Shown: in pieces, positions 1 through 64,000 of the stretch | How positions within the stretch are numbered: position 1 is the first letter of the stretch | Layout of the letters: every line of letters begins with the position of its first letter | From: an uncultured delta proteobacterium | GTDB lineage: Bacteria; Desulfobacterota; SM23-61 | Direction of reading: 5' to 3' | Length of the DNA stretch: 64,000 nucleotides | NCBI GenBank assembly: GCA_963712535.1 | Contig: CAVQIK010000002.1 | Location: forward strand, 27,250-91,249 | The notes under the pieces: generated by a model | The model's database searches: none | The model's input: the letters and a program-made list of their open reading frames with translations, nothing else | What the model was told of the DNA's origin: nothing | Position numbers and translations under genes: made by a program

Positions 1-108
1 ATCACGGGATTTTCAATGGGCTCTCCAATAGAATAATTCAAATTGTAAATCTTTCTTACACTTCTCCAGAGTCAGCCAGCTCCTTACATTTCGAATAGTT
101 TATTCCTT

Positions 109-465
109 TCAAAGGCGAGAATCGGAGCTCCCTTTTAGAATGGCTTCGGACATTAATCTCTGCCGTTTTCTTTGTAGATCCTGGAGTATTTTATCACTGG
201 CTCTTGCTCGGCTATCGAGCTCTTCCAATTTTCCTTCCTTCTCCCGAATTTCTGAATCTCCTGAGCAGGGTTGAAGGCGGATGGCAGCTTGCTCCTTCCG
301 GAGCTCTGCCAGATTTTTCTGCAGATCCCGTATTTGGTTTTCGAGTTGCTTGATCATCTTCCCGCTCCCCTTATCCGGTTTGGCCGAGGTTAAGGTGTCG
401 CAGCATGAAATCGTTGAAGAGGCCAATGAATGTCGAATCTTACACAATTCTTCAGGACCAAGCAA
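109..465 (-). CDS. hypothetical coiled-coil protein (possibly a fragment)
   Basis: ORF-track ORF with a heptad-like charged sequence (QLENQIRDLQKNLAELRKEQ). No recognisable domain. Start uncertain. Confidence 0.25.
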   Translation of the reverse strand: MLGPEELCKIRHSLASSTISCCDTLTSAKPDKGSGKMIKQLENQIRDLQKNLAELRKEQAAIRLQPCSGDSEIREKEGKLEELDSRARASDKILQDLQRKRQRLMSEAILKGSSDSRL

Positions 466-1153
466 GTCAAAAGTCGTTTACCTTGAATTATAGGTTGTGC
501 CATGCCGGGGGCATGCCCCACGGGGCTGCGACCCTTAGCGGGAAGAAGGCCGATTTCAAGGCAGTGTGCAGAAGGGTGCTCGCAGATCAACTCCGGTGAC
601 GCACGAGGGCGTTTCTACTGCATCCGGATCTTATGGTATGTATGCCCGGTCGAACAGCCGATCAAACGCTTCCTGATCTTCTTTACTCAGGGCCCGGCGA
701 AAACCTCTCCAGGCCTCCTTTTCCCCTTCCAAAACGTGACTGTAAGGCAAGACTGTGCGACCCACTTTTTTCCTCCCAAATAGCCAGGGGGTATATCAGA
801 GCCAAAGATTGCGCGGATTCAAGTTCCGAGGTACTCATCTTTTGATGAGTTTTGTCAAGGAGGATCCGTTCAGGCAGCGAATCCTTCCCTCAGTAAGTTT
901 TACGGCCAACAAAGCCGAAAAAATTTGGCTTCATTTCAGAGTTCATTGACCAAATCCTGAAGAATTTGTTAAACTACCTGCGCAACAAGTTGACGAATGC
1001 CTTCGGTTCCGTTGGGGGTCATTTGAATTCATTGGTTAAACTGATTAGAAGCACAGCCATGACGTGGACTGAGGGGGGTAACTATGGAGATAAGCAGCCT
1101 TAACAGAAACAGAGCTATCATGGCCTGTTCGTAGAACAGGCCGGAGGAGATCC

Positions 1154-4109
1154 ATGGGTTTACTGGACGCGCGAACAATTATCTTCAGTCATGGTCTTAT
1201 CGATATCGTCTGCTTGCTGGTCATCTTATTGTTATGGCATCAGAGCCGCAAGAGGTTTGCTGGCACGGGCTTTTGGGTGCTCCATTTTGTCTTTCAAACG
1301 GCGGCGATGTTTCTGATCCTCTTGCGCGGCAGCATCCCGGACTGGATGTCCATGGTTCTCTCGAATACCCTGGTGATTGCGGGAGCCATTCTGGGCTATG
1401 TGGGCCTTGTACGCTTTGTCGGAGAGAAGGTTTCGCAGGTCCACAATTATGTATTGCTAGCAGCTTTTGCCTGTGTTCACGCCTATTTTACCCTCGTTCA
1501 ACCCAGCCTGGCAGCGAGAATCCTCAATCTTTCAGTGGGGTTGCTGATTATCTGTTTTCAGCGTATGTGGTTTCTGCTGTACGGAGTTAAGCCGGGTATG
1601 CGCCGGTTCACTTTTGGTGTAGCCATGGTGAATGGAGCTTATTGCCTGGTGAGTATCGTCCGGATAGTCGGATTTTTCACCGGTACGCTTGCATCAAACG
1701 ACTTTTTTCGAGCCGGCGCCTTTGAATCTCTCATTTTGATGGCGTATCAAATGATGTTCATTATTTTCACCTATAGCCTCGTACTGATGGTGAATAAGCG
1801 CCTGCTTGTGGAGGTCAAGACCGAGGAAGAGAAATTTGCCAAGGCCTTTCGTTCCTCTCCTTATGCCATCATGCTTACCCGACTCTCCGATGGACAGATT
1901 TTCGAAGTCAACGATGGCTTTCTTGAACACCTGCGGATATCAGTACGCGGACGCTATTGGGAAAACAACGGTCGATTTGCATCTCTGGGGTAGAGAGGAA
2001 GACCGTTTGGTCGCTGTAAATGAATTGTCAAAAACCGGCAAGGTGCAAGGCAGGGAATTCCAATTTCGGAAGAAGTCAGGGGAGATAATGACGGGAATTT
2101 TCTCGGCGGAGATCATCCCCATCAACAACCAGGAGTTTATACTATCGAGCATCAACGACATCACCGAGCGCAAGCGGATGGAGGAGGCGCTTAGGCAAAG
2201 TGAGGAGAGGTTCCGCGCGGTTTTCGAGTCGAGCTCCGATTGTATTCTGGTCTGGGACCGCCAGTGCAACTACCTGTATGCCAACCAGGCCGCCATTGAC
2301 CATGTCGGCACGACGCGGGACAAGGTCATAGGCAAGAACATACGCGACGGGCTGGGCCATATTCCGGATTTCATGCACCTGTGGATGGCCAGAGTGGAGC
2401 AAGCCTTCGCCACGGGCCAGCCTTTCCGAGTTGAAGACTCGGTGCTTGTGGGCGGGCGCCTGGTATATAGCGAGTCGCAGATTTCGCCCATCCGAGACGC
2501 CTCGGGCCAGGTGTTCGCCGTCAGCGTCGTCTACCGCGACGTGACTGAGCGCAAGCGGGCTGCGGAAACCCTGAGAAAGGCTCATGACGAATTGGAGGTG
2601 CGGGTCCAGGAACGAACGGCGGAGATCAAAAAGCAGGCGGAATTAATCGAATTGTCCCATGATGCCATTCTTGCCATGGACCTGGAAAATAGGATCATTT
2701 TTTGGAGCAAAGGGGCCGAGGAGGTTTACGGCTGGAGGAAAGAAGAGGTCCTGGGGAAGATTATCCATACAGTGTTGGAGACGGAGTTCCCCGTTCCTTT
2801 GCCCGAAATCATAACGGAGCTGATAGAGAAAGGCCGCTGGGACGGAGAGTTGTCTCAGTTCCGAAGAGATGGCCAGAAAATAGACGTCCTCAGCAGGTGG
2901 GCGGTCCAGCGGGATGGATCAGGCGAAGCAGTCGCCATTTTAGAAATTAACATCGACATCACCGAACGTAAGAAGGTCGAGGAGCAGCTGCGTCAGGCCC
3001 AAAAGATGGAGGCGTTGGGAACCCTCGCCGGCGGAATCGCCCATGATTTCAATAATCTCTTATCGCCGATCCTGCTGAATACGGAAATGGCTCTTATGGA
3101 CGTAAAGGACGGAGTGCTTCCTTCCGCCGAGTCCATGAAAATGGTGATCACGGGCGCTAAGCGCGGTAAGGAGTTGGTTCAGCAGATCATTACCTTCAGC
3201 CGTCATAAAGGAGAGGAACTCAGGCCGGTGGACATCGCGGCGATTACCAAAGAAACGATTAGATTCCTGAGGTCCGCTATCCCCTCCACGGTAAGGTTCG
3301 AAACGCGCATTGAGGACCCCAGTGGCCCGGTTTTGGCCAATCCGGCTCAGATTCACCAGATCCTGCTGAATCTCGTCAACAACGCTGCTCATGCAATGGC
3401 GGAGGAGGGGATCCTGGAAATCAGCCTAAAAAAGGTGGAGAAGGGGGTAAGGGATGGAATGAATCCGGACCGTTATATCTGCCTTACGGTGAGGGATACC
3501 GGTCACGGAATGAGCCCGGAGATTAAAGAAAGGGCTTTCGATCCTTTCTTCACAACCAAAGCACCGGGGAAAGGAACGGGATTGGGGCTGGCGGTGGTTC
3601 ATGGGATCGTGAAGAAGCATGGAGGAGAGATTCGCCTGGAGAGTGAGGTGGGGAAGGGAACCGCGGTCAGCGTTTTCCTGCCGGTTTATCAGGGGCCCAA
3701 AAAGGAAGAGATCCTTTCCCCCGTGCCGGCACTGCTGACCGGGAATGAAAACATCCTCCTTATAGACGACGAAGAGGTGCAGACGCGCACGGTGGAAGCA
3801 ATGCTGAAAAGGCTTGGTTACCGAGTATTCTCTGAGACCGACCCCCGCAAGGCATTGGAAGCATTCCGTGCCAAGCCGGATGCCTTTGACTTGGTGATTA
3901 CGGATCAGGCCATGCCCTATGTTCCGGGGAACCGCCTATCTCAGGAGATTCTCACCATCCGTCCCAAAATACCAATTATCCTTTGCACCGGTTTCAGTGA
4001 AACCGTGGACGAAGAAAGCGCAGCCGCGCTTGGGATAACAGGGTATATTCAGAAACCCTTCACGTTGAACGATATCTCGGATCTGATCAGACGTGCCCTG
4101 TCCAAGTAA
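1154..4109 (+). CDS. hybrid sensor histidine kinase (multi-TM sensor domain, PAS domains, HisKA, HATPase_c, C-terminal REC); apparent single-base frameshift near 1925-1950
   Basis: ORF 1154..1993 is a polytopic membrane domain running into the start of a PAS domain ([22 protein letters not shown]). ORF 1806..4109, in another frame, continues the same PAS domain ([16 protein letters not shown]) and then carries more PAS repeats. It has the H-box IAHDFNNLL, an HATPase_c region with G-x-G motifs ([15 protein letters not shown]) and a receiver domain (LLIDDE...[10 protein letters not shown]). Confidence 0.8.
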
Positions 4110-4788
4110 TTAGGTTCCAGCGATTGGACTGCCTGATTTCCACCCGTAATCGTTGACTTGAAGGGATGGACTCGCGCGAGACTTTTAGGTGACATTTGCG
4201 AGACGCTTTCCAAAATTGATCCTCTGTCCCGGGTTTCGACCTGTGATTCTCCTGGGTTTTTTTCCCCCGTTTCCGTTTTTACCGGGTGGCCAAAAGTTTA
4301 CCTTCCCAGATAGAGCGTGAGATGGGAAATTTGCCCTTACCGATTGAAGTCAGTAGGTGGGTTCCAAAGGATTCCTTTGAGGATTCCCGGGTATGATGTT
4401 TGTCGCCGAGGATTACCCACTGAACTCTTCGGCCTTGGCTGGAGTGGAACAAGAAAATCTGGCCCGATGACCTCCCTATTTGAGAGATTTTTATTGGTCC
4501 CCATGCAATCTTTCTTCCTGAAATGCTGTTTTGGGATTTCCCCCAAGAATGCAACATTTCAAAGGCAAGTAGTCAATTTGGTTTTGAAGATCGGGGATAA
4601 TTCCAAAGAAGTTTTCTCATTGACGGTATGGGAACAAAAGAGTATTTTTGATTATCGTTACCTACCTTTCCCTTTTTAGCCCAACAACTAATCCCTAATG
4701 TTCGTGAGGCAATTCTGAGAAGGTATTTTCAGAAGGTGCCCATGAGACCTTTGCGAAAGAGAAGTTTGAATCGGAAACGCGAAAGGAG

Positions 4789-5601
4789 ATGGTTTCAATG
4801 GATAAACCCCGTCAAGTGACGCCGGACATCGAGGTCCTTCCTGCATACTTCGCAATCCCGGGCATGGGATTTCTTCCGGTCAATGCCTTCGTCATTAAGG
4901 CCACAGAGCCGGTCCTCGTGGACACAGGAATGGGAATGGATAGTGAAGAGTTCATGAAGGCGCTCAAGTCGGTCATCAATCCCCAGGACTTGAGGTGGGT
5001 GTGGCTCACCCATGATGACGCGGACCATACTGGCAGCCTTCGGAAGGTTCTGGAGGCAGCACCAGCGGCTCGCCTCGCAGTGAACGCCTTGGCCATGTTG
5101 AGGATGAGCACGGCATGGCAAGTACCCATGCATCGGGTTTACTGGCTAAATTCGGGAGACAGTATTAGGGTGGGTGACCGTAAGCTGACCGCTGTCAGAC
5201 CGCCCCTGTTCGATAACCCGACTGCTATCGGTGTCTACGATAACAAATCAGAAGCCTTCTTCTCTGTCGATTGCTTTGGTGCCATCATCCCGTCGCCGGC
5301 GCAGAATGCCGATGACATTACAGAGGGAAATCTGGCTCAAGGCATGATCACCTGGGCCAGCGCAGACAGCCCATGGGTCCATATGGTTGAGCCCAGCGCA
5401 TTCAGCCAAGCGCTGGACAAGATTCGTCAAATAGCCCCGAAAATGATTCTCTCGGCACACTTGCCACCGGCGCAGGGAAAGACCGAACAGTTGTTGGAGT
5501 TGCTTGCGAGGGTCCCCACTTCGACCCCTTTTGTTGCTCCCAACCAGACGGCACTGGAGCAAATATTGGCTCAGATGAGGGGTCGGGAGCTAACCCCGTG
5601 A
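4789..5601 (+). CDS. MBL-fold metallo-hydrolase family protein
   Basis: LTHDDADHTGSL resembles the HxHxDH metal-binding motif of the metallo-beta-lactamase fold. An RBS (aaaggag) precedes the start. Confidence 0.5.
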   Translation: MVSMDKPRQVTPDIEVLPAYFAIPGMGFLPVNAFVIKATEPVLVDTGMGMDSEEFMKALKSVINPQDLRWVWLTHDDADHTGSLRKVLEAAPAARLAVNALAMLRMSTAWQVPMHRVYWLNSGDSIRVGDRKLTAVRPPLFDNPTAIGVYDNKSEAFFSVDCFGAIIPSPAQNADDITEGNLAQGMITWASADSPWVHMVEPSAFSQALDKIRQIAPKMILSAHLPPAQGKTEQLLELLARVPTSTPFVAPNQTALEQILAQMRGRELTP

Positions 5602-5783
5602 GGACCTTTCGGAATTATAGGAACATGGCTGCTCTCAACTCAGAGCGGACACTCGTGCATTGAGGGAAGAACAAGCTCGTTAACAATCCTTGACCGCAGG
5701 GCGGTAAGGGGGTAGCGTCGCCTCGTCCATTCCGAACGCAACGCCAGTAGCTTCTTCTTCCCCCCTAGCAAAAGGAGCACTTC

Positions 5784-6698
5784 ATGGCTAGCGTCTCCCA
5801 ACTCGGTTATGTCGGCATCGGTACCAGCAACGAGAAAGCCTGGCAGGACCTCGCCACCAATATCCTTGGGATGCAGATTGTTCCCGGCGATGACACGTCT
5901 ATCTCTTATCTCCGCATGGACGGCTACCACCACCGCCTGGAGCTGCGCTCGAACGGCAGCGACGACCTTGAGTTCGTCGGCTGGGAGGCTCCGGATTCCG
6001 CCACTCTCCAGCGTGTCGCCCAGCAGATTGAGGACGGCGGCGTGAAGGTGACCGCCGGCACCCCTGACGAGGCAGACGACCGCCGCGTCATGGACCTCAT
6101 CAAGTGCGTCGACCCCAACGGCATCCCCACAGAGGTGTTCTGTGGCCACCTGGTCAACCAGCGCCCGTTCCATCCGGCCCGCCCCATGAGCGGCTTCAGG
6201 ACCGGCGAGATGGGTCTCGGCCACATCCTCGTTTACGCCCGCAGCCTGGATGAGAGCGTCCGCTTCTACCGCGACCTCCTTGGCTTCCGCATTTCCGACT
6301 TCACCGATGTCAACACGCCGGGCGGTAAGGTTCGCCTCGCTTTCCTGCACTGCAATCCACGCCACCACTCTATCGCCTTCATAGAGGTCCCACGCGCCCC
6401 CAAGCGCATCAACCACATCCTCTTCGAGTGCAATTCCCTAAACGATGTGGGGTCCGGCCGTGACCTCTGCCTCTCGCGCGGCGTTCCGGTCGCCATCGAC
6501 CTCGGCTGCCACATGAACGATCGCATGGTCTCCTTCTACATGGCCAACCCTTCCAACTTCGCCCTCGAATATGGTTGGGGCGGCCGCACCATCGACGAAG
6601 GGTCCTGGCAGACCGAATACTACACCGCCGTCGACAGCATCTGGGGCCACGCTCAGCTCCGCGACCTAGTGTCCAGTATGGTGCCAGGGGAGAAGTAG
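5784..6698 (+). CDS. type I extradiol ring-cleavage dioxygenase (2,3-dihydroxybiphenyl 1,2-dioxygenase BphC/HsaC-like, VOC superfamily)
   Basis: Two-domain VOC architecture with hallmark stretches: LGYVGIG N-terminus, GFRTGEMGLGH, FLHCNPRHHSIAF, KRINHILFECNSLNDVG, MVSFYMANPSNFALEYGW. Third codon positions are visibly GC-rich. Confidence 0.85.
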   Translation: MASVSQLGYVGIGTSNEKAWQDLATNILGMQIVPGDDTSISYLRMDGYHHRLELRSNGSDDLEFVGWEAPDSATLQRVAQQIEDGGVKVTAGTPDEADDRRVMDLIKCVDPNGIPTEVFCGHLVNQRPFHPARPMSGFRTGEMGLGHILVYARSLDESVRFYRDLLGFRISDFTDVNTPGGKVRLAFLHCNPRHHSIAFIEVPRAPKRINHILFECNSLNDVGSGRDLCLSRGVPVAIDLGCHMNDRMVSFYMANPSNFALEYGWGGRTIDEGSWQTEYYTAVDSIWGHAQLRDLVSSMVPGEK

Positions 6699-6825
6699 CG
6701 CTCTCAGCTCCATTCGAGGAATGCAGGCGGTCCTCTCTGGATTACCTGACTTTCAACTCGTAATCCTCACCTCTTGAATATGGTTCGCAGTAATAATTTG
6801 TAGGTGAAGTCAGGCCTCCCCGCTA

Positions 6826-8514
6826 TCAGCCTTTTCCCTTCTCCTTCTCCCGCAGGTCGCGGCGCAGGAACTTCCCGGTGGTGGTCTTCGGGATTTCCGC
6901 GGTGATCTCCACAACCCTGGGGTACTTGTAAGCGGCCATTCGGCTCTTGCAGAACTCGATGAACTCTTCCGGGGTGACCCGGCCGATAAAACCGTCTTTC
7001 AGGGCCACGAAGGCCTTGACGGTCTCGCCCCGGTAGGGGTCGGGCACTCCGATGACCGCAGCCTCCCTAACGGCCGGGTGCTGATAAAGCACATCCTCCA
7101 CGTCGCGGGGCCAAACCTTGAAACCCGAGACGTTGATCAGGTCCTTTTTCCGGTCCACCACGTAGAACCAGCCATTTTCGTCCATTTTCCCAACGTCCCC
7201 GGTATACAACCAACCGTCGCGAATGGCGTGGGCCGTTTCTTTTGGTTTGTTCCAGTACCCCGGGACAACCATGGGCCCCTTGACCACGATCTCCCCGATC
7301 TCTCCCGGGGGAAGCTCGCATGTTCCCGTCTCCAGGTCCATGATTTTGGAAATGGAATTGCATACCGGAATCCCGACGGAAAGCGCCCCGCTTTCCGGGT
7401 CGATCGGAGCCCGGCATTCCAGGGGAGTGAAGTGAGAAGGAGAATTGGTCTCGGTGAGGCCATAGGCATTATGGATATAGGGGCCGACGTTTTTTTCGAA
7501 GCTTTCCACGATGGCTACCGGGACAGGGGCGCCGCCGGTATAAACTTTGGTGAAAAAGGAAAAATCTCCTTTTTTGATGTCCGGGTGGTTCATGAGGGAG
7601 ATAAACACGGTTATGGCCCCCAGAGTCATGGTGGCCTTCCACCGTGCGATCATCTGGAGAACCGCATCCGGATCGAACCGGAAGAAGAGAATGAGCGGGA
7701 TGCCGGCGTACGCCGCCGCCGCCATGTGGGCCACCTGTCCGGTCACATGAAACAGAGGGGCCACTCCCAGAATCACATCCCCGGCGGCGAGCTTAAGAAA
7801 AGTCACATAGAACTTGGCGTTGAAGGCGACGTTCTCATGCGTGTTCATCGCTCCCTTCGGAGGCCCGGTCGTACCGGAAGTGTAAGTGAGGTAGGCCGGT
7901 TGCCGGTTCGAGACTTCCACCGGGGCAAAGGCCCTGCCTTCATACTTCTTCAGGAGGTCCATGAAGTCATAGGTCTCCGGAAATTTTATTCTCTTCTCCT
8001 CCCGGAGGATTTTTGGCAGAGGTTCCTCCGGCGGGAGAAATTCAAGCCCGGAGGTGGTGACGACGGCCTTGAGTTTCATCCGCTCGACGAGATTTCTTGC
8101 CGAGCTTTGGTAAGCGGAGGAGAGGGCCACGAGAAATTCGGCTCCCGAGTCGAGAAAATAGTATTCAAGCTCCTTCTCCTTGTACATGGGGTTGATGGGG
8201 ACGACAATCCCTCCGGCCTTCCAGACGGCGTATTGGGCGATAATGAACTGGGGGATATTTTGCAGGTAAAGGACCACCCGATCCCCTTTTTTCACGCCCA
8301 AATCCACCAGGGCCGCGGCCAGCTGATCCGATCGCCGATCGAGCTCGCCATATGAAAGCGAGGCTCCAAAGTAGTGGATAGCCGGCCGGCCGGCCCCCAG
8401 GGAGACGGCGCGCTTCAAAATTTCGACGAGGTTTTCCTCGGGGATTTCCAGCTCCGGGGGAATCCAGGGGGAGTAATGCTTCAGCCAGGGTTTCCGCTCG
8501 TAAATGGTCGGCAT
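6826..8514 (-). CDS. AMP-dependent acyl-CoA synthetase/ligase (FadD-like)
   Basis: AMP-binding signature YTSGTTGPPKG, with conserved adenylation core and C-terminal lysine region. Confidence 0.9.
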   Translation of the reverse strand: MPTIYERKPWLKHYSPWIPPELEIPEENLVEILKRAVSLGAGRPAIHYFGASLSYGELDRRSDQLAAALVDLGVKKGDRVVLYLQNIPQFIIAQYAVWKAGGIVVPINPMYKEKELEYYFLDSGAEFLVALSSAYQSSARNLVERMKLKAVVTTSGLEFLPPEEPLPKILREEKRIKFPETYDFMDLLKKYEGRAFAPVEVSNRQPAYLTYTSGTTGPPKGAMNTHENVAFNAKFYVTFLKLAAGDVILGVAPLFHVTGQVAHMAAAAYAGIPLILFFRFDPDAVLQMIARWKATMTLGAITVFISLMNHPDIKKGDFSFFTKVYTGGAPVPVAIVESFEKNVGPYIHNAYGLTETNSPSHFTPLECRAPIDPESGALSVGIPVCNSISKIMDLETGTCELPPGEIGEIVVKGPMVVPGYWNKPKETAHAIRDGWLYTGDVGKMDENGWFYVVDRKKDLINVSGFKVWPRDVEDVLYQHPAVREAAVIGVPDPYRGETVKAFVALKDGFIGRVTPEEFIEFCKSRMAAYKYPRVVEITAEIPKTTTGKFLRRDLREKEKGKG

Positions 8515-8569
8515 AAGCTCTCCTTTAAATAGAGGATGACAGAATCACGGCTGATTTATTTTATTTTTC

Positions 8570-8687
8570 AGGACGCAGATTATCGCAGATATACGCAGAT
8601 CCAGGAAACGGAAAACGGCCGGAAGAAGCGGGAACTTCCTCCATTTGTTCTTTTGCTATCCTGAAAATCTGCGTCAATCTGCGTCCC
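8570..8687. promoter_or_regulatory. candidate operator: five CGCAGAT boxes at 10-bp phasing (three direct, two inverted) upstream of the acyl-CoA ligase gene
   Basis: ggaCGCAGATtatCGCAGATataCGCAGATcc, then about 60 bp later aaATCTGCGtcaATCTGCGtcc. This lies between the ligase start (8514) and the MFS stop (8700). Confidence 0.4.
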
Positions 8688-8699
8688 TAAAAGAAAAAA

Positions 8700-9983
8700 C
8701 TAAATCCCGCTCCGGACGCCCCTCACGGGCGGATGGGAAACGAAGATGAGAATCAGGGCCATCATGTTCGTTACCGCCCCCAGAAGGAAAGCCGGCTGGT
8801 AGCTCCGGCCTAGGTCGTAGATGTAACCCGCCAGGACGGGCCCGATCGCCGAAGCCACTCCGGCGATTGTGAAGATGGCGCCGATAATCGATGCGGCCCG
8901 AAGGCGCCCGAAATAGTCTCCGACGATCGCCGGGAAGATGGCGCTCACCCCCCCGTAGGAAAAGCCGAATACCGCGGCGAAGAGGAAGAGCATCCAGTTC
9001 GTGTCCGTTCCCATGATCCAGAACCAGGAAAAAATCTGCAGGCCAAGATTGATGGCCAGGGCGGGTCTGCGGCCGATCCGGTCGGAAATATAGCCCATGA
9101 TCAGCCGGCCCAGGGTGGAACCCGCGCCGAGCACCCCGAGGGCGACGAAGGCGGACTTCTGACCGAGTCCGATGTCCATGGAAAAGATCACCAGGTGGAC
9201 CAGGGGGACGAAAACGAAGAGCCACGTGGAGAAATAAAGCGCGGTGAGGACCCAGAAGGATCGCGTGTGGATGGCCTCGGCCGCCGACCAGGTGACTTCT
9301 CGAATAGCGGCTGTCGGGGCAAAGGCGCCGGGGGCGGTTCCGGCTTTCTCACGCCGGCCGTCGGGATGGAGACCCATTTTTTCAGGGTATCCGACGAGGA
9401 AGAGGGACATGAAAAATAAGATGACGAATACCGCCAAACCCAAGACGATGCAGGCCTGCCGCCAGCCAAAGGCGGCGATCAGCATGCCGCAAAGGGGAGG
9501 GATGACGATGATTCCCACCCCCAGCCCGGATTGGGCCACCCCAACAGCCAGGCCCCGTTTGGCGATGAACCACTTCACCACTGTGGGGTTGGCGGTGATA
9601 TACGTCGCGCTCATTCCCCAGGAGGCCAGAAGCCCGTACACAACGTAGAGGTGCCACGGGGCTTGAATGACGCTGATGAGGGCGATGCCTCCGCCCAGGA
9701 GGATGCTGCCGAAGATGAGGATGACCCTCGGGCCGAAGCGGTCGGCCCACCTTCCGAGGATGACGCCGAGGACGCTGTACATGAAGTTGTACAGGGAGAA
9801 AGCGCCGGAAATGCTCTGCCGGGTCCAGTGGAATTCTTCCATTAGGGAGGGAAAGAGGACTCCGAAGGAGTACTGCGCCCCGTAAGCCATGGCCAGGTTG
9901 ATAAAAACTACCCCGGTAATAATCCAGCCGTAAAAGATTTTCGTTTGGCTGCTTTCTTCTTTTTCCACGATACGAGGGAACAT
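8700..9983 (-). CDS. MFS transporter (OFA/monocarboxylate-like)
   Basis: Twelve predicted TM segments with MFS motif regions (GRWADRFGPR). Confidence 0.85.
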   Translation of the reverse strand: MFPRIVEKEESSQTKIFYGWIITGVVFINLAMAYGAQYSFGVLFPSLMEEFHWTRQSISGAFSLYNFMYSVLGVILGRWADRFGPRVILIFGSILLGGGIALISVIQAPWHLYVVYGLLASWGMSATYITANPTVVKWFIAKRGLAVGVAQSGLGVGIIVIPPLCGMLIAAFGWRQACIVLGLAVFVILFFMSLFLVGYPEKMGLHPDGRREKAGTAPGAFAPTAAIREVTWSAAEAIHTRSFWVLTALYFSTWLFVFVPLVHLVIFSMDIGLGQKSAFVALGVLGAGSTLGRLIMGYISDRIGRRPALAINLGLQIFSWFWIMGTDTNWMLFLFAAVFGFSYGGVSAIFPAIVGDYFGRLRAASIIGAIFTIAGVASAIGPVLAGYIYDLGRSYQPAFLLGAVTNMMALILIFVSHPPVRGVRSGI

Positions 9984-10211
9984 CGATCGAAATAGATCCG
10001 GAGAAAAACATTTTAGATCGATGCTATATCAAAACCTGCAATTTTGGCAAGAAGAGACTCTGCTCTTAGGCGGGTTCTCCCCCCGCGTCAGCGGCTATGT
10101 CTGGAATCATGTCGCCCTTCCGCCGCCGGCGGGAAAATAAGAACTAGCCGAGGGTGCCTTCCTGCTCCGTGAAATCATCCGTGGGGAGATCAGGCCAGAA
10201 AGGAATTTCGG

Positions 10212-10739
10212 ATGTTAGCAATTTTCGAAAATTCCCCCTACATCGGGCTCTTTCTGCTCCTTATTTTAGGAGGACTGGGCATACCTTTCTTCCCGCAAAA
10301 TGGAACGTTACTGGTGTGCGGAGTCCTTTTGAATACCGGAGTGGTCAAGATCCTCCCGGCTTTATTCGTCGTTTACCTTGGAGTGTTGCTGGGGGATTTC
10401 ATTATCTATCATTTCGGCAAAAAGTACGGCCGCAGGGTCATTACTCACAGATGGTTCCACAGATTTTTGCCCCGGGATAAGCTCCTGACGCTGGAAGAGA
10501 AATTTAAGCAAAAGGGAACGTATGTGGTTGTCCTTGGAAGACATTTGATTGGGGCCAGAGTCCAAGTCCTACTCGTATCAGGCATTCTGAAAATGCCTGT
10601 CCTGAAATTCTTGCTGGCCGATGTCTTAACGATTACCTTCACCATCGTTCTATGGACGGCCATGGGTTATGGAGGAGGTCACAACCTGCGGGATTTCGTA
10701 ATGGACGTAATCAGGAGAATTCCTTTCTTACCGCTTTAA
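10212..10739 (+). CDS. DedA/SNARE-associated (TVP38/TMEM64) family membrane protein
   Basis: DedA core with the typical G-rich loop (LLLILGGLGIPF ... YGRRVI ...). Confidence 0.8.
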   Translation: MLAIFENSPYIGLFLLLILGGLGIPFFPQNGTLLVCGVLLNTGVVKILPALFVVYLGVLLGDFIIYHFGKKYGRRVITHRWFHRFLPRDKLLTLEEKFKQKGTYVVVLGRHLIGARVQVLLVSGILKMPVLKFLLADVLTITFTIVLWTAMGYGGGHNLRDFVMDVIRRIPFLPL

Positions 10740-10961
10740 TCTCACCGGCTAGCTGTCCTTCTTTTCCGTTCCTTTCTTTTTCTGGGTCATCTCGAATTTC
10801 GTTGAAGGAAAATACGGAGGCCGTGGGTAATTGTGCCGGGATTCCAGGGGTTCGGAAGGGCTTCGCGATGATGACAGGAAAATACCGGCCTGCAGAGGCG
10901 GGATTGATGAGGAATAAGGATTGTGTTTTAATGAGATTCAAAGGAGTGAGCAGATCGAGGC

Positions 10962-12692
10962 ATGGACCTTTTCATCATCCATGGCATCGTCGAGGAGCTG
11001 AAGGAAGAGATCGTCGGGGGGTTCATCGCCAAGATTTACCAGATGAACCGCACGGATCTTCTCTTTCGGGTCCGCCGGCAGGGAGAAGAGAAACAGCTTC
11101 TCGTCTCCACCCACCCCGATTTTTACCGCCTTCACCTCACCCAAAAGAAATACGCCAATCCAATGATCCCTCCCCGTTTCTGTACCTATCTGCGCAAACA
11201 CACGGAAGGCGCGAGAATTGCGGAAGTTACCCAGGACCCGTACGAAAGGGTGGTCCGCCTCACATTGCATAAGAAGATGGATGCGGGAGTAGTTCGGAGC
11301 CTGGTTTTGACGGCCGAGCTGATGGGGAAAGGAAGCAACGTCCTTCTCCTTGAAAACGGAAAAATTCTGGACTGTCTCCATTTCCGCAGGGAAGCCGAAG
11401 GGGCGGCCCGACCCGCTGCCCCCGGCCTCATCTATTCCCCTCCACCCGGCACGGGCCGGCTCGCGCCCGGAGAGCTGACCCCTGAAAAAGTGCAGGGCCT
11501 GATCGATGCCTCCGCAGGAGACCTTTGGAAGACTCTGGTGCAAAAGATCTCCGGACTGAACCCGCTCCTGGCGAAAGAGATCGAGTTCACCGCGAGCGGT
11601 AGGGCAGCCGCGGTCCTGGAGGACACCCGAAGGCTCTTCGACCGGTACGAAAGGAGCGATTTCGACCCGCGGGTTTACACGCTCCTGGGGGAGAAGAAAG
11701 TCCTGGCTCCTTTCCCCCTGAACAGCCTGGACCCCGCAATCCCGCAAAACGAGGGACAGGGCTTTTCCTCCATGAATCAGGCGGCCGACTCCTACTATTT
11801 CGAAGTGGCGACCAAGCGGCAGATCTCCGAGCAGAAGCAGGCCATCGAGAGGCGCCTTCGCCAGCTCCTTTCCCGGCTCCAGCGGCGGAGCGAGAACCTG
11901 CTCTTGGACCGGAAAAAACTGGAAGAAGACCTGGAGCTGAAAGCGTATGGAGAGATTCTGACCGCGAACTACCCGCGGCTGAAAAAAGGAATGCGGGAGA
12001 TCGAAGCCCTGGATTTCCGGCAGGACCCCCCAACGCCCGTCGTCGTGCCTCTCGAGGAGTCCCTGGACCCGTCGGGAAACGTCCAGCGGTATTTCCAGAA
12101 GTACAAAAAGGCCAAAAGGGGGCTGGAATTCACTGCGCGGCGGATCGGAGAGACCGAACAGGAGATCTCCTATTTGGAATCGGTCTTGTTCCAGGCGGAA
12201 GAGGCGGAGGATGGCGAGGATCTGCAAGCCGTCCGCGACGAGCTGGAAGAGGGGGGGATCCTCAGCCCCCCGAAACGGCAGAGATCGGCCAGGGAAAAGA
12301 AGGAGACCTCTTTGCCGGTGCGCCGTTTCCGCTCCTCCGAAGGCCTGGAAATTTTCTGCGGGAAACACAACCTGGGAAACGACTATCTTCTCCGAAACCT
12401 GGCTCGGGACAAGGACCTGTGGTTCCACGCGCAGGGCCTGCCCGGTTCCCATGTTCTCCTCAAGAGCGGCAGGGGAACTCCGAAATACGAGTCCATCCTG
12501 GAAGCGGCGGCGATCGCGGCGCATTACAGCCGCGGGCGGGGTTCGACGCGCCTCCCCGTCGATTACACGGAAGTAAAAAATCTGAGGAAGCCGAAAGGGG
12601 CCAAGCCGGGCATGGTGATTTATTACCATCAGAAAACCATCCTGGTCAAACCGGATAAGGAGAATATAGAAAAACTCGAGGAACGCCGATAG
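10962..12692 (+). CDS. rqcH: RqcH/FbpA-like NFACT family protein (ribosome quality control Ala-tailing factor homologue)
   Basis: N-terminal NFACT-N, central coiled-coil, and C-terminal NFACT-R/DUF814 (GLPGSHVLLKSG...PKGAKPGMVIYYHQKTI). Confidence 0.8.
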   Translation: MDLFIIHGIVEELKEEIVGGFIAKIYQMNRTDLLFRVRRQGEEKQLLVSTHPDFYRLHLTQKKYANPMIPPRFCTYLRKHTEGARIAEVTQDPYERVVRLTLHKKMDAGVVRSLVLTAELMGKGSNVLLLENGKILDCLHFRREAEGAARPAAPGLIYSPPPGTGRLAPGELTPEKVQGLIDASAGDLWKTLVQKISGLNPLLAKEIEFTASGRAAAVLEDTRRLFDRYERSDFDPRVYTLLGEKKVLAPFPLNSLDPAIPQNEGQGFSSMNQAADSYYFEVATKRQISEQKQAIERRLRQLLSRLQRRSENLLLDRKKLEEDLELKAYGEILTANYPRLKKGMREIEALDFRQDPPTPVVVPLEESLDPSGNVQRYFQKYKKAKRGLEFTARRIGETEQEISYLESVLFQAEEAEDGEDLQAVRDELEEGGILSPPKRQRSAREKKETSLPVRRFRSSEGLEIFCGKHNLGNDYLLRNLARDKDLWFHAQGLPGSHVLLKSGRGTPKYESILEAAAIAAHYSRGRGSTRLPVDYTEVKNLRKPKGAKPGMVIYYHQKTILVKPDKENIEKLEERR

Positions 12693-12727
12693 AATCTATC
12701 GGCAGGGCACCTGGTCGTAAAATAACT

Positions 12728-12763
12728 TTGTTTTTTATGCCTTTTTGGTTATAATAAAGGCAT
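12728..12763 (+). promoter_or_regulatory. sigma70-like promoter (TTGTTT-16-TATAAT) with a palindromic operator overlapping the -10 box, upstream of vapB
   Basis: ttgttttttATGCCTTTttggttataatAAAGGCATcaaaagaggagatgaggatATG. The inverted repeat ATGCCTTT/AAAGGCAT brackets the -10 box, with a strong RBS. Confidence 0.45.
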
Positions 12764-12782
12764 CAAAAGAGGAGATGAGGAT

Positions 12783-12989
12783 ATGCGTACTACTTTGGAT
12801 ATCGATGCAGAGCTGATAAAAAAAATTGTAAAGACAACGGGAACCAAGACCAAGAAAAAAGCAGTGGAGACGGCGATGAAGGAATTTCTTCGGGCAAAAC
12901 ACCGTGAAGAATTAAGCAACTTAATTGGTAACTACGATGAATTGGCGCTCAGCCTCGAAGAGTTGAAAAGGATGCGGGTTGGCTCCTGA
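12783..12989 (+). CDS. vapB: type II antitoxin VapB (ribbon-helix-helix type, MRTTLDID family)
   Basis: 68 aa, N-terminus MRTTLDIDAELIKK typical of VapB antitoxins. Lies directly upstream of and overlapping a PIN gene. Confidence 0.7.
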   Translation: MRTTLDIDAELIKKIVKTTGTKTKKKAVETAMKEFLRAKHREELSNLIGNYDELALSLEELKRMRVGS

Positions 12990-13398
12990 AAAAATATTCG
13001 TTGACACTTCTGCCTGGATCGTCAGCTTTAAAAAAGCTGGCGATCCGCGTCTAAAAGAATGGCTGAAACAATCCATTCTTTCCGGATCGGTCGTGACAAC
13101 GGGCATAATTATCCTGGAACTTATCCAGGGTTGTAGGTCGGTCGAGGAGCGGGATTCTTTGAGAAGTAAATTGGAGAGTCTTGATGTTTTGCCGATTACC
13201 CCGGCTGTTTGGGAGCAAGCTTATGATCTTGGCTTTACGCTCAGAAGAAAAGGCCTGACCATTCCCACAACCGATTCAATCATCGCCGCTCTTGCTATAG
13301 AAAGCAGCAGTGTCTTGCTCCACCAGGATGAGCATTACGAAAAGATATCTTCCCATTTCCCCCGCCTTCGCACGAAATATTTCAAAAGCAAAAGCTAG
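12979..13398 (+). CDS. vapC: type II toxin VapC (PIN-domain ribonuclease)
   Basis: PIN signature IFVDTSAWI with conserved acidic residues. TTG start overlaps the vapB stop by 11 nt. Confidence 0.8.
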   Translation: MAPEKIFVDTSAWIVSFKKAGDPRLKEWLKQSILSGSVVTTGIIILELIQGCRSVEERDSLRSKLESLDVLPITPAVWEQAYDLGFTLRRKGLTIPTTDSIIAALAIESSSVLLHQDEHYEKISSHFPRLRTKYFKSKS

Positions 13399-13420
13399 GA
13401 AAGCGTCTGGATACTTGGCT

Positions 13421-13461
13421 TTGAGGCTAAGGCTGAATTGTTCCCGCCCTTAGCCTCAGCC
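13421..13461. terminator. stem-loop between convergent vapC and the LarA-like gene
   Basis: GAGGCTAAGG-ctgaattgttcccg-CCTTAGCCTC, followed by a T-rich tract. Confidence 0.4.
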
Positions 13462-13481
13462 TAAATTTATTCTTTTGATCT

Positions 13482-14804
13482 CTAATCCGCCCACCGGGGC
13501 GGCCACTCCACGACCATATTTCCCGCTGTATCGAACGGGATCTCCTGGGCCCCCGAGACGACCTCCAGGTTCGGGTTGGACTTGGCTTCCTGGAGCATGG
13601 GCTCCGAGGCCCAGAGGTACTCGAGTTCCAGGGTGTTCTTCACCCAGGCGAGCCGCAGGTCCTTAGGGTCGAGGACTCCGGAATTGTCAAACGCCGCCTG
13701 AAGGGCGTCCCGGTCTCTTTCGTAGGAAATCGGGATTCGCCCGCATTCCGGCCCCATACCGGTGATGGAGTTGATCATGGTGGGCACGGGGTCGATCTTT
13801 TTCACAAGCCGGTGCGTGGTGTAGTCGGCGAACCCGATGCCGATGGCATTCCCTTCGGTTTCCGGGGTCAGATCGCGGACGAAGATCCGGGTAATCTTGG
13901 GCTCCTTTAGAGGGGGGCTGCCGATGAAGTACAGCCGCCCGGTGACGTTGGGGTCCATTCCCGCGCCGGTAATGTTTTTTCCGATCTCGTCCACCACGAG
14001 AAGGTCCATCTGCTTGAAGGGAAGGCGGGGCATGATTTCCTTTGCTCTTTTCAAGAGCTCTTTTTCCCCTTCGTAGAAATTCTGCGGCTCCAGGAGGTGA
14101 AGGGAAGCGGTCTGATCGTACTGATTTTCGATAATTCCGACCCCGAAGAAAAAGGGCAGGGCCTTGCGAGTGATGGGGAGGACCTCCCGGAAGATGGCCG
14201 GATATCCGTTTTTGATGGTCAGGCGGTGGGCCATAAGGGCTCCCTGGTGCTTGCCCATCCCGATGACAATCATCTTGCTGATCCCGCTTTCCACTTCATG
14301 GTCGAAATCGGTATGGGGCTTGATCCGGTTGACCACAACGATCTTGTCGGCCTTCTCGCAGATATTCTTGTCCACCAGGACCGGGGTCCCGAAACTGGTT
14401 CTCCCGATCTCCTTCACTTCCATCGAGGAGACGATGGGGGCGCCCACGTATTCTTCCGTGATGCCCAGGTGATGCAACATCTTCACCTGTCCTTCGGCCG
14501 TGGCGCCGCCGTGGGACCCCATGCAGGGGACCAGGAAGGGTTTCGCGCCCAGGGCCTTCAGGCGGGTGGCGATGGTCTTCAGCACCTTGGCTTTGTCGCG
14601 GATCCCGCGGCTGCCGGCAGTGAGGGCGATCCGCTCGCCGGGTTTCACTTTCTGGGAAAGTCCGAACCGGTCGAGCAGCCCGTTCATCTCTTTCTCCACG
14701 TCCGCCAATCGCGGGCTGGCGATCTTCTGGCGGATCTTAAAAACGCGGGGCAGGGGATCCATATGTTTATCTACCTCCTGAAGAATTTTGGCACAGTATA
14801 CCAC
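13482..14804 (-). CDS. LarA-like (DUF2088, nickel-pincer lactate racemase family) protein
   Basis: Pattern match to LarA blocks (LTAGSRGI / CMGSHGGATAEG / GMGKHQGA). Paralogous in motif layout to ORF 42785..44038. Assignment is tentative. Confidence 0.45.
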   Translation of the reverse strand: MVYCAKILQEVDKHMDPLPRVFKIRQKIASPRLADVEKEMNGLLDRFGLSQKVKPGERIALTAGSRGIRDKAKVLKTIATRLKALGAKPFLVPCMGSHGGATAEGQVKMLHHLGITEEYVGAPIVSSMEVKEIGRTSFGTPVLVDKNICEKADKIVVVNRIKPHTDFDHEVESGISKMIVIGMGKHQGALMAHRLTIKNGYPAIFREVLPITRKALPFFFGVGIIENQYDQTASLHLLEPQNFYEGEKELLKRAKEIMPRLPFKQMDLLVVDEIGKNITGAGMDPNVTGRLYFIGSPPLKEPKITRIFVRDLTPETEGNAIGIGFADYTTHRLVKKIDPVPTMINSITGMGPECGRIPISYERDRDALQAAFDNSGVLDPKDLRLAWVKNTLELEYLWASEPMLQEAKSNPNLEVVSGAQEIPFDTAGNMVVEWPPRWAD

Positions 14805-14815
14805 CGAAAAACAAA

Positions 14816-14864
14816 ATGCGGAATGCGGAATAGTTCAAATGCGGAATTCGGAATGCGAAATTCC
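14816..14864. promoter_or_regulatory. tandem TGCGGAA heptamer array in the promoter region of the LarA-like gene
   Basis: aTGCGGAATGCGGAAtagttcaaaTGCGGAATTCGGAATGCGAAAttcc, giving five boxes as two pairs plus one. Confidence 0.3.
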
Positions 14865-14879
14865 CTCCCCCTTGACGGG

Positions 14880-15376
14880 CATAGGCGCTAACTTAACCCC
14901 CCTTTGAAAAAGGGGGGAGGGGGGATTTTCAGTGGGAGCCGAGCTGTGTTGAAGTACTGTGCAAATCTCAAAGCCAAATCCCGCCCATTGCGAAGTAATT
15001 TGACAGAGAGCGAAAGAGCTCTTTGGTCAGGATTGCGGAGTAAACAGGTCCTTGGTGTCCAATTTTATCGTCAGAAACCCATGGGCGAATATATCGTGGA
15101 TTTCTTCGCGCCACGGGCAAAGTGGGTCACAGAAGTTGATGGATCACAGCATGTGGAAGAAAAACAAGCCAAGAAAGATAAAAATCGCGATGACTATTTG
15201 GCCTCTCTTGGGTTCAAAGTCTTGCGATTTACCAGCAGAGAAGTTCTGAAGGAAAGGGAGGATGTGGCGGAGGTTATCTACCGTACTATTAAAGAGAACC
15301 TATCAGCAGAAATCCCCCCTGGCCCCCCTTTGCAAAGGGGGGAATTGAAGAAAAAAATCCTAAGTTAGCGCTTATG
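14880..15376. mobile_element. MITE-like non-autonomous insertion (about 497 bp) with 16-bp terminal inverted repeats and 12-bp target-site duplication, carrying a DUF559 ORF and two REP units
   Basis: Left end is CCCCTTGACGGG|CATAGGCGCTAACTTA at 14868-14895. Right end is TAAGTTAGCGCTTATG|CCCCTTGACGGG at 15361-15388. The TIRs match 15/16 and the 12-bp direct repeat is perfect. Confidence 0.55.
14904..15368 (+). CDS. DUF559 (Vsr-like) endonuclease-domain protein; N- and C-terminal extensions are encoded by REP units
   Basis: Core LRSNLTESERALWSGLRSKQ...FYRQKPMGEYIVDFF...VTEVDGSQH...RDDYLASLGFKVLRFTSREV matches the DUF559 family. The likely true start is GTG/TTG near 14944. Confidence 0.7.
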   Translation: MKKGGGGIFSGSRAVLKYCANLKAKSRPLRSNLTESERALWSGLRSKQVLGVQFYRQKPMGEYIVDFFAPRAKWVTEVDGSQHVEEKQAKKDKNRDDYLASLGFKVLRFTSREVLKEREDVAEVIYRTIKENLSAEIPPGPPLQRGELKKKILS

Positions 15377-15538
15377 CCCCTTGACGGGGGAGGGTGGGAT
15401 GGGAGTGATAAAGGGGATTTTTTCACACCTCTTCTCTCCACCTTCTGCACTTCCCGTTGTGACGGGAGAGGGTAGGGGCAGGGTTACCCCGCCCCTACGA
15501 TTGGGCGGGGAGACCTCACCCCCGGGGGCATTTCCGCA

Positions 15539-16711
15539 TTAGGGAGGGATCAACACTCCTTCCGGCCAGTTCGGGGAAACAAGGACGTTTCCCCTTGCGT
15601 TCACGATAATTCCGTGGGCATTGGCAATTTTGGCAAGCAGGGAGAGCCCTTTCGCCGGCCCCAGGACGAAGACCGCGGTTGCCAAAGCATCCGCGTCCAT
15701 GGCCGATGGGGCCATAACGGTTACGCTCTGGCACTGGCGGGCCGGCTTTCCGGTCACTGGGTTTAATATATGGTGGTATCTCTCCCCCTCTTTCACGAAA
15801 AATTTCTCGTAATCCCCCGAGGTCGCTACGGCTGCGTTCCGGGGCCTGAGCTTGGCTATGAATTCGGATGGCAGGCGGGGATGCTGGATGCCCACGACCC
15901 AGGGCACGCCCGGTTCCTTTTCTCCGTGAGCCTTAAGATCTCCCCCGGCGTTCACCAGGAAATTCTCCACCCCTTTTTTTCCGAGCGCTTGGCAAGCCCT
16001 GTCCACGGCATAGCCTTTGGCAATGGCGCCCAAGTCGATCTCCATTCCGGGCTCATCGAGAAAAACGGAGGAATGGGCGGAATCCACCCGGACTTTCCGG
16101 TAGCCCAACCGTTTCAAGTTCTCCCGCAGGAGAGCTTCATCAGGGGTTTTTCTCTCCCGGAAATTCCAAAGCCGAAAAACGGGCCCAATGGTAATGTCGA
16201 AGGCTCCCCCGGACAGCCGGGAAAAGAAGAGGGCACGTTCGATGACCTCCAGCGTCTCCGGCGAGACCAGGATTTCTTTCTTGCCGGCGTTCCGGCTAAT
16301 CCGGCTGACCTCGCTATCCGACCGGTAATTGCTCATCAGGAAATCGACCCTGTCCACTTCCTGGAAGGCGGCTTCTACGGCGTGTTCCGCCTGTTTTGCT
16401 TCGCCGTGGGACACGGTGATCTCGACCGAGGTTCCCATGACGATTCGAGACTGGCGGAATATTCGATCCTTCTCTGCTTGACCTTGGGATGGAGATGAAA
16501 AGGAGAGGAGGGAAAGAAAAAAAGCGATCAGGAAACAATTACGGATTGCGGGCTGCGGAGTGCGGAATACCCGTTTACCGACTCCCGCTCTCCTCGAGGG
16601 GGGCCGCTCGGGATTCATCGGTTGAGGATCGGAGATTGGGGAATTTGCGGATGGTTGGGTAAAACGGGTTTTCAGTTTCTGGTTCCGAATTCGAAGGATT
16701 AAACACGCCAT
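15539..16711 (-). CDS. apbE: FAD:protein FMN transferase ApbE
   Basis: ApbE family blocks (MGTSVEI, DITIGPV, GAIAKGYAVD, signal peptide). The true start is probably the internal Met near 16618. Confidence 0.85.
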   Translation of the reverse strand: MACLILRIRNQKLKTRFTQPSANSPISDPQPMNPERPPSRRAGVGKRVFRTPQPAIRNCFLIAFFLSLLSFSSPSQGQAEKDRIFRQSRIVMGTSVEITVSHGEAKQAEHAVEAAFQEVDRVDFLMSNYRSDSEVSRISRNAGKKEILVSPETLEVIERALFFSRLSGGAFDITIGPVFRLWNFRERKTPDEALLRENLKRLGYRKVRVDSAHSSVFLDEPGMEIDLGAIAKGYAVDRACQALGKKGVENFLVNAGGDLKAHGEKEPGVPWVVGIQHPRLPSEFIAKLRPRNAAVATSGDYEKFFVKEGERYHHILNPVTGKPARQCQSVTVMAPSAMDADALATAVFVLGPAKGLSLLAKIANAHGIIVNARGNVLVSPNWPEGVLIPP

Positions 16712-16749
16712 GGTTTAGACGATGTCATTTCGTTGGCTTGTTTGACGGC

Positions 16750-17298
16750 CTATTTTTCCTGGAGCTGTTTTTTCAGACCCTGGGGGAGCTGGGTTGCGAG
16801 TTGGGGAAACGATTCTATCATTCTCAATATGTCGGCCAGATCCTTTTGCCGTTTGCTCCGCCGCCGGGTTTCGTCCGTGTAGGCCCACACCTTCCCCTGC
16901 AGCACATCCTCCAACGCCGCAACTTTCATCTTGTAGCCAAGGATGTCCCGTACTTCGGCCCGGGCAATGAAACCCTGGTACCGGGGATCGGTCTGAATTT
17001 GAATTCGAAGGTCCGAGCCAGGACCGCTGATGTTGATGCTATGCTCAAACCGGTCAAGTTTCAGCTCATGCTCTAGGGCGGCCTTTTCGACGTTTTCAAT
17101 GTCATGCACTGCGATCACGATATCAATGTCCAGGCTCACCACGGGCTCGACATATGCGTTTACGGCAAGCCCCCCGATCACGCAATAGCGCGACCCTGTT
17201 TCTGCGAGAATACCGAGGAGCTGTTGAAGGAGGTCGGATTTCCCTCTGGCGACAGAATTTAGAAATTCTTTGCCGGTCATCGTATTCCCCTGGGCCAC
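16750..17298 (-). CDS. nucleotidyltransferase-fold protein (possible TA/abortive-infection-type component)
   Basis: Minimal NTase-like motif (YCVIGGLAVNAY...SLDIDIVI). Adjacent to the DUF2442/DUF4160 pair. Confidence 0.4.
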   Translation of the reverse strand: MAQGNTMTGKEFLNSVARGKSDLLQQLLGILAETGSRYCVIGGLAVNAYVEPVVSLDIDIVIAVHDIENVEKAALEHELKLDRFEHSINISGPGSDLRIQIQTDPRYQGFIARAEVRDILGYKMKVAALEDVLQGKVWAYTDETRRRSKRQKDLADILRMIESFPQLATQLPQGLKKQLQEK

Positions 17299-17354
17299 CG
17301 AACGCCAGAGTTAAGGGTCGCGGGCTTTCTTGCCGTGCCCTCTTGAACGCCCTG

Positions 17355-17600
17355 TTATGCCAAAACTTTCATTTTATCGTATAAAAATTCAGGAGCTAGG
17401 TCGGATCCATTATCCCAGACGATGGTTTCAAGGTCAGGATCAACTTTGAAAGACTTAAACCTCTCTATGTCTAATAGCGGTTTAAAGACTTCACCGTAAA
17501 GTTCACCTTTGAGGTCCACCATGCCTTCAGCGCCATCGTTGAATCTGAGCCATAGCACGTAATCATGTAAGTATTTTGCTTCTTTGACGTGCAGTATCAT
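17355..17600 (-). CDS. DUF2442 domain protein
   Basis: 81 aa with a pattern typical of DUF2442 (LWLRFNDGAEGMVDL). Confidence 0.8.
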   Translation of the reverse strand: MILHVKEAKYLHDYVLWLRFNDGAEGMVDLKGELYGEVFKPLLDIERFKSFKVDPDLETIVWDNGSDLAPEFLYDKMKVLA

Positions 17601-17604
17601 AGTT

Positions 17605-17862
17605 TTACTCCAACGGTTGAATTCTTTTCAAAGGTTTGCTTTCCTCGGCCAATTTCCAATCGTCCATTAATTCATCTTGGTGAAGTTGTCGCCATTCCTG
17701 GACCATACTCAGAACCCTCTGCGAAATATTCCCGGTCACCTTCCCAGTTTGAATCTCAACCGTCACTTCTCCATCTCCATATTTCGCATGGAAATGCGGC
17801 GGCTGATGTTCCCGCCAGAACATGAAAACAATTATTCCAAAAAATCTGCTGATAATAGGCAT
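17605..17862 (-). CDS. DUF4160 domain protein
   Basis: 85 aa with the DUF4160 hallmark (FMFWREHQPPHFHAKYGDGE). 4-nt spacing to the DUF2442 gene, a common two-gene cassette. Confidence 0.8.
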   Translation of the reverse strand: MPIISRFFGIIVFMFWREHQPPHFHAKYGDGEVTVEIQTGKVTGNISQRVLSMVQEWRQLHQDELMDDWKLAEESKPLKRIQPLE

Positions 17863-17894
17863 TCCCTATCTCCTATTTTACCGCATTATTAAAT

Positions 17895-20453
17895 TTACCC
17901 CCACAAGATGAGCCCCAGAGAATAGGGGTTGGAGAGGAGGGGATGGGAAGGGAGGACCCGGACCTTGAAACCGAAGCGGCCCACCTTCCGGCAAGGGATC
18001 TCCCCCCGGAAGATCGTCCGGGACCCCTCCTGGCTGAAATTACGCAGGAGCATGGTTTCCCGGTCCAGGAACTCGGCCTTGGAGTCCACGAGCCCGTAGT
18101 AGATATCCACCGCCAGGTCTTGCGGAGAAAGCCTCCCCAGCTCCATCTGGACTTCCACTTTCAGGCTTTCTCCGAACGGGATCGGGCCTTTGCCTTCGGC
18201 CACCTTTCCCACAATCCGCATCTGCGGCCAGTTTTCCCGCACGATGTTTCATCCAGGCGGTGAGCTGGCGGGCCCCCTTGAATGAATCCGCTTCCATCTT
18301 TTTCCAGTTCAGGGCCGAGGGGAGGTACAGCTGCTTGATATAGTCCTGAAGCATCCGGTGGGAGTTGAAGCGGCCCACGAGGTTCAGCATGGAATTTTTC
18401 ATCATGGCGATCCATCCCCGGGGAAGGTTGTCCCGTCCCCGCTCATAAAACAGGGGGACCGCATACCTTTCCAGGAGGTCATAGATGGCCTGGCTTTCCA
18501 CGAAGTTCTGATATTCCGGGTCCTTGTACTCTTCGCCCGAGCCGATGGCCCAGCCCAGGCCGAGCTGGTAGCCTTCCGCCCACCAGCCGTCCAGGACGCT
18601 CATGTTCAACGCCCCGTTGGCCGCGGCCTTCATGCCGCTGGTGCCGCAGGCCTCCAGCGGCCGGCGGGGGTTGTTCAGCCAGATGTCGGAGCCCTGAACC
18701 ATGTACCGGGCCACGTTCAGGTCGTAGTCCTCGATGAAGACGATGCGGTCGCGGAATTCGGGGTGCTCGGCCAGGTGGATGATATTCTTGATGACCTCCT
18801 TCCCCTCGTTGTCCTGCGGATGGGCCTTTCCCGGCGAAGATGATCTGCACCGGCCGCTGGGGATGGTTCAGGATCTTGGACAGACGGGCCGGGTCTTTCA
18901 GGATCAGGTCTCCCCGCTTGTAGGTGGCAAACCGTCGGGCGAATCCGATGGTCAGCGCCTCCGGGTGCAGCACCTGGCTGGCGGCCTGAATCTCTTCTTT
19001 CTGACCGCCCCGCCGCCGGATCTGCTCCTGCAGCCTCTGGCGGGTGAAGGCGACCAGCCTCTCCCGCCGGCGTTCATGGGTCCGCCAGAGTTCGGCGTCG
19101 GGAATCCGTTCGACCCGCGTCCACACGGAGACATTATCCGGGTCTTCGGCCCACCGCCGGCCGAGGTAGCGGTCAAAAAGCCCGGCCATGTCATCGGAGA
19201 TGTAGGAGGGGATGTGGATCCCGTTGGTCACGCTCTCGATGGGAATATCCTCTTCCGGCAGGTACGGCCATATCTCCTGCCACATCCGGCGGGATACGGT
19301 CCGGTGGAGCTCGCTCACCCCGTTGGTCTTGGAAGAGCTCTTCAAGGCCATGACGGCCATGTTGAAGGAAGTCTTGGGGCCGTGCTCATTGGCGGATCCC
19401 GAGGGCCAGGAACGATTCCAGCGAGAGGTTCAGGGAGCGCAAGGTAATTTCCCAGGCAGGAGCCCACCAGGGAGGCATCGAAGATGTCGATCCCCGCGGG
19501 AATCGGGGTGTGGGTGGTGAACACGCTGCTGCCGTAAACGGCTTCCCGGGCCTCGGCGAAGGAAAGCCGCTCTTCCTCCATGAGAAGCCGGATTCTCTCC
19601 ACATTGGCCAGGGCCGAATGGCCCTCGTTCATGTGAAAGACCGTCGGCCGGACCCCCAGCCGTCTTCAGGGCGCGCACGCCGCCGATTCCCAGGACGATC
19701 TCCTGCTTCAGGCGCATCTCCCGGTCGCCGCCGTAGAGGGCGCAGGTGATGTCCCGGTCTTCTTCCGCGTTCTCCACGGTGTTGGTGTCGAGCATGAAGA
19801 GCGGCACTCGTCCCACCTGGATGCGCCAGATCCGGACCTTGACCTGGCGGTCCTTGATGGGAACGTCGATGGTCAGGGGATGTCGTTTTCGTCCCTTTCC
19901 AGTATGATCGGGAGGTTGTGAAAATCGTTGTCCGGGTAGGTCTCCTGCTGCCAGCCGTCCACGTTCAGGTACTGACGGAAATAGCCCTTTCTGGTAAAGC
20001 AGCCCTACTCCCACGACCGGGAAACGTAGATCGCTGGCGGATTTCAGGAAATCTCCGGCCAGGACTCCCAACCCGCCCGAGTAGATGGGCAGGCAATCGG
20101 TCAGGCCGAATTCGGCGGAGAAGTAGGCCACGGTGAAATCGATGGGGGTCTCCAGGCCGAAATCGTACTTGCGGCGGTCTTCCCGGTAGCGGGTGAACTC
20201 GTCGTAGATGCGGTCCATTTCCGAGAGGAAACCTTCGTCGCGGAAGAGCTCCAGGACGCGCTCCTGGCTCGAGCTGGCCCAGCATGGCCAGGGGGTTATG
20301 GCCGGTCTCCTCCCAGAGGTTCTGATCGATCGAGCGAAAGAGGTCGATGACCGGCAGGTTCCAGCTGAACCAGACGTTCTTCGCCATTTCCAGGAGCGGG
20401 CTCAGACGTGAGGGGAGATTGGGTATGACCGTATAAAGAAGGATATCTTTCAT
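17895..20453 (-). pseudogene. glgP: alpha-glucan (glycogen/maltodextrin) phosphorylase, GT35 with DUF3417-type N-terminus, disrupted by at least 4 frameshifts
   Basis: Five consecutive ORFs in alternating frames cover one phosphorylase: 19965..20453 (N-terminus NVWFSWN), 19430..20218 (AYFSAEFG...YSGGLGVLAGDFLKSASDL), 18479..19360, 18040..18714 and 17895..18242 (C-terminus). Confidence 0.8.
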
Positions 20454-20652
20454 TCGTCGCTCCCTAGCATTTTAACACCGCTGATTTTGAACAGCGCTCC
20501 GGCAAAACTTTCGGGTTCCCGCGCAATTTGGAAAATATCTTTTTCGACCCCCGCTGTCAAGCGCGATCCTCCTTTGCCGCGATATTTACTATCCCGGAAT
20601 GCCGTGCTATTCTCCAAGATACTTTATTTATTTTTTGAACCGGAGGACGGAC

Positions 20653-21450
20653 ATGTTAATCGTCGGGGAGAGGATGAACACCAGCCGGAAAGCGGTAAAT
20701 GAGGCCGTGGAGAAAAGGGACGCGGCTTATATCACCGTCGACGTGCAGAAACAGGCGAGGGTAGGCGCCAACTACATCGATGTGAACGCCGGCTCACGAA
20801 TCGGCAGCGAAGTGGAAGACCTGACCTGGATGGTCGAAGTCGTGGAGGCGGCGGTTGATATCCCGCTCTCCCTGGACAGTCCGGACCCCGAAGTTTTGCT
20901 GGCCGTGAGCAAGAAGGTGAAACAGAAACCCATGATCAACTCCACCACCGCGGAGAGGCCGCGTTTCGAAACTATGAAAGCGGTGGTGCAGCAGCGGGAG
21001 TGCGAGATTGTCGCCCTCTGCATGGACGAGCGGGGGATCCCGGCGGCCGCGGACCAGGCTCTCGAGAACGCCGATTTTCTGGTGAAGAATTTAACGGCCC
21101 TGGGAGTGCCCATCGAGAGGATTCATCTCGACCCCATGATCCAGCCGGTCAGTGTGAACAGCCAAAACGGCCTCCTCGCTCTCGAGACGATCCGCCGCAT
21201 CCACCAGGAGTTCCCGGGGGTGCGCACCCTCTGCGGCCTGTCCAACGTCTCTTTCGGGCTGCCCCACCGGTTCCTGGTGAACCGCACGTTTATGGTCCTT
21301 TGCATCGGAGCCGGACTCGACGGGGCGATCATCGATCCCCTGGATCAGAAGATGTTGAACAACATCCTGGTGGCGGAAACGCTGGCCGGGCGGGATGAAT
21401 ACTGTATGAAATACCTGAAGGCCAACCGGGCAGGGACCCTGCTGGATTAA
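20653..21450 (+). CDS. pterin-binding methyltransferase (AcsE/MtrH, methyl-H4folate:corrinoid methyltransferase family)
   Basis: MLIVGERMN...ANYIDVNAG...IPLSLDSPDPEVL...MINS matches the AcsE/MtrH pterin-binding barrel. RBS ggagg. The track ORF's earlier start is probably an upstream extension. Confidence 0.55.
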   Translation: MLIVGERMNTSRKAVNEAVEKRDAAYITVDVQKQARVGANYIDVNAGSRIGSEVEDLTWMVEVVEAAVDIPLSLDSPDPEVLLAVSKKVKQKPMINSTTAERPRFETMKAVVQQRECEIVALCMDERGIPAAADQALENADFLVKNLTALGVPIERIHLDPMIQPVSVNSQNGLLALETIRRIHQEFPGVRTLCGLSNVSFGLPHRFLVNRTFMVLCIGAGLDGAIIDPLDQKMLNNILVAETLAGRDEYCMKYLKANRAGTLLD

Positions 21451-21490
21451 AATCGGCTCCGGATTCTCTGAGAATCCACCGGGGCTGATT

Positions 21491-21732
21491 GTTATGTTAA
21501 CAAAACTCAACAAGTGCAAAAATATTCCTTAGAAGTGCTTCCGCAGTCCCGGTTTCGTTGGGTTAAAAAGCGTTCCAGACATTGTTGTAGGAATTCACCG
21601 CTGGTGACTTTTGGCCCCCCCTTTATTAAAGGGGGGCGGGGGGATTTCTGACCCAGGCTCTCCAAGAAAATCCCCCCTTTCCCCCCTTTTCCAAAGGGGG
21701 GAATTTTTGCATCAATTAGGAAAATTTGCGAT
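21491..21732. repeat. composite repeat copy A (about 120 bp unique segment plus two REP units), ending about 25 bp before the SDR start codon
   Basis: Near-identical to the reverse complement of 55776..56027, for example aaactcaacaagtgcaaaaatattcctt..aagtgcttccgcagtcccggtttc.ttgggt.aaaaagcgttcc followed by two REP units. Confidence 0.6.
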
Positions 21733-21756
21733 TTCTTTTTGCCGGAGGCTGTCAAA

Positions 21757-22518
21757 ATGGAAATATTTGACCTGTCGGGGCGGGTGGCCGTGATCACCGG
21801 GGGGAGCCGGGGCATCGGTTTTGCCATTGCCGAAGGCCTGGCTTCCGCGGGAGCGGCTGTCGTCATTTCCAACCGGACGGCCGCGGAGGGGGAAGAGGCC
21901 GCCGCAAAGCTCCGGCGGAAGAATCTAAAAGCCGAGGCGATCCCCGTGGACGTGTCGAGGAGGGGGTCGGTGGAGGCCCTGGTTTCCGCGGTTTTGAAGA
22001 AATTTCAGAAAATCGACATCCTGGTGAACTCGGCCGCGGTCATTCTCCGGAAACCCATCGAAGATATAACAGATGAGGAATGGAATTCGCTCCTGGATGT
22101 GAATTTGCGGGGGGTATTCCTCTGCTGCCAGGTGGTAGGGCGTGAGATGATCAAGCGCAAGCACGGGAAGATCATCAACATCTCCTCGAATGTTGCCCAG
22201 GTTCTGCAGCCGGGGAGGGGGGTTTATGCGGTAACCAAGGCGGGCGTGTCCCATCTGACCAAAGTCCTGGCGTTCGAGTGGGCGCCGCATCACATAAACG
22301 TGAATGCCATCGCGCCCGGGCCGACGATAACCGAATTGAACCGAAAATTTTTCGAGGAGCACCCGGAAGATTTACAGGCCCGGATTCAATCCATGCCCCT
22401 GGGGAGGATGGGCCAGCCCGCAGACCACGTTGGCGTCGCCGTGCTCCTGGCTTCACCGGCATCGGACTTCATCACCGGGCAAACGATATTCGTGGACGGG
22501 GGATCGATTCTTATTTGA
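21757..22518 (+). CDS. SDR-family NAD(P)-dependent oxidoreductase
   Basis: TGGSRGIG Rossmann motif and a catalytic YxxxK region. RBS ggagg. Confidence 0.85.
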   Translation: MEIFDLSGRVAVITGGSRGIGFAIAEGLASAGAAVVISNRTAAEGEEAAAKLRRKNLKAEAIPVDVSRRGSVEALVSAVLKKFQKIDILVNSAAVILRKPIEDITDEEWNSLLDVNLRGVFLCCQVVGREMIKRKHGKIINISSNVAQVLQPGRGVYAVTKAGVSHLTKVLAFEWAPHHINVNAIAPGPTITELNRKFFEEHPEDLQARIQSMPLGRMGQPADHVGVAVLLASPASDFITGQTIFVDGGSILI

Positions 22519-22560
22519 GGGGGTAAATACCCCTTTCCTCCTTCCCCCTCGATGTGGAGG

Positions 22561-22590
22561 TGTAGGGGCGACCCGCCGGGTCGCCCCTAC
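22561..22590. terminator. GTAGGGGCG...CGCCCCTAC hairpin (a member of a recurring hairpin family) downstream of the SDR gene
   Basis: tGTAGGGGCGACCCGccGGGTCGCCCCTAC. A second hairpin, ttcccgcttcgcgggaa, follows. Confidence 0.4.
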
Positions 22591-22654
22591 GGTTTGGCAT
22601 GTAAGGACCTCATTCCCGCTTCGCGGGAACGGCATCTACGATTATGAGGGATGA

Positions 22655-23362
22655 ATGGAAACGGAAGAACTTAGAGGCCTTTTGGCCATCTGGACGGATA
22701 TCGACAAAGATTTTATTCCCCAGTTCCGGGAATGGCACAGCCGGGAGCACATGCCTTTGCGAATCCCTACCCCGGGATGGTACGCGGGGCACAGGTACTA
22801 CGGACTAAAAGGGGCCCCCGGTTTTTTGATTTCGTATGAGACCTCCGAGGCGAGCGACCTCGCCGGAAAGGCTTACCACGACTCTCTGAACCTTCCCGAT
22901 GCCCGCACCCGCGAGGCCTTGAGCCATTACCGGAATTCAGTGAGGACGATCTACCGCTTACTGGAAGGGGCCGGAGAAAAGCTCCCTACCGACTCTTCCC
23001 ACTATCTCACGATCCGGTTCGACGCGGGGGCGGAACACGAACGGCTCATTTCCTGGTTTGGGCGTGAACACTTGCCGGGGATCTGCCGCATTCCCGGCGT
23101 GCGCCGGGCCCGCCTTTATGAAGCGGACGAGGCGGTCTCTCACATCATGACCGAAGAACGAAAGCTCTACGGGGCCGGCCCTGGCAAGGAGAGATTTCTG
23201 GCGGCCTACGAGCTGACGTCCGCCGAGATACCCGATTCCGCGGGGTGGAAAGAAGCCTTTGCCGGAAGCCCCCCGGCTCTGGCCAAAGAAATGAAAATCG
23301 GTCATCAGGACCTCTTTGCCCTGGAGTTCACGATTTACCCTCCGGGAAAAAATTTGCGGTAA
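22655..23362 (+). CDS. hypothetical protein with two tandem EthD/Dabb-like repeats (tentative)
   Basis: Internal duplication (W..EH.P....PG..R.R.Y pattern twice). No firm family assignment. Confidence 0.35.
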   Translation: METEELRGLLAIWTDIDKDFIPQFREWHSREHMPLRIPTPGWYAGHRYYGLKGAPGFLISYETSEASDLAGKAYHDSLNLPDARTREALSHYRNSVRTIYRLLEGAGEKLPTDSSHYLTIRFDAGAEHERLISWFGREHLPGICRIPGVRRARLYEADEAVSHIMTEERKLYGAGPGKERFLAAYELTSAEIPDSAGWKEAFAGSPPALAKEMKIGHQDLFALEFTIYPPGKNLR

Positions 23363-23410
23363 ATGTTTAGGGTTATGAAGAGGCCTACGAAATTTTCCAG
23401 GAAGCCTCAG

Positions 23411-23488
23411 AAATCCCCCTTGATCCCCCTTTTTAAAAGGGGGAAACAGCATCTCCTCCCTTTGGCAAAGGGAGGTTGGGAGGGATTT
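23411..23488. repeat. degenerate REP/BIME-like palindromic pair upstream of tctC
   Basis: aaatcccccttgatccccctttttaaaagggggaaacagcatctcctccctttggcaaagggaggttgggagggattt. Confidence 0.5.
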
Positions 23489-23608
23489 CTCGGTATTCTT
23501 TTGAAAACCCCGAATTGAGGTTTAGGACTGAGTCGATCTGCCCCTCCCCTTATCCTTTCTAAAAGTAAGGGTATCCAATAAGAGCGTTTAAAACGGAGGA
23601 ATCCTGTC

Positions 23609-24604
23609 ATGGAGAAGAAGAGTAGATCGTGTTTTTTGGTGTTTTCGCTTATCATGCTGTCCGTCGCCCTGGGGACACCGGCGGCCGCCGATTATCCGGA
23701 GCGGGCGGTTACGATCATCAATCCCCAGGCCCCGGGAGGGGCTCACGACGCGCAGGGACGGGCCTTTGCCACGGTGGCTGAAAAATATCTGGGGAAACCT
23801 ATGGTAGTGGTGAATAAACCCGGGGCCAGCACGATGATCGGCACTGTATCCGCGGCCGAAGCGCCCCCGGACGGCTACACCCTGCTCCTCGCTTCCACCA
23901 TGACCACGACCGTCGTGGAATGGGATGTGGTCAGCGGGAAAAAGCCGCCGGTGACCCGGAATGACTTCGTCACGATCGGGTCCATGACCCTGATCCCGAC
24001 GGTCATCAGCGTGCCCACCGGGAGCCCCTGGAAGAACCTGGATGACCTGGTGAAGGCGGCCAAAGCCAAACCCGGGCAATACGCGTTCTGCTCGGCCGGC
24101 CTGCTTTCCACGTCGCATCTCGGCGCGGAACTCTTCGCCCGGGCTTACGGGCTGAAATTCCGCCACGTTCCTTTCAAGGGCGGCGGGCCTTGCCTGTCCA
24201 ACCTCGTCGGGGGTCACGTGGATTTCACCACCCAGTTCACGATCACCACGATCCCTCTCGCGCAAGGGAACAAGGTGAGGATCCTGGCCAGCGAGAGCGC
24301 GAAGAGAGTGAAGGCCATCCCCGACGCTCCCACCCTGAAAGAGCTCGGCATGGACGTGGAAAACTACATGTGGGTGGGGCTGGTTGCTCCCAGGAAGACC
24401 CCCCAGGCCGTTGTGGAAAAGCTGCGGGAAGTCACGGCGAAGGTGGTGAAGGATAAGGCTTTCATCGAAGCGATCGAGAAGCTGGGCGGAGAAGTCCACT
24501 ACATGAACGGGGATGAACTCGCGACCTTCTGGGATCAAGAAACAAAGGAGCAAGACAAGCTTCTGCGCGAATTCCGGAAAGAGGGATTGGTCATCAAGGA
24601 GTAA
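23609..24604 (+). CDS. tctC: tripartite tricarboxylate transporter substrate-binding protein TctC (Bug family)
   Basis: Signal peptide and TctC/Bug family blocks (PGGAHD...YTLLLAS...KPGQYAF). Confidence 0.85.
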   Translation: MEKKSRSCFLVFSLIMLSVALGTPAAADYPERAVTIINPQAPGGAHDAQGRAFATVAEKYLGKPMVVVNKPGASTMIGTVSAAEAPPDGYTLLLASTMTTTVVEWDVVSGKKPPVTRNDFVTIGSMTLIPTVISVPTGSPWKNLDDLVKAAKAKPGQYAFCSAGLLSTSHLGAELFARAYGLKFRHVPFKGGGPCLSNLVGGHVDFTTQFTITTIPLAQGNKVRILASESAKRVKAIPDAPTLKELGMDVENYMWVGLVAPRKTPQAVVEKLREVTAKVVKDKAFIEAIEKLGGEVHYMNGDELATFWDQETKEQDKLLREFRKEGLVIKE

Positions 24605-24627
24605 GGCAAGAAACGAACCTCCGGGTT

Positions 24628-25104
24628 GTGAAAAACCATCCCGCAAGAACAATCAAAGGCATGACCCTAGAACGCGGCGGAAGCCTATTCTTTCTGGCGA
24701 TTGGAATCTACGTCCTCGTGAAATCCTTCCGCCTCCCCCTGGGAAGCTGGAACCAGCCCGGCCCGGGAGTCTTCCCTTTAATTCTGTCCCTCCTCCTGTC
24801 GATCGTCGGAGCGGCCCTCCTCGTCTCTTCCGGTGCGGGGAAAAAAATGAACTGGAGAGACGGCCTCGCCGGGCAAGTCATCCCCTGGAGCATTATCGCC
24901 CTCACCGCTCTTTTCATCCTGGGATTTGAAAAGCTGGGGTTTGTGGCCGCCTCCGGGCTTTACCTGTTCGTCCTCCTGTATGCGGTATCCCGCGTCCCGT
25001 TGGCCAAAGCAGCCGGCCTCTCAGCGGGGATCACCGCCGCGGGATGGTACCTTTTTGTGAAGATGTTGAACCTGCAGCTCCCCATCGGGCTCTGGAAGTT
25101 CTGA
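24628..25104 (+). CDS. tctB: tripartite tricarboxylate transporter small membrane subunit TctB
   Basis: Roughly 150-aa four-TM protein located between tctC and tctA. Confidence 0.75.
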   Translation: MKNHPARTIKGMTLERGGSLFFLAIGIYVLVKSFRLPLGSWNQPGPGVFPLILSLLLSIVGAALLVSSGAGKKMNWRDGLAGQVIPWSIIALTALFILGFEKLGFVAASGLYLFVLLYAVSRVPLAKAAGLSAGITAAGWYLFVKMLNLQLPIGLWKF

Positions 25105-25137
25105 GCTCGGCCGATTCGCTGAAGGAATTCATCCGCA

Positions 25138-26643
25138 ATGGAAGCGCTCAACGACCTCTACGGCGGTTTCCAAAATGCCCTCACCCTGACCAATATCTAC
25201 CTGTGCTTCATCGGGTGCGTCTGGGGCTCGATGGTGGGGGTTTTGCCGGGGGTCGGCCCTCTTGCGGGAATCACCCTGCTCATCCCGGCCACCTACGGAA
25301 TCGACGTGACCGGCGCGATCATCATGCTGGCGGGGATTTATTACGGGGCCATGTACGGGGGCTCGACCACCTCCATCCTGATGAACATCCCCGGGGAATC
25401 CGCCTCGGTCGTCACCTGCCTGGACGGATACCAGATGACCCGGAAAGGCAGGGCGGGAGCAGCCCTCTTTATCGCCGGGTTCGGCTCCTGGGTGGGAGGC
25501 ACCCTGAGCGTGCTCGGGATCATGTTCCTGGCCCCGCTCCTCGCGAATGTGGCCACGAAATTCGGGCCGACGGAGATATTCGCCCTCCTCCTCGTGGCCT
25601 TTGTCCTCCTGGGATCCCTGGGGACCGGCTCTTTCCTGAAGAGCACGGCCATGATCCTCCTCGGCATGCTCGCCGGGACCGTGGGGATGGATACCTTGAC
25701 GGGAGTGTACCGATTCACCTTCGGCATCCGGGACCTTTATGACGGCTTGGGCTTCGTCCCGGTGGCCATGGGGATGTTCGGGATCGGGGAGATCCTCTCG
25801 GCGACGGAGGAGAGCATGGTGAGGGAGGTGTACAAGCCGCGCCTCCGCGAGCTGTTGACCAGCTGGGCTGAGTTCCGGGCTTCGATCGCTCCCATTCTCC
25901 GGGGGTCGGGGATCGGTTTTTTCGTGGGCCTGCTCCCCGGAGCTGCGCACATCCTTTCCAGCTTCGTCAGCTACACCGTGGAGAAACGGCTGGCCAAAAG
26001 GCCGGAAGAGTTCGGTCACGGCCGGATCGAGGGGGTGGCCGGCCCGGAGACGGCCAACAACGCCGCCACGGGGGGAGCCATGGTCCCCTTCCTCTCCCTG
26101 GGCATACCGACCACTCCGGCGATCGCGGTCATGATGGTCGCCCTCCTGATCCACGGCGTCCGCCCGGGGCCCCTTTTCATCTCCGAAAACCCGAAGCTGT
26201 TCTGGTCGCTCATCGCCAGCATGTACATCGGGAACCTGATCCTCGTCGCGCTCAACCTCCCGCTCATCGGCATTTTTGTCAGCCTGCTGCGGGTCCCTTT
26301 CCGCGTCCTCTTCCCCGTCATTCTCTTCGTATGCCTGGTGGGCACCTACTCGATCAGCTATAATCGCTTCGACCTTATCATCCTCCTGGCCTTCGGTTTC
26401 CTTGGTTATCTCTTCCGCAAGCTGCGGTATGATATGGCCCCCTTCGTACTGGCGCTGATCGTCGGCCCGCTGATGGAAGAGGCATTCCGGCAGTCCCTCA
26501 TGCGAAGCGGCGGGTCCCCGGCGATCTTCTGGCAAAGCCCCATCGCCCTCACGTTCATCATCATTGCCGCCGTCGTCCTGGCAGCGAACATTTACCGGAG
26601 CTGGAAATCGGCCAGGGGGAGCCCGGAGAGGACAAGCGCATAG
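25138..26643 (+). CDS. tctA: tripartite tricarboxylate transporter large permease TctA
   Basis: 501-aa polytopic TctA (GAIIMLAGIYYGAMYGGSTTSILMNIPGE). Confidence 0.9.
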   Translation: MEALNDLYGGFQNALTLTNIYLCFIGCVWGSMVGVLPGVGPLAGITLLIPATYGIDVTGAIIMLAGIYYGAMYGGSTTSILMNIPGESASVVTCLDGYQMTRKGRAGAALFIAGFGSWVGGTLSVLGIMFLAPLLANVATKFGPTEIFALLLVAFVLLGSLGTGSFLKSTAMILLGMLAGTVGMDTLTGVYRFTFGIRDLYDGLGFVPVAMGMFGIGEILSATEESMVREVYKPRLRELLTSWAEFRASIAPILRGSGIGFFVGLLPGAAHILSSFVSYTVEKRLAKRPEEFGHGRIEGVAGPETANNAATGGAMVPFLSLGIPTTPAIAVMMVALLIHGVRPGPLFISENPKLFWSLIASMYIGNLILVALNLPLIGIFVSLLRVPFRVLFPVILFVCLVGTYSISYNRFDLIILLAFGFLGYLFRKLRYDMAPFVLALIVGPLMEEAFRQSLMRSGGSPAIFWQSPIALTFIIIAAVVLAANIYRSWKSARGSPERTSA

Positions 26644-26728
26644 CCGGCGTTTTGCCCTTCCTCCGGAGCAGATGTATGGCAGAAGGCGACGAAATTGATC
26701 AGATGGGGACCCGGGTTGTGGTAGAACT

Positions 26729-26830
26729 ATAGTGAACGACTTAAATAAGTTGACATGCTGTTGGCCTCCTCTGGTTGACCCGCAAAATCCCCCCTTGCCC
26801 CCCTTTGATAAAGGGGGGGTGGGGGGATTT
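26729..26830. repeat. composite repeat: tatagtgaacgacttaaataagttgac motif plus a REP unit (second copy at 38398..38506)
   Basis: A shared 27-bp motif is followed about 30-40 bp later by a nested palindrome aaaatccccccttgcccccctttgataaagggggggtggggggattt. Confidence 0.55.
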
Positions 26831-27128
26831 ACCGGGATTGCCTAACATGCAATGTCCACTTTCTTTCGTCGGGCACTATAGATGAGCAGATTTTCGGAGG
26901 CAAGAGGTAAAGGCGTTTCGGCGCAAATTTCCATTCAGGAGGAGGAGTATGAAAAGTGCGTGTCGGTTGACCCTGCTCGCGATTCCGGCGATTCTCTTTC
27001 TGAGGGGAGAGGGAGTTTCCGGATGAAAACTGATTAGGTCTTCCATAACCTCCAAAAGATCGGGTTTACCAAGCCGGCGACCGGCGGAAAGCCGGGAGCA
27101 GGCCTTTGAAACAGGAAGGAGAACGAAA

Positions 27129-27530
27129 ATGATCAAAGTGATTCGACCGCCGCAGACCAAGAAGGACAAAAAATACCAGCCTCCTTTGACCGTTGGATGG
27201 GGCATTGACGAGAAGACGGTCCCCGGGGTCAGGAACACCATGGCCAAGAGCATTGTCCCCCCCGGCGGAAGAAATCAGCGCCACTTCCACGTTTCGACGG
27301 ACGCCCTGTGGTACATCCTGAAGGGGCGGCTGAAAATCTTCTTCGGACCGGACCACGAGCTTCAAGAGACAGTCGTCGAGGCGGGAGATTTCGTCTATAT
27401 TCCGCACGGGGAGATCCACGGTTTCATGAACCTATCGAAGAAAGAGACCGCGGAGCTGATCGCCGTTTACGGGGACGTGGGCAGCAAGGAAGAAGCGAAG
27501 CCCGTTTACATCGAGAAGCCGTGGGAATAA
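27129..27530 (+). CDS. cupin-domain protein
   Basis: Cupin two-motif region (HFHVSTDALWYILKG...GDFVYIPHGEIHGF). Confidence 0.7.
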   Translation: MIKVIRPPQTKKDKKYQPPLTVGWGIDEKTVPGVRNTMAKSIVPPGGRNQRHFHVSTDALWYILKGRLKIFFGPDHELQETVVEAGDFVYIPHGEIHGFMNLSKKETAELIAVYGDVGSKEEAKPVYIEKPWE

Positions 27531-27627
27531 TCTCGGGCCCGGCCAAGTCGCTCAGGGCGTGAGAAAAATCATCCGCGTGCAGGAGCTTTTTCAAGGGTTT
27601 TTCTGTTCTTCTTTTGACGAGGGAACG

Positions 27628-28713
27628 ATGAAAATAACCGATGTGCAGGCTTATTTGCTGGCCATTCCCATGAAGGAAGTGGATTTCCCCTGTCCCTGGG
27701 TGTGGGGAGGATTTAACCAGATCATGGTCGAGATTACCACCGACGAGGGGATTACGGGATATGGAGAGGCTTTCGGATACGGCGTTCCGCGAGCGGTCGC
27801 CGCGGTGATCAACCATACCCTGCGGCCTATGTTGCTCGGTGCCGATCCCGTGAATATAACCTCTTTGGTGGATGGTTTGTTTCGACAAACCCATATTTAC
27901 GGCCGGTACGGGATTACCACCTTCGGGATCAGCGGGGTGGATATCGCCCTATGGGATATTGCCGGGAAATCCGTCAATCTTCCCCTCTACCGGCTGCTCG
28001 GAGGAACTCCCGTATCGAAGGTCCCCGCCTACGCCAGCCTGGTCCGGTATAGCAATCAAGATGATTTGAGGACGGCGGCTCTACATGCCAAGAGGGCGGG
28101 ATACCGAATGTTCAAGCTGCACCAGTTGGATGCGGAAAGCCTGCAAACCGTTCGTTTGGCCGTCGGAGAAGAGGACCGGCTGACCCTGGACGTCAACTGT
28201 GCCTGGGGCCTGGAAGAGGCGCTGGAGAGAGCACGGCAATTCGCTCCCTACCGTCTATTCTGGCTCGAAGAGCCGATTTACCCGCCCGAGGACTTCGCGA
28301 GCCTTGCCCGTCTGGGCCGGCTGAGCGGAACCGCGATCGCTTCCGGGGAGAATGCCTGTACGGCTTTTCAGTTCCGGGAAATGCTGGAGGCCGAGGCGGT
28401 CAGGTTTATCCAGCCGAGCGTGATCAAAGTCGGGGGAATCGGCGAGTGGCGCAAAGCCGGCACCCTGGCCGAATTGTATAACGTGAGGATAAATCCTCAC
28501 TCCGCCTATTTCGGGCCGGGGCTTCTGGCTACGGCTCATCTCATCGCCGCAACTCCCCAGGCGGATTTTTTGGAGCACCTGTACGTTAACCTGGAGGCAA
28601 GCGTGTTCAAAGAACCCCCTCGTTTCGAAAACGGGTTCATGCACTTGCCGGAAGGTGCGGGACTGGGCTTGGAAATCGACCCGGCCGTGCTCAAGCATTA
28701 CCGGCAGGCCTGA
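27628..28713 (+). CDS. enolase-superfamily enzyme (mandelate racemase/muconate lactonising enzyme family)
   Basis: MR/MLE N-terminal capping domain and barrel metal-ligand pattern (KLHQLD...LDVNCAW...LEEP). The start is taken at the internal Met with an RBS. Confidence 0.8.
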   Translation: MKITDVQAYLLAIPMKEVDFPCPWVWGGFNQIMVEITTDEGITGYGEAFGYGVPRAVAAVINHTLRPMLLGADPVNITSLVDGLFRQTHIYGRYGITTFGISGVDIALWDIAGKSVNLPLYRLLGGTPVSKVPAYASLVRYSNQDDLRTAALHAKRAGYRMFKLHQLDAESLQTVRLAVGEEDRLTLDVNCAWGLEEALERARQFAPYRLFWLEEPIYPPEDFASLARLGRLSGTAIASGENACTAFQFREMLEAEAVRFIQPSVIKVGGIGEWRKAGTLAELYNVRINPHSAYFGPGLLATAHLIAATPQADFLEHLYVNLEASVFKEPPRFENGFMHLPEGAGLGLEIDPAVLKHYRQA

Positions 28714-28731
28714 GGGTCATTGGGAGGCATA

Positions 28732-29121
28732 ATGAAAAAAGAGATTATTCGGACCGATAGGGGTTTTCTCTCAAAATCCCCTCTTTCGCAGGCCGTCAAG
28801 GCGGGCAGCATTCTGTTTATATCCGGTCAAGTTCCCGTATCCTCTGAAACCATGCAGCTGGTTTCGGAAGATTTTGCCGTCCAGGCTAAACATGTTCTGG
28901 AAAGTCTCAAGGGGATTGTTGAAGCTGCCGGAGGGACCCTGGGCCAGATCGTCAAAACGACGGTCTTCCTGTCGGATATCTCCCGTTTCCAGGAGATGAA
29001 CGAGATTTACAGGAAGTATTTCGCGGAGGAACCCCCGGCCCGGACTTGCATCGGAGTAAAGGAACTTCCCCGAAAGGCGCAGATTGAAATCGAGGCCATT
29101 GCCGTGTTAGAAGAGAAATAG
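28732..29121 (+). CDS. RidA/YjgF family reactive-intermediate deaminase
   Basis: RidA signature (ARTCIGVKELPRKAQIEIEAIA). Confidence 0.85.
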   Translation: MKKEIIRTDRGFLSKSPLSQAVKAGSILFISGQVPVSSETMQLVSEDFAVQAKHVLESLKGIVEAAGGTLGQIVKTTVFLSDISRFQEMNEIYRKYFAEEPPARTCIGVKELPRKAQIEIEAIAVLEEK

Positions 29122-29221
29122 TTTTCTTTCGGTAAAGTCCCGCCTCTGCCGGAGATTAGGGTTCTTCCGGCCCATCCAGGCCTGCGGAAATAGGTAAGTG
29201 CGAAAAGAGGATGGAGAGGTA

Positions 29222-29300
29222 CGTTTTCCTGAACCTCTCGAAGAAAGAGACCGCGGAGCTGATCGCCGTTTACGGGGATGTGGGCGGCAAGGAAGAAGCC
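29222..29300. other. duplicated 3' fragment (about 80 bp) of the cupin gene, a gene remnant
   Basis: 29222-29300 is nearly identical to 27428-27505: nlskketaeliavygdvg[g/s]keeakp. Confidence 0.6.
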
Positions 29301-29325
29301 AAACCCCTCACTTTGAAAAACCCTG

Positions 29326-29462
29326 GGATTGACTAAGAGCTTATCCTTAAATAAGCTCCTGGGTTTAATCCCCCTTTGAAAAAGGGGGACATAGGGGGAT
29401 TTGCTTTACATGACTTGGGGAAAATCCCCCCCAACCCCCTTTACAAAGGGGGGGAATATTAT
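29326..29462. repeat. hairpin (GAGCTTATccttaaATAAGCTC) plus REP pair; inverted copy at 37006..37142
   Basis: About 130 bp, near-identical to the reverse complement of 37006..37142. Confidence 0.6.
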
Positions 29463-29670
29463 TTACGGACAAGTTCTAAATTTCGGATCCAGTCCCTAAA
29501 GTGCCCCTTGGGCAGATCAATCTCTGGAACACATTTGAATTCCATGCCATCACGTTCGAAGATGATGCGGGGTTCATTAATCCTGTATTGGATTCTTATC
29601 GCCTGCCCCAAATCCCTTTTCACCGCCAAAAAACTTCCCCCAATTTATGAAATCGGCACGTTCTCCCGGC

Positions 29671-29827
29671 CCTTAGTGGGCATTTCCATAAATATCGTAT
29701 CGTATTTTTTCGCTTAAAAGGGTTCACAGTACGGCAGAGTCAGAGACAAGCAAATGGAGTTCCTTGATACGTCCCTTCCAGAAATCTCCCCCGCCCCCCT
29801 TTATCAAAGGGGGGAAGGGGGAATTTC
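29671..29827. repeat. about 125-bp repeat plus a REP unit; second copy at 41275..41400
   Basis: gtgggcatttccataaatatcgtatcgtattttttcgct.aaa.gggttcacagtacggcagagtc..g.gacaagcaaatggagttccttgatacgtcccttccagaaatc, about 96% identical between the copies. Confidence 0.6.
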
Positions 29828-29987
29828 TGAGGCTTGTTCTCATGGCCAGGGTTTCCTTTTTCCAAACTTCAAGAGCCTGCAACATAGTACAGAAGCAGGC
29901 CGCTGCGTAACCTGAATACGTTAGTGACTTTATGAACTACTGTACTTAGTCTCCCGGGTTTCCAAAGTCGGACAGCATTTACGGGGC

Positions 29988-30245
29988 GTGTTCGACTTTG
30001 GCGGGGAAGCTCCCTACACGTTCGAATTTCAATCCAACCGCGGGCCGGTCTACGGGGACTTCTATATGAAAGGCGGAAAGTCCGGTTTTGCGTATAATGC
30101 CGGCCTGTCGGATGAGGATTCCGCCTGTGTTTTTGACTTTGTAGCCCGTCCGGATGGAACGACGAGCGTCCCGGAGCCGGCCTCCATAATCCTGCTCGCC
30201 TGCGGTCTCGTGGGTCTCGCGGCCTCCAGGAAAAACAGTCGTTAG
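29988..30245 (+). pseudogene. 3' fragment of a PEP-CTERM (exosortase-sorted) protein gene
   Basis: Ends ...TSVPEPASIILLACGLVGLAASRKNSR, which is a PEP motif, TM helix and basic tail. The open frame is only about 100 codons with no signal peptide, so the 5' part is missing. Confidence 0.45.
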
Positions 30246-30268
30246 AGTTTTCGCCGATCCCGACATCA

Positions 30269-30296
30269 GGCAGGGCCAATCGCCCTGCCTTTTTTT
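30269..30296 (+). terminator. intrinsic terminator
   Basis: GGCAGGGCcaatcGCCCTGCC followed by TTTTTTT. Confidence 0.55.
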
Positions 30297-30374
30297 CCCG
30301 TGGGTCCCCACTCGCCGGGCAACCGCGGCAACGTCTTCCTTTGAGAACAAGATTCCTGCCTTATGCTTTCTTAT

Positions 30375-30884
30375 TCAACACCGCAGACTTCGCCGTTTAA
30401 GCCCAAACCTCCTCCAAACGCTCCCATGGCTCTGATAACTTCCCAATCTTTTTCCCCCAATTTCTCTTGCCCGACCGCAAGAGTGGCCTGGTTTCACATG
30501 AATAGCTTCGGCTTCATAATCTCCCGAATCGCTTTTTCCCGCATTTCCTCCAATGTCATGCCGTTTCTCCCCAAAATGGCGGTCATTAAACCCGGGATAA
30601 CTCTCCCGGGATAGTTCTAAGACTCTTTCCTTCACCTCCGGAGGGATACGGTTTCCTGGGCTTCGCCCGGTGTTCCCATGGAACAGTCCCTTGGCTCCTT
30701 TCTTCTGGACTTTCTTGTTGATCTGCTTGGCGTGCCGGTAGGATACGCCGATCATCTCGGCCGCTTCCCTCAAGGTGAGTTTTCCCGCTTCCACCAACTT
30801 CAACGCATGATACCGTTGTAGTTGCCTTTGACTCATAAATATTTTGTCCCCTTCCAAGGGGACATGTCCCCTTGGGTAACACAT
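30375..30884 (-). mobile_element. IS transposase N-terminal (HTH) fragment, ISNCY/IS1202- or IS481-like; DDE domain absent
   Basis: QLQRYHALKLVEAGKLTLREAAEMIGVSYRHAKQINKKVQKKGAKGLFHGNTGRSPGNRIPPEVKERVLELSRESYPGFNDRHFGEK matches the HTH N-terminus of these transposases. The downstream sequence degenerates. Confidence 0.45.
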
Positions 30885-30979
30885 TGTGGTATTTTCTTCT
30901 TGCCCTCCAACCCCCTTTTCCGTATACTGACCTCACCCAAAAGCGAGTTCTTATCAATAATTGATCTGGAGGTGCCAAA

Positions 30980-31267
30980 ATGACAAGCGAGCAGACCGAC
31001 GAGTTGGATCGGCTCAGAGCGCTGTTGGACAAAGCGAACCTGCGTGTCGCTGATGTGGAGCGGGTTCTAGGGCGTCTCATCGCTGGCTGCGGCATTGACT
31101 GCGATGGTGGGTGTTCGGGCGGGTGTCACACCTGCTCGCCCGGCTGCGGCAGTGGCGGCAAGAACAAGGGCGAACTCGGTGGACTGGTGTCATATCCGGA
31201 ACAGCTCCTGCGTGCTGTCGAAGAGGCCCTGCGGCCGCTTGTGCGGCCGACCCCTGCGAAAGGGTAA
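30980..31267 (+). CDS. cysteine-rich small peptide (candidate RiPP precursor: leader plus CGIDCDGGCSGGCHTCSPGC core)
   Basis: 95-aa ORF with RBS ggagg 8 nt upstream. Six Cys in 20 residues, using mixed TGC/TGT codons. The stop lies 28 nt before the rSAM gene. Confidence 0.5.
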   Translation: MTSEQTDELDRLRALLDKANLRVADVERVLGRLIAGCGIDCDGGCSGGCHTCSPGCGSGGKNKGELGGLVSYPEQLLRAVEEALRPLVRPTPAKG

Positions 31268-31295
31268 CCTCGACGGTGTCTCGGGAAATAGCTGA

Positions 31296-32789
31296 TTGAG
31301 CAATATCAAGGACAGCCCTCGCCGGGACCAAGGGGTTGAATATCTCCCCGTGGAGGCGGAACGGTCGATGCGTCTCTGCTTCAATCCGGATCTAGTGCTT
31401 CGGCCGGACGTAAACCGGGCTGTGGTCTTTGTCCGCGATGAGATCGAAAGCGGACTGAATGGATTTGTGCAATTTCTACATCCCAGACACGCGGTCCTTC
31501 TCGCGATGTTCAATGGGGATCGAACGGTCGAAGACGGATTGCGGGACTGGGCCTATGTTGGCGGCCTGCCCGGGCCAGAAGCGGCCCGCGAGGAAGTTGC
31601 CGGCCTCGTGAGGTCCTGGGGTCACCTGCCCCTTTTGCTACCTAGAGATATCGTGGCCGGACGAGAGATTCCGAGCTATGATCCTGCGTCCTTCGTGGTG
31701 CCCGCGGAGCGAGTTGATCTCGACACACGACGCTGCAAGCAGCCAATCGATTTCCTTCACGTGGTTACTTTCAGCTGCGTCGTGGACTGTGCCTACTGCT
31801 TCTCGCGTCCCGCCGGGGCGACTCGCGAACTCTTGCCCCTCGGGCGGCTAGCGGAACTTCTGGAAGAGGCTAGCCAGCTCGGCATTAAGACGGTCGTCTT
31901 ATCGGGTGGAGATCCTCTCTGTCACCCTCGTGCCGCAGACCTGATCGAGCTCTACGTTGCACACGGTATTACGCCGAAGGTGTCCACGAAGGTTCCACTG
32001 AGCGACCGCGGGGCGCGCCGGCTCCGGCATGCTGGCCTCGAGAGCATCCAGGTCAGCATTGATGCCATGGATGAATTCTCCCATGATTCGCTGGTGAGTC
32101 GCCCCGGTCACCACCGGAAGCTGCTCGCAAGCCTCGACCACATCCGCGATGCGGGCCTACGGCTGCGAACCAATACCGTTGTAACCTCTCGAAATTACCC
32201 GGACGCCCTCCGGCTCATCCCGTATCTGGCGGAGCGGTATGAAAACCTCGTAAAGATCGAGCTTAGCCCCTACGGTCGCTCGCTCTACCGGCATGAGGAT
32301 GGACTTTTCCTCTCTGGCGAACAGCAGATTGAGCTCCGCGAGCACGTGGCAACGTATCAGGCGCGCTATCCGCAGATACGGATCCACGCTGGTGAAGGAG
32401 GCGGGACGACTGCAGATCGTCGCCCGCACGACCGAAAGCTGGAGGATTACCGCAACCGAGCATTTTGTTCCGGCGGGCGCTGGGGCTTTACCTTACTTCC
32501 GGACGGGCAGGTCACCATGTGCGAGGAGCTGTACTACCATCCGGCCTTCCTGGTCGGTGATCTCCGCCGACAGAGCATCATGGAGATGTGGAACTCTCGG
32601 GAACTTCACAGCCTTCTATGTCCAGAGCAAAGCCAGGCACTGGGCCCGTGTTCCACCTGTCCGATCTTCGCAGAATGTCATTACGGGAAGGGTCGGTGCT
32701 ACAAACGCGCTCTCCAGGGTTACGGTATCAACCAGCCCGACTGGCCCGATCCCACATGCCCGTACGCGCCCGAGCCGCGACGGTTCTAA
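31296..32789 (+). CDS. radical SAM/SPASM-domain peptide-modifying enzyme with an N-terminal extension (possible RRE)
   Basis: CVVDCAYC (CX3CX2C) rSAM cluster motif, GGDPL glycine-rich SAM motif and a C-terminal SPASM Cys array (C...GPCSTCPIFAECHYGKGRC). There is a TTG start at 31296 and an alternative ATG at 31371. Confidence 0.85.
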   Translation: MSNIKDSPRRDQGVEYLPVEAERSMRLCFNPDLVLRPDVNRAVVFVRDEIESGLNGFVQFLHPRHAVLLAMFNGDRTVEDGLRDWAYVGGLPGPEAAREEVAGLVRSWGHLPLLLPRDIVAGREIPSYDPASFVVPAERVDLDTRRCKQPIDFLHVVTFSCVVDCAYCFSRPAGATRELLPLGRLAELLEEASQLGIKTVVLSGGDPLCHPRAADLIELYVAHGITPKVSTKVPLSDRGARRLRHAGLESIQVSIDAMDEFSHDSLVSRPGHHRKLLASLDHIRDAGLRLRTNTVVTSRNYPDALRLIPYLAERYENLVKIELSPYGRSLYRHEDGLFLSGEQQIELREHVATYQARYPQIRIHAGEGGGTTADRRPHDRKLEDYRNRAFCSGGRWGFTLLPDGQVTMCEELYYHPAFLVGDLRRQSIMEMWNSRELHSLLCPEQSQALGPCSTCPIFAECHYGKGRCYKRALQGYGINQPDWPDPTCPYAPEPRRF

Positions 32790-33563
32790 AGACTCTCTAA
32801 CGGATCTCACAGGTATCCTCGCATGCTGCAACGGGTGCCTGGAAGATTTCGCTCGGCTGACCAAGCTAGACTGACACGACCAAGGGTGGCGAGCCTCTCG
32901 CACCACAGAGCAAGCAGCCCCGACCCGAGCCCGCCGAGCACGTAGACCAGTCGCGGGCCGGCCCCGCCGATCTCGCCGGCATGGATGGCCCGCGCGACCG
33001 CAAGGATCCTGCTCGTCCACGCCGCGTGCCTCGAGTCACGCCTACGAAGACATGCAGCCGGATGGCGAGCGAACGGACCCGCATCAGTCCCAGACGCCAG
33101 CGCGATTCGCAGCGGGCGTCGCGCGTGGCGCGGCTTCCCGGCAACTATGACTTCTTCATGCCCGGGATCTCCTTGCCGGTGGCCACGTCGACGACCGACC
33201 GTTCTCGAGGCTGATGCGATAGATCTCGCGCAGCACGTTGCCGGCGAACCCGATCTCGACGATGGACAGTGTGGGGCAAACGGGACGTTCGTGCAGAACG
33301 TGCCTGGTGAATTTTGAATAACAACTGCGGCCCCAAGCTCGTTACAATTGATTAAGAAATACGCTCTTGTTCACCCTCAATCAAGGGGAAAATTGCTTAT
33401 GGGAATAGCCTCGGTTTTCACGTCCAAGTTGATGACTTTCGTTTGAAATGTTGAATTCTTGGGGATGACCCTAAAAACAAGAGTACAGGAAGAAGTCGCT
33501 TAAGGGCCCGCAATTATGTGTAACAACCGATGAACTCAGAGTGTGCCTAGATAAGAAAAGTTT

Positions 33564-34265
33564 CTATACCCCCAGGTACGTTTTCATGATCTCCGGTTTT
33601 TCGCGCAGTTCGGAGATCGCTCCCTGCCAGTTAACCTGGCCTTTTTCCAGAATGTAGGCCCGGTCGGATACTTTAAAGGCGAAACCGGAATTCTGCTCCG
33701 AAAGGAGTATGGTGAGGCCTTCTTTTTTGAGGGCCAGGATCTGTTCCCCGATGGATCTGGTCACGAGAGGCGCCAGGCCTTCCGAAGGCTCATCCAGGAG
33801 AAGGAGCCGGGGATTGCCCATCAGGGTCCGGGCGATGGTCAGCATCTGCTGCTCGCCGCCGGAGAGGGTCCCGCCCCATTGTTTATCCCGATGCTGCAGG
33901 ATGGGAAACAAACGGTGGACCTTTTCGATGGTCCAGCCGCCTGTTTCTTTCCCTTTCTGGACCCCGATCTCCAGGTTTTCCCGGACCGTGAGATCCGGGA
34001 AGATGAGGCGATCTTCCGGGACCAGGCCCACGCCCAGGCGGGCGATTTCGAAAGGCTGCTTCCCCCGGATTTCCTTCCCGTGCAGTCTTATGTTCCCCGA
34101 CCGCGGCGGCGTGAGCCCCATGATACTCCGGAAAGTGGTCGTCTTCCCCACGCCGTTTCGCCCCAGAAGCGTGATGGTCTCCCCTTCATTGACTTCGAGG
34201 GAAACCCCGAAGAGGATGTGGATGATGCCGTAGTAGGTATGGATGTCTTTGACTTCGAGGAGCAT
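33564..34265 (-). CDS. livF: branched-chain amino acid ABC transporter ATP-binding protein LivF
   Basis: Walker A GRNGVGKTT, ABC signature LSGGEQQ, Walker B LLLDEPS. Confidence 0.85.
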   Translation of the reverse strand: MLLEVKDIHTYYGIIHILFGVSLEVNEGETITLLGRNGVGKTTTFRSIMGLTPPRSGNIRLHGKEIRGKQPFEIARLGVGLVPEDRLIFPDLTVRENLEIGVQKGKETGGWTIEKVHRLFPILQHRDKQWGGTLSGGEQQMLTIARTLMGNPRLLLLDEPSEGLAPLVTRSIGEQILALKKEGLTILLSEQNSGFAFKVSDRAYILEKGQVNWQGAISELREKPEIMKTYLGV

Positions 34266-35008
34266 CAGATCTTTTCCTCTCCTAAGTAGATCCGCTGAAC
34301 CTCGTCATTATTCCGGACCTCATCCGGGTTGCCGCTGAAGATGATCTTCCCCTGATGCAGAACCCTGATGTTGTCGGAAATGCCGAAGACGACGCTCATG
34401 TCGTGCTCCACAAAGATCAGGGTCAGCCCGCGCTGCCTCACCAATTTTTGAATGAGGTCGGTTGTCTCCAGGGTCTCTTTCGGGCTCATTCCCTGGGTCG
34501 GCTCGTCCAGAAGGAGCAGGGCCGGGCGAACGGCCAGGGCAATCCCGATTTCCAGCCGCTTCTGGTCCCCGTGGGCCAGAAGCCCGGCTTGCATTTCCTT
34601 TTTGTCCAGAAGGCCGACGCTTTCCAGAATCTCATCCGTCTCCTTACGGGCCAAATCCTTGGCCCGGGAGAAGAGATGATGGCTCTTCTTCTGGCCGGAA
34701 AATACAGCCACCTGTACGTTGGTGAACGTCGTCAAACGGGGAAATATGTTCAGGCGCTGGAAGGATCGTCCGATCCCCATTCGGCAAATCGCGTGGGAGG
34801 GCTGGCGGGTGATGTCTTGCCCCTGGAAGAAAACTTTTCCCGAATCGGGGAGGATGTGGCCGGTGAGAAGATTGAAAAAGGTCGTCTTTCCCGCCCCGTT
34901 CGGGCCGATGATCGAGACCAGCTCTCCCTTGTTAACCCGCAGACTCACGTCATGAACGGCGGTGAGCCCGCCGAAAGATTTGGTCAGATTTTGGGTTTCG
35001 AGAATCAT
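34265..35008 (-). CDS. livG: branched-chain amino acid ABC transporter ATP-binding protein LivG
   Basis: Walker A GPNGAGKTT and LivG-type C-terminus. Start/stop overlaps neighbouring genes. Confidence 0.85.
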   Translation of the reverse strand: MILETQNLTKSFGGLTAVHDVSLRVNKGELVSIIGPNGAGKTTFFNLLTGHILPDSGKVFFQGQDITRQPSHAICRMGIGRSFQRLNIFPRLTTFTNVQVAVFSGQKKSHHLFSRAKDLARKETDEILESVGLLDKKEMQAGLLAHGDQKRLEIGIALAVRPALLLLDEPTQGMSPKETLETTDLIQKLVRQRGLTLIFVEHDMSVVFGISDNIRVLHQGKIIFSGNPDEVRNNDEVQRIYLGEEKI

Positions 35009-35961
35009 CGGGCGGTTGACCTGTTCCGAACCTGAGAAAGTTTCTCCGCCAGAAAGCCCATGATACCGTTGCGCATGAAGAGAACCAGGAACACGACGAT
35101 GACGCCCAGGAAAAACATCCAGTAGGTTGTGTTTTTGGAGATCATCTTACTGATCAAAATATAGACGGCGGAACCCACGATCGGGCCGGCGAAGTTGTAG
35201 AGGCCCCCGAGGAGGCAGATCACGAGCATATCCGTCGATTTCACCCAGTGGGCATAATCGGGAAAGACGCTGCCGGCAAAGACGCAAAAGAGCGACCCCG
35301 CAACCCCGAGAAAGAGGCTCGAGAGGACGAAGACCGCCAGTTGGTATTTTCTGACATTCACCGCGATGAATTCCGTTCTGGTGGGGTTTTCCCGTATCGC
35401 CTGCAGCGTGGTCCCGAAAGGAGAGTGTACGATCCTCCACAGGAGGAAGATGCAGATGAGAACGATGACCAGGCTGAAATAATAGGAGCGGGTGATGGAA
35501 AGAACGAAATCGGGAATGGGAATGGACACCATCCCGTTGTCCCCGCCGGTAAAGTCGTACCATTCGAAGATGACCGTCCAGATGATCTGGGCGAAGGCGA
35601 GGGTCAGCAGGGCGAAATAGACCGCGCTGCGGCGCACGCAGAACCACCCCACAACGGTCCCGACTGCCGCAGCCATGACCGGGGCCATCAGCACCGCCAC
35701 GGCAAAAGGAGCCCCGTACCTGGTAAGGAGAATGGCCGTGGTATACGAGCCGACGGCATAGAGGCCGGCAGGCCCGAACGAAACCATGCCGCCGTACCCG
35801 AGCATCAAATTCAAGGCGCATCCGGCCAGGGCCATGATGAGCATCTCATTGACCAGACTGATCCAGCTTTGAGGAATGAACAAGGGAAGCAGGGAGAGAA
35901 CGGCCGAGGCCAGGAGGAACCAAAGTCCCGCGGAATCTGCCTTGAAAAAATCTTTCGCCAT
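35005..35961 (-). CDS. livM: branched-chain amino acid ABC transporter permease LivM
   Basis: Polytopic BPD_transp_2 family protein. Confidence 0.8.
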   Translation of the reverse strand: MAKDFFKADSAGLWFLLASAVLSLLPLFIPQSWISLVNEMLIMALAGCALNLMLGYGGMVSFGPAGLYAVGSYTTAILLTRYGAPFAVAVLMAPVMAAAVGTVVGWFCVRRSAVYFALLTLAFAQIIWTVIFEWYDFTGGDNGMVSIPIPDFVLSITRSYYFSLVIVLICIFLLWRIVHSPFGTTLQAIRENPTRTEFIAVNVRKYQLAVFVLSSLFLGVAGSLFCVFAGSVFPDYAHWVKSTDMLVICLLGGLYNFAGPIVGSAVYILISKMISKNTTYWMFFLGVIVVFLVLFMRNGIMGFLAEKLSQVRNRSTAR

Positions 35962-35970
35962 CCAGCCTCT

Positions 35971-36849
35971 CTATTCCGGTTTTCCCAGCAGACCCCAGGG
36001 ACGGATGATGAGGATTACGATCATGAGCATGAAGGCGAAGGCGACTGCCAGTTTCGGGATGATGTAGATCCCGAAGGCATTTAATAATCCCAGAATAATG
36101 GCCCCCAGGAAGGCCCCGGGCAGGCTCCCCAATCCCCCGATAACGACGATGATAAAACACTCGATGATCACGGCCATGTCCGACCCCAGGGCGACCACCG
36201 ACATGGGCGGCATCAGGGTCCCCGCCAGTCCGGCCAGATAGCTGCCGAGCATGAAGACCCCGGTATAGATGCGCGGGACGTTAATACCCAGCGCATTAGC
36301 CATCTCCCGGTTGTACGTCACGGCGCGGACGGTGCGGCCCAAAGCCGAATAGCGCATCAGCGCCGAAAGGCCCAGGAAGACGGCAAAACCGCAGGCGATC
36401 AGAAAGAGATTGTACACGGGGAAGGACAACCCCCAGATGAAGACCTTTCCGTTGACAGGCCAGGGCGGCGCCACCGTATGGTAGCCCACGCCGAAAAAGA
36501 ACTTGCACGCCTCTCCCAAGATCAGGATCAGGGCGAACGTGAGGAGGTACTGGTAAAGCATCTCCTGGGAATAGATGCGGCGCAGGAGAAAGATTTCGAT
36601 CAGGCCGCCGAGGAGGGCCACAGCGATAGGCGCGAGCAGCAGGGTCCACCAGTAGGCGCCGGGGATTTGAGCCAGAAGAGAGGTAAACCCGAAACAGAGA
36701 AAGCTCCCGGTCATGAAGATGGATCCATGAGCCAGGTTCAAGACCTTCAGCGTGCCGAAGATGATGGACAGGCCGGCGGCGATGAGAAAGAGAACCATTC
36801 CCACGCTCAAACCGCTCAACGCCTGGCCCGCAGCGGCCTCAAAGGTCAC
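35971..36849 (-). CDS. livH: branched-chain amino acid ABC transporter permease LivH
   Basis: Polytopic BPD_transp_2 family protein. Confidence 0.8.
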   Translation of the reverse strand: MTFEAAAGQALSGLSVGMVLFLIAAGLSIIFGTLKVLNLAHGSIFMTGSFLCFGFTSLLAQIPGAYWWTLLLAPIAVALLGGLIEIFLLRRIYSQEMLYQYLLTFALILILGEACKFFFGVGYHTVAPPWPVNGKVFIWGLSFPVYNLFLIACGFAVFLGLSALMRYSALGRTVRAVTYNREMANALGINVPRIYTGVFMLGSYLAGLAGTLMPPMSVVALGSDMAVIIECFIIVVIGGLGSLPGAFLGAIILGLLNAFGIYIIPKLAVAFAFMLMIVILIIRPWGLLGKPE

Positions 36850-37005
36850 AAAAACCTCTCCTCACGATGCCGGCAAGGATTCATTCCCCACCCGGCGCCG
36901 GGGCCCGGGTAAGTCGGGATGAGAATAGATGAGATAGTACGCGCCCTCCATTTGGCCTGTACAAACCGGACCGGTGAGGGGATCTACTCCTTTAGAACTA
37001 ATCCG

Positions 37006-37142
37006 CAAATAATATTCCCCCCTTTGCAAAGGGGGGTTGGGGGGATTTTCCCTAAGTTATCCAAAGCAAATCCCCCTTTGTCCCCCTTTTTCAAAGGGGG
37101 ATTTAAACCAAGAGCTTATTTAAGGATAAGCCCCTTGTCTAT
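37006..37142. repeat. REP pair plus hairpin (inverted copy of 29326..29462) in the livK-livH intergenic region
   Basis: See 29326..29462. Lies inside the liv operon. Confidence 0.6.
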
Positions 37143-38377
37143 TTCCCCCCGCGGAGCTTCTTGATCTGCTCCACCGTGTGGTAGCCCTCTTCCCCGAGAA
37201 TATCCACTTTGGTGATGTGCGGGAAGGTCAATTCCGGCGTGAAATCCATGATCCCGTACCAGTTGGGCATCATGGCCTGGTGATCGTAGGCTCGGATGGG
37301 GACTTTGCCCACGAACGTGTCCAGGGTCATTCCTTCGAGAGCCTTGACGATCTTTTCCGTATCCACGGCCCCGGTCTTTTCGATGGCGGCCTTCAGGGCG
37401 TACAGGATGAAGTACTGATTCATGGCGCCGTACGAAGGCCAGAAGCCGACCATCTTGTTGTGCTTTTCCACGAACGCCTTGCTCTTCGGGTCCTGAATCG
37501 CCCAGAAAGGATACCGGCAGGTGGCCAGCGCGCCCTTGGGGTATGGCTCTCCCTTCTTTACCCCGGACCAGGTTTCCACGTCCCCGGCGCAGGGTTGGAT
37601 GGCGTGCATCTTGTCATAGAGGCCGAAGGCATACGCCTGTTTGGTGAAGGCCAGCTCCCCGCCTCCGTAGATGCAGGCGAGGAAGAAAGCATCGGCCCCG
37701 GAATTGGCGATTTTGGTGATGTAAGCGGTAAAGTCGGTGGTGTTCAGGGGCGCCCAGAGTTCATCCACGATCTTGGCCTCCGGAACGAGCTGGAGATATT
37801 TTTCTTTGAACCCCTTGAGAGAATTTTTCCCGGTCTCGTAATCGAAGCCGAGGCTCACGATCTTTTTATCCTTCCAGGTCTTGCCCAGGGCGATGGCCGG
37901 GGCGTATCCCCAATAGGGAACGGCGTTGGTGTCGATGCGGAAAACGTAAGGATGCCAGTTTTCCTCGGTAAGGCTGGAAGATTGGGAGATATTGATGAGG
38001 AAGATCTTCTTTTCTCTTTTCACGTAATTGGAAATGGCCAGCGCGACGGCGCTGCTGATGGTTCCCGTAAGGAAGTCGGCTTTTTCGCTAAGGAGGAGGT
38101 CTTTCGCCTCCCGCAGACCCACCTCGGGGTTGAGCTTGTCGTCCCGGGTGATCATCTTCAGGGGCCGGCCTAGGATTCCGCCGGCGGCGTTGATTTCCTC
38201 AAGGGCGATTTTACCCCCCGCTTCGGAGCTGATCCCGTACATGGACATGGCTCCGCTCATGGAATGGATAAACCCGATGACAATGGGCTTTTTTTCCTGC
38301 GCCTGCGCGGGTACGGCCAGGCCAAGGGCCATCCCTGCCAGCAGTACAGCTACGATCAACGCGAATCCCTTTCTCAT
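37139..38377 (-). CDS. livK: ABC transporter substrate-binding protein (Leu/Ile/Val-binding LivK family)
   Basis: Signal peptide plus Peripla_BP_6-like sequence. Confidence 0.8.
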   Translation of the reverse strand: MRKGFALIVAVLLAGMALGLAVPAQAQEKKPIVIGFIHSMSGAMSMYGISSEAGGKIALEEINAAGGILGRPLKMITRDDKLNPEVGLREAKDLLLSEKADFLTGTISSAVALAISNYVKREKKIFLINISQSSSLTEENWHPYVFRIDTNAVPYWGYAPAIALGKTWKDKKIVSLGFDYETGKNSLKGFKEKYLQLVPEAKIVDELWAPLNTTDFTAYITKIANSGADAFFLACIYGGGELAFTKQAYAFGLYDKMHAIQPCAGDVETWSGVKKGEPYPKGALATCRYPFWAIQDPKSKAFVEKHNKMVGFWPSYGAMNQYFILYALKAAIEKTGAVDTEKIVKALEGMTLDTFVGKVPIRAYDHQAMMPNWYGIMDFTPELTFPHITKVDILGEEGYHTVEQIKKLRGGK

Positions 38378-38397
38378 GCGGCCCTCCTCCAGTGAAT

Positions 38398-38506
38398 TAT
38401 AGTGAACGACTTAAATAAGGTGACGTCAGATGAGCTCTCATAAGATTTAGTTCCCGTGCCAAATCCCCCCTGCCCCCCTTTTACAAAGGGGGGTTGGGGG
38501 GGATTT
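38398..38506. repeat. composite repeat (27-bp motif plus REP), partner of 26729..26830
   Basis: tatagtgaacgacttaaataaggtgac ... aaatcccccctgcccccctttacaaaggggggttgggggggattt. Confidence 0.55.
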
Positions 38507-38665
38507 CTTCAGGGAATGCCGGATAGCAGTGACTACTTTCTTTTGCCGTTGACTATAGGTTTTTAACGACCCTTCGCTTCAACGTCAGATATCCCACTCC
38601 TAATTACGGTGAGTACGGGCAGTGTGACACCGGGAAAGCGACAATCTGACTATGAACCTTGACGC

Positions 38666-39766
38666 CTACTTCGCGACCTGGACCGTTTCCCGCTTCACCA
38701 GATCCCAGTCAATCTCATAACCGAGGCCTGGTTTCTCCGGTGCGTAGACGAAGCCCTGGTCGTCCACCTCGATGTCCTTCACCAGCCCGTATTTATTGGC
38801 TCCGGTGGATGGAAACACCTCGTAAAAATCACAGTTGCCCACCGCCATGGTGACATGCAGGTTGGCGACATTGTTGAGCGAGTTCCCGCCGTGATGGATT
38901 TCGCACTTCATCCGGAAGGCCTCGGCGAGGTGAGCAATTTTTACCAGGGGGGTGATACCGCCGCTCACGGCCACGTCGCCCCGCAGCATATCCGTGGCCA
39001 TCTGCTGGATCCATTGAGCCATCCCGTAGAACCGGCCGGGAGCGTATTCGGTCGCCAGAATGGGAATGTCCAGTTTCTGTCTCAGCTTGACATAGTTGTA
39101 AATATCCTCATCCGCGAGCGGGTCTTCGTACCAGACATAGTCCAGTTCTTCAATTGCCCGGCCCACCCGGATTGCGTCCTCATAGCTGTACGCCCACATG
39201 GAATCCAGCATGAGGGTCATCTCGTCCCCGACCGCCTTGCGCACCGCCCGGCAGATTTCGACATCTTCCCGGGGAACGGCGTGAGGATGGACCTTGTATG
39301 CCGTCCATCCCAGCCTTTTAAAGTGCAACGCTTCTTCAGCATAAGCCTCCGAGGTCGGCATCCATCCCGAACTGGCGTAAGCCGGAACCCGATCCCGGCA
39401 AGTCCCCAGCAGGCGGTGAATGGGCAGATTGGCCACTTTCCCGGCAATGTCCCACAGGGCGACGTCAACGGCGCACATCGCATAGGTTGAAATATTGCGA
39501 TTCATTTTCCAAAGTTTGTGCCAAATGGCCCCGATGTCGAGGGGATTCGCGCCCATGATCGCCGGCTTGGCAAATTCGATCAGGGGTCCGGCGTAGGCGT
39601 CGGCCCCCTGCCTCGAGGAGCCGAGAAACGCATGGCCCTCAACGCCTGTATCGGTTCGCACCGTGACCACGCCCAGGAGGCGGCGGCCCCCGAAAGAACC
39701 GCCCCCCGTCCGCCATACCTCGCTTTTCCAGTTAAACATGGTCATGGTTAGATCAGTAATTTTCAC
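38666..39766 (-). CDS. enolase-superfamily enzyme (MR/MLE family; acid-sugar dehydratase-like)
   Basis: MR/MLE capping domain and barrel ligands. Confidence 0.75.
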   Translation of the reverse strand: MKITDLTMTMFNWKSEVWRTGGGSFGGRRLLGVVTVRTDTGVEGHAFLGSSRQGADAYAGPLIEFAKPAIMGANPLDIGAIWHKLWKMNRNISTYAMCAVDVALWDIAGKVANLPIHRLLGTCRDRVPAYASSGWMPTSEAYAEEALHFKRLGWTAYKVHPHAVPREDVEICRAVRKAVGDEMTLMLDSMWAYSYEDAIRVGRAIEELDYVWYEDPLADEDIYNYVKLRQKLDIPILATEYAPGRFYGMAQWIQQMATDMLRGDVAVSGGITPLVKIAHLAEAFRMKCEIHHGGNSLNNVANLHVTMAVGNCDFYEVFPSTGANKYGLVKDIEVDDQGFVYAPEKPGLGYEIDWDLVKRETVQVAK

Positions 39767-39861
39767 GTAAACCTCCTCGTGAGATTTCTTGCCTGCCCAG
39801 GGCGGGGTGAACCCCCCTACCCGATGTTCATTGGATCGATAAAATTAAAGCAGGTTTCCTT

Positions 39862-40951
39862 TCACGTCTTTAATTCCCGTATGATGGCATCGCCCACCTC
39901 GGCTGTGGTGTTCGTCCCGCCCAGGTCGGGCGTGCGGGTCTGCGCTTCGACGAGCACGGCTTCCACGGCTCTTTCGATGAGCCGCCCCGCTTCGGCCGCT
40001 TTGGAATCGCTGTTCTTGGTTCCCAGCCAGTCGAGCATCATGGCCCCGGAGAGGATGGCGGCGATCGGGTTCACGATTCCTTTTCCCGGCGATATCGGGG
40101 GCGCTCCCGTGAATGGACTGGAAGAGCCCGTGGCGGTCCCCCACCTCGGCCGACGGGGCCAGGCCGAGGCTCCCGATCGTGCCCGCCCCCAGGTCCGAGA
40201 GAATGTCCCCGAACATGTTCTCCGTCACGACAACGTCAAAATGCCAGGGCTTCTGGACCATGAGGACGGTCATCGCGTCGGTGTAGTAATGTTCGTTCTG
40301 AATGTCGGGGAACTCCTTGGCCACTTCGTTGAAGATATCCTGGAAAAAAGCGTAAGCCTCCACCACGTTCGATTTGTCCACGCAGGTAACCCTCTTCACC
40401 CCGTCTTCGGGCGCTCCTTCCCTGCGCTGCGCGGCCCGGAAAGCGGCCCGGACGATCCTTTCGGTCCCTTTCCTGGAGATGATCAGCGGGTTCACCGCGG
40501 CTTCCCGGCCGATGCGAAACCCGCCCCGGCCGAACGTGTAAAGACCTTCCGTGTTCTCCCGGAAAATCACGTAGTCGATCCCCTTCTCCTGGGCTTTCTT
40601 TAAAGGGGATTCGACCCCGGGATAGAGCTTGACCGGCCGGATATTCGCGTAAAGGTCGAGGTCCTGGCGGTAGAGATATCCGGACTGGACTTCTCTCCCG
40701 TCCGGCAGGCGGACGTCGGGAAGGCCCACGGCCCCGAAATAGACCGCGTCGGCTTTCCGCACTTTTTCGATATCTTCCTGGCCGAAAGCCGCGCCGGTTC
40801 TGCGATAACGGGCGGCGCCGATCTCCAGTTCCGTGAACTCGATTTCCAGGGAGACCGACTCCAGGGCCGCCCGGATGACTTTTAAGCCTTCCCGGATAAT
40901 CTCGGGCCCCACACCGTCACCCGCAAGAACGGCCACTTTGTAGGATGCCAT
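39862..40951 (-). CDS. tartrate/D-malate/3-isopropylmalate dehydrogenase family enzyme; frameshift near 40081 (A/T4 homopolymer)
   Basis: N-terminal ORF IAVLAGDGVGPEI...GSAPDIAGK then loses frame. The C-terminus GIVNPIAAILSGAMMLDWLG... is in ORF 39862..40074. Confidence 0.75.
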
Positions 40952-41150
40952 ATTTGCTCCTTTCTCCCCCTCACCCTCCCCTCTCCCCCGGAAGCGGGGG
41001 AGAGGGTAATTGAAAGGGTCCTTTGAACCTTTAAACCCGATGTCGATCAGGCAGCGGGCTCATTACTAATCGCCGGCCCACGTACCGGCGACCCGGCGGC
41101 TCGTCCTACTCTCTTCCAGTGGGAAAAGGCGGGGGCGGAAAGCGACAAAT

Positions 41151-41212
41151 TGTAGGGGCAACCCTCCGTGGTTGCCCATTGATGCGGGCGGCCCAGCGGG
41201 CCGCCCCTACAA
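41151..41212. repeat. double hairpin bounded by TGTAGGGG...CCCCTACA (GTAGGGGCG hairpin family)
   Basis: tgtaggggCAACCctccgtGGTTGcccattgatgcgGGCGGCCCagcGGGCCGCCcctaca. Confidence 0.5.
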
Positions 41213-41274
41213 AATTCTGTTAGGTCCCGGCTTTTCATGCGGCAGCCTGAAACCGCAAAAAACGCGGAATGTTA

Positions 41275-41400
41275 CCTAAGTGGGCATTTCCATAAATATC
41301 GTATCGTATTTTTTCGCTAAAGGGTTCACAGTACGGCAGAGTCGGACAAGCAAATGGAGTTCCTTGATACGTCCCTTCCAGAAATCCCCCGCCCCCTTTA
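41275..41400. repeat. second copy of the about 125-bp repeat (see 29671..29827) with a truncated REP
   Basis: About 96% identical to 29671..29795. Confidence 0.6.
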
Positions 41401-41606
41401 TACTACTGTCACGTAAGCTTATTGCATCTTCGGCAAACCCCCTCACCCTCGCCCTCTCCCCCGTTGCTGGGGGAGAGGGCTGGGGTGAGGGGCAAAGGCC
41501 GACCAAAGGTGAGATCCAGCAACATTCTGCGGATGCCCTTCCCGGCCAATAGAAACAAGGCTCCGCCATACGATTGCTGATGTTTTTTTGCACCTGATGG
41601 GTTAAG

Positions 41607-42525
41607 TTACAACCTCGCCAGCGCGTCGGCTTTCTTCTTCTCCACGGCGGCAACGGCTTCGGCCCGCCGGAGGATGAGTTTGGAGCGGTTGTACACGGGG
41701 ATGTCCACCATCTTCCCGTCCATGCTCACCGAAGCCGTTCCCTTTTTAACCCCTTCCTCGAAGGCCTCCACGGCGCGGCGGGCATACTCCACTTTCTCCT
41801 GGGGGGGAGAAAAGACCCGGTTGAGCACGGCCACCTGGTCGGGGTGGATGCAGGAAGCCCCTTCGCATCCCAGCTGGCGCGCCCGGGAAGCGGCCCTTTC
41901 GAACCCCTGCAGGTCTCGAAACCCGGCGATGCTGCCCAAAAGCCCCAGGGGCCGGACCCCTCCGGCGGCTTTGCAGACCGTCACCACCCAGGAGAGTGGA
42001 TAAAAAATCTCCTCGGCTTCCGCCGACGGTTCCACTCCCAGCTCGAGGCAGTAGTCTTCCGGGCCGATGGTCATGGATTCGATCCGCGGGCTTGCGGAGA
42101 CGATCTCCCGGGCGTTCAGCAAACCCTTCGGACTCTCGATCAGGATGGAGAACTCGATGTGGCCCGGTTTGATTCCCCGCGCCCGCTCGAATTTTTCTAC
42201 CAGGGCCTCCAGGTTGCGCACCTCCTCGGCCGACTCGGTCTTGGGCAGGGTAATTCCATCCAGCCCGGGATACACGGAGGCCTCCACATCCGGGGCCAGC
42301 CACGATGGATCCTTGTTCACCCTGACGCCCACTTCGGCTCCCGCCGCGGGATGCCAGGGCGATGGACTCTTTGACCAATTTACGCGCGCTTTCCTTCTCG
42401 GCCGCAGGAACGGCATCCTCCAGGTCCAGCAGGATCGCGTCCGCTCCGCGCTGGTAAGCCTTTTCCACAAACCGGGGGATGTTCACCGGCAGAATGAGCG
42501 TGGATCTTCGTATCATTCGATTCAT
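41607..42525 (-). CDS. HpcH/HpaI aldolase / citrate-lyase beta (CitE-like; citramalyl-/malyl-CoA lyase family); frameshift near 42300-42370
   Basis: N-terminus ILPVNIPRFVEKAYQRGADAILLDLEDAV is in ORF 41746..42525. The remainder (ITLPKTESAEEV...IGPEDY...) is in ORF 41607..42470. Confidence 0.7.
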
Positions 42526-42784
42526 TCCCTAACTCCTCATTTCAAGAATTTGGCCCCTTCTCGGCTTCTTTTTGTATTTTTATATCATTTTGAAACCAAA
42601 TAGGGAAGCCAGTGGCGTGAAATTCAAAATGTTCCCACAAAACTCGGCCAAACCATTGACTCCCACGAAGGCACTCGGCGCGCCGGTCTTGAATTATCTT
42701 GTCTCCGGGCGGAACCGTTGTGATATATTAGGAAAGCAATCTATTGAGGGGCGTTTACCACAGAACACAAGGAGGGTTTGAAAG

Positions 42785-44038
42785 GTGAAAAAGGTTGAGA
42801 TACCCTGGGGATGCTGGCGGGGAGCCAAGAGTTTGCCCCTGACGTTTCCGAACAATTGGAAGGTTTCCCTCGCTCCTATGGAGGACGGCCCGGATGTGAG
42901 CCAGGCGGAAATCGCGAAGGCTTTCCGGAATCCCATCGGCCAGGAGACGATTCGCAGGATGGCCGAGGGGAAAAAGTCGGCGGCCATCGCCGTGGATGAT
43001 TTGACCCGTCCCACCCAGGCGTACCGATTCCTGCCCTTTGTGGTCGAGGAATTGAACCAGGCCGGCATTCGGGACGAAAATATCAGAATTATCATGGCCG
43101 TCGGGTGCCACCGCCCCCTGATGAAAAGAGACCAGGAGAAGAAGCTGGGAAAGAAGATGGCCAACCGGTTTGCGGTTTACAACCATCACCCCTTCGAGAA
43201 CGTAGTCGATGTGGGTACGACCTCGCGCGGGACCCCGGTCCGAATCAACCGGATTTTCATCGAATCCGAGTTCAAGATCGGGGTCGGGTTCATCACCCCG
43301 CATCCGATTGCCGCATTCGGGGGGGGAGGGAAAATCGTCATCCCCGGCCTGGGCTCGATCGATACCATTGAAAAAAATCATACCCCCGCATTCATGGGAA
43401 AGATCGGGAACACCGGGTTTTCCAAGGGGTACGACATCAATTCCAACGAGCTTCGCCTGGATATCGAAGAAGGGGCCCGGATAGCCGGGCTGAACGCGAT
43501 CGTGAACTCCGTGGGAACCTCCGAGGGAAAGACGGCCGGAGTATTTGTGGGCGACTTGGTTCAGGCTCACCGCGCGGCCGTGGAATTGGCCCGCGCCGTG
43601 TACGTGACCGAGCCTCCGTGTGACGTTGATGTGGGGATTTTCAACGCCTTCCCCGAAGACACGGAACTGGTCCAGGCTCAAAAGGCCCTCAACGTTTGGA
43701 CGGGAAACGAGACGTGCCGGCTGGTGAGGGAAGGGGGGAAGGTCGTCGTCGCGACGGCCAGTTCCGACGGGCTGGGCTTCCACTCCCTGGCTGACCGGGG
43801 GATGCGGCTGTACGCGCCCGTGGGGCACCGGAAGTCGGTTTCCAGCATCTTCGGGTCCCGCAAGATCATCGTTTTTTCGCCGAACTGTTCACCGAAGGAC
43901 CTTCTGGAACGCTACCCCGAGCAGGTGATCATTCGGAACACGTGGGGGGATGTCCTGGAGGAATTGAAGGACGGGTCCTCCGCTCAAAGCGTTTCCGTTT
44001 TTCCCAACGGCTCCCTGCAGTACACGGCAATCGCGTAG
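42785..44038 (+). CDS. LarA-like (DUF2088, nickel-pincer lactate racemase family) protein
   Basis: Blocks IAVDDLTRPTQ / IIMAVGCHRP / PHPIAAFGGGGKIVIPGLGSIDTIEKNH align with the LarA catalytic core motifs. Confidence 0.6.
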   Translation: MKKVEIPWGCWRGAKSLPLTFPNNWKVSLAPMEDGPDVSQAEIAKAFRNPIGQETIRRMAEGKKSAAIAVDDLTRPTQAYRFLPFVVEELNQAGIRDENIRIIMAVGCHRPLMKRDQEKKLGKKMANRFAVYNHHPFENVVDVGTTSRGTPVRINRIFIESEFKIGVGFITPHPIAAFGGGGKIVIPGLGSIDTIEKNHTPAFMGKIGNTGFSKGYDINSNELRLDIEEGARIAGLNAIVNSVGTSEGKTAGVFVGDLVQAHRAAVELARAVYVTEPPCDVDVGIFNAFPEDTELVQAQKALNVWTGNETCRLVREGGKVVVATASSDGLGFHSLADRGMRLYAPVGHRKSVSSIFGSRKIIVFSPNCSPKDLLERYPEQVIIRNTWGDVLEELKDGSSAQSVSVFPNGSLQYTAIA

Positions 44039-44144
44039 CGGAAATCGAGGTTAAGAAACAGGATCATCTCCCATTCATAGGGAATGACAAACGTAAGTTG
44101 ACGTTTTGAAACCCACCCGGCGTAGCACCCTCAGCCTTCTCCAG

Positions 44145-44191
44145 AAATCCCCCCCAACCCCCCTTTGATAAAGGGGGGCAAGGGGGGATTT
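44145..44191. repeat. REP/BIME-like nested palindrome
   Basis: aaatcccccccaacccccctttgataaaggggggcaaggggggattt. Confidence 0.6.
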
Positions 44192-44269
44192 CTGCAGCCC
44201 GCAAAACTCCGCAGACGTTCCGTGGCCCGCGTGGTACTTCACCGCAAGCACGCCGACCCGGGGCCCCCT

Positions 44270-45691
44270 CTATGGCTGATTAGATTGTTTCGCCGCTTCC
44301 CTCCCCGCGATCCGCCCGAAGGCGAGGCATTCGCCGAGGTTCCCGGAACCCTGGTACAGCAGCCCGAATATGGACCCGAGTTCCCCCGCGCTGTAGAGCC
44401 GCGGGATGGGGCGCCCGTCGGGATAGAGCACCTGCGCCTTCACGTTCCTCCTGGGCCCTCCCTGGGTGTTAAGCAGACAGGGCCAGAGCGTCAGGGCATA
44501 GTACGGCCCCGGACCCAATGGCGCGAGCTTTTCTTTCGGGCGGTGGAATGTCGAATCGTCCCCCAGCTCACAAGAACGGTTGTACTCCGAAACGGTCTTC
44601 GCCAGCGTGGCGGGGTCTAGGCCGATCTTTCGCGAAAGTTCCGGGAGATCGCTAGCGGCCACGATCCACCCTCGGGCGATCTCCGCGGAGTTGTCTTTGG
44701 ACCAGGCATACTTTCCCCGGTTGTATCCCAGATGCGGCAAACCCATGGCCCCAGCCTGGCAGGCGGCGCGATCGAAAATCAGATGGCTGGGGATTCGAGG
44801 GAAGGTGAGGGTGTGGGGGTCGAAGAAATCCACCACAAAGTTATAGGCATGAATTTCAACTTCGGAGACAAAACGTTTCCCGTTCCGGTCCACAAAAATG
44901 TAGCGGTTCGAGGGCGGCCGGATGAAGAACGCCGCCTCAAACCCGTCGGCCTTGAACCCGAGCGGGCAGGAGACGCCCCCCATGTGCCAGAGGTCCGCGC
45001 CGACCCGTTGAGCCATGCGGACCCCGTCTCCCGTGTTCCCGGGGGAGGCGAAGGAATAATAGGGGTATCCCTTCAGGTAGTCGGCTTTCATGCGCTCGTT
45101 ATACTCGAACCCGCCGCAGGCGAGAATGACGGCGCGCCCGGCCCTGACCTTCCGCTCTTTCCCGCCATTTTCCAGCACGGCCCCGATTACTGCTCCGCGC
45201 CGGTCCGCAAGGAGCTCCTTTGCCGGGGAGGAGGTGAGAACGGGTATATTCCGGCTCTCCACCTGGAGTCGAAGAAAGTTCCAGAAAGAGTTCTCCTCCG
45301 CGGTGTTGGGCCCCGTGACCATCCGTTTCTCGATGGACTCCGCCCCGGGCAACTGGGGGAAAGCCGCCCCCCCGTACACGTGCGTCCGGGCCCCCCGAGA
45401 TTCAAACCACTCCCGGTTCTTCATGCATTCCTCGGCGAAGACCCTGACCATCTCCTCATCCGCCGTTCGGAAGGCCGTCGACGAGAGGGTATCCAGGTAC
45501 TGAAGCGCGGCAGGAAAATCCCTCGGGCTGAGGAACCCACCCAGGGAAACATTGGTGGTCCCGCCCCCTTTTTCCAGCTTCTCGGCAATCAGAACCCGCG
45601 CTCCCGAGTCATGGGCCGCGACCGCGGCCGCCGCGCCCGCCCCGCCGAACCCGAGAATCAACACGTCCGTATCGAGTGTCCGGTCAGTCAA
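44270..45691 (-). CDS. FAD-dependent dehydrogenase, TcuA-like (tricarballylate dehydrogenase / fumarate-reductase flavoprotein family)
   Basis: DVLILGFGGAGAAAAV FAD motif. ACGGFEYNERMKADYL and the C-terminus AGELGSIFGLLYQGSGNLGECLAFGRIAG parallel TcuA. Confidence 0.65.
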   Translation of the reverse strand: MTDRTLDTDVLILGFGGAGAAAAVAAHDSGARVLIAEKLEKGGGTTNVSLGGFLSPRDFPAALQYLDTLSSTAFRTADEEMVRVFAEECMKNREWFESRGARTHVYGGAAFPQLPGAESIEKRMVTGPNTAEENSFWNFLRLQVESRNIPVLTSSPAKELLADRRGAVIGAVLENGGKERKVRAGRAVILACGGFEYNERMKADYLKGYPYYSFASPGNTGDGVRMAQRVGADLWHMGGVSCPLGFKADGFEAAFFIRPPSNRYIFVDRNGKRFVSEVEIHAYNFVVDFFDPHTLTFPRIPSHLIFDRAACQAGAMGLPHLGYNRGKYAWSKDNSAEIARGWIVAASDLPELSRKIGLDPATLAKTVSEYNRSCELGDDSTFHRPKEKLAPLGPGPYYALTLWPCLLNTQGGPRRNVKAQVLYPDGRPIPRLYSAGELGSIFGLLYQGSGNLGECLAFGRIAGREAAKQSNQP

Positions 45692-45692
45692 T

Positions 45693-46488
45693 TTACCGTC
45701 CCTTGAAAACCGGCTTCCTTCGTTCCGCGAAAGCCTTCTGCCCTTCCTTGAGATCGTCGCTGCTGAAGGCCTGCGCCGCCAGCCGCTCGATCTCCTTCAT
45801 GTCTCCCGGCTCGATTTTCTGATGCTTCAGGCAGGCGTTGAAAACGACCTTCATCCCTTTCAGAGAGAGAGGAGCGTTCCCCGATATTTCCCGGGCCATC
45901 TCCATAGTGAAGGAGACCAGCCGGTCGTCGGGAACCACGTAATTCACCAGCCCCATCTCTTTGGCCCGTGACACCGGGAAGTAGCGCCCGGTGAAGAAGA
46001 TCTCCTTGGCGTTGGCCAGGCCGACGACGTTCATGAAACGGAGGACCCCGGCGGGCATATAGATCAGACCTAGCTTGGCGGGGGGCATGCCGAGGCGGGC
46101 TGATTCGGCGGCGATGCGGATATCGCAGACCGCGGCCAATTCGCACCCCGCGCCGAAGGCCATCCCGTTGATCATGGCGATCACCGGGTAGGGGAAATCG
46201 CGGATCGTTTGCAAGGCGTCCTCTAGCGGGTTCGTTTTCCGGAGGGTTTCCATGAGCTCCGGGCTCACCTCCGTGGGAAGGGCCGAAATGTCATACCCCG
46301 AGGAGAAAGCCTTGTCGCCCGCTCCCCGCAGAACCACGCAGCGGACCTCGTCTTCTTTTTTCAGCTCGCCTAAAAGGGCCGAGAATTCATGGAGGAGCAC
46401 CGGCGAAAGCGCATTCCTCCGCTCCGGGACGGTTAAAGGTGATCGTGATGATTCGTTCCGTCTTCTCGGTCAGTAACAAGTTTTCCAT
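45693..46488 (-). CDS. enoyl-CoA hydratase/isomerase (crotonase); frameshift near 46425 (extra G in a GGG run)
   Basis: ATG at 46488 gives MENLLLTEKTERIITITFNRP. After a 1-nt shift it continues ERRNALSPVLLHEFSALL...GAGDKAFSSGYDI...GMAFGAGCELA. Confidence 0.75.
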
Positions 46489-46590
46489 TTCTTCTCCTTC
46501 AAATAGTAAATTCCAGCCTGACTATTCAAATCATCCTGCTGAGCGGAAACCCGCCGGGCATGATCTTCGCTCTTACCCGGCTGCAGGGCG

Positions 46591-47665
46591 CTACCGGATT
46601 TCTTTCAGCACCGCGTCCGCAAACTCTTTGGTGGTGGCCTTTCCACCCTGGTCGGCAGTCAGATGTTTTCCTTCCCGGTACACTTTCGCGACCGCGGCCT
46701 CCAGGGCATGCGCCTCTTTCTTCATCCCCAGGTAATCGAGCATCATCTCGGCCGAGAGGATCATGGCCGTGGGGTTGACGATTCCCTTCCCGGCGATATC
46801 CGGCGCAGAACCGTGGACCGGCTCGAAGTACGGTTTCCGTCCCCCCGTGCAGGCGCTGGGGGAGATTCCCAGTCCCCCGACCACTTCCCCGGCTCCATCG
46901 GCCAGAATATCCCCGAACATGTTCGTGGTGATCACGACGTCAAATTTTTGGGGGAACCGGATGATCCGCCTGGAGGCGTCGTCGGCGTGGAAATGCTCGA
47001 AGGATATGCCCGGCGCTTTCTTCACTTCTTCCTCGACGATCTTACGGAAAAGCCCGCAGGTCTGGGGAAGGACGTTGGCCTTGGTCAGGCAGGTCACTTT
47101 CCCGGGGAATCCCTGGGATTTCCTCTCTCGGGCGAGCTGCACCGCGTATTTGGCAATGCGCTCACAGCCTTTCTGGGTGATCAGGCGAATGGCGAATTTC
47201 CCTTCGCCGTAGAAATCCAGCGTCCGCCCGAACGGGTCCTTGTATTCGGGGATGCGCTGGGCCAGCCAGGGGATCTCCCCTTCCCGCCCCGGGTAGAGGC
47301 CCTCGCTGTTCTCCCGGATCAGCATGAAATCGATCCCCTCGGGATCCTTGAGGGGAGAGAACGCCCCGGGATAATACTTCACCGGCCGGAGGTTGATGTA
47401 GTTGTCCATTCCCCAGCGGAGGTATCGGAGAATGGGCGACGATGGCCCCCCGGCCGCGCCGAAGAGGATGGCGTCGGCTTCTTCGCAGACCTTTTTGACT
47501 TCATCGGGAAAGCCTTCCCCTCCCTTCTTGACCGCTTTCCTCTCCGCAGAGGGGTTTCAGGATTTCCAGGTCAAATGCTGCTTCTTCCAGGATACGGCAG
47601 GTGACCTCCATGACCTCCGGTCCCACCCCGTCTCCGCCGATGGCAACGATCTTCTTTTTCGCCAT
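46591..47665 (-). CDS. tartrate/isopropylmalate dehydrogenase family paralogue; frameshifted around 47410-47500
   Basis: N-terminus MAKKKIVAIGGDGVGPEV is in ORF 47501..47713. The body is in ORF 46591..47409 (NLRPVKYYPG...GSAPDIAGKGIVNPTAMILSAEMMLDYLG). Confidence 0.7.
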
Positions 47666-48029
47666 AATTCCTCCTTCAAAAATTATCTTTAAAGAATGAA
47701 CCACAGAGGGCACAGAGCCACAGCCCGGCTCGCAAAACAGGGGCGGGCGGTTCGCGAACCGCCCCTACACCCCCGCGAAGGTGTGAAGAAATTCCTTCTT
47801 AGTCGTCACCCCGGTGAAGACCGGGGTCCAGGATGTTTTTAAATCATTGAAAATCCTGGATTCCGGCCTTCGCCGGAATGACGGAAAAGGACCTGGTCCA
47901 ATTTCTTCACGGCTTCCGCCTTCTGGGATGTTCCCCGAAGGAAATTTCCAAACGCAAGTATGAAAGTATATCCGGACAAAAAGAACTTCAGAAATTCTCT
48001 GTGTCCTCTGTGCTTCATTCTTGTCGCCC

Positions 48030-49302
48030 TTAACGCATGCTCGCCGGCAGCCAGGTGGAGAGCGCCGGGAAGGCGATCACGATGACCAGGAACATGAGCA
48101 GGACGAAAAAGAACGGGATCAGCCCCCGAAGGATCTCTGGGAGCTCGGCATCCGGCACAATGCCCATGAGCGCAAAGAGGTTCACCCCGAAGGGCGGGGT
48201 GATGCAGCCGATCTCCATGTTGACCACCATGATGATGCAGTACCAGATCAGGTCGATCTTGAGGGCGCTGAGGATCGGGAGGATGATCGGGACGGTCAGC
48301 AGCAGCATGCACACGCCGTCCACGAAACATCCCAGGAAGAAATAGACGGCGCACATCATGAGCAAAAAGGTGATGGGCCCGAACCCCTTCTCGACCACGT
48401 AGGTGGACATCATCTGGGGGATCTGCAGCTGAGTGATCATGTTCCCGAAGACCACGGCGGTCTTGATGACCAGGAAGAGCATGGAGGTGGTAATCACGGT
48501 GTCTTTGAGGATCAGCCAGTAGTCGTTCCGCTTCAGGCGCCGGAGGGAGATCAGAACCGAGTAGATCGTGCCCACGGCCGCGGATTCCACCGGCGTGAAG
48601 ATCCCCGTGTAGATTCCCCCCAGGACGATGGGGGGAGCCACAGCCCGGTGAAAGACTTTCGGATCACGGCCATTCTTTCGGGCCAGGTGGCGGGTTTCAG
48701 GGCCTCCAGGTCCGTCTTACGGGCCAGGAACCATGCCGTGCCACGCGAGCATCAGCCATCAGGATGATCCCCGGGATGACCCCGGCCATGAAAAGCTTCC
48801 CCACCGAGACTTCCGCGATCCCGCCGTAGATGATCATCCAGCCGCTGGGGGGAATGAGGGGGCCTAACACCCCGCCCGATCCGATCGTGCCGAAGACGAC
48901 TTTCCGTTCATAACCCCGGGAGACCATGGCCGGGATCGCCACGATCCCAATCGCCAGGACGGTTGCCGCGCTCGATCCCTGGATGGCCGCGAAGACCCCG
49001 CAGGCCAGGACGCTGGCGATGAGGAGCCCTCCCCTGTATTGCCGGAGGAACACATTCATCAGATCAAAGAGCTGGTCCCCGATCTTGGCCCGGTAGAGAA
49101 CATTCGCCATGAGAATAAATAGAGGGAGGGCGGAAAGGACGAAGCTGTCCAGGGTGGCGTACATGATGTGGGCGATGGACATGGTTTCCAGGCCGTGACT
49201 CAAGAGAATGGCCAAAGCCGCGGCAAAAAGGGCGATGCCGATGGGCATGCCCAGGATGATCAGGCCCAGAAGGAGGGGGAAAATCCAGGAAATCTCCCAC
49301 AT
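48030..49302 (-). CDS. dctM: TRAP transporter large permease DctM; frameshift near 48650-48700
   Basis: N-terminal half is in ORF 48697..49302 and the C-terminal half in ORF 48030..48641. Both are typical DctM. Confidence 0.75.
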
Positions 49303-49305
49303 GGT

Positions 49306-49838
49306 TCAATCCCCCCCTTCGGCCGGTTCTTCTTTGGATGTCCCGATCGCGGCCATGAGGTCCCGGTAGCACTTGGGGAGGTACTGCAGAATGAACAAAC
49401 TGCCTCCGATGGGAATGGCGAGCTGTCCCCACCAGAGCGGGTATCCCCAGACCCCCCCGGAGATCTCCTCCGAGGTTATGGGTAAAAAGAGTGAACTCGC
49501 CCCCCCTCACCACGAAAACTCCCAGCACGGCTATGCCGACCAGGTCCATCACGAATTCCAGGTATCTTTGCTGTTTAAAGGAAGATACTTGACGACCGTG
49601 GTCACCCGGATATGCCTGCCCTCTGGAGGGTGTAGGCCATTCCCAGCATAGCGCCCCAGACGAGGAGGAAACGGGTCAACTCTTCATACCAGCCGAGCGG
49701 GTCCCGGAGGACATAGCGGAAAAAAACGGAAACGCACATCTCCACGGCCATGAGGGCGAAGAGGACGCCGGCTGTTGCGCCGGCCGCAAAACTGGCCCTG
49801 TCGATCCAGAGTGGAATTCCTCGATTGTCGTTCATCAT
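49306..49838 (-). CDS. dctQ: TRAP transporter small permease DctQ; frameshifted; 3' boundary approximate
   Basis: ORF 49602..49838 has the DctQ N-terminus (VFFRYVLRDPLGWYEELTRFLLVWGAMLG). The remainder is in another frame. Confidence 0.6.
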
Positions 49839-50072
49839 CGGACTCCTGGAAAAATAATGACCCGGGTCGGGACCGGTCGTAGACTCGGCTCTCCGACAGG
49901 GTTGTAGAAACGTGGACCAACCGGGTCGAATTGCCCCGCGAGAGCGTAGGGGCGGGAGTTACCCCGCCTTTGCATCCCCTCCGTGTTGCGGCGTTCAGGA
50001 AGGATTCCTAGTTTCCACGGGAGAAAGTGCGCCGCACTCGTCGCCATTCCCCGGCAGAGCCGGCGGAAGGAA

Positions 50073-51111
50073 CTATTTCTTCTTCGCCAGCGTCTCCTGG
50101 CGGATCTGCTTCATCAACTCCCGGATCGTCTTTCCCCTCTCCCCGGTCCTCTGCAGCCATCTTTCCACCAGCGGGCCGTAAGACTTCTCCCATTCGGCGG
50201 CGTCTTCGCTGGTCATCACGTGAACTTCCATGTTGGATTTCAGCGTGGCCAGGAGTTCTTTCTCCTCGTCTTCGAGAAGTTTCCGCCCGTACGCCTCGGC
50301 GTTCCGGCAGCAGGCTTCGAACTCCTTCCGGAGGTCAGCGGGAAGGCTGTTCAGGAATTTCAGGTTCATGACAAAGGGGTGGAGAATCATGTAAGTCTGA
50401 AAAATCGAGCCGTATTTTTGCACTTCCCAGATGCGGCGGGCCACCCCGTCTCCAAGGCTGGTCCACGCCCCGTCCACGGTCTTTCTTTCCAGCGCCATGA
50501 TCTGCTCGTCGGAAGGCATGATGACCGATTTGGCCCCCAGAATGTCGATCCTTTCCGCCGACGCCTTGCTCGAGGCCCGGATGAGCAGGCCCTTCATGTC
50601 GGGCGGCCTCAGGATCGGACGCTTCGAGTTGGTCAGGAGGTTCATGGTGGCGCTGGACAACTGCATCACCGGCTTTACGCCCCAGTTTTCTCCCGAAGGC
50701 CTCGTCGATGATCTTGCGGTAGACTGGATGGTCGAGGAACGCCCATCCCATCTCATAGTTGGTGAGGATCCCCTCGTTGTTCGTATCCATGGAAAATATA
50801 GGGTCGATCACGTCGGCCCTCATCATGAGCTCGTCCGAGATCTCGATGCTTCCCATGGAAACGGCCTTCAGCGATTCCTTCTGCGAATAAAGCTGGCCGG
50901 ACGGATAGACCTCCACGATCAGCTTCCCCCGGGTGCGGTCCTGGACGCATTTAGCCAGGAAGTTCGCAGCTTTCACCAGATGGTGCTGGGGGGGCCAGTA
51001 AAGGGAAAGCCTCGCCTTATAGATCTTTTCCGCGGCGTGCCCCGCGGGGAGGGTGGCCAGGAAAGCCACCGCAAGCCAGGAAACAAAAATGATGATGAAT
51101 CTTTTTTTCAT
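50073..51111 (-). CDS. dctP: TRAP transporter substrate-binding protein DctP; frameshift near 50700-50760
   Basis: Signal peptide plus DctP N-terminal half (50335..51111) and C-terminal half (50073..50756). Confidence 0.75.
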
Positions 51112-51123
51112 ACCCGATCCTCC

Positions 51124-52078
51124 TCATCTATAATGTCCCGTGTAGAAGGGGAGCCCCGTATCGTCTAGACCGCAAGTTATTTTCCCGGACAGAATATCAC
51201 CGGCGGCCGGGCAGAGCCAGAATTTTTCGGGTCTCCTCCACCTGGCTACTTCCCGGTTGAGGCTGCGGATGATGGACACGGCATGGCTCACCAGCTCCGC
51301 ATTGCTCTTGGCGAGGTGGCCTTTTCGAAGGTACAGATTATCTTCAAATCCCACGCGGACGTGCCCGCCGAGCAGGACTCCCATGGCGGCCATCGGGAAT
51401 TGGGTTGCGGCCACCCCGAAGATGGACCAGGTGACGCCGGGCGGCAGCGATTCGGCCATGAACATGGCGTTCCGCGGGAGTGCCCGCCACCCCCATTCTC
51501 GTTCCCATGCAGATCTGAAAATGGGCGTTCTTCTCGACCAAGCCGAGGTTCATCAAGCGCTTGGCGATCTGAATATGGCCGGCGTCAAAGACTTCCAGCT
51601 CCGGCTTGACCCCGGCGCCCTTGATCAGCTCCGCCATTCTGTCAATCACCGCTTCGGGATTGCAGAAGAGGCCCCCGGTCAGGTTGGAGCTGCCCACGTC
51701 GAGCGAGCACATCTCCGGCTTGAGCTTCAGGACATGGTCGACTCTTGCTTCCGGGCCGGCCAGGAAGGACTCCTCGACGCGGGGCTGGTTGTCCGGCCCG
51801 ACGGTCAGTTGCCCCCCCGCGCCGGTGGTCAAGTTGATGATCATGTCGCACTTGGCCCGGAGGCGCTCGACCACCTCGGCGTAAAGCTCAAACCCCATGG
51901 AGCGCCTGCGGGTCTTGGTGTCCCGGACATGGACGTGGACGATGCTGGCCCCTTCGTTATAGCACTCGTAGGCGGCGTCGGCGATCTCCTCGGGAGTGGT
52001 CGGAAGGTTCGGATTCTGCTCTTTGGTCGGACGGGACCCCGTCGTAGCGACGGTGACGATGACTTTGTCCACTATCAA
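51124..52078 (-). CDS. BKACE family (3-keto-5-aminohexanoate cleavage enzyme-like, DUF849); frameshift near 51440-51465
   Basis: VIVTVATTGSRPTKEQNPNLP...IVHVHVRD is in ORF 51344..52078. The C-terminus GGHVRVGFEDNLYLRKGHLAKSNAELV is in ORF 51124..51465. Confidence 0.7.
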
Positions 52079-52526
52079 GCCTCCTTTTTTGAATGGCTTT
52101 GGAAGTCATTCCGGCGAAAGCCGGAATCGAGTAGTAATCAATTAAGGATCATCTCCAATTTAGTTGATCGAATTCTTCTAAAAACCTAACAAGGGTTCGG
52201 AAGGGAAGACCCATTCCGCCACAAGCTTTGGCGGGATAAAGCTTGGGTTACAAGGACCTAATGGCTCTCCGCAATGCGCAGCGGGGGCCTGAACGGGCCT
52301 GCTTCAAAGGACAGAAGAACACCCCCGCCAGAACCAAGAACGGATAGGTGCCTCATGATTGTGGCGGAATGGGTCTTCCCTTCCGAACCCCTGGAATCCC
52401 AGCACAATTTACCAGTCCCGCCGTATTTTCCTTCAACTAAATTGGAGATGATCCTCAATTAAGAACATTCTGGACCCCGGTTTTCACCGGGGCGACGACC
52501 GAAAAGCATTTTTTTCAACCTTGCCT

Positions 52527-53627
52527 TCATACCCTGAATTTCTTCAAAGCCTGCTCATCAATCTCGATCCCCAGGCCCGGCCCTCCGGGTACGGCCAGTT
52601 CCCCGTCCCGGAATTCCGGCGGGTTCCGCAGCAGCTCCCCTTCCATTCGCAGATGGTACGAGACCTCGGCCGGGAAGAGGATGTTGGAAAACGCCACCGC
52701 CGCGTGAAGGCTGGCCGCAGCCCCGATGCTCGAGTCCCCCTGGCTTCCGATCATGCAGGGGATCCCCGCCTGCTGGCAGAGGTAGATAATCTTTCGGGTC
52801 TTGAAAAAACCGGTCCGGGCAACCTTCACCAGGACGATGCCCAGGGCGCCCAGCTCGAGCTCCTGGGCGACGTCCGCGGGAGTGAAGCAGCTCTCATCCC
52901 CCATGAGCGGGATGGAGATCGAGCGGGAGGCTTCCAGACGGTCTTTTCGGTTTCGTACCGGAAAAGGCTCTTCAATGAAGGCCAATCCCTGTTTTTCAAG
53001 CTCCCGGATGAAGGCCACCGTCTTTTTCAGCGATTTGAACCCCTGGTTGGCGTCGATGTAAAGAAGGGTATCGCTCCCCGCCGAACTGCGGATGGCCAAA
53101 AACCTTTCCCGGTCCTCCGTGAAATCCACGCCGCCCTTGATCTTGAAGGCCCTGATCCCCATTCCCAGGAATTTTTCAACCTCCTTCGCCATCTTTTCCG
53201 GGGGATTGATTCCCACCATCCACGAGAGGGGGACCCGGTCCCGGCTTTTTCCGCCCAGCAGCCTGCAGACCGGGAGGTTCAAAGATTTTCCCATGATGTC
53301 GTGGAGGGCGATGTCCACGGCCCCCTTGGCGCAGTTGTTGTAAGGGATCCGGTCGAGGATTGCGTGAATGTCCTCGAGGGAAAACGGGTCCTTCCCCACG
53401 ATCCCGGGGCCCAGGTGTTGGTCGACCACGGCCACGATCGATTTTTGGGTCTCGCCGTAGATCTGCGGTCGGGCGGGGGCTTCGGCGATCCCCTCCACCC
53501 CGCCGTCGGTGAAGATGCGGATCAGCACGTGGTCCGCCGCGCCCGAACTCCGGTAGGCAAATTTCAGGTGGAAATCCGGGTTGAACGGGATGCGAAAGGG
53601 GATTGCTTCTACTCTGGTGATCTTCAT
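52527..53627 (-). CDS. enolase-superfamily enzyme (MR/MLE family; muconate cycloisomerase/dipeptide epimerase-like)
   Basis: MKITRVEAIPFRIP..., KIKGG, IDANQG and LAFIEEP ligand blocks. The start is at the internal Met with RBS ggagg. Confidence 0.8.
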   Translation of the reverse strand: MKITRVEAIPFRIPFNPDFHLKFAYRSSGAADHVLIRIFTDGGVEGIAEAPARPQIYGETQKSIVAVVDQHLGPGIVGKDPFSLEDIHAILDRIPYNNCAKGAVDIALHDIMGKSLNLPVCRLLGGKSRDRVPLSWMVGINPPEKMAKEVEKFLGMGIRAFKIKGGVDFTEDRERFLAIRSSAGSDTLLYIDANQGFKSLKKTVAFIRELEKQGLAFIEEPFPVRNRKDRLEASRSISIPLMGDESCFTPADVAQELELGALGIVLVKVARTGFFKTRKIIYLCQQAGIPCMIGSQGDSSIGAAASLHAAVAFSNILFPAEVSYHLRMEGELLRNPPEFRDGELAVPGGPGLGIEIDEQALKKFRV

Positions 53628-53641
53628 GCTTCCTCCCAGGC

Positions 53642-54793
53642 TCAAAAGGGATCGCGAATCAGGGTTTGGCCGTCTTTTCGAGCCCATTTTCCCTTGAGCA
53701 TGAGGCCGTCCAGCTCAAACGGCTCCTTCAGGATCATCAAATCGGCGTGCTTTCCCGGCTCCACCCGGCCTTTAATTCCCCCCAAGCCCAGGGACCTTGC
53801 CGGGTTCTCCGTTACCAGGCGGGCCACCCGGGAACGGTCGATTTCGCCCTCCAGCCAAAGCTCCCGGGTTACCTGGAAGATCGTCTCCACGGGAAGGTAT
53901 TTGACCCGCTTGTCCGGAAGCACGCGGGTCGCGTTGCTGTCGGAGCTCATGGTCACCCGGTCGAAGGGGATCCCCGCCCGGCCCAGCCTCCGCAGGGACT
54001 CCGCGGCGGTCAGGCTCCCGGGGCGCTCGGCCGGCGTATAGGACGCAGTCAGATCGATAGACCCGCCGGCCCGGGCGTAATCCATGAACTCTTCGAGCGT
54101 ATCGGCGGACCGGTTCACATGGGTAAAGATCACCCGGGACAAGGGGACCTTCATCTCTCCCAGGATCTCCAGCATCGGCTTTTTCCAGGATTTCCCCTGG
54201 ATCCCCGTGTGAATCTGCAGGAACCCCGCTTTGCCGCCCAGGTGTCCCCCTCGTATACATTCAGCCAACAGATTCCGGATGTCCCGCTTCTCCGGCCAAT
54301 TGGCAAGCGTCTCTCCGAGAGCCAGCTTGACCCCGATCACCTTGTCGATGAAAACAAGATCTTCTTCCACCGATCCGGTGAGGGTGAGGGAAGGCAGACT
54401 GAAAGATCCCGTCATCATGAAGGCCGTCATCCCCAGTTCCTCCAGAGCCCGGGTTTTCAGCAGGAGGGTTTCGAGCCTCCGGGAGGTCCTGTCGAACCCG
54501 AGGCAGCCGACCGCGGTCGTGACCCCCGCTTCGATGATTTTTTCTACGGCGATCTCTTTGGCCATCGAATTGAGGCCGGCCGAACCGCCTCCACCGATGA
54601 AGTGCACGTGAGGATCGACTATGCCCGGCAGGACCAGCTTTTCCTCCGCGTCATACGTCTCTACCGGAAAAGGAAGAGAGGCGGCGGAGAACCGGTCTTC
54701 CACGGAAAAGATTTTCTCGCCTACGATGAGAATATCCTTTCGCCCGAGGTCGTCGGGAGAATAGACCCTCCCGTTCTTTATGATTTTGAACAT
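53642..54793 (-). CDS. amidohydrolase, isoaspartyl dipeptidase IadA-like
   Basis: LVLPGIVDPHVHFIGGGGSAG and AGVTTAVGCLG...LTGSVEEDLVFIDKVIGVK closely parallel IadA. Confidence 0.75.
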   Translation of the reverse strand: MFKIIKNGRVYSPDDLGRKDILIVGEKIFSVEDRFSAASLPFPVETYDAEEKLVLPGIVDPHVHFIGGGGSAGLNSMAKEIAVEKIIEAGVTTAVGCLGFDRTSRRLETLLLKTRALEELGMTAFMMTGSFSLPSLTLTGSVEEDLVFIDKVIGVKLALGETLANWPEKRDIRNLLAECIRGGHLGGKAGFLQIHTGIQGKSWKKPMLEILGEMKVPLSRVIFTHVNRSADTLEEFMDYARAGGSIDLTASYTPAERPGSLTAAESLRRLGRAGIPFDRVTMSSDSNATRVLPDKRVKYLPVETIFQVTRELWLEGEIDRSRVARLVTENPARSLGLGGIKGRVEPGKHADLMILKEPFELDGLMLKGKWARKDGQTLIRDPF

Positions 54794-54806
54794 CGCTCCC
54801 CCGTGT

Positions 54807-55739
54807 TCAGGTTTTTTTCAGCGGCCCGGTTTTTCCGCTCTTAGCTTTTCGGACCTTCACCCCCGCGCCGGCCTCATAAAACTGGACGACCGTTGACGGG
54901 CTTTCCTCCCCGTGCCCCTGGAGGCGCATGAAGTTGTACACCTGTTTCGCGAGGTTCCCCAGAAGGAGGTTTACGCTCAGCTCATCCGCAAAATCCGTGA
55001 TGAGCTTGAGGGTCTTGCAGGCCAGGTTGAGGCTGCTTTCCCGTCCTTCAAAGTTTCCTTCCAGGATGTCCGGCGCGACGCTGCTCACGGCGTAACTCCC
55101 CCCCGTGCTGCGGGAGATCGCCTGACACATCGTTTCCGGGTCAATCCCCGCCTTGGCCCCCAGGACGAGCCCCTCGCACATCGCCAGGCGGTTCAGGTTG
55201 TAGAGGAGATTGTTGACCAGCTTTAAAGCCTGCCCCGCCCCGTGAGGGCCGGCGTGATAAATGTTCTTTCCCAGCTTTTCAAAGATCGGCTCCTTCGCCC
55301 GGAGGAAGGCTTCCCTCTTCCCCCCAACCATGATCGTGAGAGTGGCGTTTTTGGCTCCGACTACATGTCCGCTCACCGGTGCATCGAGAAAATCGCATCC
55401 CTTTTCAGCCAGGTTCCCGGCGATCTCCTTGGTGGTCCGGGGCAAAGTCGTGCTCATGTCGATGACGATCGATCCCCGGTTCAACCTCGGCAGGAGTCCC
55501 CTTTCCCCGAGGATGGTCTCTTCCACGATCTCGTTCTTCGGGAGGGAGGTGATGATGAATTCGGCCCCGGAGGCGATCTCCGAGGGTGTGGCGAAGACCG
55601 CTCCCTGGGAGATTAAATTTTCAGCCGCCTTCGCGTCAACATCATACACCCAGACTCGATGCCCTGCTTTCAGCAGATTGAGGGAGAAGGCGTTGCCCAT
55701 CCTTCCCGTCCCGATCACCCCGACTTTCTTCCGCTCCAT
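54807..55739 (-). CDS. NAD(P)-dependent 3-hydroxyacid dehydrogenase (HIBADH/tartronate-semialdehyde reductase family)
   Basis: GVIGTGRMG Rossmann motif, with a catalytic-lysine region typical of the HIBADH/6PGDH family. The start is at the internal Met. Confidence 0.8.
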   Translation of the reverse strand: MERKKVGVIGTGRMGNAFSLNLLKAGHRVWVYDVDAKAAENLISQGAVFATPSEIASGAEFIITSLPKNEIVEETILGERGLLPRLNRGSIVIDMSTTLPRTTKEIAGNLAEKGCDFLDAPVSGHVVGAKNATLTIMVGGKREAFLRAKEPIFEKLGKNIYHAGPHGAGQALKLVNNLLYNLNRLAMCEGLVLGAKAGIDPETMCQAISRSTGGSYAVSSVAPDILEGNFEGRESSLNLACKTLKLITDFADELSVNLLLGNLAKQVYNFMRLQGHGEESPSTVVQFYEAGAGVKVRKAKSGKTGPLKKT

Positions 55740-55775
55740 TTTTCCCCCTCTTCCACCCAAATCTAATGCAAACGA

Positions 55776-56027
55776 AACAAATAAATTTACCTAAATGATG
55801 CAAAAATTCCCCCCTTTAGAAAAGGGGGGAAAGGGGGGATTTTCTTGGAGAGCCTGGGTCAGAAATCCCCCCCGCCCCCATTTAATAAAGGGGGGGCCAA
55901 ATGTCACCAGCGGTGAATTCCTGCAAGAATTTCGGAACGCTTTTTGACCCAATGAAACCGGGACTGCGGAAGCACTTGCAAGGAATATTTTTGCACTTGT
56001 TGAGTTTACATACAAACGCAGGGTGCG
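55776..56027. repeat. composite repeat copy B (inverted relative to 21491..21732), ending about 35 bp before the HIBADH-like start codon
   Basis: The reverse complement is near-identical to 21491..21732, including both REP units (55803..55844 and 55863..55897). Confidence 0.6.
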
Positions 56028-56116
56028 TTCCCCGAACGCACCGTTCGAAGACTGATCGGGGATCAGGCCCTAGAAAATTTTCACCCAACAAAATATGTTT
56101 GTATTCGTTTGACTCC

Positions 56117-56572
56117 TCATATTCCCAGAAATCCCCGGGGCAGCTCCACCTTCAGCCAGGTCTCAAAGATCAGGTAGGCTCCCAGGGCCGAGAAGAGAGC
56201 CCCGGCGATCACGGTCCTCCACCGCTGCGGCTCGATGACCCGGAACAGGAACCCCATGGAAAAAAAGCTCGTCAGGAGAAAACCCAGGGGCTCCAGGAGG
56301 AGCCCATAAAAGAAGATGCAGGCCAGGGTCAGGAAGACCTTCGGCCAGCGGCCGCGGTCGGCCCAGAAGGCTTTCGCCCCGTCTCCCTTTCTCCGGAACG
56401 TCTTCACCAGGACGGCGAAAGCCAGCGCGCCCAGGATCAGGCCGGTCCCGAAGGGGAGGAACCCGGGGCCCGGGTTGCGGAACTCCCCCACCTTCATCCG
56501 CCAGGATTCCTCGCAGATGAGTACCCCCACGATGAGCCAGAAGACAGAGCCGATGAAATCCAGCTTTTTCAT
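56117..56572 (-). CDS. tctB: tripartite tricarboxylate transporter TctB
   Basis: 151-aa four-TM protein adjacent to tctC and tctA. Confidence 0.8.
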   Translation of the reverse strand: MKKLDFIGSVFWLIVGVLICEESWRMKVGEFRNPGPGFLPFGTGLILGALAFAVLVKTFRRKGDGAKAFWADRGRWPKVFLTLACIFFYGLLLEPLGFLLTSFFSMGFLFRVIEPQRWRTVIAGALFSALGAYLIFETWLKVELPRGFLGI

Positions 56573-56614
56573 TTTCCCATCCCGTGTTCCCTTTTCACTG
56601 GGCAGATGGAGACC

Positions 56615-57604
56615 CTATTTCACCTCGAGGCCCGCCTCCTTGGCAATCCGAGTGTAGAGCTTTTGATTTTCCTGCACAATTCTGTCCATCTCTTCCGGGG
56701 AGGTCAGGAAAGGGATCATGCCGATCTTCTCGATGATGGGCTGCATCTTGTTCTCGTCAAAGGCCTTCTTCTGGGCTCCGTAGAGTCTCTGGATGACCTC
56801 TTTCGGGGTGCCCTTGGGAGCCAGCATACCGAACCAGATGATCATTTCCACGTTGTATCCCAGTTCTTTAAAGGTGGGGACGTCAGGCAGGTACGGGTAC
56901 CGGGTGACGTCCGAGACTGCCAGGGCCCGCAAGGCCCCCGAGGAGAGATGGGGAAGCGTTGGCTGGACCGTCGATTCCACCACCTCCGTGTGGCCGCCGA
57001 GCGTCGCCGTGATGGCCAGGGTGTCGCTGTTGTAGGGGATATGGACCATCTCGATCCCCGCGGCCCGCAAAAAAAGTTCCATGCAGAAGTGGTGGGCGGA
57101 CATGAGCCCGATGGTGGAGAACTTGTATTTTCCCGGGTTCTTCTTGGCGTCGGCCACGAATTCCGCCAGGGTCTTCCAGGGGGCGTCGGCCTTGACCGAG
57201 AAGACGCTGATGGCCTTGGCGAAAGTGCCCACCGAGACAAAGTCGCTCGGCGTGTAGGGGACCTTACGGGTCGCCGGGACCAGGTTCACATGCGAGGTGG
57301 ACCCGGCGAGCAAGGTGTACCCGTCGGGCTTGGCTTTGGCCGCGGCGGCCGTCCCGATCGATCCCACGGCGCCCGGCTTGTGAGAGACGACGATCTTCTG
57401 CCCCAGGTAGTCGGGCAGCACATCCACGACCGCCCGGTAGGCGAAATCGATCCCCCCTCCCGGAGCGTAGGGGTTGATCAGGGTGATCATCTTGTTCGGG
57501 TAATCCTTCTCGGAGGCCCCCGCCTGCCCGACGCCCAGCGCCAGGAACAGGAGGGCGCCCAGGACGACGCAACCCGAAGTCTGGAACCTCTGCGGAATGG
57601 CCAT
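56615..57604 (-). CDS. tctC: tripartite tricarboxylate transporter substrate-binding protein TctC
   Basis: Signal peptide and Bug/TctC family blocks. Confidence 0.85.
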   Translation of the reverse strand: MAIPQRFQTSGCVVLGALLFLALGVGQAGASEKDYPNKMITLINPYAPGGGIDFAYRAVVDVLPDYLGQKIVVSHKPGAVGSIGTAAAAKAKPDGYTLLAGSTSHVNLVPATRKVPYTPSDFVSVGTFAKAISVFSVKADAPWKTLAEFVADAKKNPGKYKFSTIGLMSAHHFCMELFLRAAGIEMVHIPYNSDTLAITATLGGHTEVVESTVQPTLPHLSSGALRALAVSDVTRYPYLPDVPTFKELGYNVEMIIWFGMLAPKGTPKEVIQRLYGAQKKAFDENKMQPIIEKIGMIPFLTSPEEMDRIVQENQKLYTRIAKEAGLEVK

Positions 57605-57783
57605 AAAAAGTCTCCTTTCTTTTTCCCCGGGATTTTTAAGGGGGAGCGTTATTGATGGTTTTTTGAAGTCGTCTCTTCGGTAGCTGTCTGAAAAATCATC
57701 CCGAAATTGTTATGTAGGGCCTGATCCCCGATCAGGCCATTAAAGGTGCGTTCGGGGAACGCACCCTGCTGTTACCTGATCCT

Positions 57784-59283
57784 TTATTCTCTCAGCCCCT
57801 CCGCGGGCCGTCGCTTGAGCCAGGGCGTGAAATTGGAAAGCAGGAGCAGGGCGGCCGCGCCCGTCAAAACCAGAGATATGGGCCTCTGGAAAAAAATGAG
57901 GAAACTTCCGTGGGACATGAGCAGGGACTGGCGGAAAGCGTCCTCGATCATGGGGCTGAGGACCAGCGCCAGGACCAGCGGGGCCGCATCGTACTCGAAT
58001 TTTTTCATCAGATATCCCAGGAGGCCGAAGACGGCCATGACATAAATGTCGGCCGTCGTGTTATTCAGGCTGAAGACCCCGATCAGGCAGAAGAGGATGA
58101 TCAGGGGGAAGAGGAGCGGATAGGGAAGCTTCAGGATTTTCACCCACAGCCCGATGAGCGGAAGGTTCAGAACCAGCAGCATGGCATTTCCGACATACAT
58201 GCTGCTGATGATCCCCCAGAAGAGGTCCGGGTGCTCCTTGACGAAGAAAGGGCCCGGCCTCACCCCCTGGACGAGCAGGGCCCCCAGGAGCAGGGCCATG
58301 ATGGCGTTGGAAGGGATTCCCATGGTGAGGAGGGGAACGAAAGCCCCGCCGGTGGCGGCGTTGTTGGCGGCCTCCGGGCCGGCCACCCCTTCGATCATCC
58401 CGGTTCCGAATTTCTCCGGGGTGCGGGAAAACTTCTTCTCCATCGCGTAGGAGGCGAAAGAGGAGATGATCGCCCCGCCGCCGGGCAGAATCCCCAGGAG
58501 GAAACCCAGGATCGAGCCGCGCAGAATGGGCAGAATGGACCTGGCCCAATCCCGCGGGCCGGGAAGAAGGCTGGAGATGTGGGTCTTGAAGACCTCCCGG
58601 GTCAACGACTGCTCGATGTTGAGCAAAACCTCGGCGACCCCAAAAAGGCCCATGACCACGGGGACCAGTCCCACTCCGTCCGAGAGAACGTCCACGCTGT
58701 AGGTGAAACGCAATGTCCCCACCATGCGGTCCTGGCCGATCGTGCCGATGAAAAGCCCCAGGGCGGCCATCATCCAGGCCTTGACCATGGACCCGCTGGA
58801 GAGGTAGGAAAGGATCATGAGTCCCAGGAGCATCAGGGCGAAATACTCCGGCGGGCCGAATTTCAAGGCCATTCGGGCCAGCGGCGGCGCGACCAGCATC
58901 AAAGCAACGATGCTGAACGTCCCGGCGATGAACGACCCGAAGGCGGCGATCCCCAGGGCCGGGCCGGCCCTCCCCTGCCGGGCCATCTGGTAGCCGTCCA
59001 GGCAGGTGACGACCGACGCGGATTCCCCGGGGATGTTGACCAGGATCGAGGTGGTGGAGCCGCCGTACATGGCGCCGTAGTAGATCCCCGCCAGCATGAT
59101 GATGCCGGTCAGGGGGGAAAGCTTGTAGGTGGTCGGGAGAAGGAGGGAGATGGCCGCCGCCGGCCCCAGCCCCGGAAGAACCCCGACGAGGGTCCCGATG
59201 AGCACCCCCAGGAAGCAGGCGAAAAGGTTCGGAAGCTGCAAGAGAACGGAAAAGCCCAGGACTAGACTGTGCAGAAGCTCCAT
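57784..59283 (-). CDS. tctA: tripartite tricarboxylate transporter large permease TctA
   Basis: 499-aa polytopic TctA. Confidence 0.9.
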   Translation of the reverse strand: MELLHSLVLGFSVLLQLPNLFACFLGVLIGTLVGVLPGLGPAAAISLLLPTTYKLSPLTGIIMLAGIYYGAMYGGSTTSILVNIPGESASVVTCLDGYQMARQGRAGPALGIAAFGSFIAGTFSIVALMLVAPPLARMALKFGPPEYFALMLLGLMILSYLSSGSMVKAWMMAALGLFIGTIGQDRMVGTLRFTYSVDVLSDGVGLVPVVMGLFGVAEVLLNIEQSLTREVFKTHISSLLPGPRDWARSILPILRGSILGFLLGILPGGGAIISSFASYAMEKKFSRTPEKFGTGMIEGVAGPEAANNAATGGAFVPLLTMGIPSNAIMALLLGALLVQGVRPGPFFVKEHPDLFWGIISSMYVGNAMLLVLNLPLIGLWVKILKLPYPLLFPLIILFCLIGVFSLNNTTADIYVMAVFGLLGYLMKKFEYDAAPLVLALVLSPMIEDAFRQSLLMSHGSFLIFFQRPISLVLTGAAALLLLSNFTPWLKRRPAEGLRE

Positions 59284-59325
59284 GAAAAGTTCCGATCCGC
59301 TCTTCTTTCCCCACGGGGCCCAGGG

Positions 59326-61213
59326 TCAAATTTCCATGGCCGCGGCAAAGCCTTCCTGGACGGCCGCGGCGATGTCCCTCACCCTCACGCAATCCCCGAC
59401 GGCATAAAAGGGCAGGCCGCAGGACCGAAAATCATCGCAGCTCCGGTCGGCGGCGGCTCCCATGGCCGCCACGATTCCTTCGGTCTCCACTTTCCTTGCT
59501 CTCCCCTCCCTGGCGAAGGACGGCAACGTCACCCTCGAGGGAGAGCACTTCGGCCTCCGTGATCATTCGGACGGAAAGGCGGTCCAGCCTCTCCAGGAGC
59601 AGCCGGCGGGTGGATCCATCCATTCCGGGGGCGATCTCGGGCAGCTTTTCGACGATGGTGACCCTCTTTCCCCTGGCGGCAAGGTACTCCGCCACCTCGC
59701 ACCCCACCATTCCTCCCCCGATGACCAGGATCTTTTTTCCCATCGGCCGATTCTGTCCCAGGGCCTCCTCGGGGGTAAAAAGCGCTTCCCCCCGCATGCC
59801 GGGAATTTCCGGAATCAGGGGGCGGGCGCCCGCAGCCAGGAGGATCGCCTCGGGCTTCTCCTGCTCCACGGTATCCGCCGTGGCCTCCGTTCCCAAACAG
59901 GTTCTCACCTTCAACGCCTCCAGCTGGAAGACCAGATAATCAAGGAGGTTTTGCAGCTCTTCTTTGTGGGGCGGGATCACGGCCAGGTTGACCTGGCCCC
60001 CCAATCGGGCTTTTTTTTCATACAGCGTCACCCGATGGCCGCGCAAGGCCATGACCCGGGCCGCTTCCATGCCGGCGGGTCCGCCTCCGATCACCAGGAC
60101 TCTTCTGCTCCGGGGGCTGGGGTGGATTCGGGTGTCCCGCTCTCTCCCCGCCTGGGCATTCACGGCGCACCGCACCGTTCGGTTCATCTGGATAACCCGC
60201 TTCCGGCAATGGTTGCAGGCCAGGCATTTTCGAATCTCCACGAACCTTCCTTCCCGGGCCTTCAGCGGGAGAGCGGGGTCGGCGATCAGAGCCCGGCCCA
60301 TGGCCACCAAGTCGGCCTTCCCCTCTTCCAGGATCTGTTCCGCCAGGAGGGGATCGTTGATCCTGCCGACGGCGATGACCGGAATGCGGACCGCTTTCTT
60401 GATCTCCCCGGCCAGCTCCGCGTGACACCCCCGCGGGACCGCCATCGGGGGAGTATGCCAGTAAGGGGCCGCGGGACTTCCGGCGACCACGTGCAGGGCG
60501 GTGGCTCCGACCTCTTCCAGGCGGCGCGCGATGGCCTTTCCATCCTCCAGGTCGAGCCCGCCATCCGTGTACTGGTGGCCTACCATCCGGAAATTGACCG
60601 GGAAATCCTCCCCGACTTTTTTCCGCACCCGGAGGAGAATTTCGACGGGGAAACTCAGCCGGCCTTCCAAATCCCCGCCATAACGGTCCGTCCGGTGGTT
60701 GGTCAAGGGGGACAGAAATTGGCTGATCAGGTAAACATTGGCTCCGTGGATCTCCACCCCGTCGAACCCGGCCTTCTTTGCCCGCAAGGCCGCCTCCCCA
60801 AAAGCCTCGATGAGGCTGCCAATCTCCTCCTGGCCGAGCTCATCCGGCCCTTTTCCCCGCTGGATGGTGAGGACGCTTCCCCGGTGGTTGAGCTGGAGGA
60901 AAGCCCTCGCTCCCTGTTCCTGAATCGCTTCGGCCAACTCGGCAAGCCCCACTTGGAGCTGGGGGTTCTCGATCCCGAGGCGTCCCATGTCGCGATCCTT
61001 TTCCAGGACATAGGCGGACTCCACGGTGATCAAGCCCACCCCGCCCCTGGCCCTCTCGGCGTAATAATCGATCATCCTCTGGGTCACCGCCCCGGCCTCG
61101 CTGGCCAGAAAGGTGACCATGGGGGGCATGATCAGGCGGTTACGCAATTCCAGCTTTCCGAGATTGAAGGGCTGGAACAAAATGCTCACTTTGGATTCCC
61201 CCCGAAAAAACAT
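59326..61213 (-). CDS. 2,4-dienoyl-CoA reductase-like NADH:flavin oxidoreductase (OYE TIM barrel, 4Fe-4S and FAD/NAD domain); frameshift near 59500-59540
   Basis: OYE N-domain, CLACNHCRKRV...RCAVN cluster and GGGPAG dinucleotide motif. The C-terminus YAVGDCVRVRDIAAAVQEGFAAA is in ORF 59326..59532. Confidence 0.8.
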
Positions 61214-61916
61214 TTTCTCACCTATCGCCTCTCCCCTAAACCGGAACGCGGCGCCCCTTTTTTCTCCGGATATTCTTGAAGCAGCGGACCCTTTGAAGCT
61301 CGATGACCTTCCGGCTTTCCGGGCTCAATCCCATCTTGTCTTTCAAGGATTGGGGCGGGACCACCTTCCGGATGGGGGGAGTTTGGTCTGGACCCTGGAA
61401 ACCTGGCGGGGATCTTTTCTCCCCCGGGAATTCGTTTTTGCGGATCATCCCTTGACAGTTTGTTTGGTCTCAAAAGGCAGGCAACACCGTGTTCACCGGA
61501 GGAAAGACTCTCCCGCCCCTCTCGAGAAGCGCCGGTTCGGGGTTCGGCCTTGTAATGTTGTCTCTACTTATATACAAGTCAGTTTTCTTGTCAATTAAAT
61601 TCTCTGCCTATTTTTCCATTGACAAAACTTCAGGAATCTTTGATTAATGAGTGCGAAGCCCCGAGTGCAACAGCCTGAAGTTCAAGCACGTCCCCTTCAA
61701 GGGAGGGGCGCCAAACCGGCCGCAGATTGAGAAACGTCTGCTGGAAGCCATCCCGGTAGAAGAAATACTTTTCTGAAAATGGGTGCGAAAGAACGTCATT
61801 GAGCAAAGAACGCCTGCGAGTTTCCTTCCCTTCCCCTTTGTTGGCAATCCAGGCGATATCCGGTTAGTTGAAACCCGTCCCGACGATCCGCCCGCTCCGG
61901 GCGCGAAGGAGATCCT

Positions 61917-62704
61917 ATGGACGAACCCTTGCTGCTTACGGAAAGAAAAGAGAAAATCTTCACCCTCACGATCAACCGCCCCGAACGCCGCAACGCCCTT
62001 AATTCCGCGATGGTTTCCAGGATGGTGGAAATTCTTAGAGAAGTCCGGGACGAGGAGGAAGTGCGGTGCCTGGTGATTCGCGGGGCCGGCGACAAGGCCT
62101 TCTGCTCCGGCTATGACATCGCCGACATCGCGACCCGGCAAACCTCTAAGGAAGCCTCCAGGAGTCCTTTTCAGGACGTGCTCGAGGCCGTTCTGGAATT
62201 TCCTTACCCGGTCATCGGAATGATCAACGGGCATGCCTTCGGGGCCGGGTGTGACCTCGCCTTGACCTGCGACATCCGGATCGCCGCCGAACACGCCCAG
62301 ATGGGGGTGCCCCCGGCCAAGCTGGGGATCGTTTACGGACCCGAGGGGATCCTGCGCTTCATCAACACGGTCGGGATGGCGAATGCCAAGGAAATGTTCT
62401 TCACCGGGCGCAGCTACGCCGCCCCGAAGGCCAGGGAGATGGGGCTCGTGCACTACGTTCTCCCGGCCGATCAGGTCGTCCCTTTCACCTACGAGATGGC
62501 GCGGAGAAATCTCGGCGAATGCCCCGCTCTCCCTGAAAGGGATCAAAGCTGATCTTCCGGAAGTGCCTTCAGCACCAGAAACTCGACCCGGAGGATGCCC
62601 GGGAAGTGGAAGCCCTGCGCACCCAGGCTTTCAACAGCGAGGACCTCAAGGAAGGCCAGCTCGCTTTCAAGGAAAAAAGAAAACCGGTCTTCAAGGGCAG
62701 GTGA
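61917..62704 (+). CDS. enoyl-CoA hydratase/isomerase (crotonase) paralogue; frameshift near 62520
   Basis: MDEPLLLTERKEKIFTLTINRPERRNAL...GAGDKAFCSGYDI. The C-terminus LKEGQLAFKEKRKPVFKGR is in a third frame. Confidence 0.7.
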
Positions 62705-62922
62705 AAAGGCATGAAGGGAAAAGTCCCGAATGCCCCTTTCGGCTTGATCCGGGATGCCGGAACGGATAGAATAGCGAAATTCTCGGCCGGAAAAGGACGC
62801 GGCAGAGCCGCTCCGGTCCGATGATTCCGGTCACAAAACGTCAGCATGAAAGACCTTTCACCGGCTGAGGCTTGCTCAACCTTCATGGGGCAAGAGCGGC
62901 AGTCGGGGGACAAGGAGAAGGA

Positions 62923-63428
62923 ATGAACGCGCAACGATGGGGGAGCGTCTTTCTGGCTGGCCTTCGGCCTGGTCAGCATCTACGGGTCCCTGGTGCTGGG
63001 CCTCGGGAGCATGCGGGAGCCGGGCTCGGGGTTCCTTTCCTTTCTCGCCGGGTGCTTCATCTGCTGCATGGCCGCCATCGTCCTGGTGGAATCCTTCCTT
63101 CAGAAGAAAGAGGCCCGGGCAAAACTTTCCTCCCTTTGGGCAGGGGTGAACTGGCGCAGGCCTCTCATCATCAGCTTTCTGGTCCTGGGCTTCATCCTGT
63201 TCCTGGAGAGGCTGGGGTTCTTCCTTTCCAGTTTTCTGCTCATATTCATCCTGTTGAAAACGGTCGAGAAGTTCTCCTGGACGCAAGGCCGTCCTCATCC
63301 CGGTGCTGACTTTGGGATGCACCTATCTTCTCTTCGACGTGTTCTTAAAGGGCACCCTGCCCAAAGGGATTCCTGGGCTTTTAACGGAACGGAAGGAATA
63401 CTGGTTATGGATTTCTTGGGCAACATGA
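62923..63428 (+). CDS. tctB: tripartite tricarboxylate transporter TctB; two frameshifts (near 62940 in a G5 run and near 63290)
   Basis: MNAQRWG then ASFWLAFGLVSIYGSLVLGL...LLIFILLKTVEKFSW then KAVLIPVLTLGCTYLLFDVFLKGTLPKG. The stop overlaps the tctA start. Confidence 0.55.
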
Positions 63429-64000
63429 TTGTCGGATTCAGCGTCGCTTTCCAACCGACAAACCTGATGTTCTGTTTCCTGGGATGTTTTGTGGGCACCC
63501 TGATCGGGGTCCTTCCCGGGATCGGGCCGGTGGGCACCATGGCCATCCTCCTGCCGGTGACCTACGGCATCAACCCCACGACGGCCATCATCATGCTGGC
63601 CGGGATCTATTACGGGGCCCAGTACGGAGGCTCTACGACCTCCATCCTGGTGAACATCCCCGGCGAGGCGGCCTCGGTGATCACCACCCTCGACGGATAC
63701 CAGATGGCCCGGCAGGGCCGCGCCGGGCCGGCCCTGGGGATCGCGGCCTTCGGGTCTTTTATCGCCGGAACCTTCGGGGTCATCGGCCTTATGCTCCTGG
63801 CTCCTCCCCTGGTCTCGGTGGCCCTGCGCTTCGGACCGCCCGAATATTTTTCCCTGATGATCCTCGGTTTTGTGGTGCTCACCTACCTGGCCCAGAAGTC
63901 CATGGCCAAAGCCCTGCTGACGGCCGGCGTCGGAATCATCCTGGGGACGGTCGGACTGGACACCATGACCGGCATGCCCCGGTTTACCTTCAACGTCCCC
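63407..64000 (+). CDS. tctA: tripartite tricarboxylate transporter TctA (5' partial, runs off the window)
   Basis: MDFLGNMIVGFSVAF...AGIYYGAQYGGSTTSILVNIPGE. The open frame runs to the window end. Confidence 0.85.
   Translation, partial: MDFLGNMIVGFSVAFQPTNLMFCFLGCFVGTLIGVLPGIGPVGTMAILLPVTYGINPTTAIIMLAGIYYGAQYGGSTTSILVNIPGEAASVITTLDGYQMARQGRAGPALGIAAFGSFIAGTFGVIGLMLLAPPLVSVALRFGPPEYFSLMILGFVVLTYLAQKSMAKALLTAGVGIILGTVGLDTMTGMPRFTFNVP

Follow-up and report, generated by a model that had tools for sequence, protein, structure and literature searches.

The site analysed is flanked on one side by the 3' end of an ApbE gene and on the other by the start of a LarA-like gene with its promoter region, in a window of 64 kb (the whole stretch of DNA under study). 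As shown in Table 1, the 12-bp sequence CCCCTTGACGGG stands here twice as a perfect direct repeat, and the 497 bp between its two copies (14880-15376) begin and end with inverted repeats and enclose two hairpin units and a gene for a DUF559 protein. The direct repeat, the 16-bp inverted repeats matching at 15 of 16 positions and the segment of about 497 bp with two REP-like hairpin units and a DUF559 ORF had all been described in an earlier sequence-only reading, and they were recovered as described. Even with one mismatch tolerated, CCCCTTGACGGG has just these two copies in the window, and for the inverted repeat CATAGGCGCTAACTTA (14880-14895, with its reverse complement at 15361-15376 containing one mismatch) there is no further window match at three or fewer mismatches, the chance expectation being 0.12. 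The inverted repeats can be extended to 17 bp (14880-14896 and 15360-15376), over which their mutual identity is 15/17.

Table 1. Positions of the element, its neighbouring genes and related palindromes in the window.
Feature	Position	Strand	Description
LarA-like gene	13482-14762	minus	
Target hairpin, left half	14863-14879	.	CCCTC, then CCCCTTGACGGG copy 1 (14868-14879)
Left terminal inverted repeat	14880-14896	+	CATAGGCGCTAACTTAA; 16/17 versus the IS186 end CATAAGCGCTAACTTAA
Left inner repeat	14897-14928	+	hairpin CCCCCCTTTGAAAAAGGGGGG (14897-14917), A, arm GGGGGGATTT (14919-14928)
DUF559 (Vsr-like PD-(D/E)XK) gene	14946-15368	+	140 aa, start GTG 14946
Right inner repeat	15310-15342	+	arm AAATCCCCCC (15310-15319), TGG, hairpin CCCCCCTTTGCAAAGGGGGG (15323-15342)
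Right terminal inverted repeat	15360-15376	-	minus-strand reading CATAAGCGCTAACTTAG; 16/17 versus the IS186 end
Target hairpin, right half	15377-15394	.	CCCCTTGACGGG copy 2 (15377-15388) and GGAGGG
ApbE gene	15539-16711	minus	
Uninterrupted target-type palindrome	40979-41006	.	CCCTCTCCCCC-GGAAGC-GGGGGAGAGGG; paralogous 'empty' site, outside the element
Uninterrupted target-type palindrome	41439-41493	.	CCCTCTCCCCC-GTTGCT-GGGGGAGAGGG, outer arms CCCCTCACCCT / GGGGTGAGGGG; outside the element

The rebuilt empty site, CCCTCCCCCTTGACGGGGGAGGG, is a hairpin with a perfect 9-bp stem and a 5-nt loop, which folds as DNA at -10.5 kcal/mol (z=-3.6). Its GC-rich palindrome can be written CCCTCCCCC-TTGAC-GGGGGAGGG, and the element sits within the apical loop. 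A palindromic empty site had already been proposed, and the palindrome is real; only the left flank had been misread, as it is CCCTC (5 nt) and not CCCTCC.

On two same-species contigs, L296 and L297, the site holds this insertion with this duplication, whereas in relatives whose LarA is 91% identical the ApbE-LarA spacer measures 190 bp and the whole 497 bp is absent without trace; on these two grounds, the insertion at this site is lineage-specific. An 89% relative has a diverged, uninterrupted hairpin adjoining the conserved promoter-proximal segment AATTTCGCATTCCGAA, and beside this segment L300/L301 have only such a diverged, uninterrupted hairpin. The uninterrupted target site that the sequence-only reading had advised looking for was found in part: intact target-type hairpins are present on L080 (9862-9885) and at two places in the window (Table 1), but no exact empty allele of the ApbE-LarA site was found among the LarA relatives, L298-L305 being too diverged or without ApbE. 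The Lar_N gene on L080 was considered as an orthologue of the window LarA-like gene and rejected, since with an identity of only 44% it is a paralogue. Exact-sequence look-ups of the window LarA-like protein and of P0121 gave no match.

Copies of the cassette at other sites

Further copies with the same terminal repeats, some near-identical and others diverged, were found in unrelated gene contexts (L080, L081, L003 and L306-L315, besides the window copy), and those described next have duplications of their own. The L080 element, on a 328-kb contig, is 97.6% identical to that of the window; it lies between genes for an M20 peptidase and an iron alcohol dehydrogenase and is flanked by the duplication CCCCTTGCGGG. 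The copy on L081, whose right hairpin was later split by an IS5/IS1182-like element, has the duplication CCCGTCGAGGG, and that on L003, from a candidate division NC10 genome, lies in an unrelated context with the duplication CCCTGGATGGG. Similarly, L306/L309 carry the cassette between HpcH and amidase genes with the duplication CCCGCGAGGGG, while L307 and L313 represent two different contexts with CCCCTCGAGGG. When these targets are rebuilt, each cassette target proves to be a hairpin that reads CCCTC(C/T)CCC-N5-GGG(G/A)GAGGG, and TTAGGGTGG often follows next after the hairpin. The bases of the loop vary among copies yet agree within each copy, at 12 of 12 positions in the window and at 11 of 11 in L003, L080, L081, L306 and L307, and they are therefore a signature of transposition and not a repeat motif. 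As regards length, the window duplication of 12 bp differs from the 11 bp of most relatives (including these five copies) and from the 10 bp of IS186 in E. coli.

An identical 139-aa DUF559 protein (P0038) is found in several different gene contexts among the 10 places listed, and at each of them it is encoded in a cassette of 500 bp whose IS186-type ends are exact in nearly all copies. The presence of one identical protein in several contexts points to recent activity of the cassette. In contrast to the matching duplications above, the metagenomic copies L308, L311 and L312 have non-matching flanks, and they may result from recombination between copies or from chimeric assembly. Cassettes of about 500 bp that share this cargo and these ends are present at many loci in several phyla; there was no cassette match in the plasmid collection, and the phage collection contained just three distant DUF559 matches.

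The target palindrome is one member of a family of repeats, CCCTC.CCC-N5-GGG.GAGGG, frequently accompanied by TTAGGGTGAGGG, that is met again elsewhere in the window and on related contigs, and this is why the right flanks of all copies are superficially alike. From these features it might be argued that no insertion has taken place, the repeats being part of a local REP/BIME-like array and the duplication a recurrent motif. Such an explanation is very improbable, because the loop bases agree inside each copy but not from one copy to another, the 12-mer is present only twice in the window, relatives lack the entire 497 bp and the ends match a known IS. The earlier concern that the direct repeat might be a repeat-family motif, with no other copies of the element to be found, is answered by the same data.

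IS186-type ends and the nature of the element

The consensus of the cassette ends is identical to the terminal 17 bases of IS186, a member of the IS4 family. Viral contigs were scanned with CATANGCGCTAACTTAA, which returned many elements of 1338/1339 bp that have exactly this sequence, inverted, at their two ends. They encode a protein of roughly 370 aa that is labelled in RefSeq as 'IS4-like element IS186B family transposase', and it is on account of this annotation that the cassette ends are identified as IS186 termini. RefSeq records the IS186B-family transposase in 2221 of the 5426 complete genomes of E. coli. It has been reported that members of the IS4 family make duplications of about 10 bp (PMC2266710). 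The target features of IS186 were read from the viral-contig sequences themselves, and the E. coli copies have 10-bp duplications within GGGG-N6-CCCC.

IS186 is usually regarded as an enterobacterial element. A scan of metagenomes with the 17-mer end sequence recovered autonomous elements of 1.3-1.4 kb with the same ends (L201, L220, L226, L237 and L238), to which L316 was added via a separate look-up of the transposase relative P0270, as well as many MITEs of 124-346 bp, which share these ends and are flanked by duplications of 11 bp; gene-less MITEs with these ends are seen on L176, L180, L184, L216, L219, L223 and L244. The transposases of the autonomous relatives contain a DDE_Tnp_1 domain with an invariant Y-2-R-3-E-6-K signature and share 30-34% identity with the IS186 transposase, and more than 7400 relatives of the transposase are present in the protein collection. 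Clean 11-bp duplications flank the autonomous elements on L201 (GGGCTGCGCCC) and L316 (GGGCAAAGCCC). Autonomous relatives with a clean duplication target GGG-N5-CCC, whereas the DUF559 cassettes and the MITEs on L219, L244 and L176 target CCC-N5-GGG, so the transposase subtype cognate to the cassettes has not been seen among them.

The window element (14880-15376) is read here, with a probability of roughly 0.9, as a non-autonomous cassette of the IS186 lineage in the IS4 family, i.e., a mobile insertion cassette. Like the elements of that lineage, it has terminal repeats that agree with the IS186 end at 16 of 17 positions each, a duplication within the range of about 10-13 bp and copies at several unrelated sites; the DDE transposase with the Y-2-R-3-E-6-K signature is absent from it. 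It is filed as non-autonomous because its only ORF is that of the DUF559 protein and because tblastn with the IS186 transposase gave no match in the 64-kb window; in the flanks of L001-L081, too, the same search returned noise only. The transposase-like fragment at 30375-30884 was considered as a partner and rejected, as it has HTH domains only and shows no IS4 similarity. Inverted repeats around a gene other than a transposase gene, a target duplication and the lack of a nearby transposase are what characterises mobile insertion cassettes, whereas MITEs have no coding capacity. The window element carries an intact 140-aa DUF559 ORF under purifying selection, and for this reason the term mobile insertion cassette is preferred. 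Of the earlier description as a MITE-like insertion, the genuine target-site duplication is retained and the MITE label is not; the transposition footprint itself is confirmed by the differing duplications that flank the same ends in other copies and by their IS186/IS4-family type.

The 17 terminal bases, the part recognised by the transposase of this lineage, are all that the cassette and the autonomous elements have in common, which would also be expected if a decayed IS186-like element had had its transposase replaced in situ by the DUF559 gene and had never moved as a cassette. This is scarcely conceivable, since the same cassette of about 500 bp occurs at many loci in several phyla with fresh duplications, so that it is the cassette as such that transposes.

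For the mobile insertion cassette, we infer mobilisation in trans, because no IS186-like transposase is present in the window while autonomous elements bearing such ends are found in environmental metagenomes. The sequence-only reading, which noted that DUF559 is no known transposase, had put forward mobilisation in trans as a possibility, and this is supported. A DDE/YREK transposase from elsewhere in the genome, or from a past co-resident element, would bind the 17-bp ends, and the same enzyme would excise the cassette and insert it at the ApbE-LarA hairpin. The cuts would be staggered by 11-12 bp and centred on the hairpin loop, and repair of the gaps would then give rise to the duplication. 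Excision may proceed through hairpin intermediates by analogy with Tn5 and Tn10.

The DUF559 gene and its hairpin repeats

The cargo matches the DUF559 profile PF04480 with E=1.4e-34 (118.6 bits versus a cut-off of 20.6 bits). The core motif IVDF...EVDGSQH is intact and conserved in the alignment (A1), in which D66, E77, D79 and H83 are invariant or nearly so, and the D...E-x-D...H core thus supports membership together with the profile. The closest solved structure is 3HRL (E=5e-25), a DUF559 protein annotated as 'endonuclease-like protein', and NCBIfam assigns only 'DUF559 domain-containing protein', below the equivalog threshold. PADLOC returned weak partial matches to DpdF and a methyl-directed REase, which were not taken as evidence of a defence system. 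DUF559 has been placed in a PD-(D/E)XK clade 'VSR, DUF559, DUF2726' (PMC3424549 Table 1).

As for the limits of the gene, 24 of 25 aligned homologues begin at the equivalent of GTG 14946 or one residue later, and GGGAG lies 7 nt upstream of this codon; the longest ORF, from TTG 14904, is an artefact of ORF calling. With the start at GTG 14946, the left inner repeat is upstream of the gene and untranslated, and the earlier claim that the first 9 codons are encoded by a REP unit falls away as an artefact of the mechanical longest ORF. At the other end, 19 codons had been assigned to the right REP unit; of these, about 12 (EIPPGPPLQRGE) do belong to the right hairpin unit, and the final ones, together with the stop TAG (15366-15368), fall within the right terminal repeat. 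The right inner repeat is translated as EIPPGPPLQRG. A scan for promoters and terminators gave nothing informative.

In diverged cassettes, the dN/dS of the DUF559 core is 0.08-0.26, and among near-identical copies it is 0.5-1.4, values resting on a handful of changes; broken copies of the gene are found on L296 (by a frameshift) and L081. These data point to long-term purifying selection with decay of single copies, which means that the function of the cargo matters over time. Such a pattern is typical of the genes of selfish elements. To our knowledge, no activity has been described for any DUF559 protein.

The inner repeats are inverted, contain hairpins and are about 34 bp long. A genome scan returned 349 relatives from bacteria of many phyla and one archaeon, and with strict patterns the left repeat was found in 65 and the right repeat in 61 of 83 DUF559 units, at fixed short distances from the gene. 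The general pattern of the unit is C6T3..A3G6-sp-G6ATTT ... AAATC6-sp'-C6T3..A3G6, so that the bracketing of DUF559 ORFs by such repeats, which had been put forward as a point to check, holds for most of these 83 genes of the subfamily. Of 50 units, 12 have spacers that are exact complements of each other, compared with 3.8 expected (maximum of 11 in 1000 shuffles); complementarity is far from universal overall, and the spacers of the window copy (A versus TGG) are not complementary.

In a neighbour-joining tree of the DUF559 units, all 17 units with IS186-type ends fall inside one clade of 42 leaves, and the 35 remaining basal leaves have hairpin repeats and no IS186-type ends. The module of DUF559 gene and repeats is therefore older than the IS186-type shell, and its distribution is far wider; it was packaged between IS186-type ends in one lineage, and some copies later lost these ends. 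For instance, in the fixed copy L318 the left end has decayed and the right end is deleted. P0078 was considered as a mobile unit without IS186-type ends and rejected, since it represents one fixed locus in 13 contigs, where the left end is decayed and the right end deleted. The units L055, L056, L065, L070 and L073, which have no IS186-type ends, share a common downstream gene and conserved syntenic positions, and these positions argue against frequent movement of end-less units.

Hairpins of this type also occur without the gene. In the window, 14 hairpin matches are dispersed, among them full singlets of the form AAATC6-sp-hairpin-sp-G6ATTT (one of which, when tested, folds at -25 kcal/mol with z=-5.5) and four doublets that lack the gene but have, at their centres, unique bases in common with the unit that contains it. 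The density of the hairpin motif is about 13 times higher in DUF559-bearing than in control metagenome loci, and translated-hairpin tails (of the IPPNPPFSKGG or PPFSKGG type) are present in 44 of 149 representatives of distant DUF559 clusters. The literature search found nothing on DUF559 linked to repeats or cassettes, and nothing joining IS186 and MITEs. DUF559 proteins have been reported to be 14-fold enriched among predicted targets of programmed inversion (PMC9881135), and flanking inverted repeats like those described here might contribute to this enrichment.

From these associations it can be asked whether the DUF559 nuclease itself spreads the cassette or its inner module by cutting the hairpin or cruciform repeats, in the manner of a homing endonuclease or of a REP-associated enzyme comparable to RAYT, the IS186-type ends being a later add-on. 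The frequency of the left and right repeats in many phyla, the excess of complementary spacers, the 35 basal units without IS186-type ends, the unique bases shared by the gene-less doublets, the motif density at DUF559-bearing loci and the translated-hairpin tails all fit this explanation, as does purifying selection on DUF559 even in a multicopy cassette. It is nevertheless considered unlikely. The IS186-type ends and the duplication of 11-12 bp are fully explained by a DDE transposase, and we know of no PD-(D/E)XK nuclease that makes such duplications; the lack of a known activity for DUF559 proteins and the syntenic units described above, including P0078, also count against it, and the repeats could merely accumulate around a dispensable gene. 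A related and equally improbable suggestion is that DUF559, far from being a passive passenger, recognises the bracketing G/C hairpin repeats, perhaps also boxC-like target palindromes, and maintains or spreads these repeats as a PD-(D/E)XK counterpart of the RAYT-REPIN system.

Relation to known elements and significance

The cassette resembles IS186 of E. coli (IS186A/B and IS421, IS4 family) in its 17 terminal bases, in its long duplications (10 bp in E. coli and 11-12 bp in the cassettes) and in its GC-rich symmetric targets. It differs from IS186 in that the latter is 1338-1339 bp long with a DDE transposase of its own, whereas the window element has 497 bp and none; in that the cassette target is of opposite polarity, CCC-N5-GGG, in a hairpin with a C-rich 5' arm; and in that the host is an uncultured bacterium, probably of the Thermodesulfobacteriota, and not E. 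coli.

Mobile insertion cassettes are known from MIC231, which is derived from IS231 in the Bacillus cereus group, and from the 'mic' elements with qnrD and qnrS2; the definition and the example MIC231A1 are given in PMC3913671. As in MIC231-type cassettes, a passenger gene stands in place of the transposase between IS4-family ends, and the target is duplicated; MIC231-type cassettes are mobilised in trans, as the window element would be. Unlike MIC231, the window element has ends of the IS186 type, its passenger is a DUF559 nuclease gene with inverted repeats of its own, and the family is multicopy, is found in several phyla and uses hairpin loops as targets. By this definition, the element qualifies as a mobile insertion cassette, with ends of the IS186 type in place of the IS231 type. 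MITEs share with it the short length, the terminal inverted repeats, the target duplication and the lack of a transposase, but the window element carries an intact, selected protein-coding gene.

The inner module alone recalls the REPIN/RAYT systems (REPtrons), with a single small gene between two inverted palindromic units, dispersed gene-less doublets and singlets, and some gene copies that look vertically inherited. In REPIN/RAYT systems a Y1/HUH transposase gene lies between the inverted REPs, whereas the gene flanked here encodes a PD-(D/E)XK (DUF559) nuclease, and in the absence of a Y1 transposase the element is not a REPtron; the inner repeats also lack the GTAG/CGTC head that is typical of RAYT-associated REPs (PMC3733652). 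Vsr endonuclease and the Vsr-like homing endonuclease I-Bth0305I belong to the same fold clade as DUF559 (PMC3424549), but no partner cytosine methyltransferase gene lies beside the DUF559 gene and there is no intron or intein context. Genes for homing endonucleases have neither terminal repeats nor a duplication, both of which are present in the window element.

The analysis turns an unexplained footprint into an element that can be annotated, a cassette of the IS186 lineage, and names the kind of enzyme by which it would be moved. IS186 becomes part of a large environmental lineage whose 17-bp ends are conserved and which includes many MITEs as well as a cassette with a gene; here these insert into the loops of GC-rich intergenic palindromes. 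The link between DUF559 and hairpin repeats is tight and extends across phyla, and if it is functional, it would explain both widespread intergenic repeats and orphan nucleases. If the suggested recognition of these repeats is true, it would give a function to the very large DUF559 family, to which 22,604 clusters (50% identity) match at E<=0.001.

Divergence, disruption and decay of cassette copies

The element (window 14880-15376) differs at 9 of 497 positions (1.8%) from its counterpart on the same-species contig L297, while the difference across the 7.7 kb around it is 0.8%; the higher divergence of the element could be due to relaxed constraint or to gene conversion among copies of the cassette. 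Other copies have been disrupted or have decayed. For instance, in L081, another copy of the cassette, an IS5/IS1182-like element (about 9735-11750; DUF772 + DDE_Tnp_1 + DDE_Tnp_1_6) sits within the right hairpin repeat, and the altered tails found in this disruption are shared by the proteins P0003 and P0005; thus, the right hairpin repeat of the cassette is itself a recurrent insertion target. In a relative of the window organism, a fixed DUF559 copy lies between the enolase and pta genes (L318, 1420-1930) and is retained at this one locus in 13 contigs; it is an immobilised cassette that still has an intact ORF but has lost its right end by deletion and retains a decayed left end (CATAAGCGTTAGCTCAA).

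Hairpin repeats and other features of the window

The 64 kb carry a dense G/C hairpin repeat family, with 12 hairpin matches outside the element, of the pattern C6T3..A3G6 and frequently with the arms AAATC6 / G6ATTT. Some are full singlets and four are gene-less pairs, or doublets, whose arms are arranged as in the DUF559 flanks, yet are separated by just about 25 bp; the doublets at 21615 and 55809 are copies of each other, nearly identical and oppositely oriented. Another short palindrome, AAGAGCTTATCCTTAAATAAGCTC (29336-29362 and 37105-37130), adjoins both type-B doublets in opposite orientations, and these doublets may therefore be a portion of a longer composite repeat.

Coordinates of the hairpin repeats and the transposase-like fragment in the window
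Feature	Positions	Strand	Domains
G/C hairpin repeat	21615-21700
G/C hairpin repeat	23425-23443
G/C hairpin repeat	26770-26840
G/C hairpin repeat	29370-29455
G/C hairpin repeat	29794-29815
G/C hairpin repeat	37017-37100
G/C hairpin repeat	38473-38495
G/C hairpin repeat	44158-44180
G/C hairpin repeat	55809-55880
169-aa ORF	30375-30884	minus	HTH_29, HTH_23, HTH_28

The 169-aa ORF has helix-turn-helix domains only and is consistent with a truncated transposase N-terminus; it has no kinship with IS4/IS186. Directly upstream of the LarA-like gene, at 14806-14862, GGAATGCG / GGAATTCG motifs are reiterated (aatgcggaatgcggaat...aatgcggaattcggaatgcgaaattcc), and this stretch may be an operator array; a portion of it, AATTTCGCATTCCGAA, is kept in the 89% relative L300, while in the 91% relatives the motif that is reiterated is another one (AAATCCAAATCT...).

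Target polarity and DUF559 genes elsewhere

Two target polarities occur in the IS186 lineage: GGG-N5-CCC for those autonomous elements whose duplication is clean (L201, L316), and CCC-N5-GGG hairpin loops for all DUF559 cassettes and several MITEs (L219, L244, L176). This points to a transposase subtype that has not been seen.

DUF559 units without IS186-type ends share a syntenic position in Rhodocyclaceae / Competibacteraceae (L055, L056, L065, L070, L073), with a gene beginning MSEPIEFYFDFSSPY directly downstream; the shared position suggests that they are single resident copies that are vertically inherited, as are those of RAYTs. In E. coli, the DUF559 gene ycjD (L317; K-12 NC_000913.3 1351040-1351830) has its 3' end within a CCCTCTCCC...GAGGGGG palindrome and its start codon overlapped by a perfect 17-bp inverted repeat extending just upstream; some 180 bp downstream there is a GGGGAGAGGGTTAGGGTGAGGGG repeat of boxC-like type, and between it and the end palindrome stands a duplicate of about 45 bp of the ycjD 3' end. 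The link of DUF559 with GC-rich palindromes extends beyond the subfamily of the window.

Follow-up and report, generated by a model that had tools for sequence, protein, structure and literature searches.

A 216-bp intergenic element with an embedded REP doublet, probably of the MITE type, upstream of two unrelated dehydrogenase genes in an uncultured delta proteobacterium

Introduction

Bacterial MITEs are defined as elements shorter than 500 bp, with terminal inverted repeats (TIRs) of 4–30 bp and flanking direct repeats, that are located in intergenic DNA and give stable RNA hairpins (PMC10969869, PMC3184786). The Correia elements of Neisseria and the Chunjie element of Geobacter uraniireducens are non-coding, ~200 bp long, dispersed in intergenic copies and equipped with TIRs, short flanking repeats and a stable predicted RNA hairpin, and the 216-bp element described here resembles them in these points, its ends being TIR-like. 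Like many MITE copies, it is found shortly before genes and inside operon-like clusters (PMC10969869, PMC3184786). However, Correia elements are flanked by TA duplications, whereas 3-bp duplications and a weak TIR were found here; Chunjie was considered as a relative and set aside as a different family, having 21-bp TIRs and 9-bp direct repeats (PMC3184786). Unlike these MITEs, the present element is asymmetric, with an unstructured half of 110 nt and a half formed by a REP doublet, and is not one long palindrome. Beyond its own copies, nothing similar in sequence was detected in the collections searched.

Three other groups of small repeats are close enough to be compared. REPINs, described as doublets only (PMC3116915), resemble the internal 87-nt module of the element, in which two inverted REP units are separated by a ~19-nt spacer and form a long hairpin, and the same REP family is scattered in the genome as singlets and doublets, as is the case for REPINs (PMC3116915, PMC3337134). 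The mobile unit differs from REPINs, however, by an additional 110 nt of non-REP sequence, terminal tails and 3-bp duplications, and no RAYT gene is present in the available sequence. SPRITE-like terminator repeats, as far as PMC3049150 is summarised in PMC10969869, are likewise small and dispersed, carry a hairpin followed by a T-run and cluster with other intergenic repeat families; their sequence and host are unrelated, and the hairpin considered here is one arm of the REP doublet within a larger element. [quoted passage not shown]

Copies of the element and their gene contexts

Two full copies are present in the window, by which we mean the whole 64-kb stretch of DNA that was analysed, together with a probable degenerate relative:

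Copy A, 21505–21720, plus strand: element of 216 bp, ACTCAACAAGTGC...GCATCAATTAGG, delimited by three-way alignment (nhmmer 268 bits)
Copy B, 55790–56005, minus strand: element of 216 bp, 93.8% identical to copy A
Copy D, 41490–41604, minus strand: probable degenerate relative of the unique core of the element, ~57% identity (nhmmer 15.4 bits, E ~0.003)

The initial annotation had placed a near-identical pair at 21491–21732 and 55776–56027. Such a pair is indeed there, and its limits were refined to 21505–21720 (+) and 56005–55790 (−) by an alignment of three sequences that included a third copy, copy C, from a metagenomic contig (L026). BLAST of copy A against copy B gave 93.8% identity across 226 nt, the block common to both being ~225 bp, and the flanks are unrelated. 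For each of three sub-segments of 20–24 nt, the 64-kb window has two occurrences and no more when up to three mismatches are admitted, and none was found in 100 dinucleotide shuffles.

Copy A is preceded directly by a co-oriented pterin-binding gene (20599–21450, +) and followed by an SDR gene (21757–22518, +; PF00106/PF13561). Copy B is preceded directly by the co-oriented TctB gene (56572–56117, −) and followed by a gene for a HIBADH-like dehydrogenase (55739–54807, −; PF03446/PF14833). As had been claimed, both copies point toward the downstream gene, and the two downstream proteins are not homologous: they belong to different Pfam families and their similarity is not significant. It had also been claimed that each copy ends 25–35 bp before a start codon; both do stop just upstream of one, but the distance from the true end of the element is 36 nt for copy A (ATG at 21757) and 50 nt for copy B (ATG at 55739), the ends taken earlier being slightly longer. 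Since each copy also lies directly 3′ of a co-oriented gene, the term "5′ flank" is one of two equally valid descriptions, and the element is an insert between co-directional genes, not simply upstream sequence.

Copy C (JGI contig Ga0105106_10388992, L026 positions 376–161) is 216 bp long, lies on a 1-kb contig and is 95.4% identical to copy A and 94.0% to copy B. On one side it is bordered by the 3′ end of a thiF/moeB-like gene and on the other by the start of a thiW-like gene, and its polarity is that of the other copies. It was found by a metagenome scan with a 19-mer, which also gave 10 chance matches. A metagenome scan with a 22-mer from the second conserved block gave no match, a scan of the genome collection with a 21-mer gave a single match, in Gramella, by chance, and the k-mer matches in viral contigs, plasmids and phages were all due to chance. 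Copy D scores higher (15.4 bits) than the best of 100 dinucleotide-shuffled windows (13.9) and lies, again with the same polarity, between co-oriented genes for an HpcH-like aldolase and Iso_dh. Next to it comes a different palindromic repeat (41493–41440). Another element has inserted at the right end of copy D, and no flanking duplication could be reconstructed for this copy.

The window and the scanned collections thus hold three full copies and one relic, dispersed over four different gene contexts (pterin-binding/SDR, TctB/HIBADH-like, thiF/thiW and aldolase/Iso_dh) and ending 36–68 nt before the start of the downstream gene. Further copies in random orientation relative to genes, by which the initial annotation would have recognised a plain mobile repeat, were not encountered, the third copy and the degenerate fourth keeping the same polarity. 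All four copies share one polarity between co-oriented genes, which at p ~0.125 is not significant.

Termini and target-site duplications

Copies A, B and C are all 216 bp long in the three-way alignment, with identical first and last bases and the ends ACTCAACAAGTGC...GCATCAWTTAGG. The flanking repeats and terminal sequences are as follows:

AAA, 21502–21504, plus strand: left 3-bp direct repeat of copy A, read from the sequence
AAA, 21721–21723, plus strand: right 3-bp direct repeat of copy A, read from the sequence
TAA, 56006–56008, minus strand: left 3-bp direct repeat of copy B, read from the sequence
TAA, 55787–55789, minus strand: right 3-bp direct repeat of copy B, read from the sequence
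ACTCAACAAGTGCAAAAATATTCC, 21505–21528, plus strand: left terminal inverted-repeat-like end (copy B, 56005–55982)
GGAATTTTTGCATCAATTAGG, 21700–21720, plus strand: right terminal inverted-repeat-like end (copy B, 55810–55790)

Copy C is flanked on both sides by TCT, and a target-site duplication accompanies all three full copies. The chance of three such 3-mer matches is ~1.3e-4 for AT-rich 3-mers, or ~3e-3 after 25 alternative choices of boundary and length. The end pair, which may also be written ACTCAACAAGTGCAAAAATATTCC / GGAATTTTTGCATCAWTTAGG, forms an imperfect inverted repeat of ~22 nt in which ~15 of 22 positions match. Its perfect 9-nt core, TGCAAAAAT, is located 10 nt from the left tip and recurs in reverse complement at 9 nt from the right tip, and in the predicted consensus fold the two ends pair. 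As 51 of 2000 shuffles (2.5%) score as well, the inverted repeat, taken alone, would count as moderate evidence. The target flanks of A and B are somewhat alike (TATGT..AAATTT..TTTC), which could reflect a preference for certain targets or a duplicated unit that is slightly larger. At ~37000, beside free-standing REP hairpins, the sequence GGAATATTATTTGCGGATTAG resembles the right end of the element, and so the "TIR" may be REP-associated rather than IS-derived. The earlier view of the intergenic flank itself as the duplicated unit, and a portable one, is upheld by the discrete ends, the target-site duplications and the presence of the third copy in an unrelated context.

Internal structure

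The element was expected to consist of a unique stretch, two REP units and a shared tail, and this anatomy proved correct, with 110 nt of non-REP sequence, two facing REP half-units and a tail of ~20 nt:

21505–21614, plus strand: non-REP unique core, 110 nt (copy B, 56005–55897), a sequence confined to the element copies
21615–21701, plus strand: REPIN-like REP doublet, 87 nt (copy B, 55896–55809), two half-REPs facing each other
21615–21636, plus strand: hairpin 1 of the doublet
21638–21647, plus strand: outer arm, GGGGGGATTT
21648–21666, plus strand: spacer of the doublet
21667–21677, plus strand: outer arm, AAAATCCCCCC
21681–21701, plus strand: hairpin 3 of the doublet
21679–21710, plus strand: terminator-like stem-loop, 11-bp stem followed by TTTTT (copy B, 55831–55800), consensus match in A, B and C
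21700–21720, plus strand: tail of ~20 nt that closes copy A

The core contains a direct repeat, AAGTGC-N15-AAGTGC (21512–21517 and 21533–21538), and a small palindrome, TCACC-GCT-GGTGA (21595–21607). The REP doublet is predicted to fold into one long 87-nt hairpin, which is the REPIN architecture, and it occurs as a free-standing module at 37017–37103 and 29454–29370. The REP family found throughout the window is a nested palindrome, AAATCCCCCC-nn-CCCCCCTTT-loop-AAAGGGGGG-nn-GGGGGGATTT, of which full units, half units and doublets occur, with at least 15 hairpins over the 64 kb. In a REPIN the repeated unit is two inverted REPs around a short spacer; here it is 216 bp long and includes 110 nt of non-REP sequence.

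The folding of the element follows this division. The 110-nt unique part folds no better than its shuffles on either strand (z = +0.34 and +0.76), and the z of −3.1 obtained for the whole element is due to the REP doublet. Among the three sequences, a double change was found in 1 of 68 predicted pairs. The covariance-model search proposed for the unique part gave nothing: Rfam at the gathering threshold had no match in the whole window, and at E<10 copies A and B and the contig of copy C gave only sub-threshold hairpin noise (miRNA precursors, U4atac). No conserved ORF or ribosome-binding site was found, the short ORFs changing frame between copies. A 30-codon frame from a GTG in the left end was considered and discarded; it has no ribosome-binding site, a frameshift interrupts it in copy A, and synonymous changes are not favoured among its substitutions.

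Occurrence in related strains and genomes

Two ENA metagenome contigs (L012 and L013) represent strain-level relatives, 98–98.6% identical, with A and B at the same positions. Copy A is 99.6–100% conserved in L012, within an intergenic region of 99.7% identity (1 of 306 positions differs), and copy B is 99.2% identical in L013 (3 of 376 intergenic positions differ); between the strains, both intergenic regions diverge less than their surroundings (1.4–2.1%). TctA, encoded by one 501-aa ORF in the window (25138–26643), is represented in L012 (13382–14888) by ORFs of 201 and 315 aa, the split being due to a frameshift or to misassembly of that contig.

A more distant relative, the MAG GCA_040960625.1, has amino-acid identities of 84% and 80% for the two dehydrogenases and keeps the synteny of both regions (SDR-235aa-Tct and TctACB-...-HIBADH-amidohydrolase-MR/MLE). 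No trace of the unique part was found upstream of its SDR (L002) and HIBADH (L014) orthologues, and the element is absent upstream of the thiW orthologue (L028). In the relative of the copy C locus (ThiF 87% identical in amino acids), the gap between thiF and thiW is 80–106 bp, compared with 526 bp in the contig of copy C. The absence from these loci and the short spacers there indicate that the element is lineage-specific and sits where relatives have short spacers. An exact empty site was recovered for none of A, B and C, the L002, L014 and L028 spacers being too diverged and both 98% strains carrying A or B. The gene content beside copy B also varies: the related MAG (L014, 4407–5846) has a cluster headed by a GntR regulator, in which tctB and the HIBADH-like gene are separated by an acetyl-CoA hydrolase/transferase gene; the latter gene is missing from the window (55740–56116), where the spacer holds copy B.

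Nature of the element

The 216-bp size, well below 500 bp, the non-coding character of all three full copies, the dispersed copies with sharp ends and 3-bp duplications, the AT-rich intergenic targets and the hairpin fit the definition of MITEs, and it is for these reasons that we read the element as a non-autonomous transposable element that represents a new MITE family and was inserted between unrelated gene pairs (probability roughly 0.7). It is an ordinary kind of bacterial repeat, and neither a riboswitch nor a demonstrated promoter.

It is proposed that a transposase encoded elsewhere in the genome would act in trans on the imperfect terminal inverted repeats, whose core TGCAAAAAT lies ~10 nt from the tips, and that insertion into AT-rich intergenic DNA would proceed by a 3-bp staggered cut, giving the 3-bp direct repeats. 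Duplications of 3 bp occur in IS3, IS30 and some IS5-group elements. The cargo would be the 110-nt unstructured core together with the REP doublet, which also exists independently in the genome. Neither a transposase nor an IS with matching ends was found in the 64-kb window or in ~40 kb of related loci. As for the composite origin, either a REPIN was inserted into an older MITE, or REP-adjacent sequence gave rise to the ends.

The MITE reading accounts for the near-identical 5′ flank of two unrelated dehydrogenase genes without a new regulatory RNA, and it warns annotators against calling a riboswitch or a common operator at such places. It also contributes a MITE family with a built-in REP doublet, from an uncultured and little-studied lineage that has several active intergenic repeat families.

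Possible effect on neighbouring genes

The only consistent signal among the copies is the terminator-like hairpin with a T-run that faces the upstream gene. A consensus match to a hairpin followed by TTTTT(T) is present in all three full copies, on the sense strand only and each time 3′ of a co-oriented gene. A hairpin and U-run of this appearance, acting as terminator or 3′-end stabiliser, were described for REPs and SPRITE elements (PMC3184786, PMC10969869). Transcripts of the upstream gene would gain a very stable, GC-rich hairpin of 87 nt and then a U-run, and the hairpin may act as an intrinsic terminator and/or a 3′-end stabiliser, leaving the downstream gene partly uncoupled. Judged from the shared polarity, a polar effect, by termination or at the mRNA 3′ end, is plausible. 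As regards the downstream gene, nothing in the sequence shows a start signal.

In the related MAG, tctACB and HIBADH form one co-oriented cluster behind the GntR gene, so that insertion B may divide an operon. Should the sense-only terminator be functional, the insertions would split operon-like clusters (tctACB to HIBADH, thiF to thiW), which, if true, would be a concrete and testable case of mobile DNA reshaping transcription units.

Alternative explanations

The initial annotation had suggested a portable promoter or 5′-UTR. In its developed form this explanation holds that the element is mobile but was retained for driving or tuning the downstream gene, in the manner of promoter-bearing Correia subtypes or Neisseria REP2. 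We consider it unlikely. MITE-borne promoters are well documented (PMC10969869), the three full copies and the relic all point to the downstream gene and end close to its start, and a compensating promoter would make sense given that a sense-strand terminator would otherwise silence the downstream genes. An extended −10-like sequence, TGCAAAAAT, is present in the left end, and the consensus scan gave one promoter-like match, TTAACA-18-AATATT, in copy A. However, this match uses flank sequence and is absent from B and C, and no sigma-70-like promoter common to the three copies was found by the scan. Transcription from the left end would need to pass the 87-nt GC hairpin and the terminator-like U-run, the element has no ribosome-binding site or ATG, and the common orientation of four copies is, as given above, not significant. 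The element is also absent at the orthologues in relatives, and the suggested promoter function is not borne out.

Two candidate signals at the right end were examined and rejected. For an outward sigma-70 promoter, TTGCAT would have to be combined with −10-like hexamers of the flank, and the spacing, assessed by eye and by the scan, is wrong in all three copies. For sigma-54, a GG-N10-GC arrangement with TTGCA fits only 7 of 12 consensus positions; the motif TGGCAC-N5-TTGC is no commoner in the window than expected by chance, and no gene for an enhancer-binding protein or activator was found nearby. These sigma-54 results speak against a promoter cassette as well.

A second explanation combines both kinds of mobile DNA. 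In this chimera, a REPIN of the HUH/RAYT type would have been captured in a DDE-type MITE and kept in one polarity as a portable transcription insulator, with a strong terminator or 3′-end stabiliser for the upstream gene and an unrecognised start signal for the downstream one. We regard it as improbable too; if true, it would mean that operon boundaries were rewired in TTT-transporter-linked catabolic clusters of this lineage.

Less probable still is a REPIN- or REP-type element mobilised via ssDNA by a RAYT/IS200-like HUH transposase, with the core hitch-hiking and the 3-bp repeats due to coincidence or target reuse. The inverted REP doublet is bona fide and folds into one long hairpin, it is found independently elsewhere in the window, where REP units are abundant, and the right end of the element resembles sequence adjoining other REP units. 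The shared orientation of the copies would also suit ssDNA transposition, of which strand or orientation bias is typical. Against this, 3-bp duplications flank all three full copies, and duplications are not known from REPIN or IS200/IS605 transposition. The repeated unit is, moreover, asymmetric and 2.5 times as long as the doublet, and no RAYT (Y1_Tnp) gene was found in the 64-kb window and ~40 kb of related loci.

The remaining explanation, a shared cis-regulatory region or a structured, riboswitch-like leader RNA of co-regulated catabolic operons, kept alike by selection or gene conversion, is largely refuted and very improbable: both window copies do precede dehydrogenase-led clusters linked to TTT transporters, their intergenic regions do differ less between strains than the surroundings, and the core does hold the AAGTGC repeat and the small palindrome, but there is no Rfam family, the unique part folds no better than shuffles, a double change affects only one predicted pair, copy C precedes thiW, the function of which is unrelated, sharp common ends with duplications are not expected of a conserved operator, and relatives lack the element before their SDR, HIBADH and thiW orthologues, where a riboswitch or leader would be conserved across species. 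Neither the riboswitch-like leader nor the shared regulatory site of the initial annotation is thus retained.

Other repeats and features of the window

Several further repeats are present in the window besides the putative MITE. A REP-carrying composite block at 29678–29945 is missing from the strain contig L012 (17917–17922), which is 98.6% identical, and stands out against it as a clean insertion of 268 bp. It has the 6-bp sequence CTTAGT on both sides, and the corresponding junction in L012 reads GGCCCTTAGT|CTCCCGGG. This block is an insertion-polymorphic MITE-like element, unrelated to the one studied here, and its clean insertion relative to the sister strain indicates that REP-carrying composites move in this lineage. 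A second, internally deleted copy of it adjoins relic D at ~41282–41410.

Two other composites include REP units. A repeat of ~155 bp around a REP doublet is found at 29320–29475 (−) and 36990–37150 (+), with 88% identity between the copies and flanks of its own (TTTAGAACT...GCTTATTTAAGGATAAGC); one of them, CTAATCCGCAAATAATATTCCCCCC, is similar to the right end of the studied element in reverse complement. Another repeat, at 26724–26837 and 38394–38512, consists of a 31-nt block of 94% identity and a full REP unit. Its copies are on the same strand, one located between plus-strand genes and one between minus-strand genes, and this family is therefore not orientation-locked to its neighbours.

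A DUF559/MTES_1575 endonuclease-like ORF (14948–15367, annotated in L012) is bracketed by half-REPs at 14897–14938 and 15309–15342. They are inverted, as in REP doublets, with ~385 bp between them, and the ORF extends at its 3′ end into the second REP. In the 64 kb and ~40 kb of related loci, this is the only gene flanked by inverted half-REPs. By analogy, the arrangement resembles RAYT genes flanked by REPs, and the ORF is perhaps a selfish gene associated with REPs.

At least three further palindromic intergenic families were recognised: GGTGCGTTCCCCGAACGCACC; CCCCTCACCC...GGGTGAGGGG; and GTCA(C/T)(C/T)CCGG...CCGG..GAC. Their loci are 56018–56077 and 57710–57769; 40966–41000 and 41438–41493; 47784–47842 and 52459–52517; L026 495–601; and L014 ~4300–4370. 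One palindromic pair forms 60-nt inverted repeats that bracket tctC-tctB directly beside copy B, and repeats of different families cluster in the same spacers.

On a larger scale, the window contains three or more paralogous sets of TTT transporters (inverted repeats I1–I3). The cumulative GC skew peaks at ~28000–38000, where gene orientation switches from mostly plus to mostly minus. Copies A (+) and B (−) lie on opposite sides of this peak and would thus have the same polarity with respect to replication too, if the region is a terminus-like switch.

Follow-up and report, generated by a model that had tools for sequence, protein, structure and literature searches.

A probable horizontally acquired and decayed genomic islet carrying a peptide/radical SAM gene pair between two host operons

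Is the peptide/radical SAM (rSAM) locus described here an inherited part of the chromosome or was it acquired from elsewhere, and how far does the foreign DNA extend? The initial annotation of the analyzed stretch (64,000 nucleotides, hereafter the window) had proposed horizontal acquisition and later decay. This reading is supported with the borders of the block redrawn to 30967-33270, and we consider it likely that these ~2.3 kb constitute a horizontally acquired genomic islet, inserted in a host gap between two operons. As such, the islet is an ordinary, well-documented instance of horizontal transfer followed by decay.

Setting of the block

The site is a convergent, repeat-rich intergenic gap between a cupin-enolase-RidA operon and the livKHMGF operon, and the block itself holds an intact 95-aa peptide gene, an intact rSAM/SPASM gene and two 3' gene remnants on the minus strand (Table 1). 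The host (57% GC) is tentatively described as Syntrophaceae-like, on the basis of one gene at 71% identity.

Table 1. Features of the intergenic gap, in window coordinates.
Feature	Coordinates	Strand	Remarks
Duplicated 3' end of host cupin gene (paralogue remnant)	29213-29328	+	85-89% identical to 27410-27526
Host dispersed 153-nt repeat with two REP-like palindromes	29328-29480		88% identical to 36991-37142, inverted, between livH and livK
Host 134-nt repeat and REP-like palindrome	29671-29835		Inside the 273-nt segment 29672-29944
PEP-CTERM protein gene, 3' remnant	30012-30245	+	About the last 80 codons; frame open from 29925
ISNCY-family transposase, N-terminal HTH fragment	30573-30836	-	Mechanical ORF 30375-30884; catalytic part missing
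Peptide gene with ribosome-binding site	30967-31270	+	Left edge of foreign block; ORF 30980-31270, intact, 95 aa
Radical SAM/SPASM enzyme gene, intact	31368-32789	+	473 aa from ATG at 31368; listed TTG ORF begins at 31296
PepSY_TM/"iron-regulated membrane protein" gene, 3' remnant	32807-33142	-	About the last third, no start codon; convergent with rSAM gene
LigT-like 291-aa secreted protein gene, 3' remnant	33145-33266	-	About 40 last codons and stop; frameshift near 33196
Junction stretch between foreign remnant and host DNA	33267-33354		Composition drops here
Host intergenic repeat	33355-33503		~75% identical to 4500-4640, inverted

The remnants and repeats that had been described as bounding the islet are all present, but neither the repeat field on the left nor the AT-rich junction was acquired, both being host DNA. 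On the left, the repeats at 29213-29835 lie outside the foreign block: the cupin duplicate, claimed at 29222-29300, is 89% identical to 27410-27503 over 29213-29306, can be extended to 29328 and has a host-like codon score (0.318); the REP pairs are REP-like palindromes at 29370, 29435 and 29794, members of a family with 14 copies across the intergenic regions of the window; and for the 125-bp repeat two were found, 29328-29480 versus 36991-37142 (inverted, 88%) and 29671-29804 versus 41275-41401 (93%). On the right, the AT-rich drop before livF does exist (33271-33563, GC 0.44) but is no mark of acquisition: it is normal host intergenic DNA, its GC falling inside the 0.42-0.60 span of intergenic regions in the host, and it contains a host repeat whose inverted copy sits upstream of an MBL-fold gene (4789-5601). 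No homologues of the junction stretch 33267-33354 were found.

Between the left repeats and the block lie a PEP-CTERM remnant and a transposase fragment, both essentially as first described. The former matches PF07589 (E 1e-5) as well as PEP-CTERM families of NCBIfam, aligns at 57% identity to residues 145-225 of 226 of a homologue (P0124) and is followed by an intact terminator hairpin (30268-30290). The latter lacks the DDE part (it matches NF033594, at E 7e-17, over positions 3-85 of the 368 in that profile), is 45% identical to residues 1-95 of a 323-aa protein (P0125), and its tblastn matches to annotated ISNCY transposases span residues 1-97 only. It directly adjoins the foreign block on the left, its 5' end pointing at the peptide gene; it is a cryptic mobility-gene fragment whose dinucleotide signature is that of the host, which makes its membership in the islet uncertain.

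Composition and extent of the foreign DNA

Of all 2.3-kb stretches in the window, 30967-33270 is the most deviant in both tetranucleotide and dinucleotide signature, with a tetranucleotide L1 distance of 0.364 (reference windows 0.218+/-0.031) and a Karlin delta* of 0.176 (0.058+/-0.019), values for which none of the 572 reference windows is as extreme. Composition shifts abruptly at both islet edges. The cassette (peptide and rSAM genes) and the right remnants, each taken alone, are more deviant than all host windows of equal length, in statistics that are noisy on stretches of 0.5-2 kb. The islet shows CC/GG 0.87, AA/TT 0.95 and CG 1.13, a pattern common to four other contigs (L039, L044, L045 and L046), while the host shows CC/GG 1.21, AA/TT 1.36 and AC/GT 0.69, common to its relatives L052 and L048. 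Measured as delta*, the islet lies 0.04-0.08 from the GC-rich contigs in which its homologues occur, 0.18 from the host and 0.15-0.22 from host relatives. Concerning codon usage, none of the 46 called genes has a host-codon score as low as that of the rSAM gene (below all 45 host genes), and the <=1% host tails include both the peptide gene and the PepSY remnant.

GC content by itself is weak evidence for foreign origin. The GC-rich islet initially drawn at 30.3-33.3 kb stands for 32798-33270, the sole truly GC-rich part (66.2%, top 0.35% of windows), and not for 30.3-30.9 kb (51-52%); the cassette, 30967-32797, is unexceptional at 60.6%, 13% of equal-length stretches elsewhere in the window being at least that GC-rich. 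Overall GC of the islet is only mildly raised (top 5%), and the contrast noticed at first stems mostly from the non-coding flanks. Oligonucleotide signature and codon usage, by contrast, do exceed chance. It should be noted that GC3 of the rSAM gene, ~0.66 (0.665), is lower than in host genes (about 0.75-0.80; 0.72-0.85 for most), and that the LigT-like gene has 0.91; since the rSAM value is below both the host and the putative GC-rich donor genes, cassette and GC-rich stumps may differ in ultimate origin.

An acquired block reaching further left, ~29945-33270 (3.3 kb), would take in the PEP-CTERM remnant and its terminator as well as the ISNCY fragment, either as a mosaic put together from several sources or as pieces of a junk-rich donor region. 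Codon scores of the two remnants are indeed poor (2% tail for PEP-CTERM, 5% for the IS fragment), both are single-copy in the window while everything to their left has a second copy, and in a sister strain (L129) the PEP-CTERM remnant directly adjoins host sequence (29671|29945). However, 29945-30966 is host-like in signature (delta* 0.081 versus a reference of 0.080+/-0.029; AA/TT 1.47, CC/GG 1.29), including the PEP-CTERM remnant itself, pseudogenes and IS elements score poorly on codons whatever their source, and the closest PEP-CTERM homologues, just 50-59% identical, are uninformative. We therefore regard this larger extent as unlikely and retain 30967-33270.

Gene pair, remnants and sister strain

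The peptide is precursor-like, with an invariant core C-x3-C-x3-C-x2-C in the peptide alignment and conserved helices on either side of it. The enzyme matches Radical_SAM (PF04055, 5.5e-19) and, at its C terminus, SPASM (PF13186, 8e-9), with the CxxxCxxC motif as CVVDCAYC at 31776-31799. Its relatives are few: among 5.8 billion proteins searched by word index, just 25 reach E<=1e-10, and the closest has 473 aa. At the nucleotide level, the cassette is 89-94% identical to the copy in L044, a contig of 64% GC with different flanks, and 81% identical to L038-L043 (65-71% GC), in which its neighbors are PNPOx and acyl-CoA dehydrogenase genes; in the latter the peptide-gene region is 73% identical, homology beginning 13 nt 5' of the ATG. 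Between copies, homology does not extend beyond the ribosome-binding site on one side and the stop codon on the other. More distant pairs (L127, L128) again lie in unrelated contexts. Overall, the pair is found in unrelated neighborhoods on contigs of 51-71% GC; in the window, L129, L038-L043, L127 and L128 alike, a conserved peptide gene (~87-95 aa) precedes that of the enzyme. No protease, transporter or separate PqqD-like gene was found beside the pair in any context seen.

To the right of the cassette, the absence of an intact ORF in 32.8-33.3 kb is confirmed, and the homology search suggested for this flank recovers two gene remnants. The protein-like minus-strand frame noticed earlier does exist and corresponds to the C-terminus of a family of 291-aa proteins (P0026-P0055), ~90% identical at the amino acid level, with named members in Rhodopseudomonas and Bordetella, and at the nucleotide level it is 91% identical to two metagenome contigs of 67-68% GC (L045/L046). 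The PepSY_TM remnant matches P0133 in a library-wide phmmer search (E 3.9e-8), with 44% identity over 81 aa (residues 166-246 of 268); P0133 belongs to PF03929 (E 6e-31), a profile that the window ORF matches with E 0.004 over positions 239-286 of 295, and codon-position GC agrees with the minus frame. Both derive from genes typical of GC-rich bacteria.

Four independent lines speak for a horizontal origin: composition and codon usage, the signature match to GC-rich contigs, the occurrence of the cassette in differing flanks, and the 3' remnants on the right. Under vertical inheritance, with the odd composition due to gene-specific constraints, one would point to a cassette GC inside the range of the window, an identical arrangement in the sister strain, and the lack of mobility machinery or target-site repeats among what was found. 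Against this, the two adjacent stumps cannot be native, since they are genes of 67-70% GC genomes and one is 91% identical in nucleotides to such contigs; the signature agrees with GC-rich contigs and not with host relatives; and the cassette has its 89-94% match in a 64% GC contig, when backbone genes reach <=74% outside L129. A native locus is disfavoured and, in our view, very improbable. With an acquired islet, the block would have been absent from the ancestral lineage. No empty site was found among the relatives of the flanking genes, which other than L129 reach only 74% nucleotide and 79% amino acid identity; in those at 74% the gene order differs or the contig stops short of the junction.

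The sister strain L129 is an independent ENA assembly, 98.7-99.2% identical, with the same islet and identical left and right junctions. A chimeric joining of reads from a GC-rich organism during assembly or binning would account for the composition jumps at both edges, in a source that is evidently a metagenome-type genome, but L129 has both junctions and yet differs by ~1% and several indels, being not the same sequence, which leaves such an artefact hardly credible.

Decay is shown directly, because both right-flank remnants lack their 5' parts, one is frameshifted, and indels separate the strains: the LigT-like remnant in L129 has 5 nt more and reads "KDV", and the 273-nt segment 29672-29944, with CTTAGT at both its ends, is absent from L129. 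Small deletions are ongoing between strains.

Relation to known systems and proposed history

By the definition of Hacker & Kaper quoted in PMC2704930, a genomic islet is a horizontally acquired segment of <10 kb, and features of genomic islands include tRNA-gene insertion, 16-20 bp flanking direct repeats, functional or cryptic mobility genes and strain-variable presence (PMC2704930). Like genomic islets, the block is discrete and <10 kb, deviates from the chromosome in nucleotide statistics and codon usage, brings accessory cargo, has a cryptic IS fragment at one edge and shows signs of decay. Unlike those listed there, it has no tRNA target, flanking direct repeats or integrase: ARAGORN detects neither a tRNA nor a tmRNA in the 64-kb window, no direct repeats >=9 nt bracket the islet apart from scattered chance 9-mers, and no integrase occurs among the flanking ORFs scanned, the neighbors being RidA and LivF. 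As to presence or absence among closely related strains, by which islets are recognized operationally, the sole close strain, L129 (~99% identical), also carries the block.

The truncated ISNCY gene abutting foreign DNA recalls remnants of composite transposons, which differ in that here there is one IS fragment, with no second copy in the window and no bracketing inverted repeats or target-site duplication. Likewise, a compact promoter-less unit of 1-2 genes, which occurs in many unrelated contexts and whose homology stops right at ORF borders, is reminiscent of integron gene cassettes, but the cassette is not followed by an attC-like imperfect inverted repeat, its copies do not share flanks and the flanking ORFs scanned include no integrase. 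That the block is a small mobile element of either type and still active, or a unit mobilized by flanking repeats, is most improbable: the very tight homology borders of the two-gene unit across genomes, the adjoining IS fragment and the nearby repeat-bearing 273-nt segment, polymorphic between strains, would fit it, but the sole IS is truncated, without catalytic domain, and no intact transposase occurs at the islet; neither terminal inverted repeats nor direct repeats nor an attC-like site are common to the copies, which are not conserved past the stop codon of the rSAM gene; and there were no matches on viral contigs and no close ones on plasmids.

For the acquired islet, a history can be proposed in which a larger donor piece integrated beside an ISNCY element, likely by illegitimate or IS-assisted recombination. 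The donor would be a GC-rich, probably proteobacterial lineage, as read from few named homologues of a single 42-codon remnant, and the cassette itself would have been a guest there. Through later deletions the IS would have been largely lost, along with the 5' parts of both donor genes and possibly one host gene, while the peptide and rSAM genes presumably stayed intact because they are under selection.

Known pairs of peptides and rSAM/SPASM maturases include PqqA/PqqE, MftA/MftC and the sactipeptide and ranthipeptide (SCIFF) systems (reviewed in PMC10114670 and PMC8326336). The present pair shares with them a small precursor-like ORF with a Cys-rich core, immediately 5' of an rSAM enzyme with CxxxCxxC and SPASM. 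The top NCBIfam similarities of the enzyme are MftC and PqqE; unlike the named maturases (MftC, PqqE, SCIFF maturase) it is below every curated NCBIfam equivalog cut-off, the top match scoring 81 bits versus 265 for MftC, and none is near its cut-off among the best 25 of 52 matches. The pair further differs in the 95-aa length of the peptide, the helices flanking the Cys core, the lack of a protease, transporter or PqqD-like partner and a chemistry that is putative; the product is most likely a ribosomal peptide cross-linked at its Cys-rich core by the enzyme.

A rather speculative possibility is that the pair is a self-contained, often exchanged two-gene module of an unnamed RiPP-like family, with Cys-core alleles perhaps shuffled between lineages. 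If so, the module would travel among distant genomes of 51-71% GC, delimited by its ribosome-binding site and its stop codon, and the islet would be one snapshot of this traffic, via a transfer mechanism not yet described. The peptide alleles of the window and of the ~99%-identical L129 differ at 11 of 95 residues, and each resembles another distant copy.

Composition and extent of the islet

The initial annotation had proposed that the rSAM/peptide locus lies in a GC-rich islet (30.3-33.3 kb), acquired horizontally and decayed later. Acquisition and decay are supported, with boundaries and reasoning corrected: the foreign block runs from 30967 to 33270 and comprises the cassette, i.e. the genes of a 95-aa peptide and a rSAM/SPASM enzyme (30967-32797), and a right-hand stretch; the analysis shows a foreign origin, an intact cargo and decayed donor stumps. 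In a window of 57.3% GC, the enrichment holds for 32798-33270 (66.2%, a level reached by 0.35% of windows) but not for the cassette, whose 60.6% is unexceptional, being equalled or exceeded by 13% of same-length stretches elsewhere in the window. Within the set of 46 self-consistently called genes, the rSAM gene is average in GC (0.602), and its GC3 of 0.665 is under the 0.72-0.85 of most host genes; the visible contrast arises because the non-coding flanks reach only 0.43-0.53 GC.

When GC, tetranucleotides and codon usage are all computed, as the annotation had suggested, signature and codon scores deviate from the host and GC is the weak indicator. The tetranucleotide L1 distance of 30967-33270 to the window is 0.364 versus 0.218±0.031 for reference windows, and Karlin's delta* is 0.176 versus 0.058±0.019, extremes matched in either measure by 0 of 572 reference windows. 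Taken separately, the cassette and the right-hand stretch both carry a signature beyond every host window of equal length. In host-codon score the rSAM gene ranks last of the 46 genes, and the scores of the peptide gene and PepSY stump both fall in the <=1% tails. A Markov-model log-likelihood scan mainly followed GC and added little. The locus is a worked example of how GC alone misleads, the GC3 of the cargo being below that of the host, while signature and stump homology still reveal foreign DNA.

Concerning the source of the signature, host dinucleotides are high in AA/TT (1.36) and CC/GG (1.21) and low in AC/GT (0.69), a pattern common to L052 and L048, the closest contigs with the flanking host genes. 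The islet (AA/TT 0.95, CC/GG 0.87, CG 1.13) shares its pattern with the GC-rich contigs holding islet homologues, its delta* being 0.04-0.08 to five of them (L044, L046, L038, L045 and L039) versus 0.18 to the host. For the host-relative contigs, delta* is 0.05-0.07 to the host and 0.15-0.22 to the islet.

Two other regions of the window stand out. Its first 2.5 kb (1-2600) form the second most deviant tetranucleotide stretch (correlation to the window 0.55-0.63, GC 0.49-0.51). After the rSAM gene, host-codon scores are lowest (0.075) in the adjacent minus-strand ORFs 18479-19360 and 19430-20218, which combine a high GC1 of 0.71-0.75 with a low GC3 of 0.65 and may be a second foreign pair or else wrong gene calls.

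Features of the islet and its left border
Feature	Position	Strand	Remarks
PEP-CTERM stump	30012-30245	+
Strong terminator hairpin	30268-30290		after the PEP-CTERM stump
ISNCY fragment	30573-30836	-
95-aa peptide gene	30980-31270		precedes the rSAM/SPASM gene
rSAM gene, true start	ATG at 31368		from comparison with 473-aa homologues
PepSY_TM (PF03929) 3' stump	32807-33142	-	'iron-regulated membrane proteins', C-terminal third
LigT-like 3' stump	33145-33266	-	last 40 residues of a 291-aa secreted family

The peptide and rSAM cargo

The cargo belongs to a rare and uncharacterised family: a word-indexed search of 5.8 billion proteins retrieved 25 rSAM relatives at E<=1e-10, including a 95%-identical enzyme (P0001, JGI 3300041966), and exact-sequence look-ups with the rSAM protein (497-aa form) and LivF gave no match. 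In L038-L043 (65-71% GC) an enzyme 83% identical (81% at nucleotide level) has a homologous 94-95-aa peptide gene ahead of it, the pair being flanked by PNPOx and acyl-CoA dehydrogenase genes. L044 (64% GC) carries the closest non-conspecific copy (1-2404; 89-94% nucleotide identity), with flanks different again and an ABC-ATPase gene after the rSAM copy; this copy is itself decaying, its peptide leader having been swapped for unrelated sequence and its rSAM gene having lost 46 codons, including the GGDPL motif, through a 138-nt in-frame deletion. Remoter pairs (39-45% aa identity) occur in further distinct neighbourhoods in L127 (51% GC) and L128 (61% GC). Homology among the copies starts at the ribosome-binding site, 13 nt upstream of the peptide ATG, and stops at the rSAM stop codon or about 10 nt past it, and no common flanking site is visible among them. 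No rSAM relatives were found in viral contigs; the plasmids searched gave only remote rSAM matches (<=36%) and no LigT-like homologue.

An alignment of seven peptide homologues, whose contigs have 51-71% GC, leaves as invariant residues only two Gly and four Cys in C-x3-C-x3-C-x2-C spacing; conserved helices border this core (window 31100-31160) on both sides. The CxxxCxxC spacing of the last three Cys is typical for Fe-S ligands. By analogy with rSAM/SPASM enzymes known to cross-link ribosomal peptides (PMC10114670, PMC8326336), the enzyme would cross-link its peptide at this invariant core. The islet context suggests that the cargo confers a dispensable, perhaps competitive trait. A sigma-70-like match (TTGCCC-17-TATACT, 30900-30928; consensus match only) is located inside the IS fragment, in its upstream end, and faces the peptide gene 50 nt away.

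Stumps and repeats at the borders

On the right, a protein-like minus-strand frame had been noticed from the sequence, and it is real: a search with three minus-strand frames led to the secreted LigT-like family, whose named members come from Rhodopseudomonas, Bordetella avium and an alphaproteobacterial MAG. The stump reads SIVEIGFAGNVLREIYRISLENG / VVDVATGKEIPGMKKS and stop, its two parts separated by one frameshift, and is about 90% identical to the family at amino acid level and 91% at nucleotide level to L045/L046 (67-68% GC). The neighbouring PepSY_TM stump (library-wide E 3.9e-8; 44% identity over 81 aa to residues 166-246 of 268) occupies a segment where codon-position GC fits a single minus-strand frame that has no start codon. 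These are two adjoining 3' stumps, both missing the 5' part. A reading of 32.8-33.3 kb as the remnant of the acyl-CoA dehydrogenase gene located after the cassette in L038-L040 was ruled out, as tblastx gave no homology. No homologue was assigned to 33267-33354.

The AT-rich junction described further right exists (GC 0.44), but it is host DNA, within the 0.42-0.60 of the other intergenic gaps in the window, and does not belong to the acquisition. Positions 33355-33503 are about 75% identical, in inverted orientation, to 4500-4640, which defines an intergenic element of about 150 nt with two copies and the core CCCCAAGAAT-CAACATTTCAAA; a scan of 26-38 kb, the 33.4-kb copy included, against Rfam returned nothing meaningful. 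The 4500-4640 copy precedes an MBL-fold/ODP gene (4789-5601) by about 150 nt, and the 33.4-kb copy is directed into the islet, as though its former downstream host gene were lost.

To the left, the individual remnants of the annotation were confirmed, but not their assignment to the acquisition: 29213-29835 is host DNA, as every part of it is duplicated at another place in the window. The duplicated cupin 3' end occupies 29213-29306; it shares 89% identity with 27410-27503, a match that runs on to 29328. REP-like palindromes (CCCCCCTTT..AAAGGGGGG) lie at 29370, 29435 and 29794, and belong to a family of 14 copies found window-wide in intergenic DNA only (e.g. 14897, 21616, 26798, 37017, 44158 and 55809), of the form CCCCCCTTT(N2-6)AAAGGGGGG, frequently paired and with GGGGGGATTT arms; they occur in this genome and its sister strain and in 0 of 14 other related loci checked. 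The repeat of about 125 bp is in fact two, 29328-29480 (36991-37142 inverted, 88%) and 29671-29804 (41275-41401, 93%). The former constitutes 153-nt inverted repeats on either side of a 7.5-kb segment with the islet and livFGMH, a potential inversion substrate.

The main rival delimitation extends the islet to 29945-30966, which holds the reduced PEP-CTERM gene (its alignment to a protein of 226 aa spans residues 145-225) and the IS fragment, an ISNCY transposase without DDE domain (the match covers only profile positions 3-85 of 368 and, in a relative of 323 aa, residues 1-95). The poor codon scores of this segment would fit such an extension, but its dinucleotide signature is host-like (delta* 0.081 versus 0.080±0.029), and we treat it as older resident DNA. 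The contig of a PEP-CTERM relative (L130, 40% GC) is uninformative on whether the stump is native.

Origin, class and continuing decay

No tRNA, bracketing repeats, integrase or intact transposase was found at the locus. A larger donor fragment may have integrated into a convergent, neutral gap next to an ISNCY element; deletions would later have trimmed it, and selection would have preserved the peptide and rSAM pair. The cassette was probably already a guest within the donor, because the GC3 of the cargo (0.66) is far under that of the family of the adjacent LigT-like stump (0.91, L045/L046). Composite transposon and integron cassette were rejected as classes. As a segment of less than 10 kb that deviates in nucleotide statistics and contains a cryptic mobility gene, the locus matches what is defined as a genomic islet (PMC2704930), although the tRNA, direct-repeat and integrase hallmarks are missing. 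The phenomenon itself is ordinary; the more interesting by-product is a rare itinerant cargo with a hypervariable peptide. The evidence supports regarding the locus as accessory, recently imported DNA, outside the surrounding organic-acid/amino-acid uptake operons, so that these neighbours are no basis for inferring its function.

In contrast to the cargo, the host backbone genes reach at most 74% nucleotide and 79% aa identity to any relative in the searched collections other than the sister strain; the genome-contig scan with the enolase-family flanking protein gave relatives at <=71% aa identity, and the metagenome scan with RidA at <=83%, with a different gene order or on contigs ending just past RidA. 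The sister strain is represented by L129, an ENA contig of 12.7 kb found via the IS-fragment ORF and 98.7-99.2% identical to window 28304-40849. Since its left and right islet junctions are identical to those of the window, a chimeric assembly is excluded and the acquisition predates the split of both strains.

The differences between the two strains show that decay is continuing, and the comparison is an example of decay under way. Five nucleotides at 33268 are gone from the window and kept in L129, where the 'KDV' of the LigT-like protein is restored. Positions 29672-29944 (273 nt, CTTAGT at both ends), which match 41275-41401 at 93% identity over their first 134 nt, are missing from L129 and could be a small mobile (MITE-like) repeat or mark a microhomology deletion. 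In the cargo, the rSAM CDS differs at 2 of 1422 nt and the peptide gene (window 30980-31267, L129 9591-9878) at 19 of 329, in strains about 99% identical. Eleven of the 95 peptide residues are changed, several by 2-3-nt codon changes, and every Cys is retained. The window allele has H50, T51 and L66 in common with L044, and the L129 allele N53 and F66 with L039/L041, a distribution that suggests allele replacement or diversifying selection at the peptide core.
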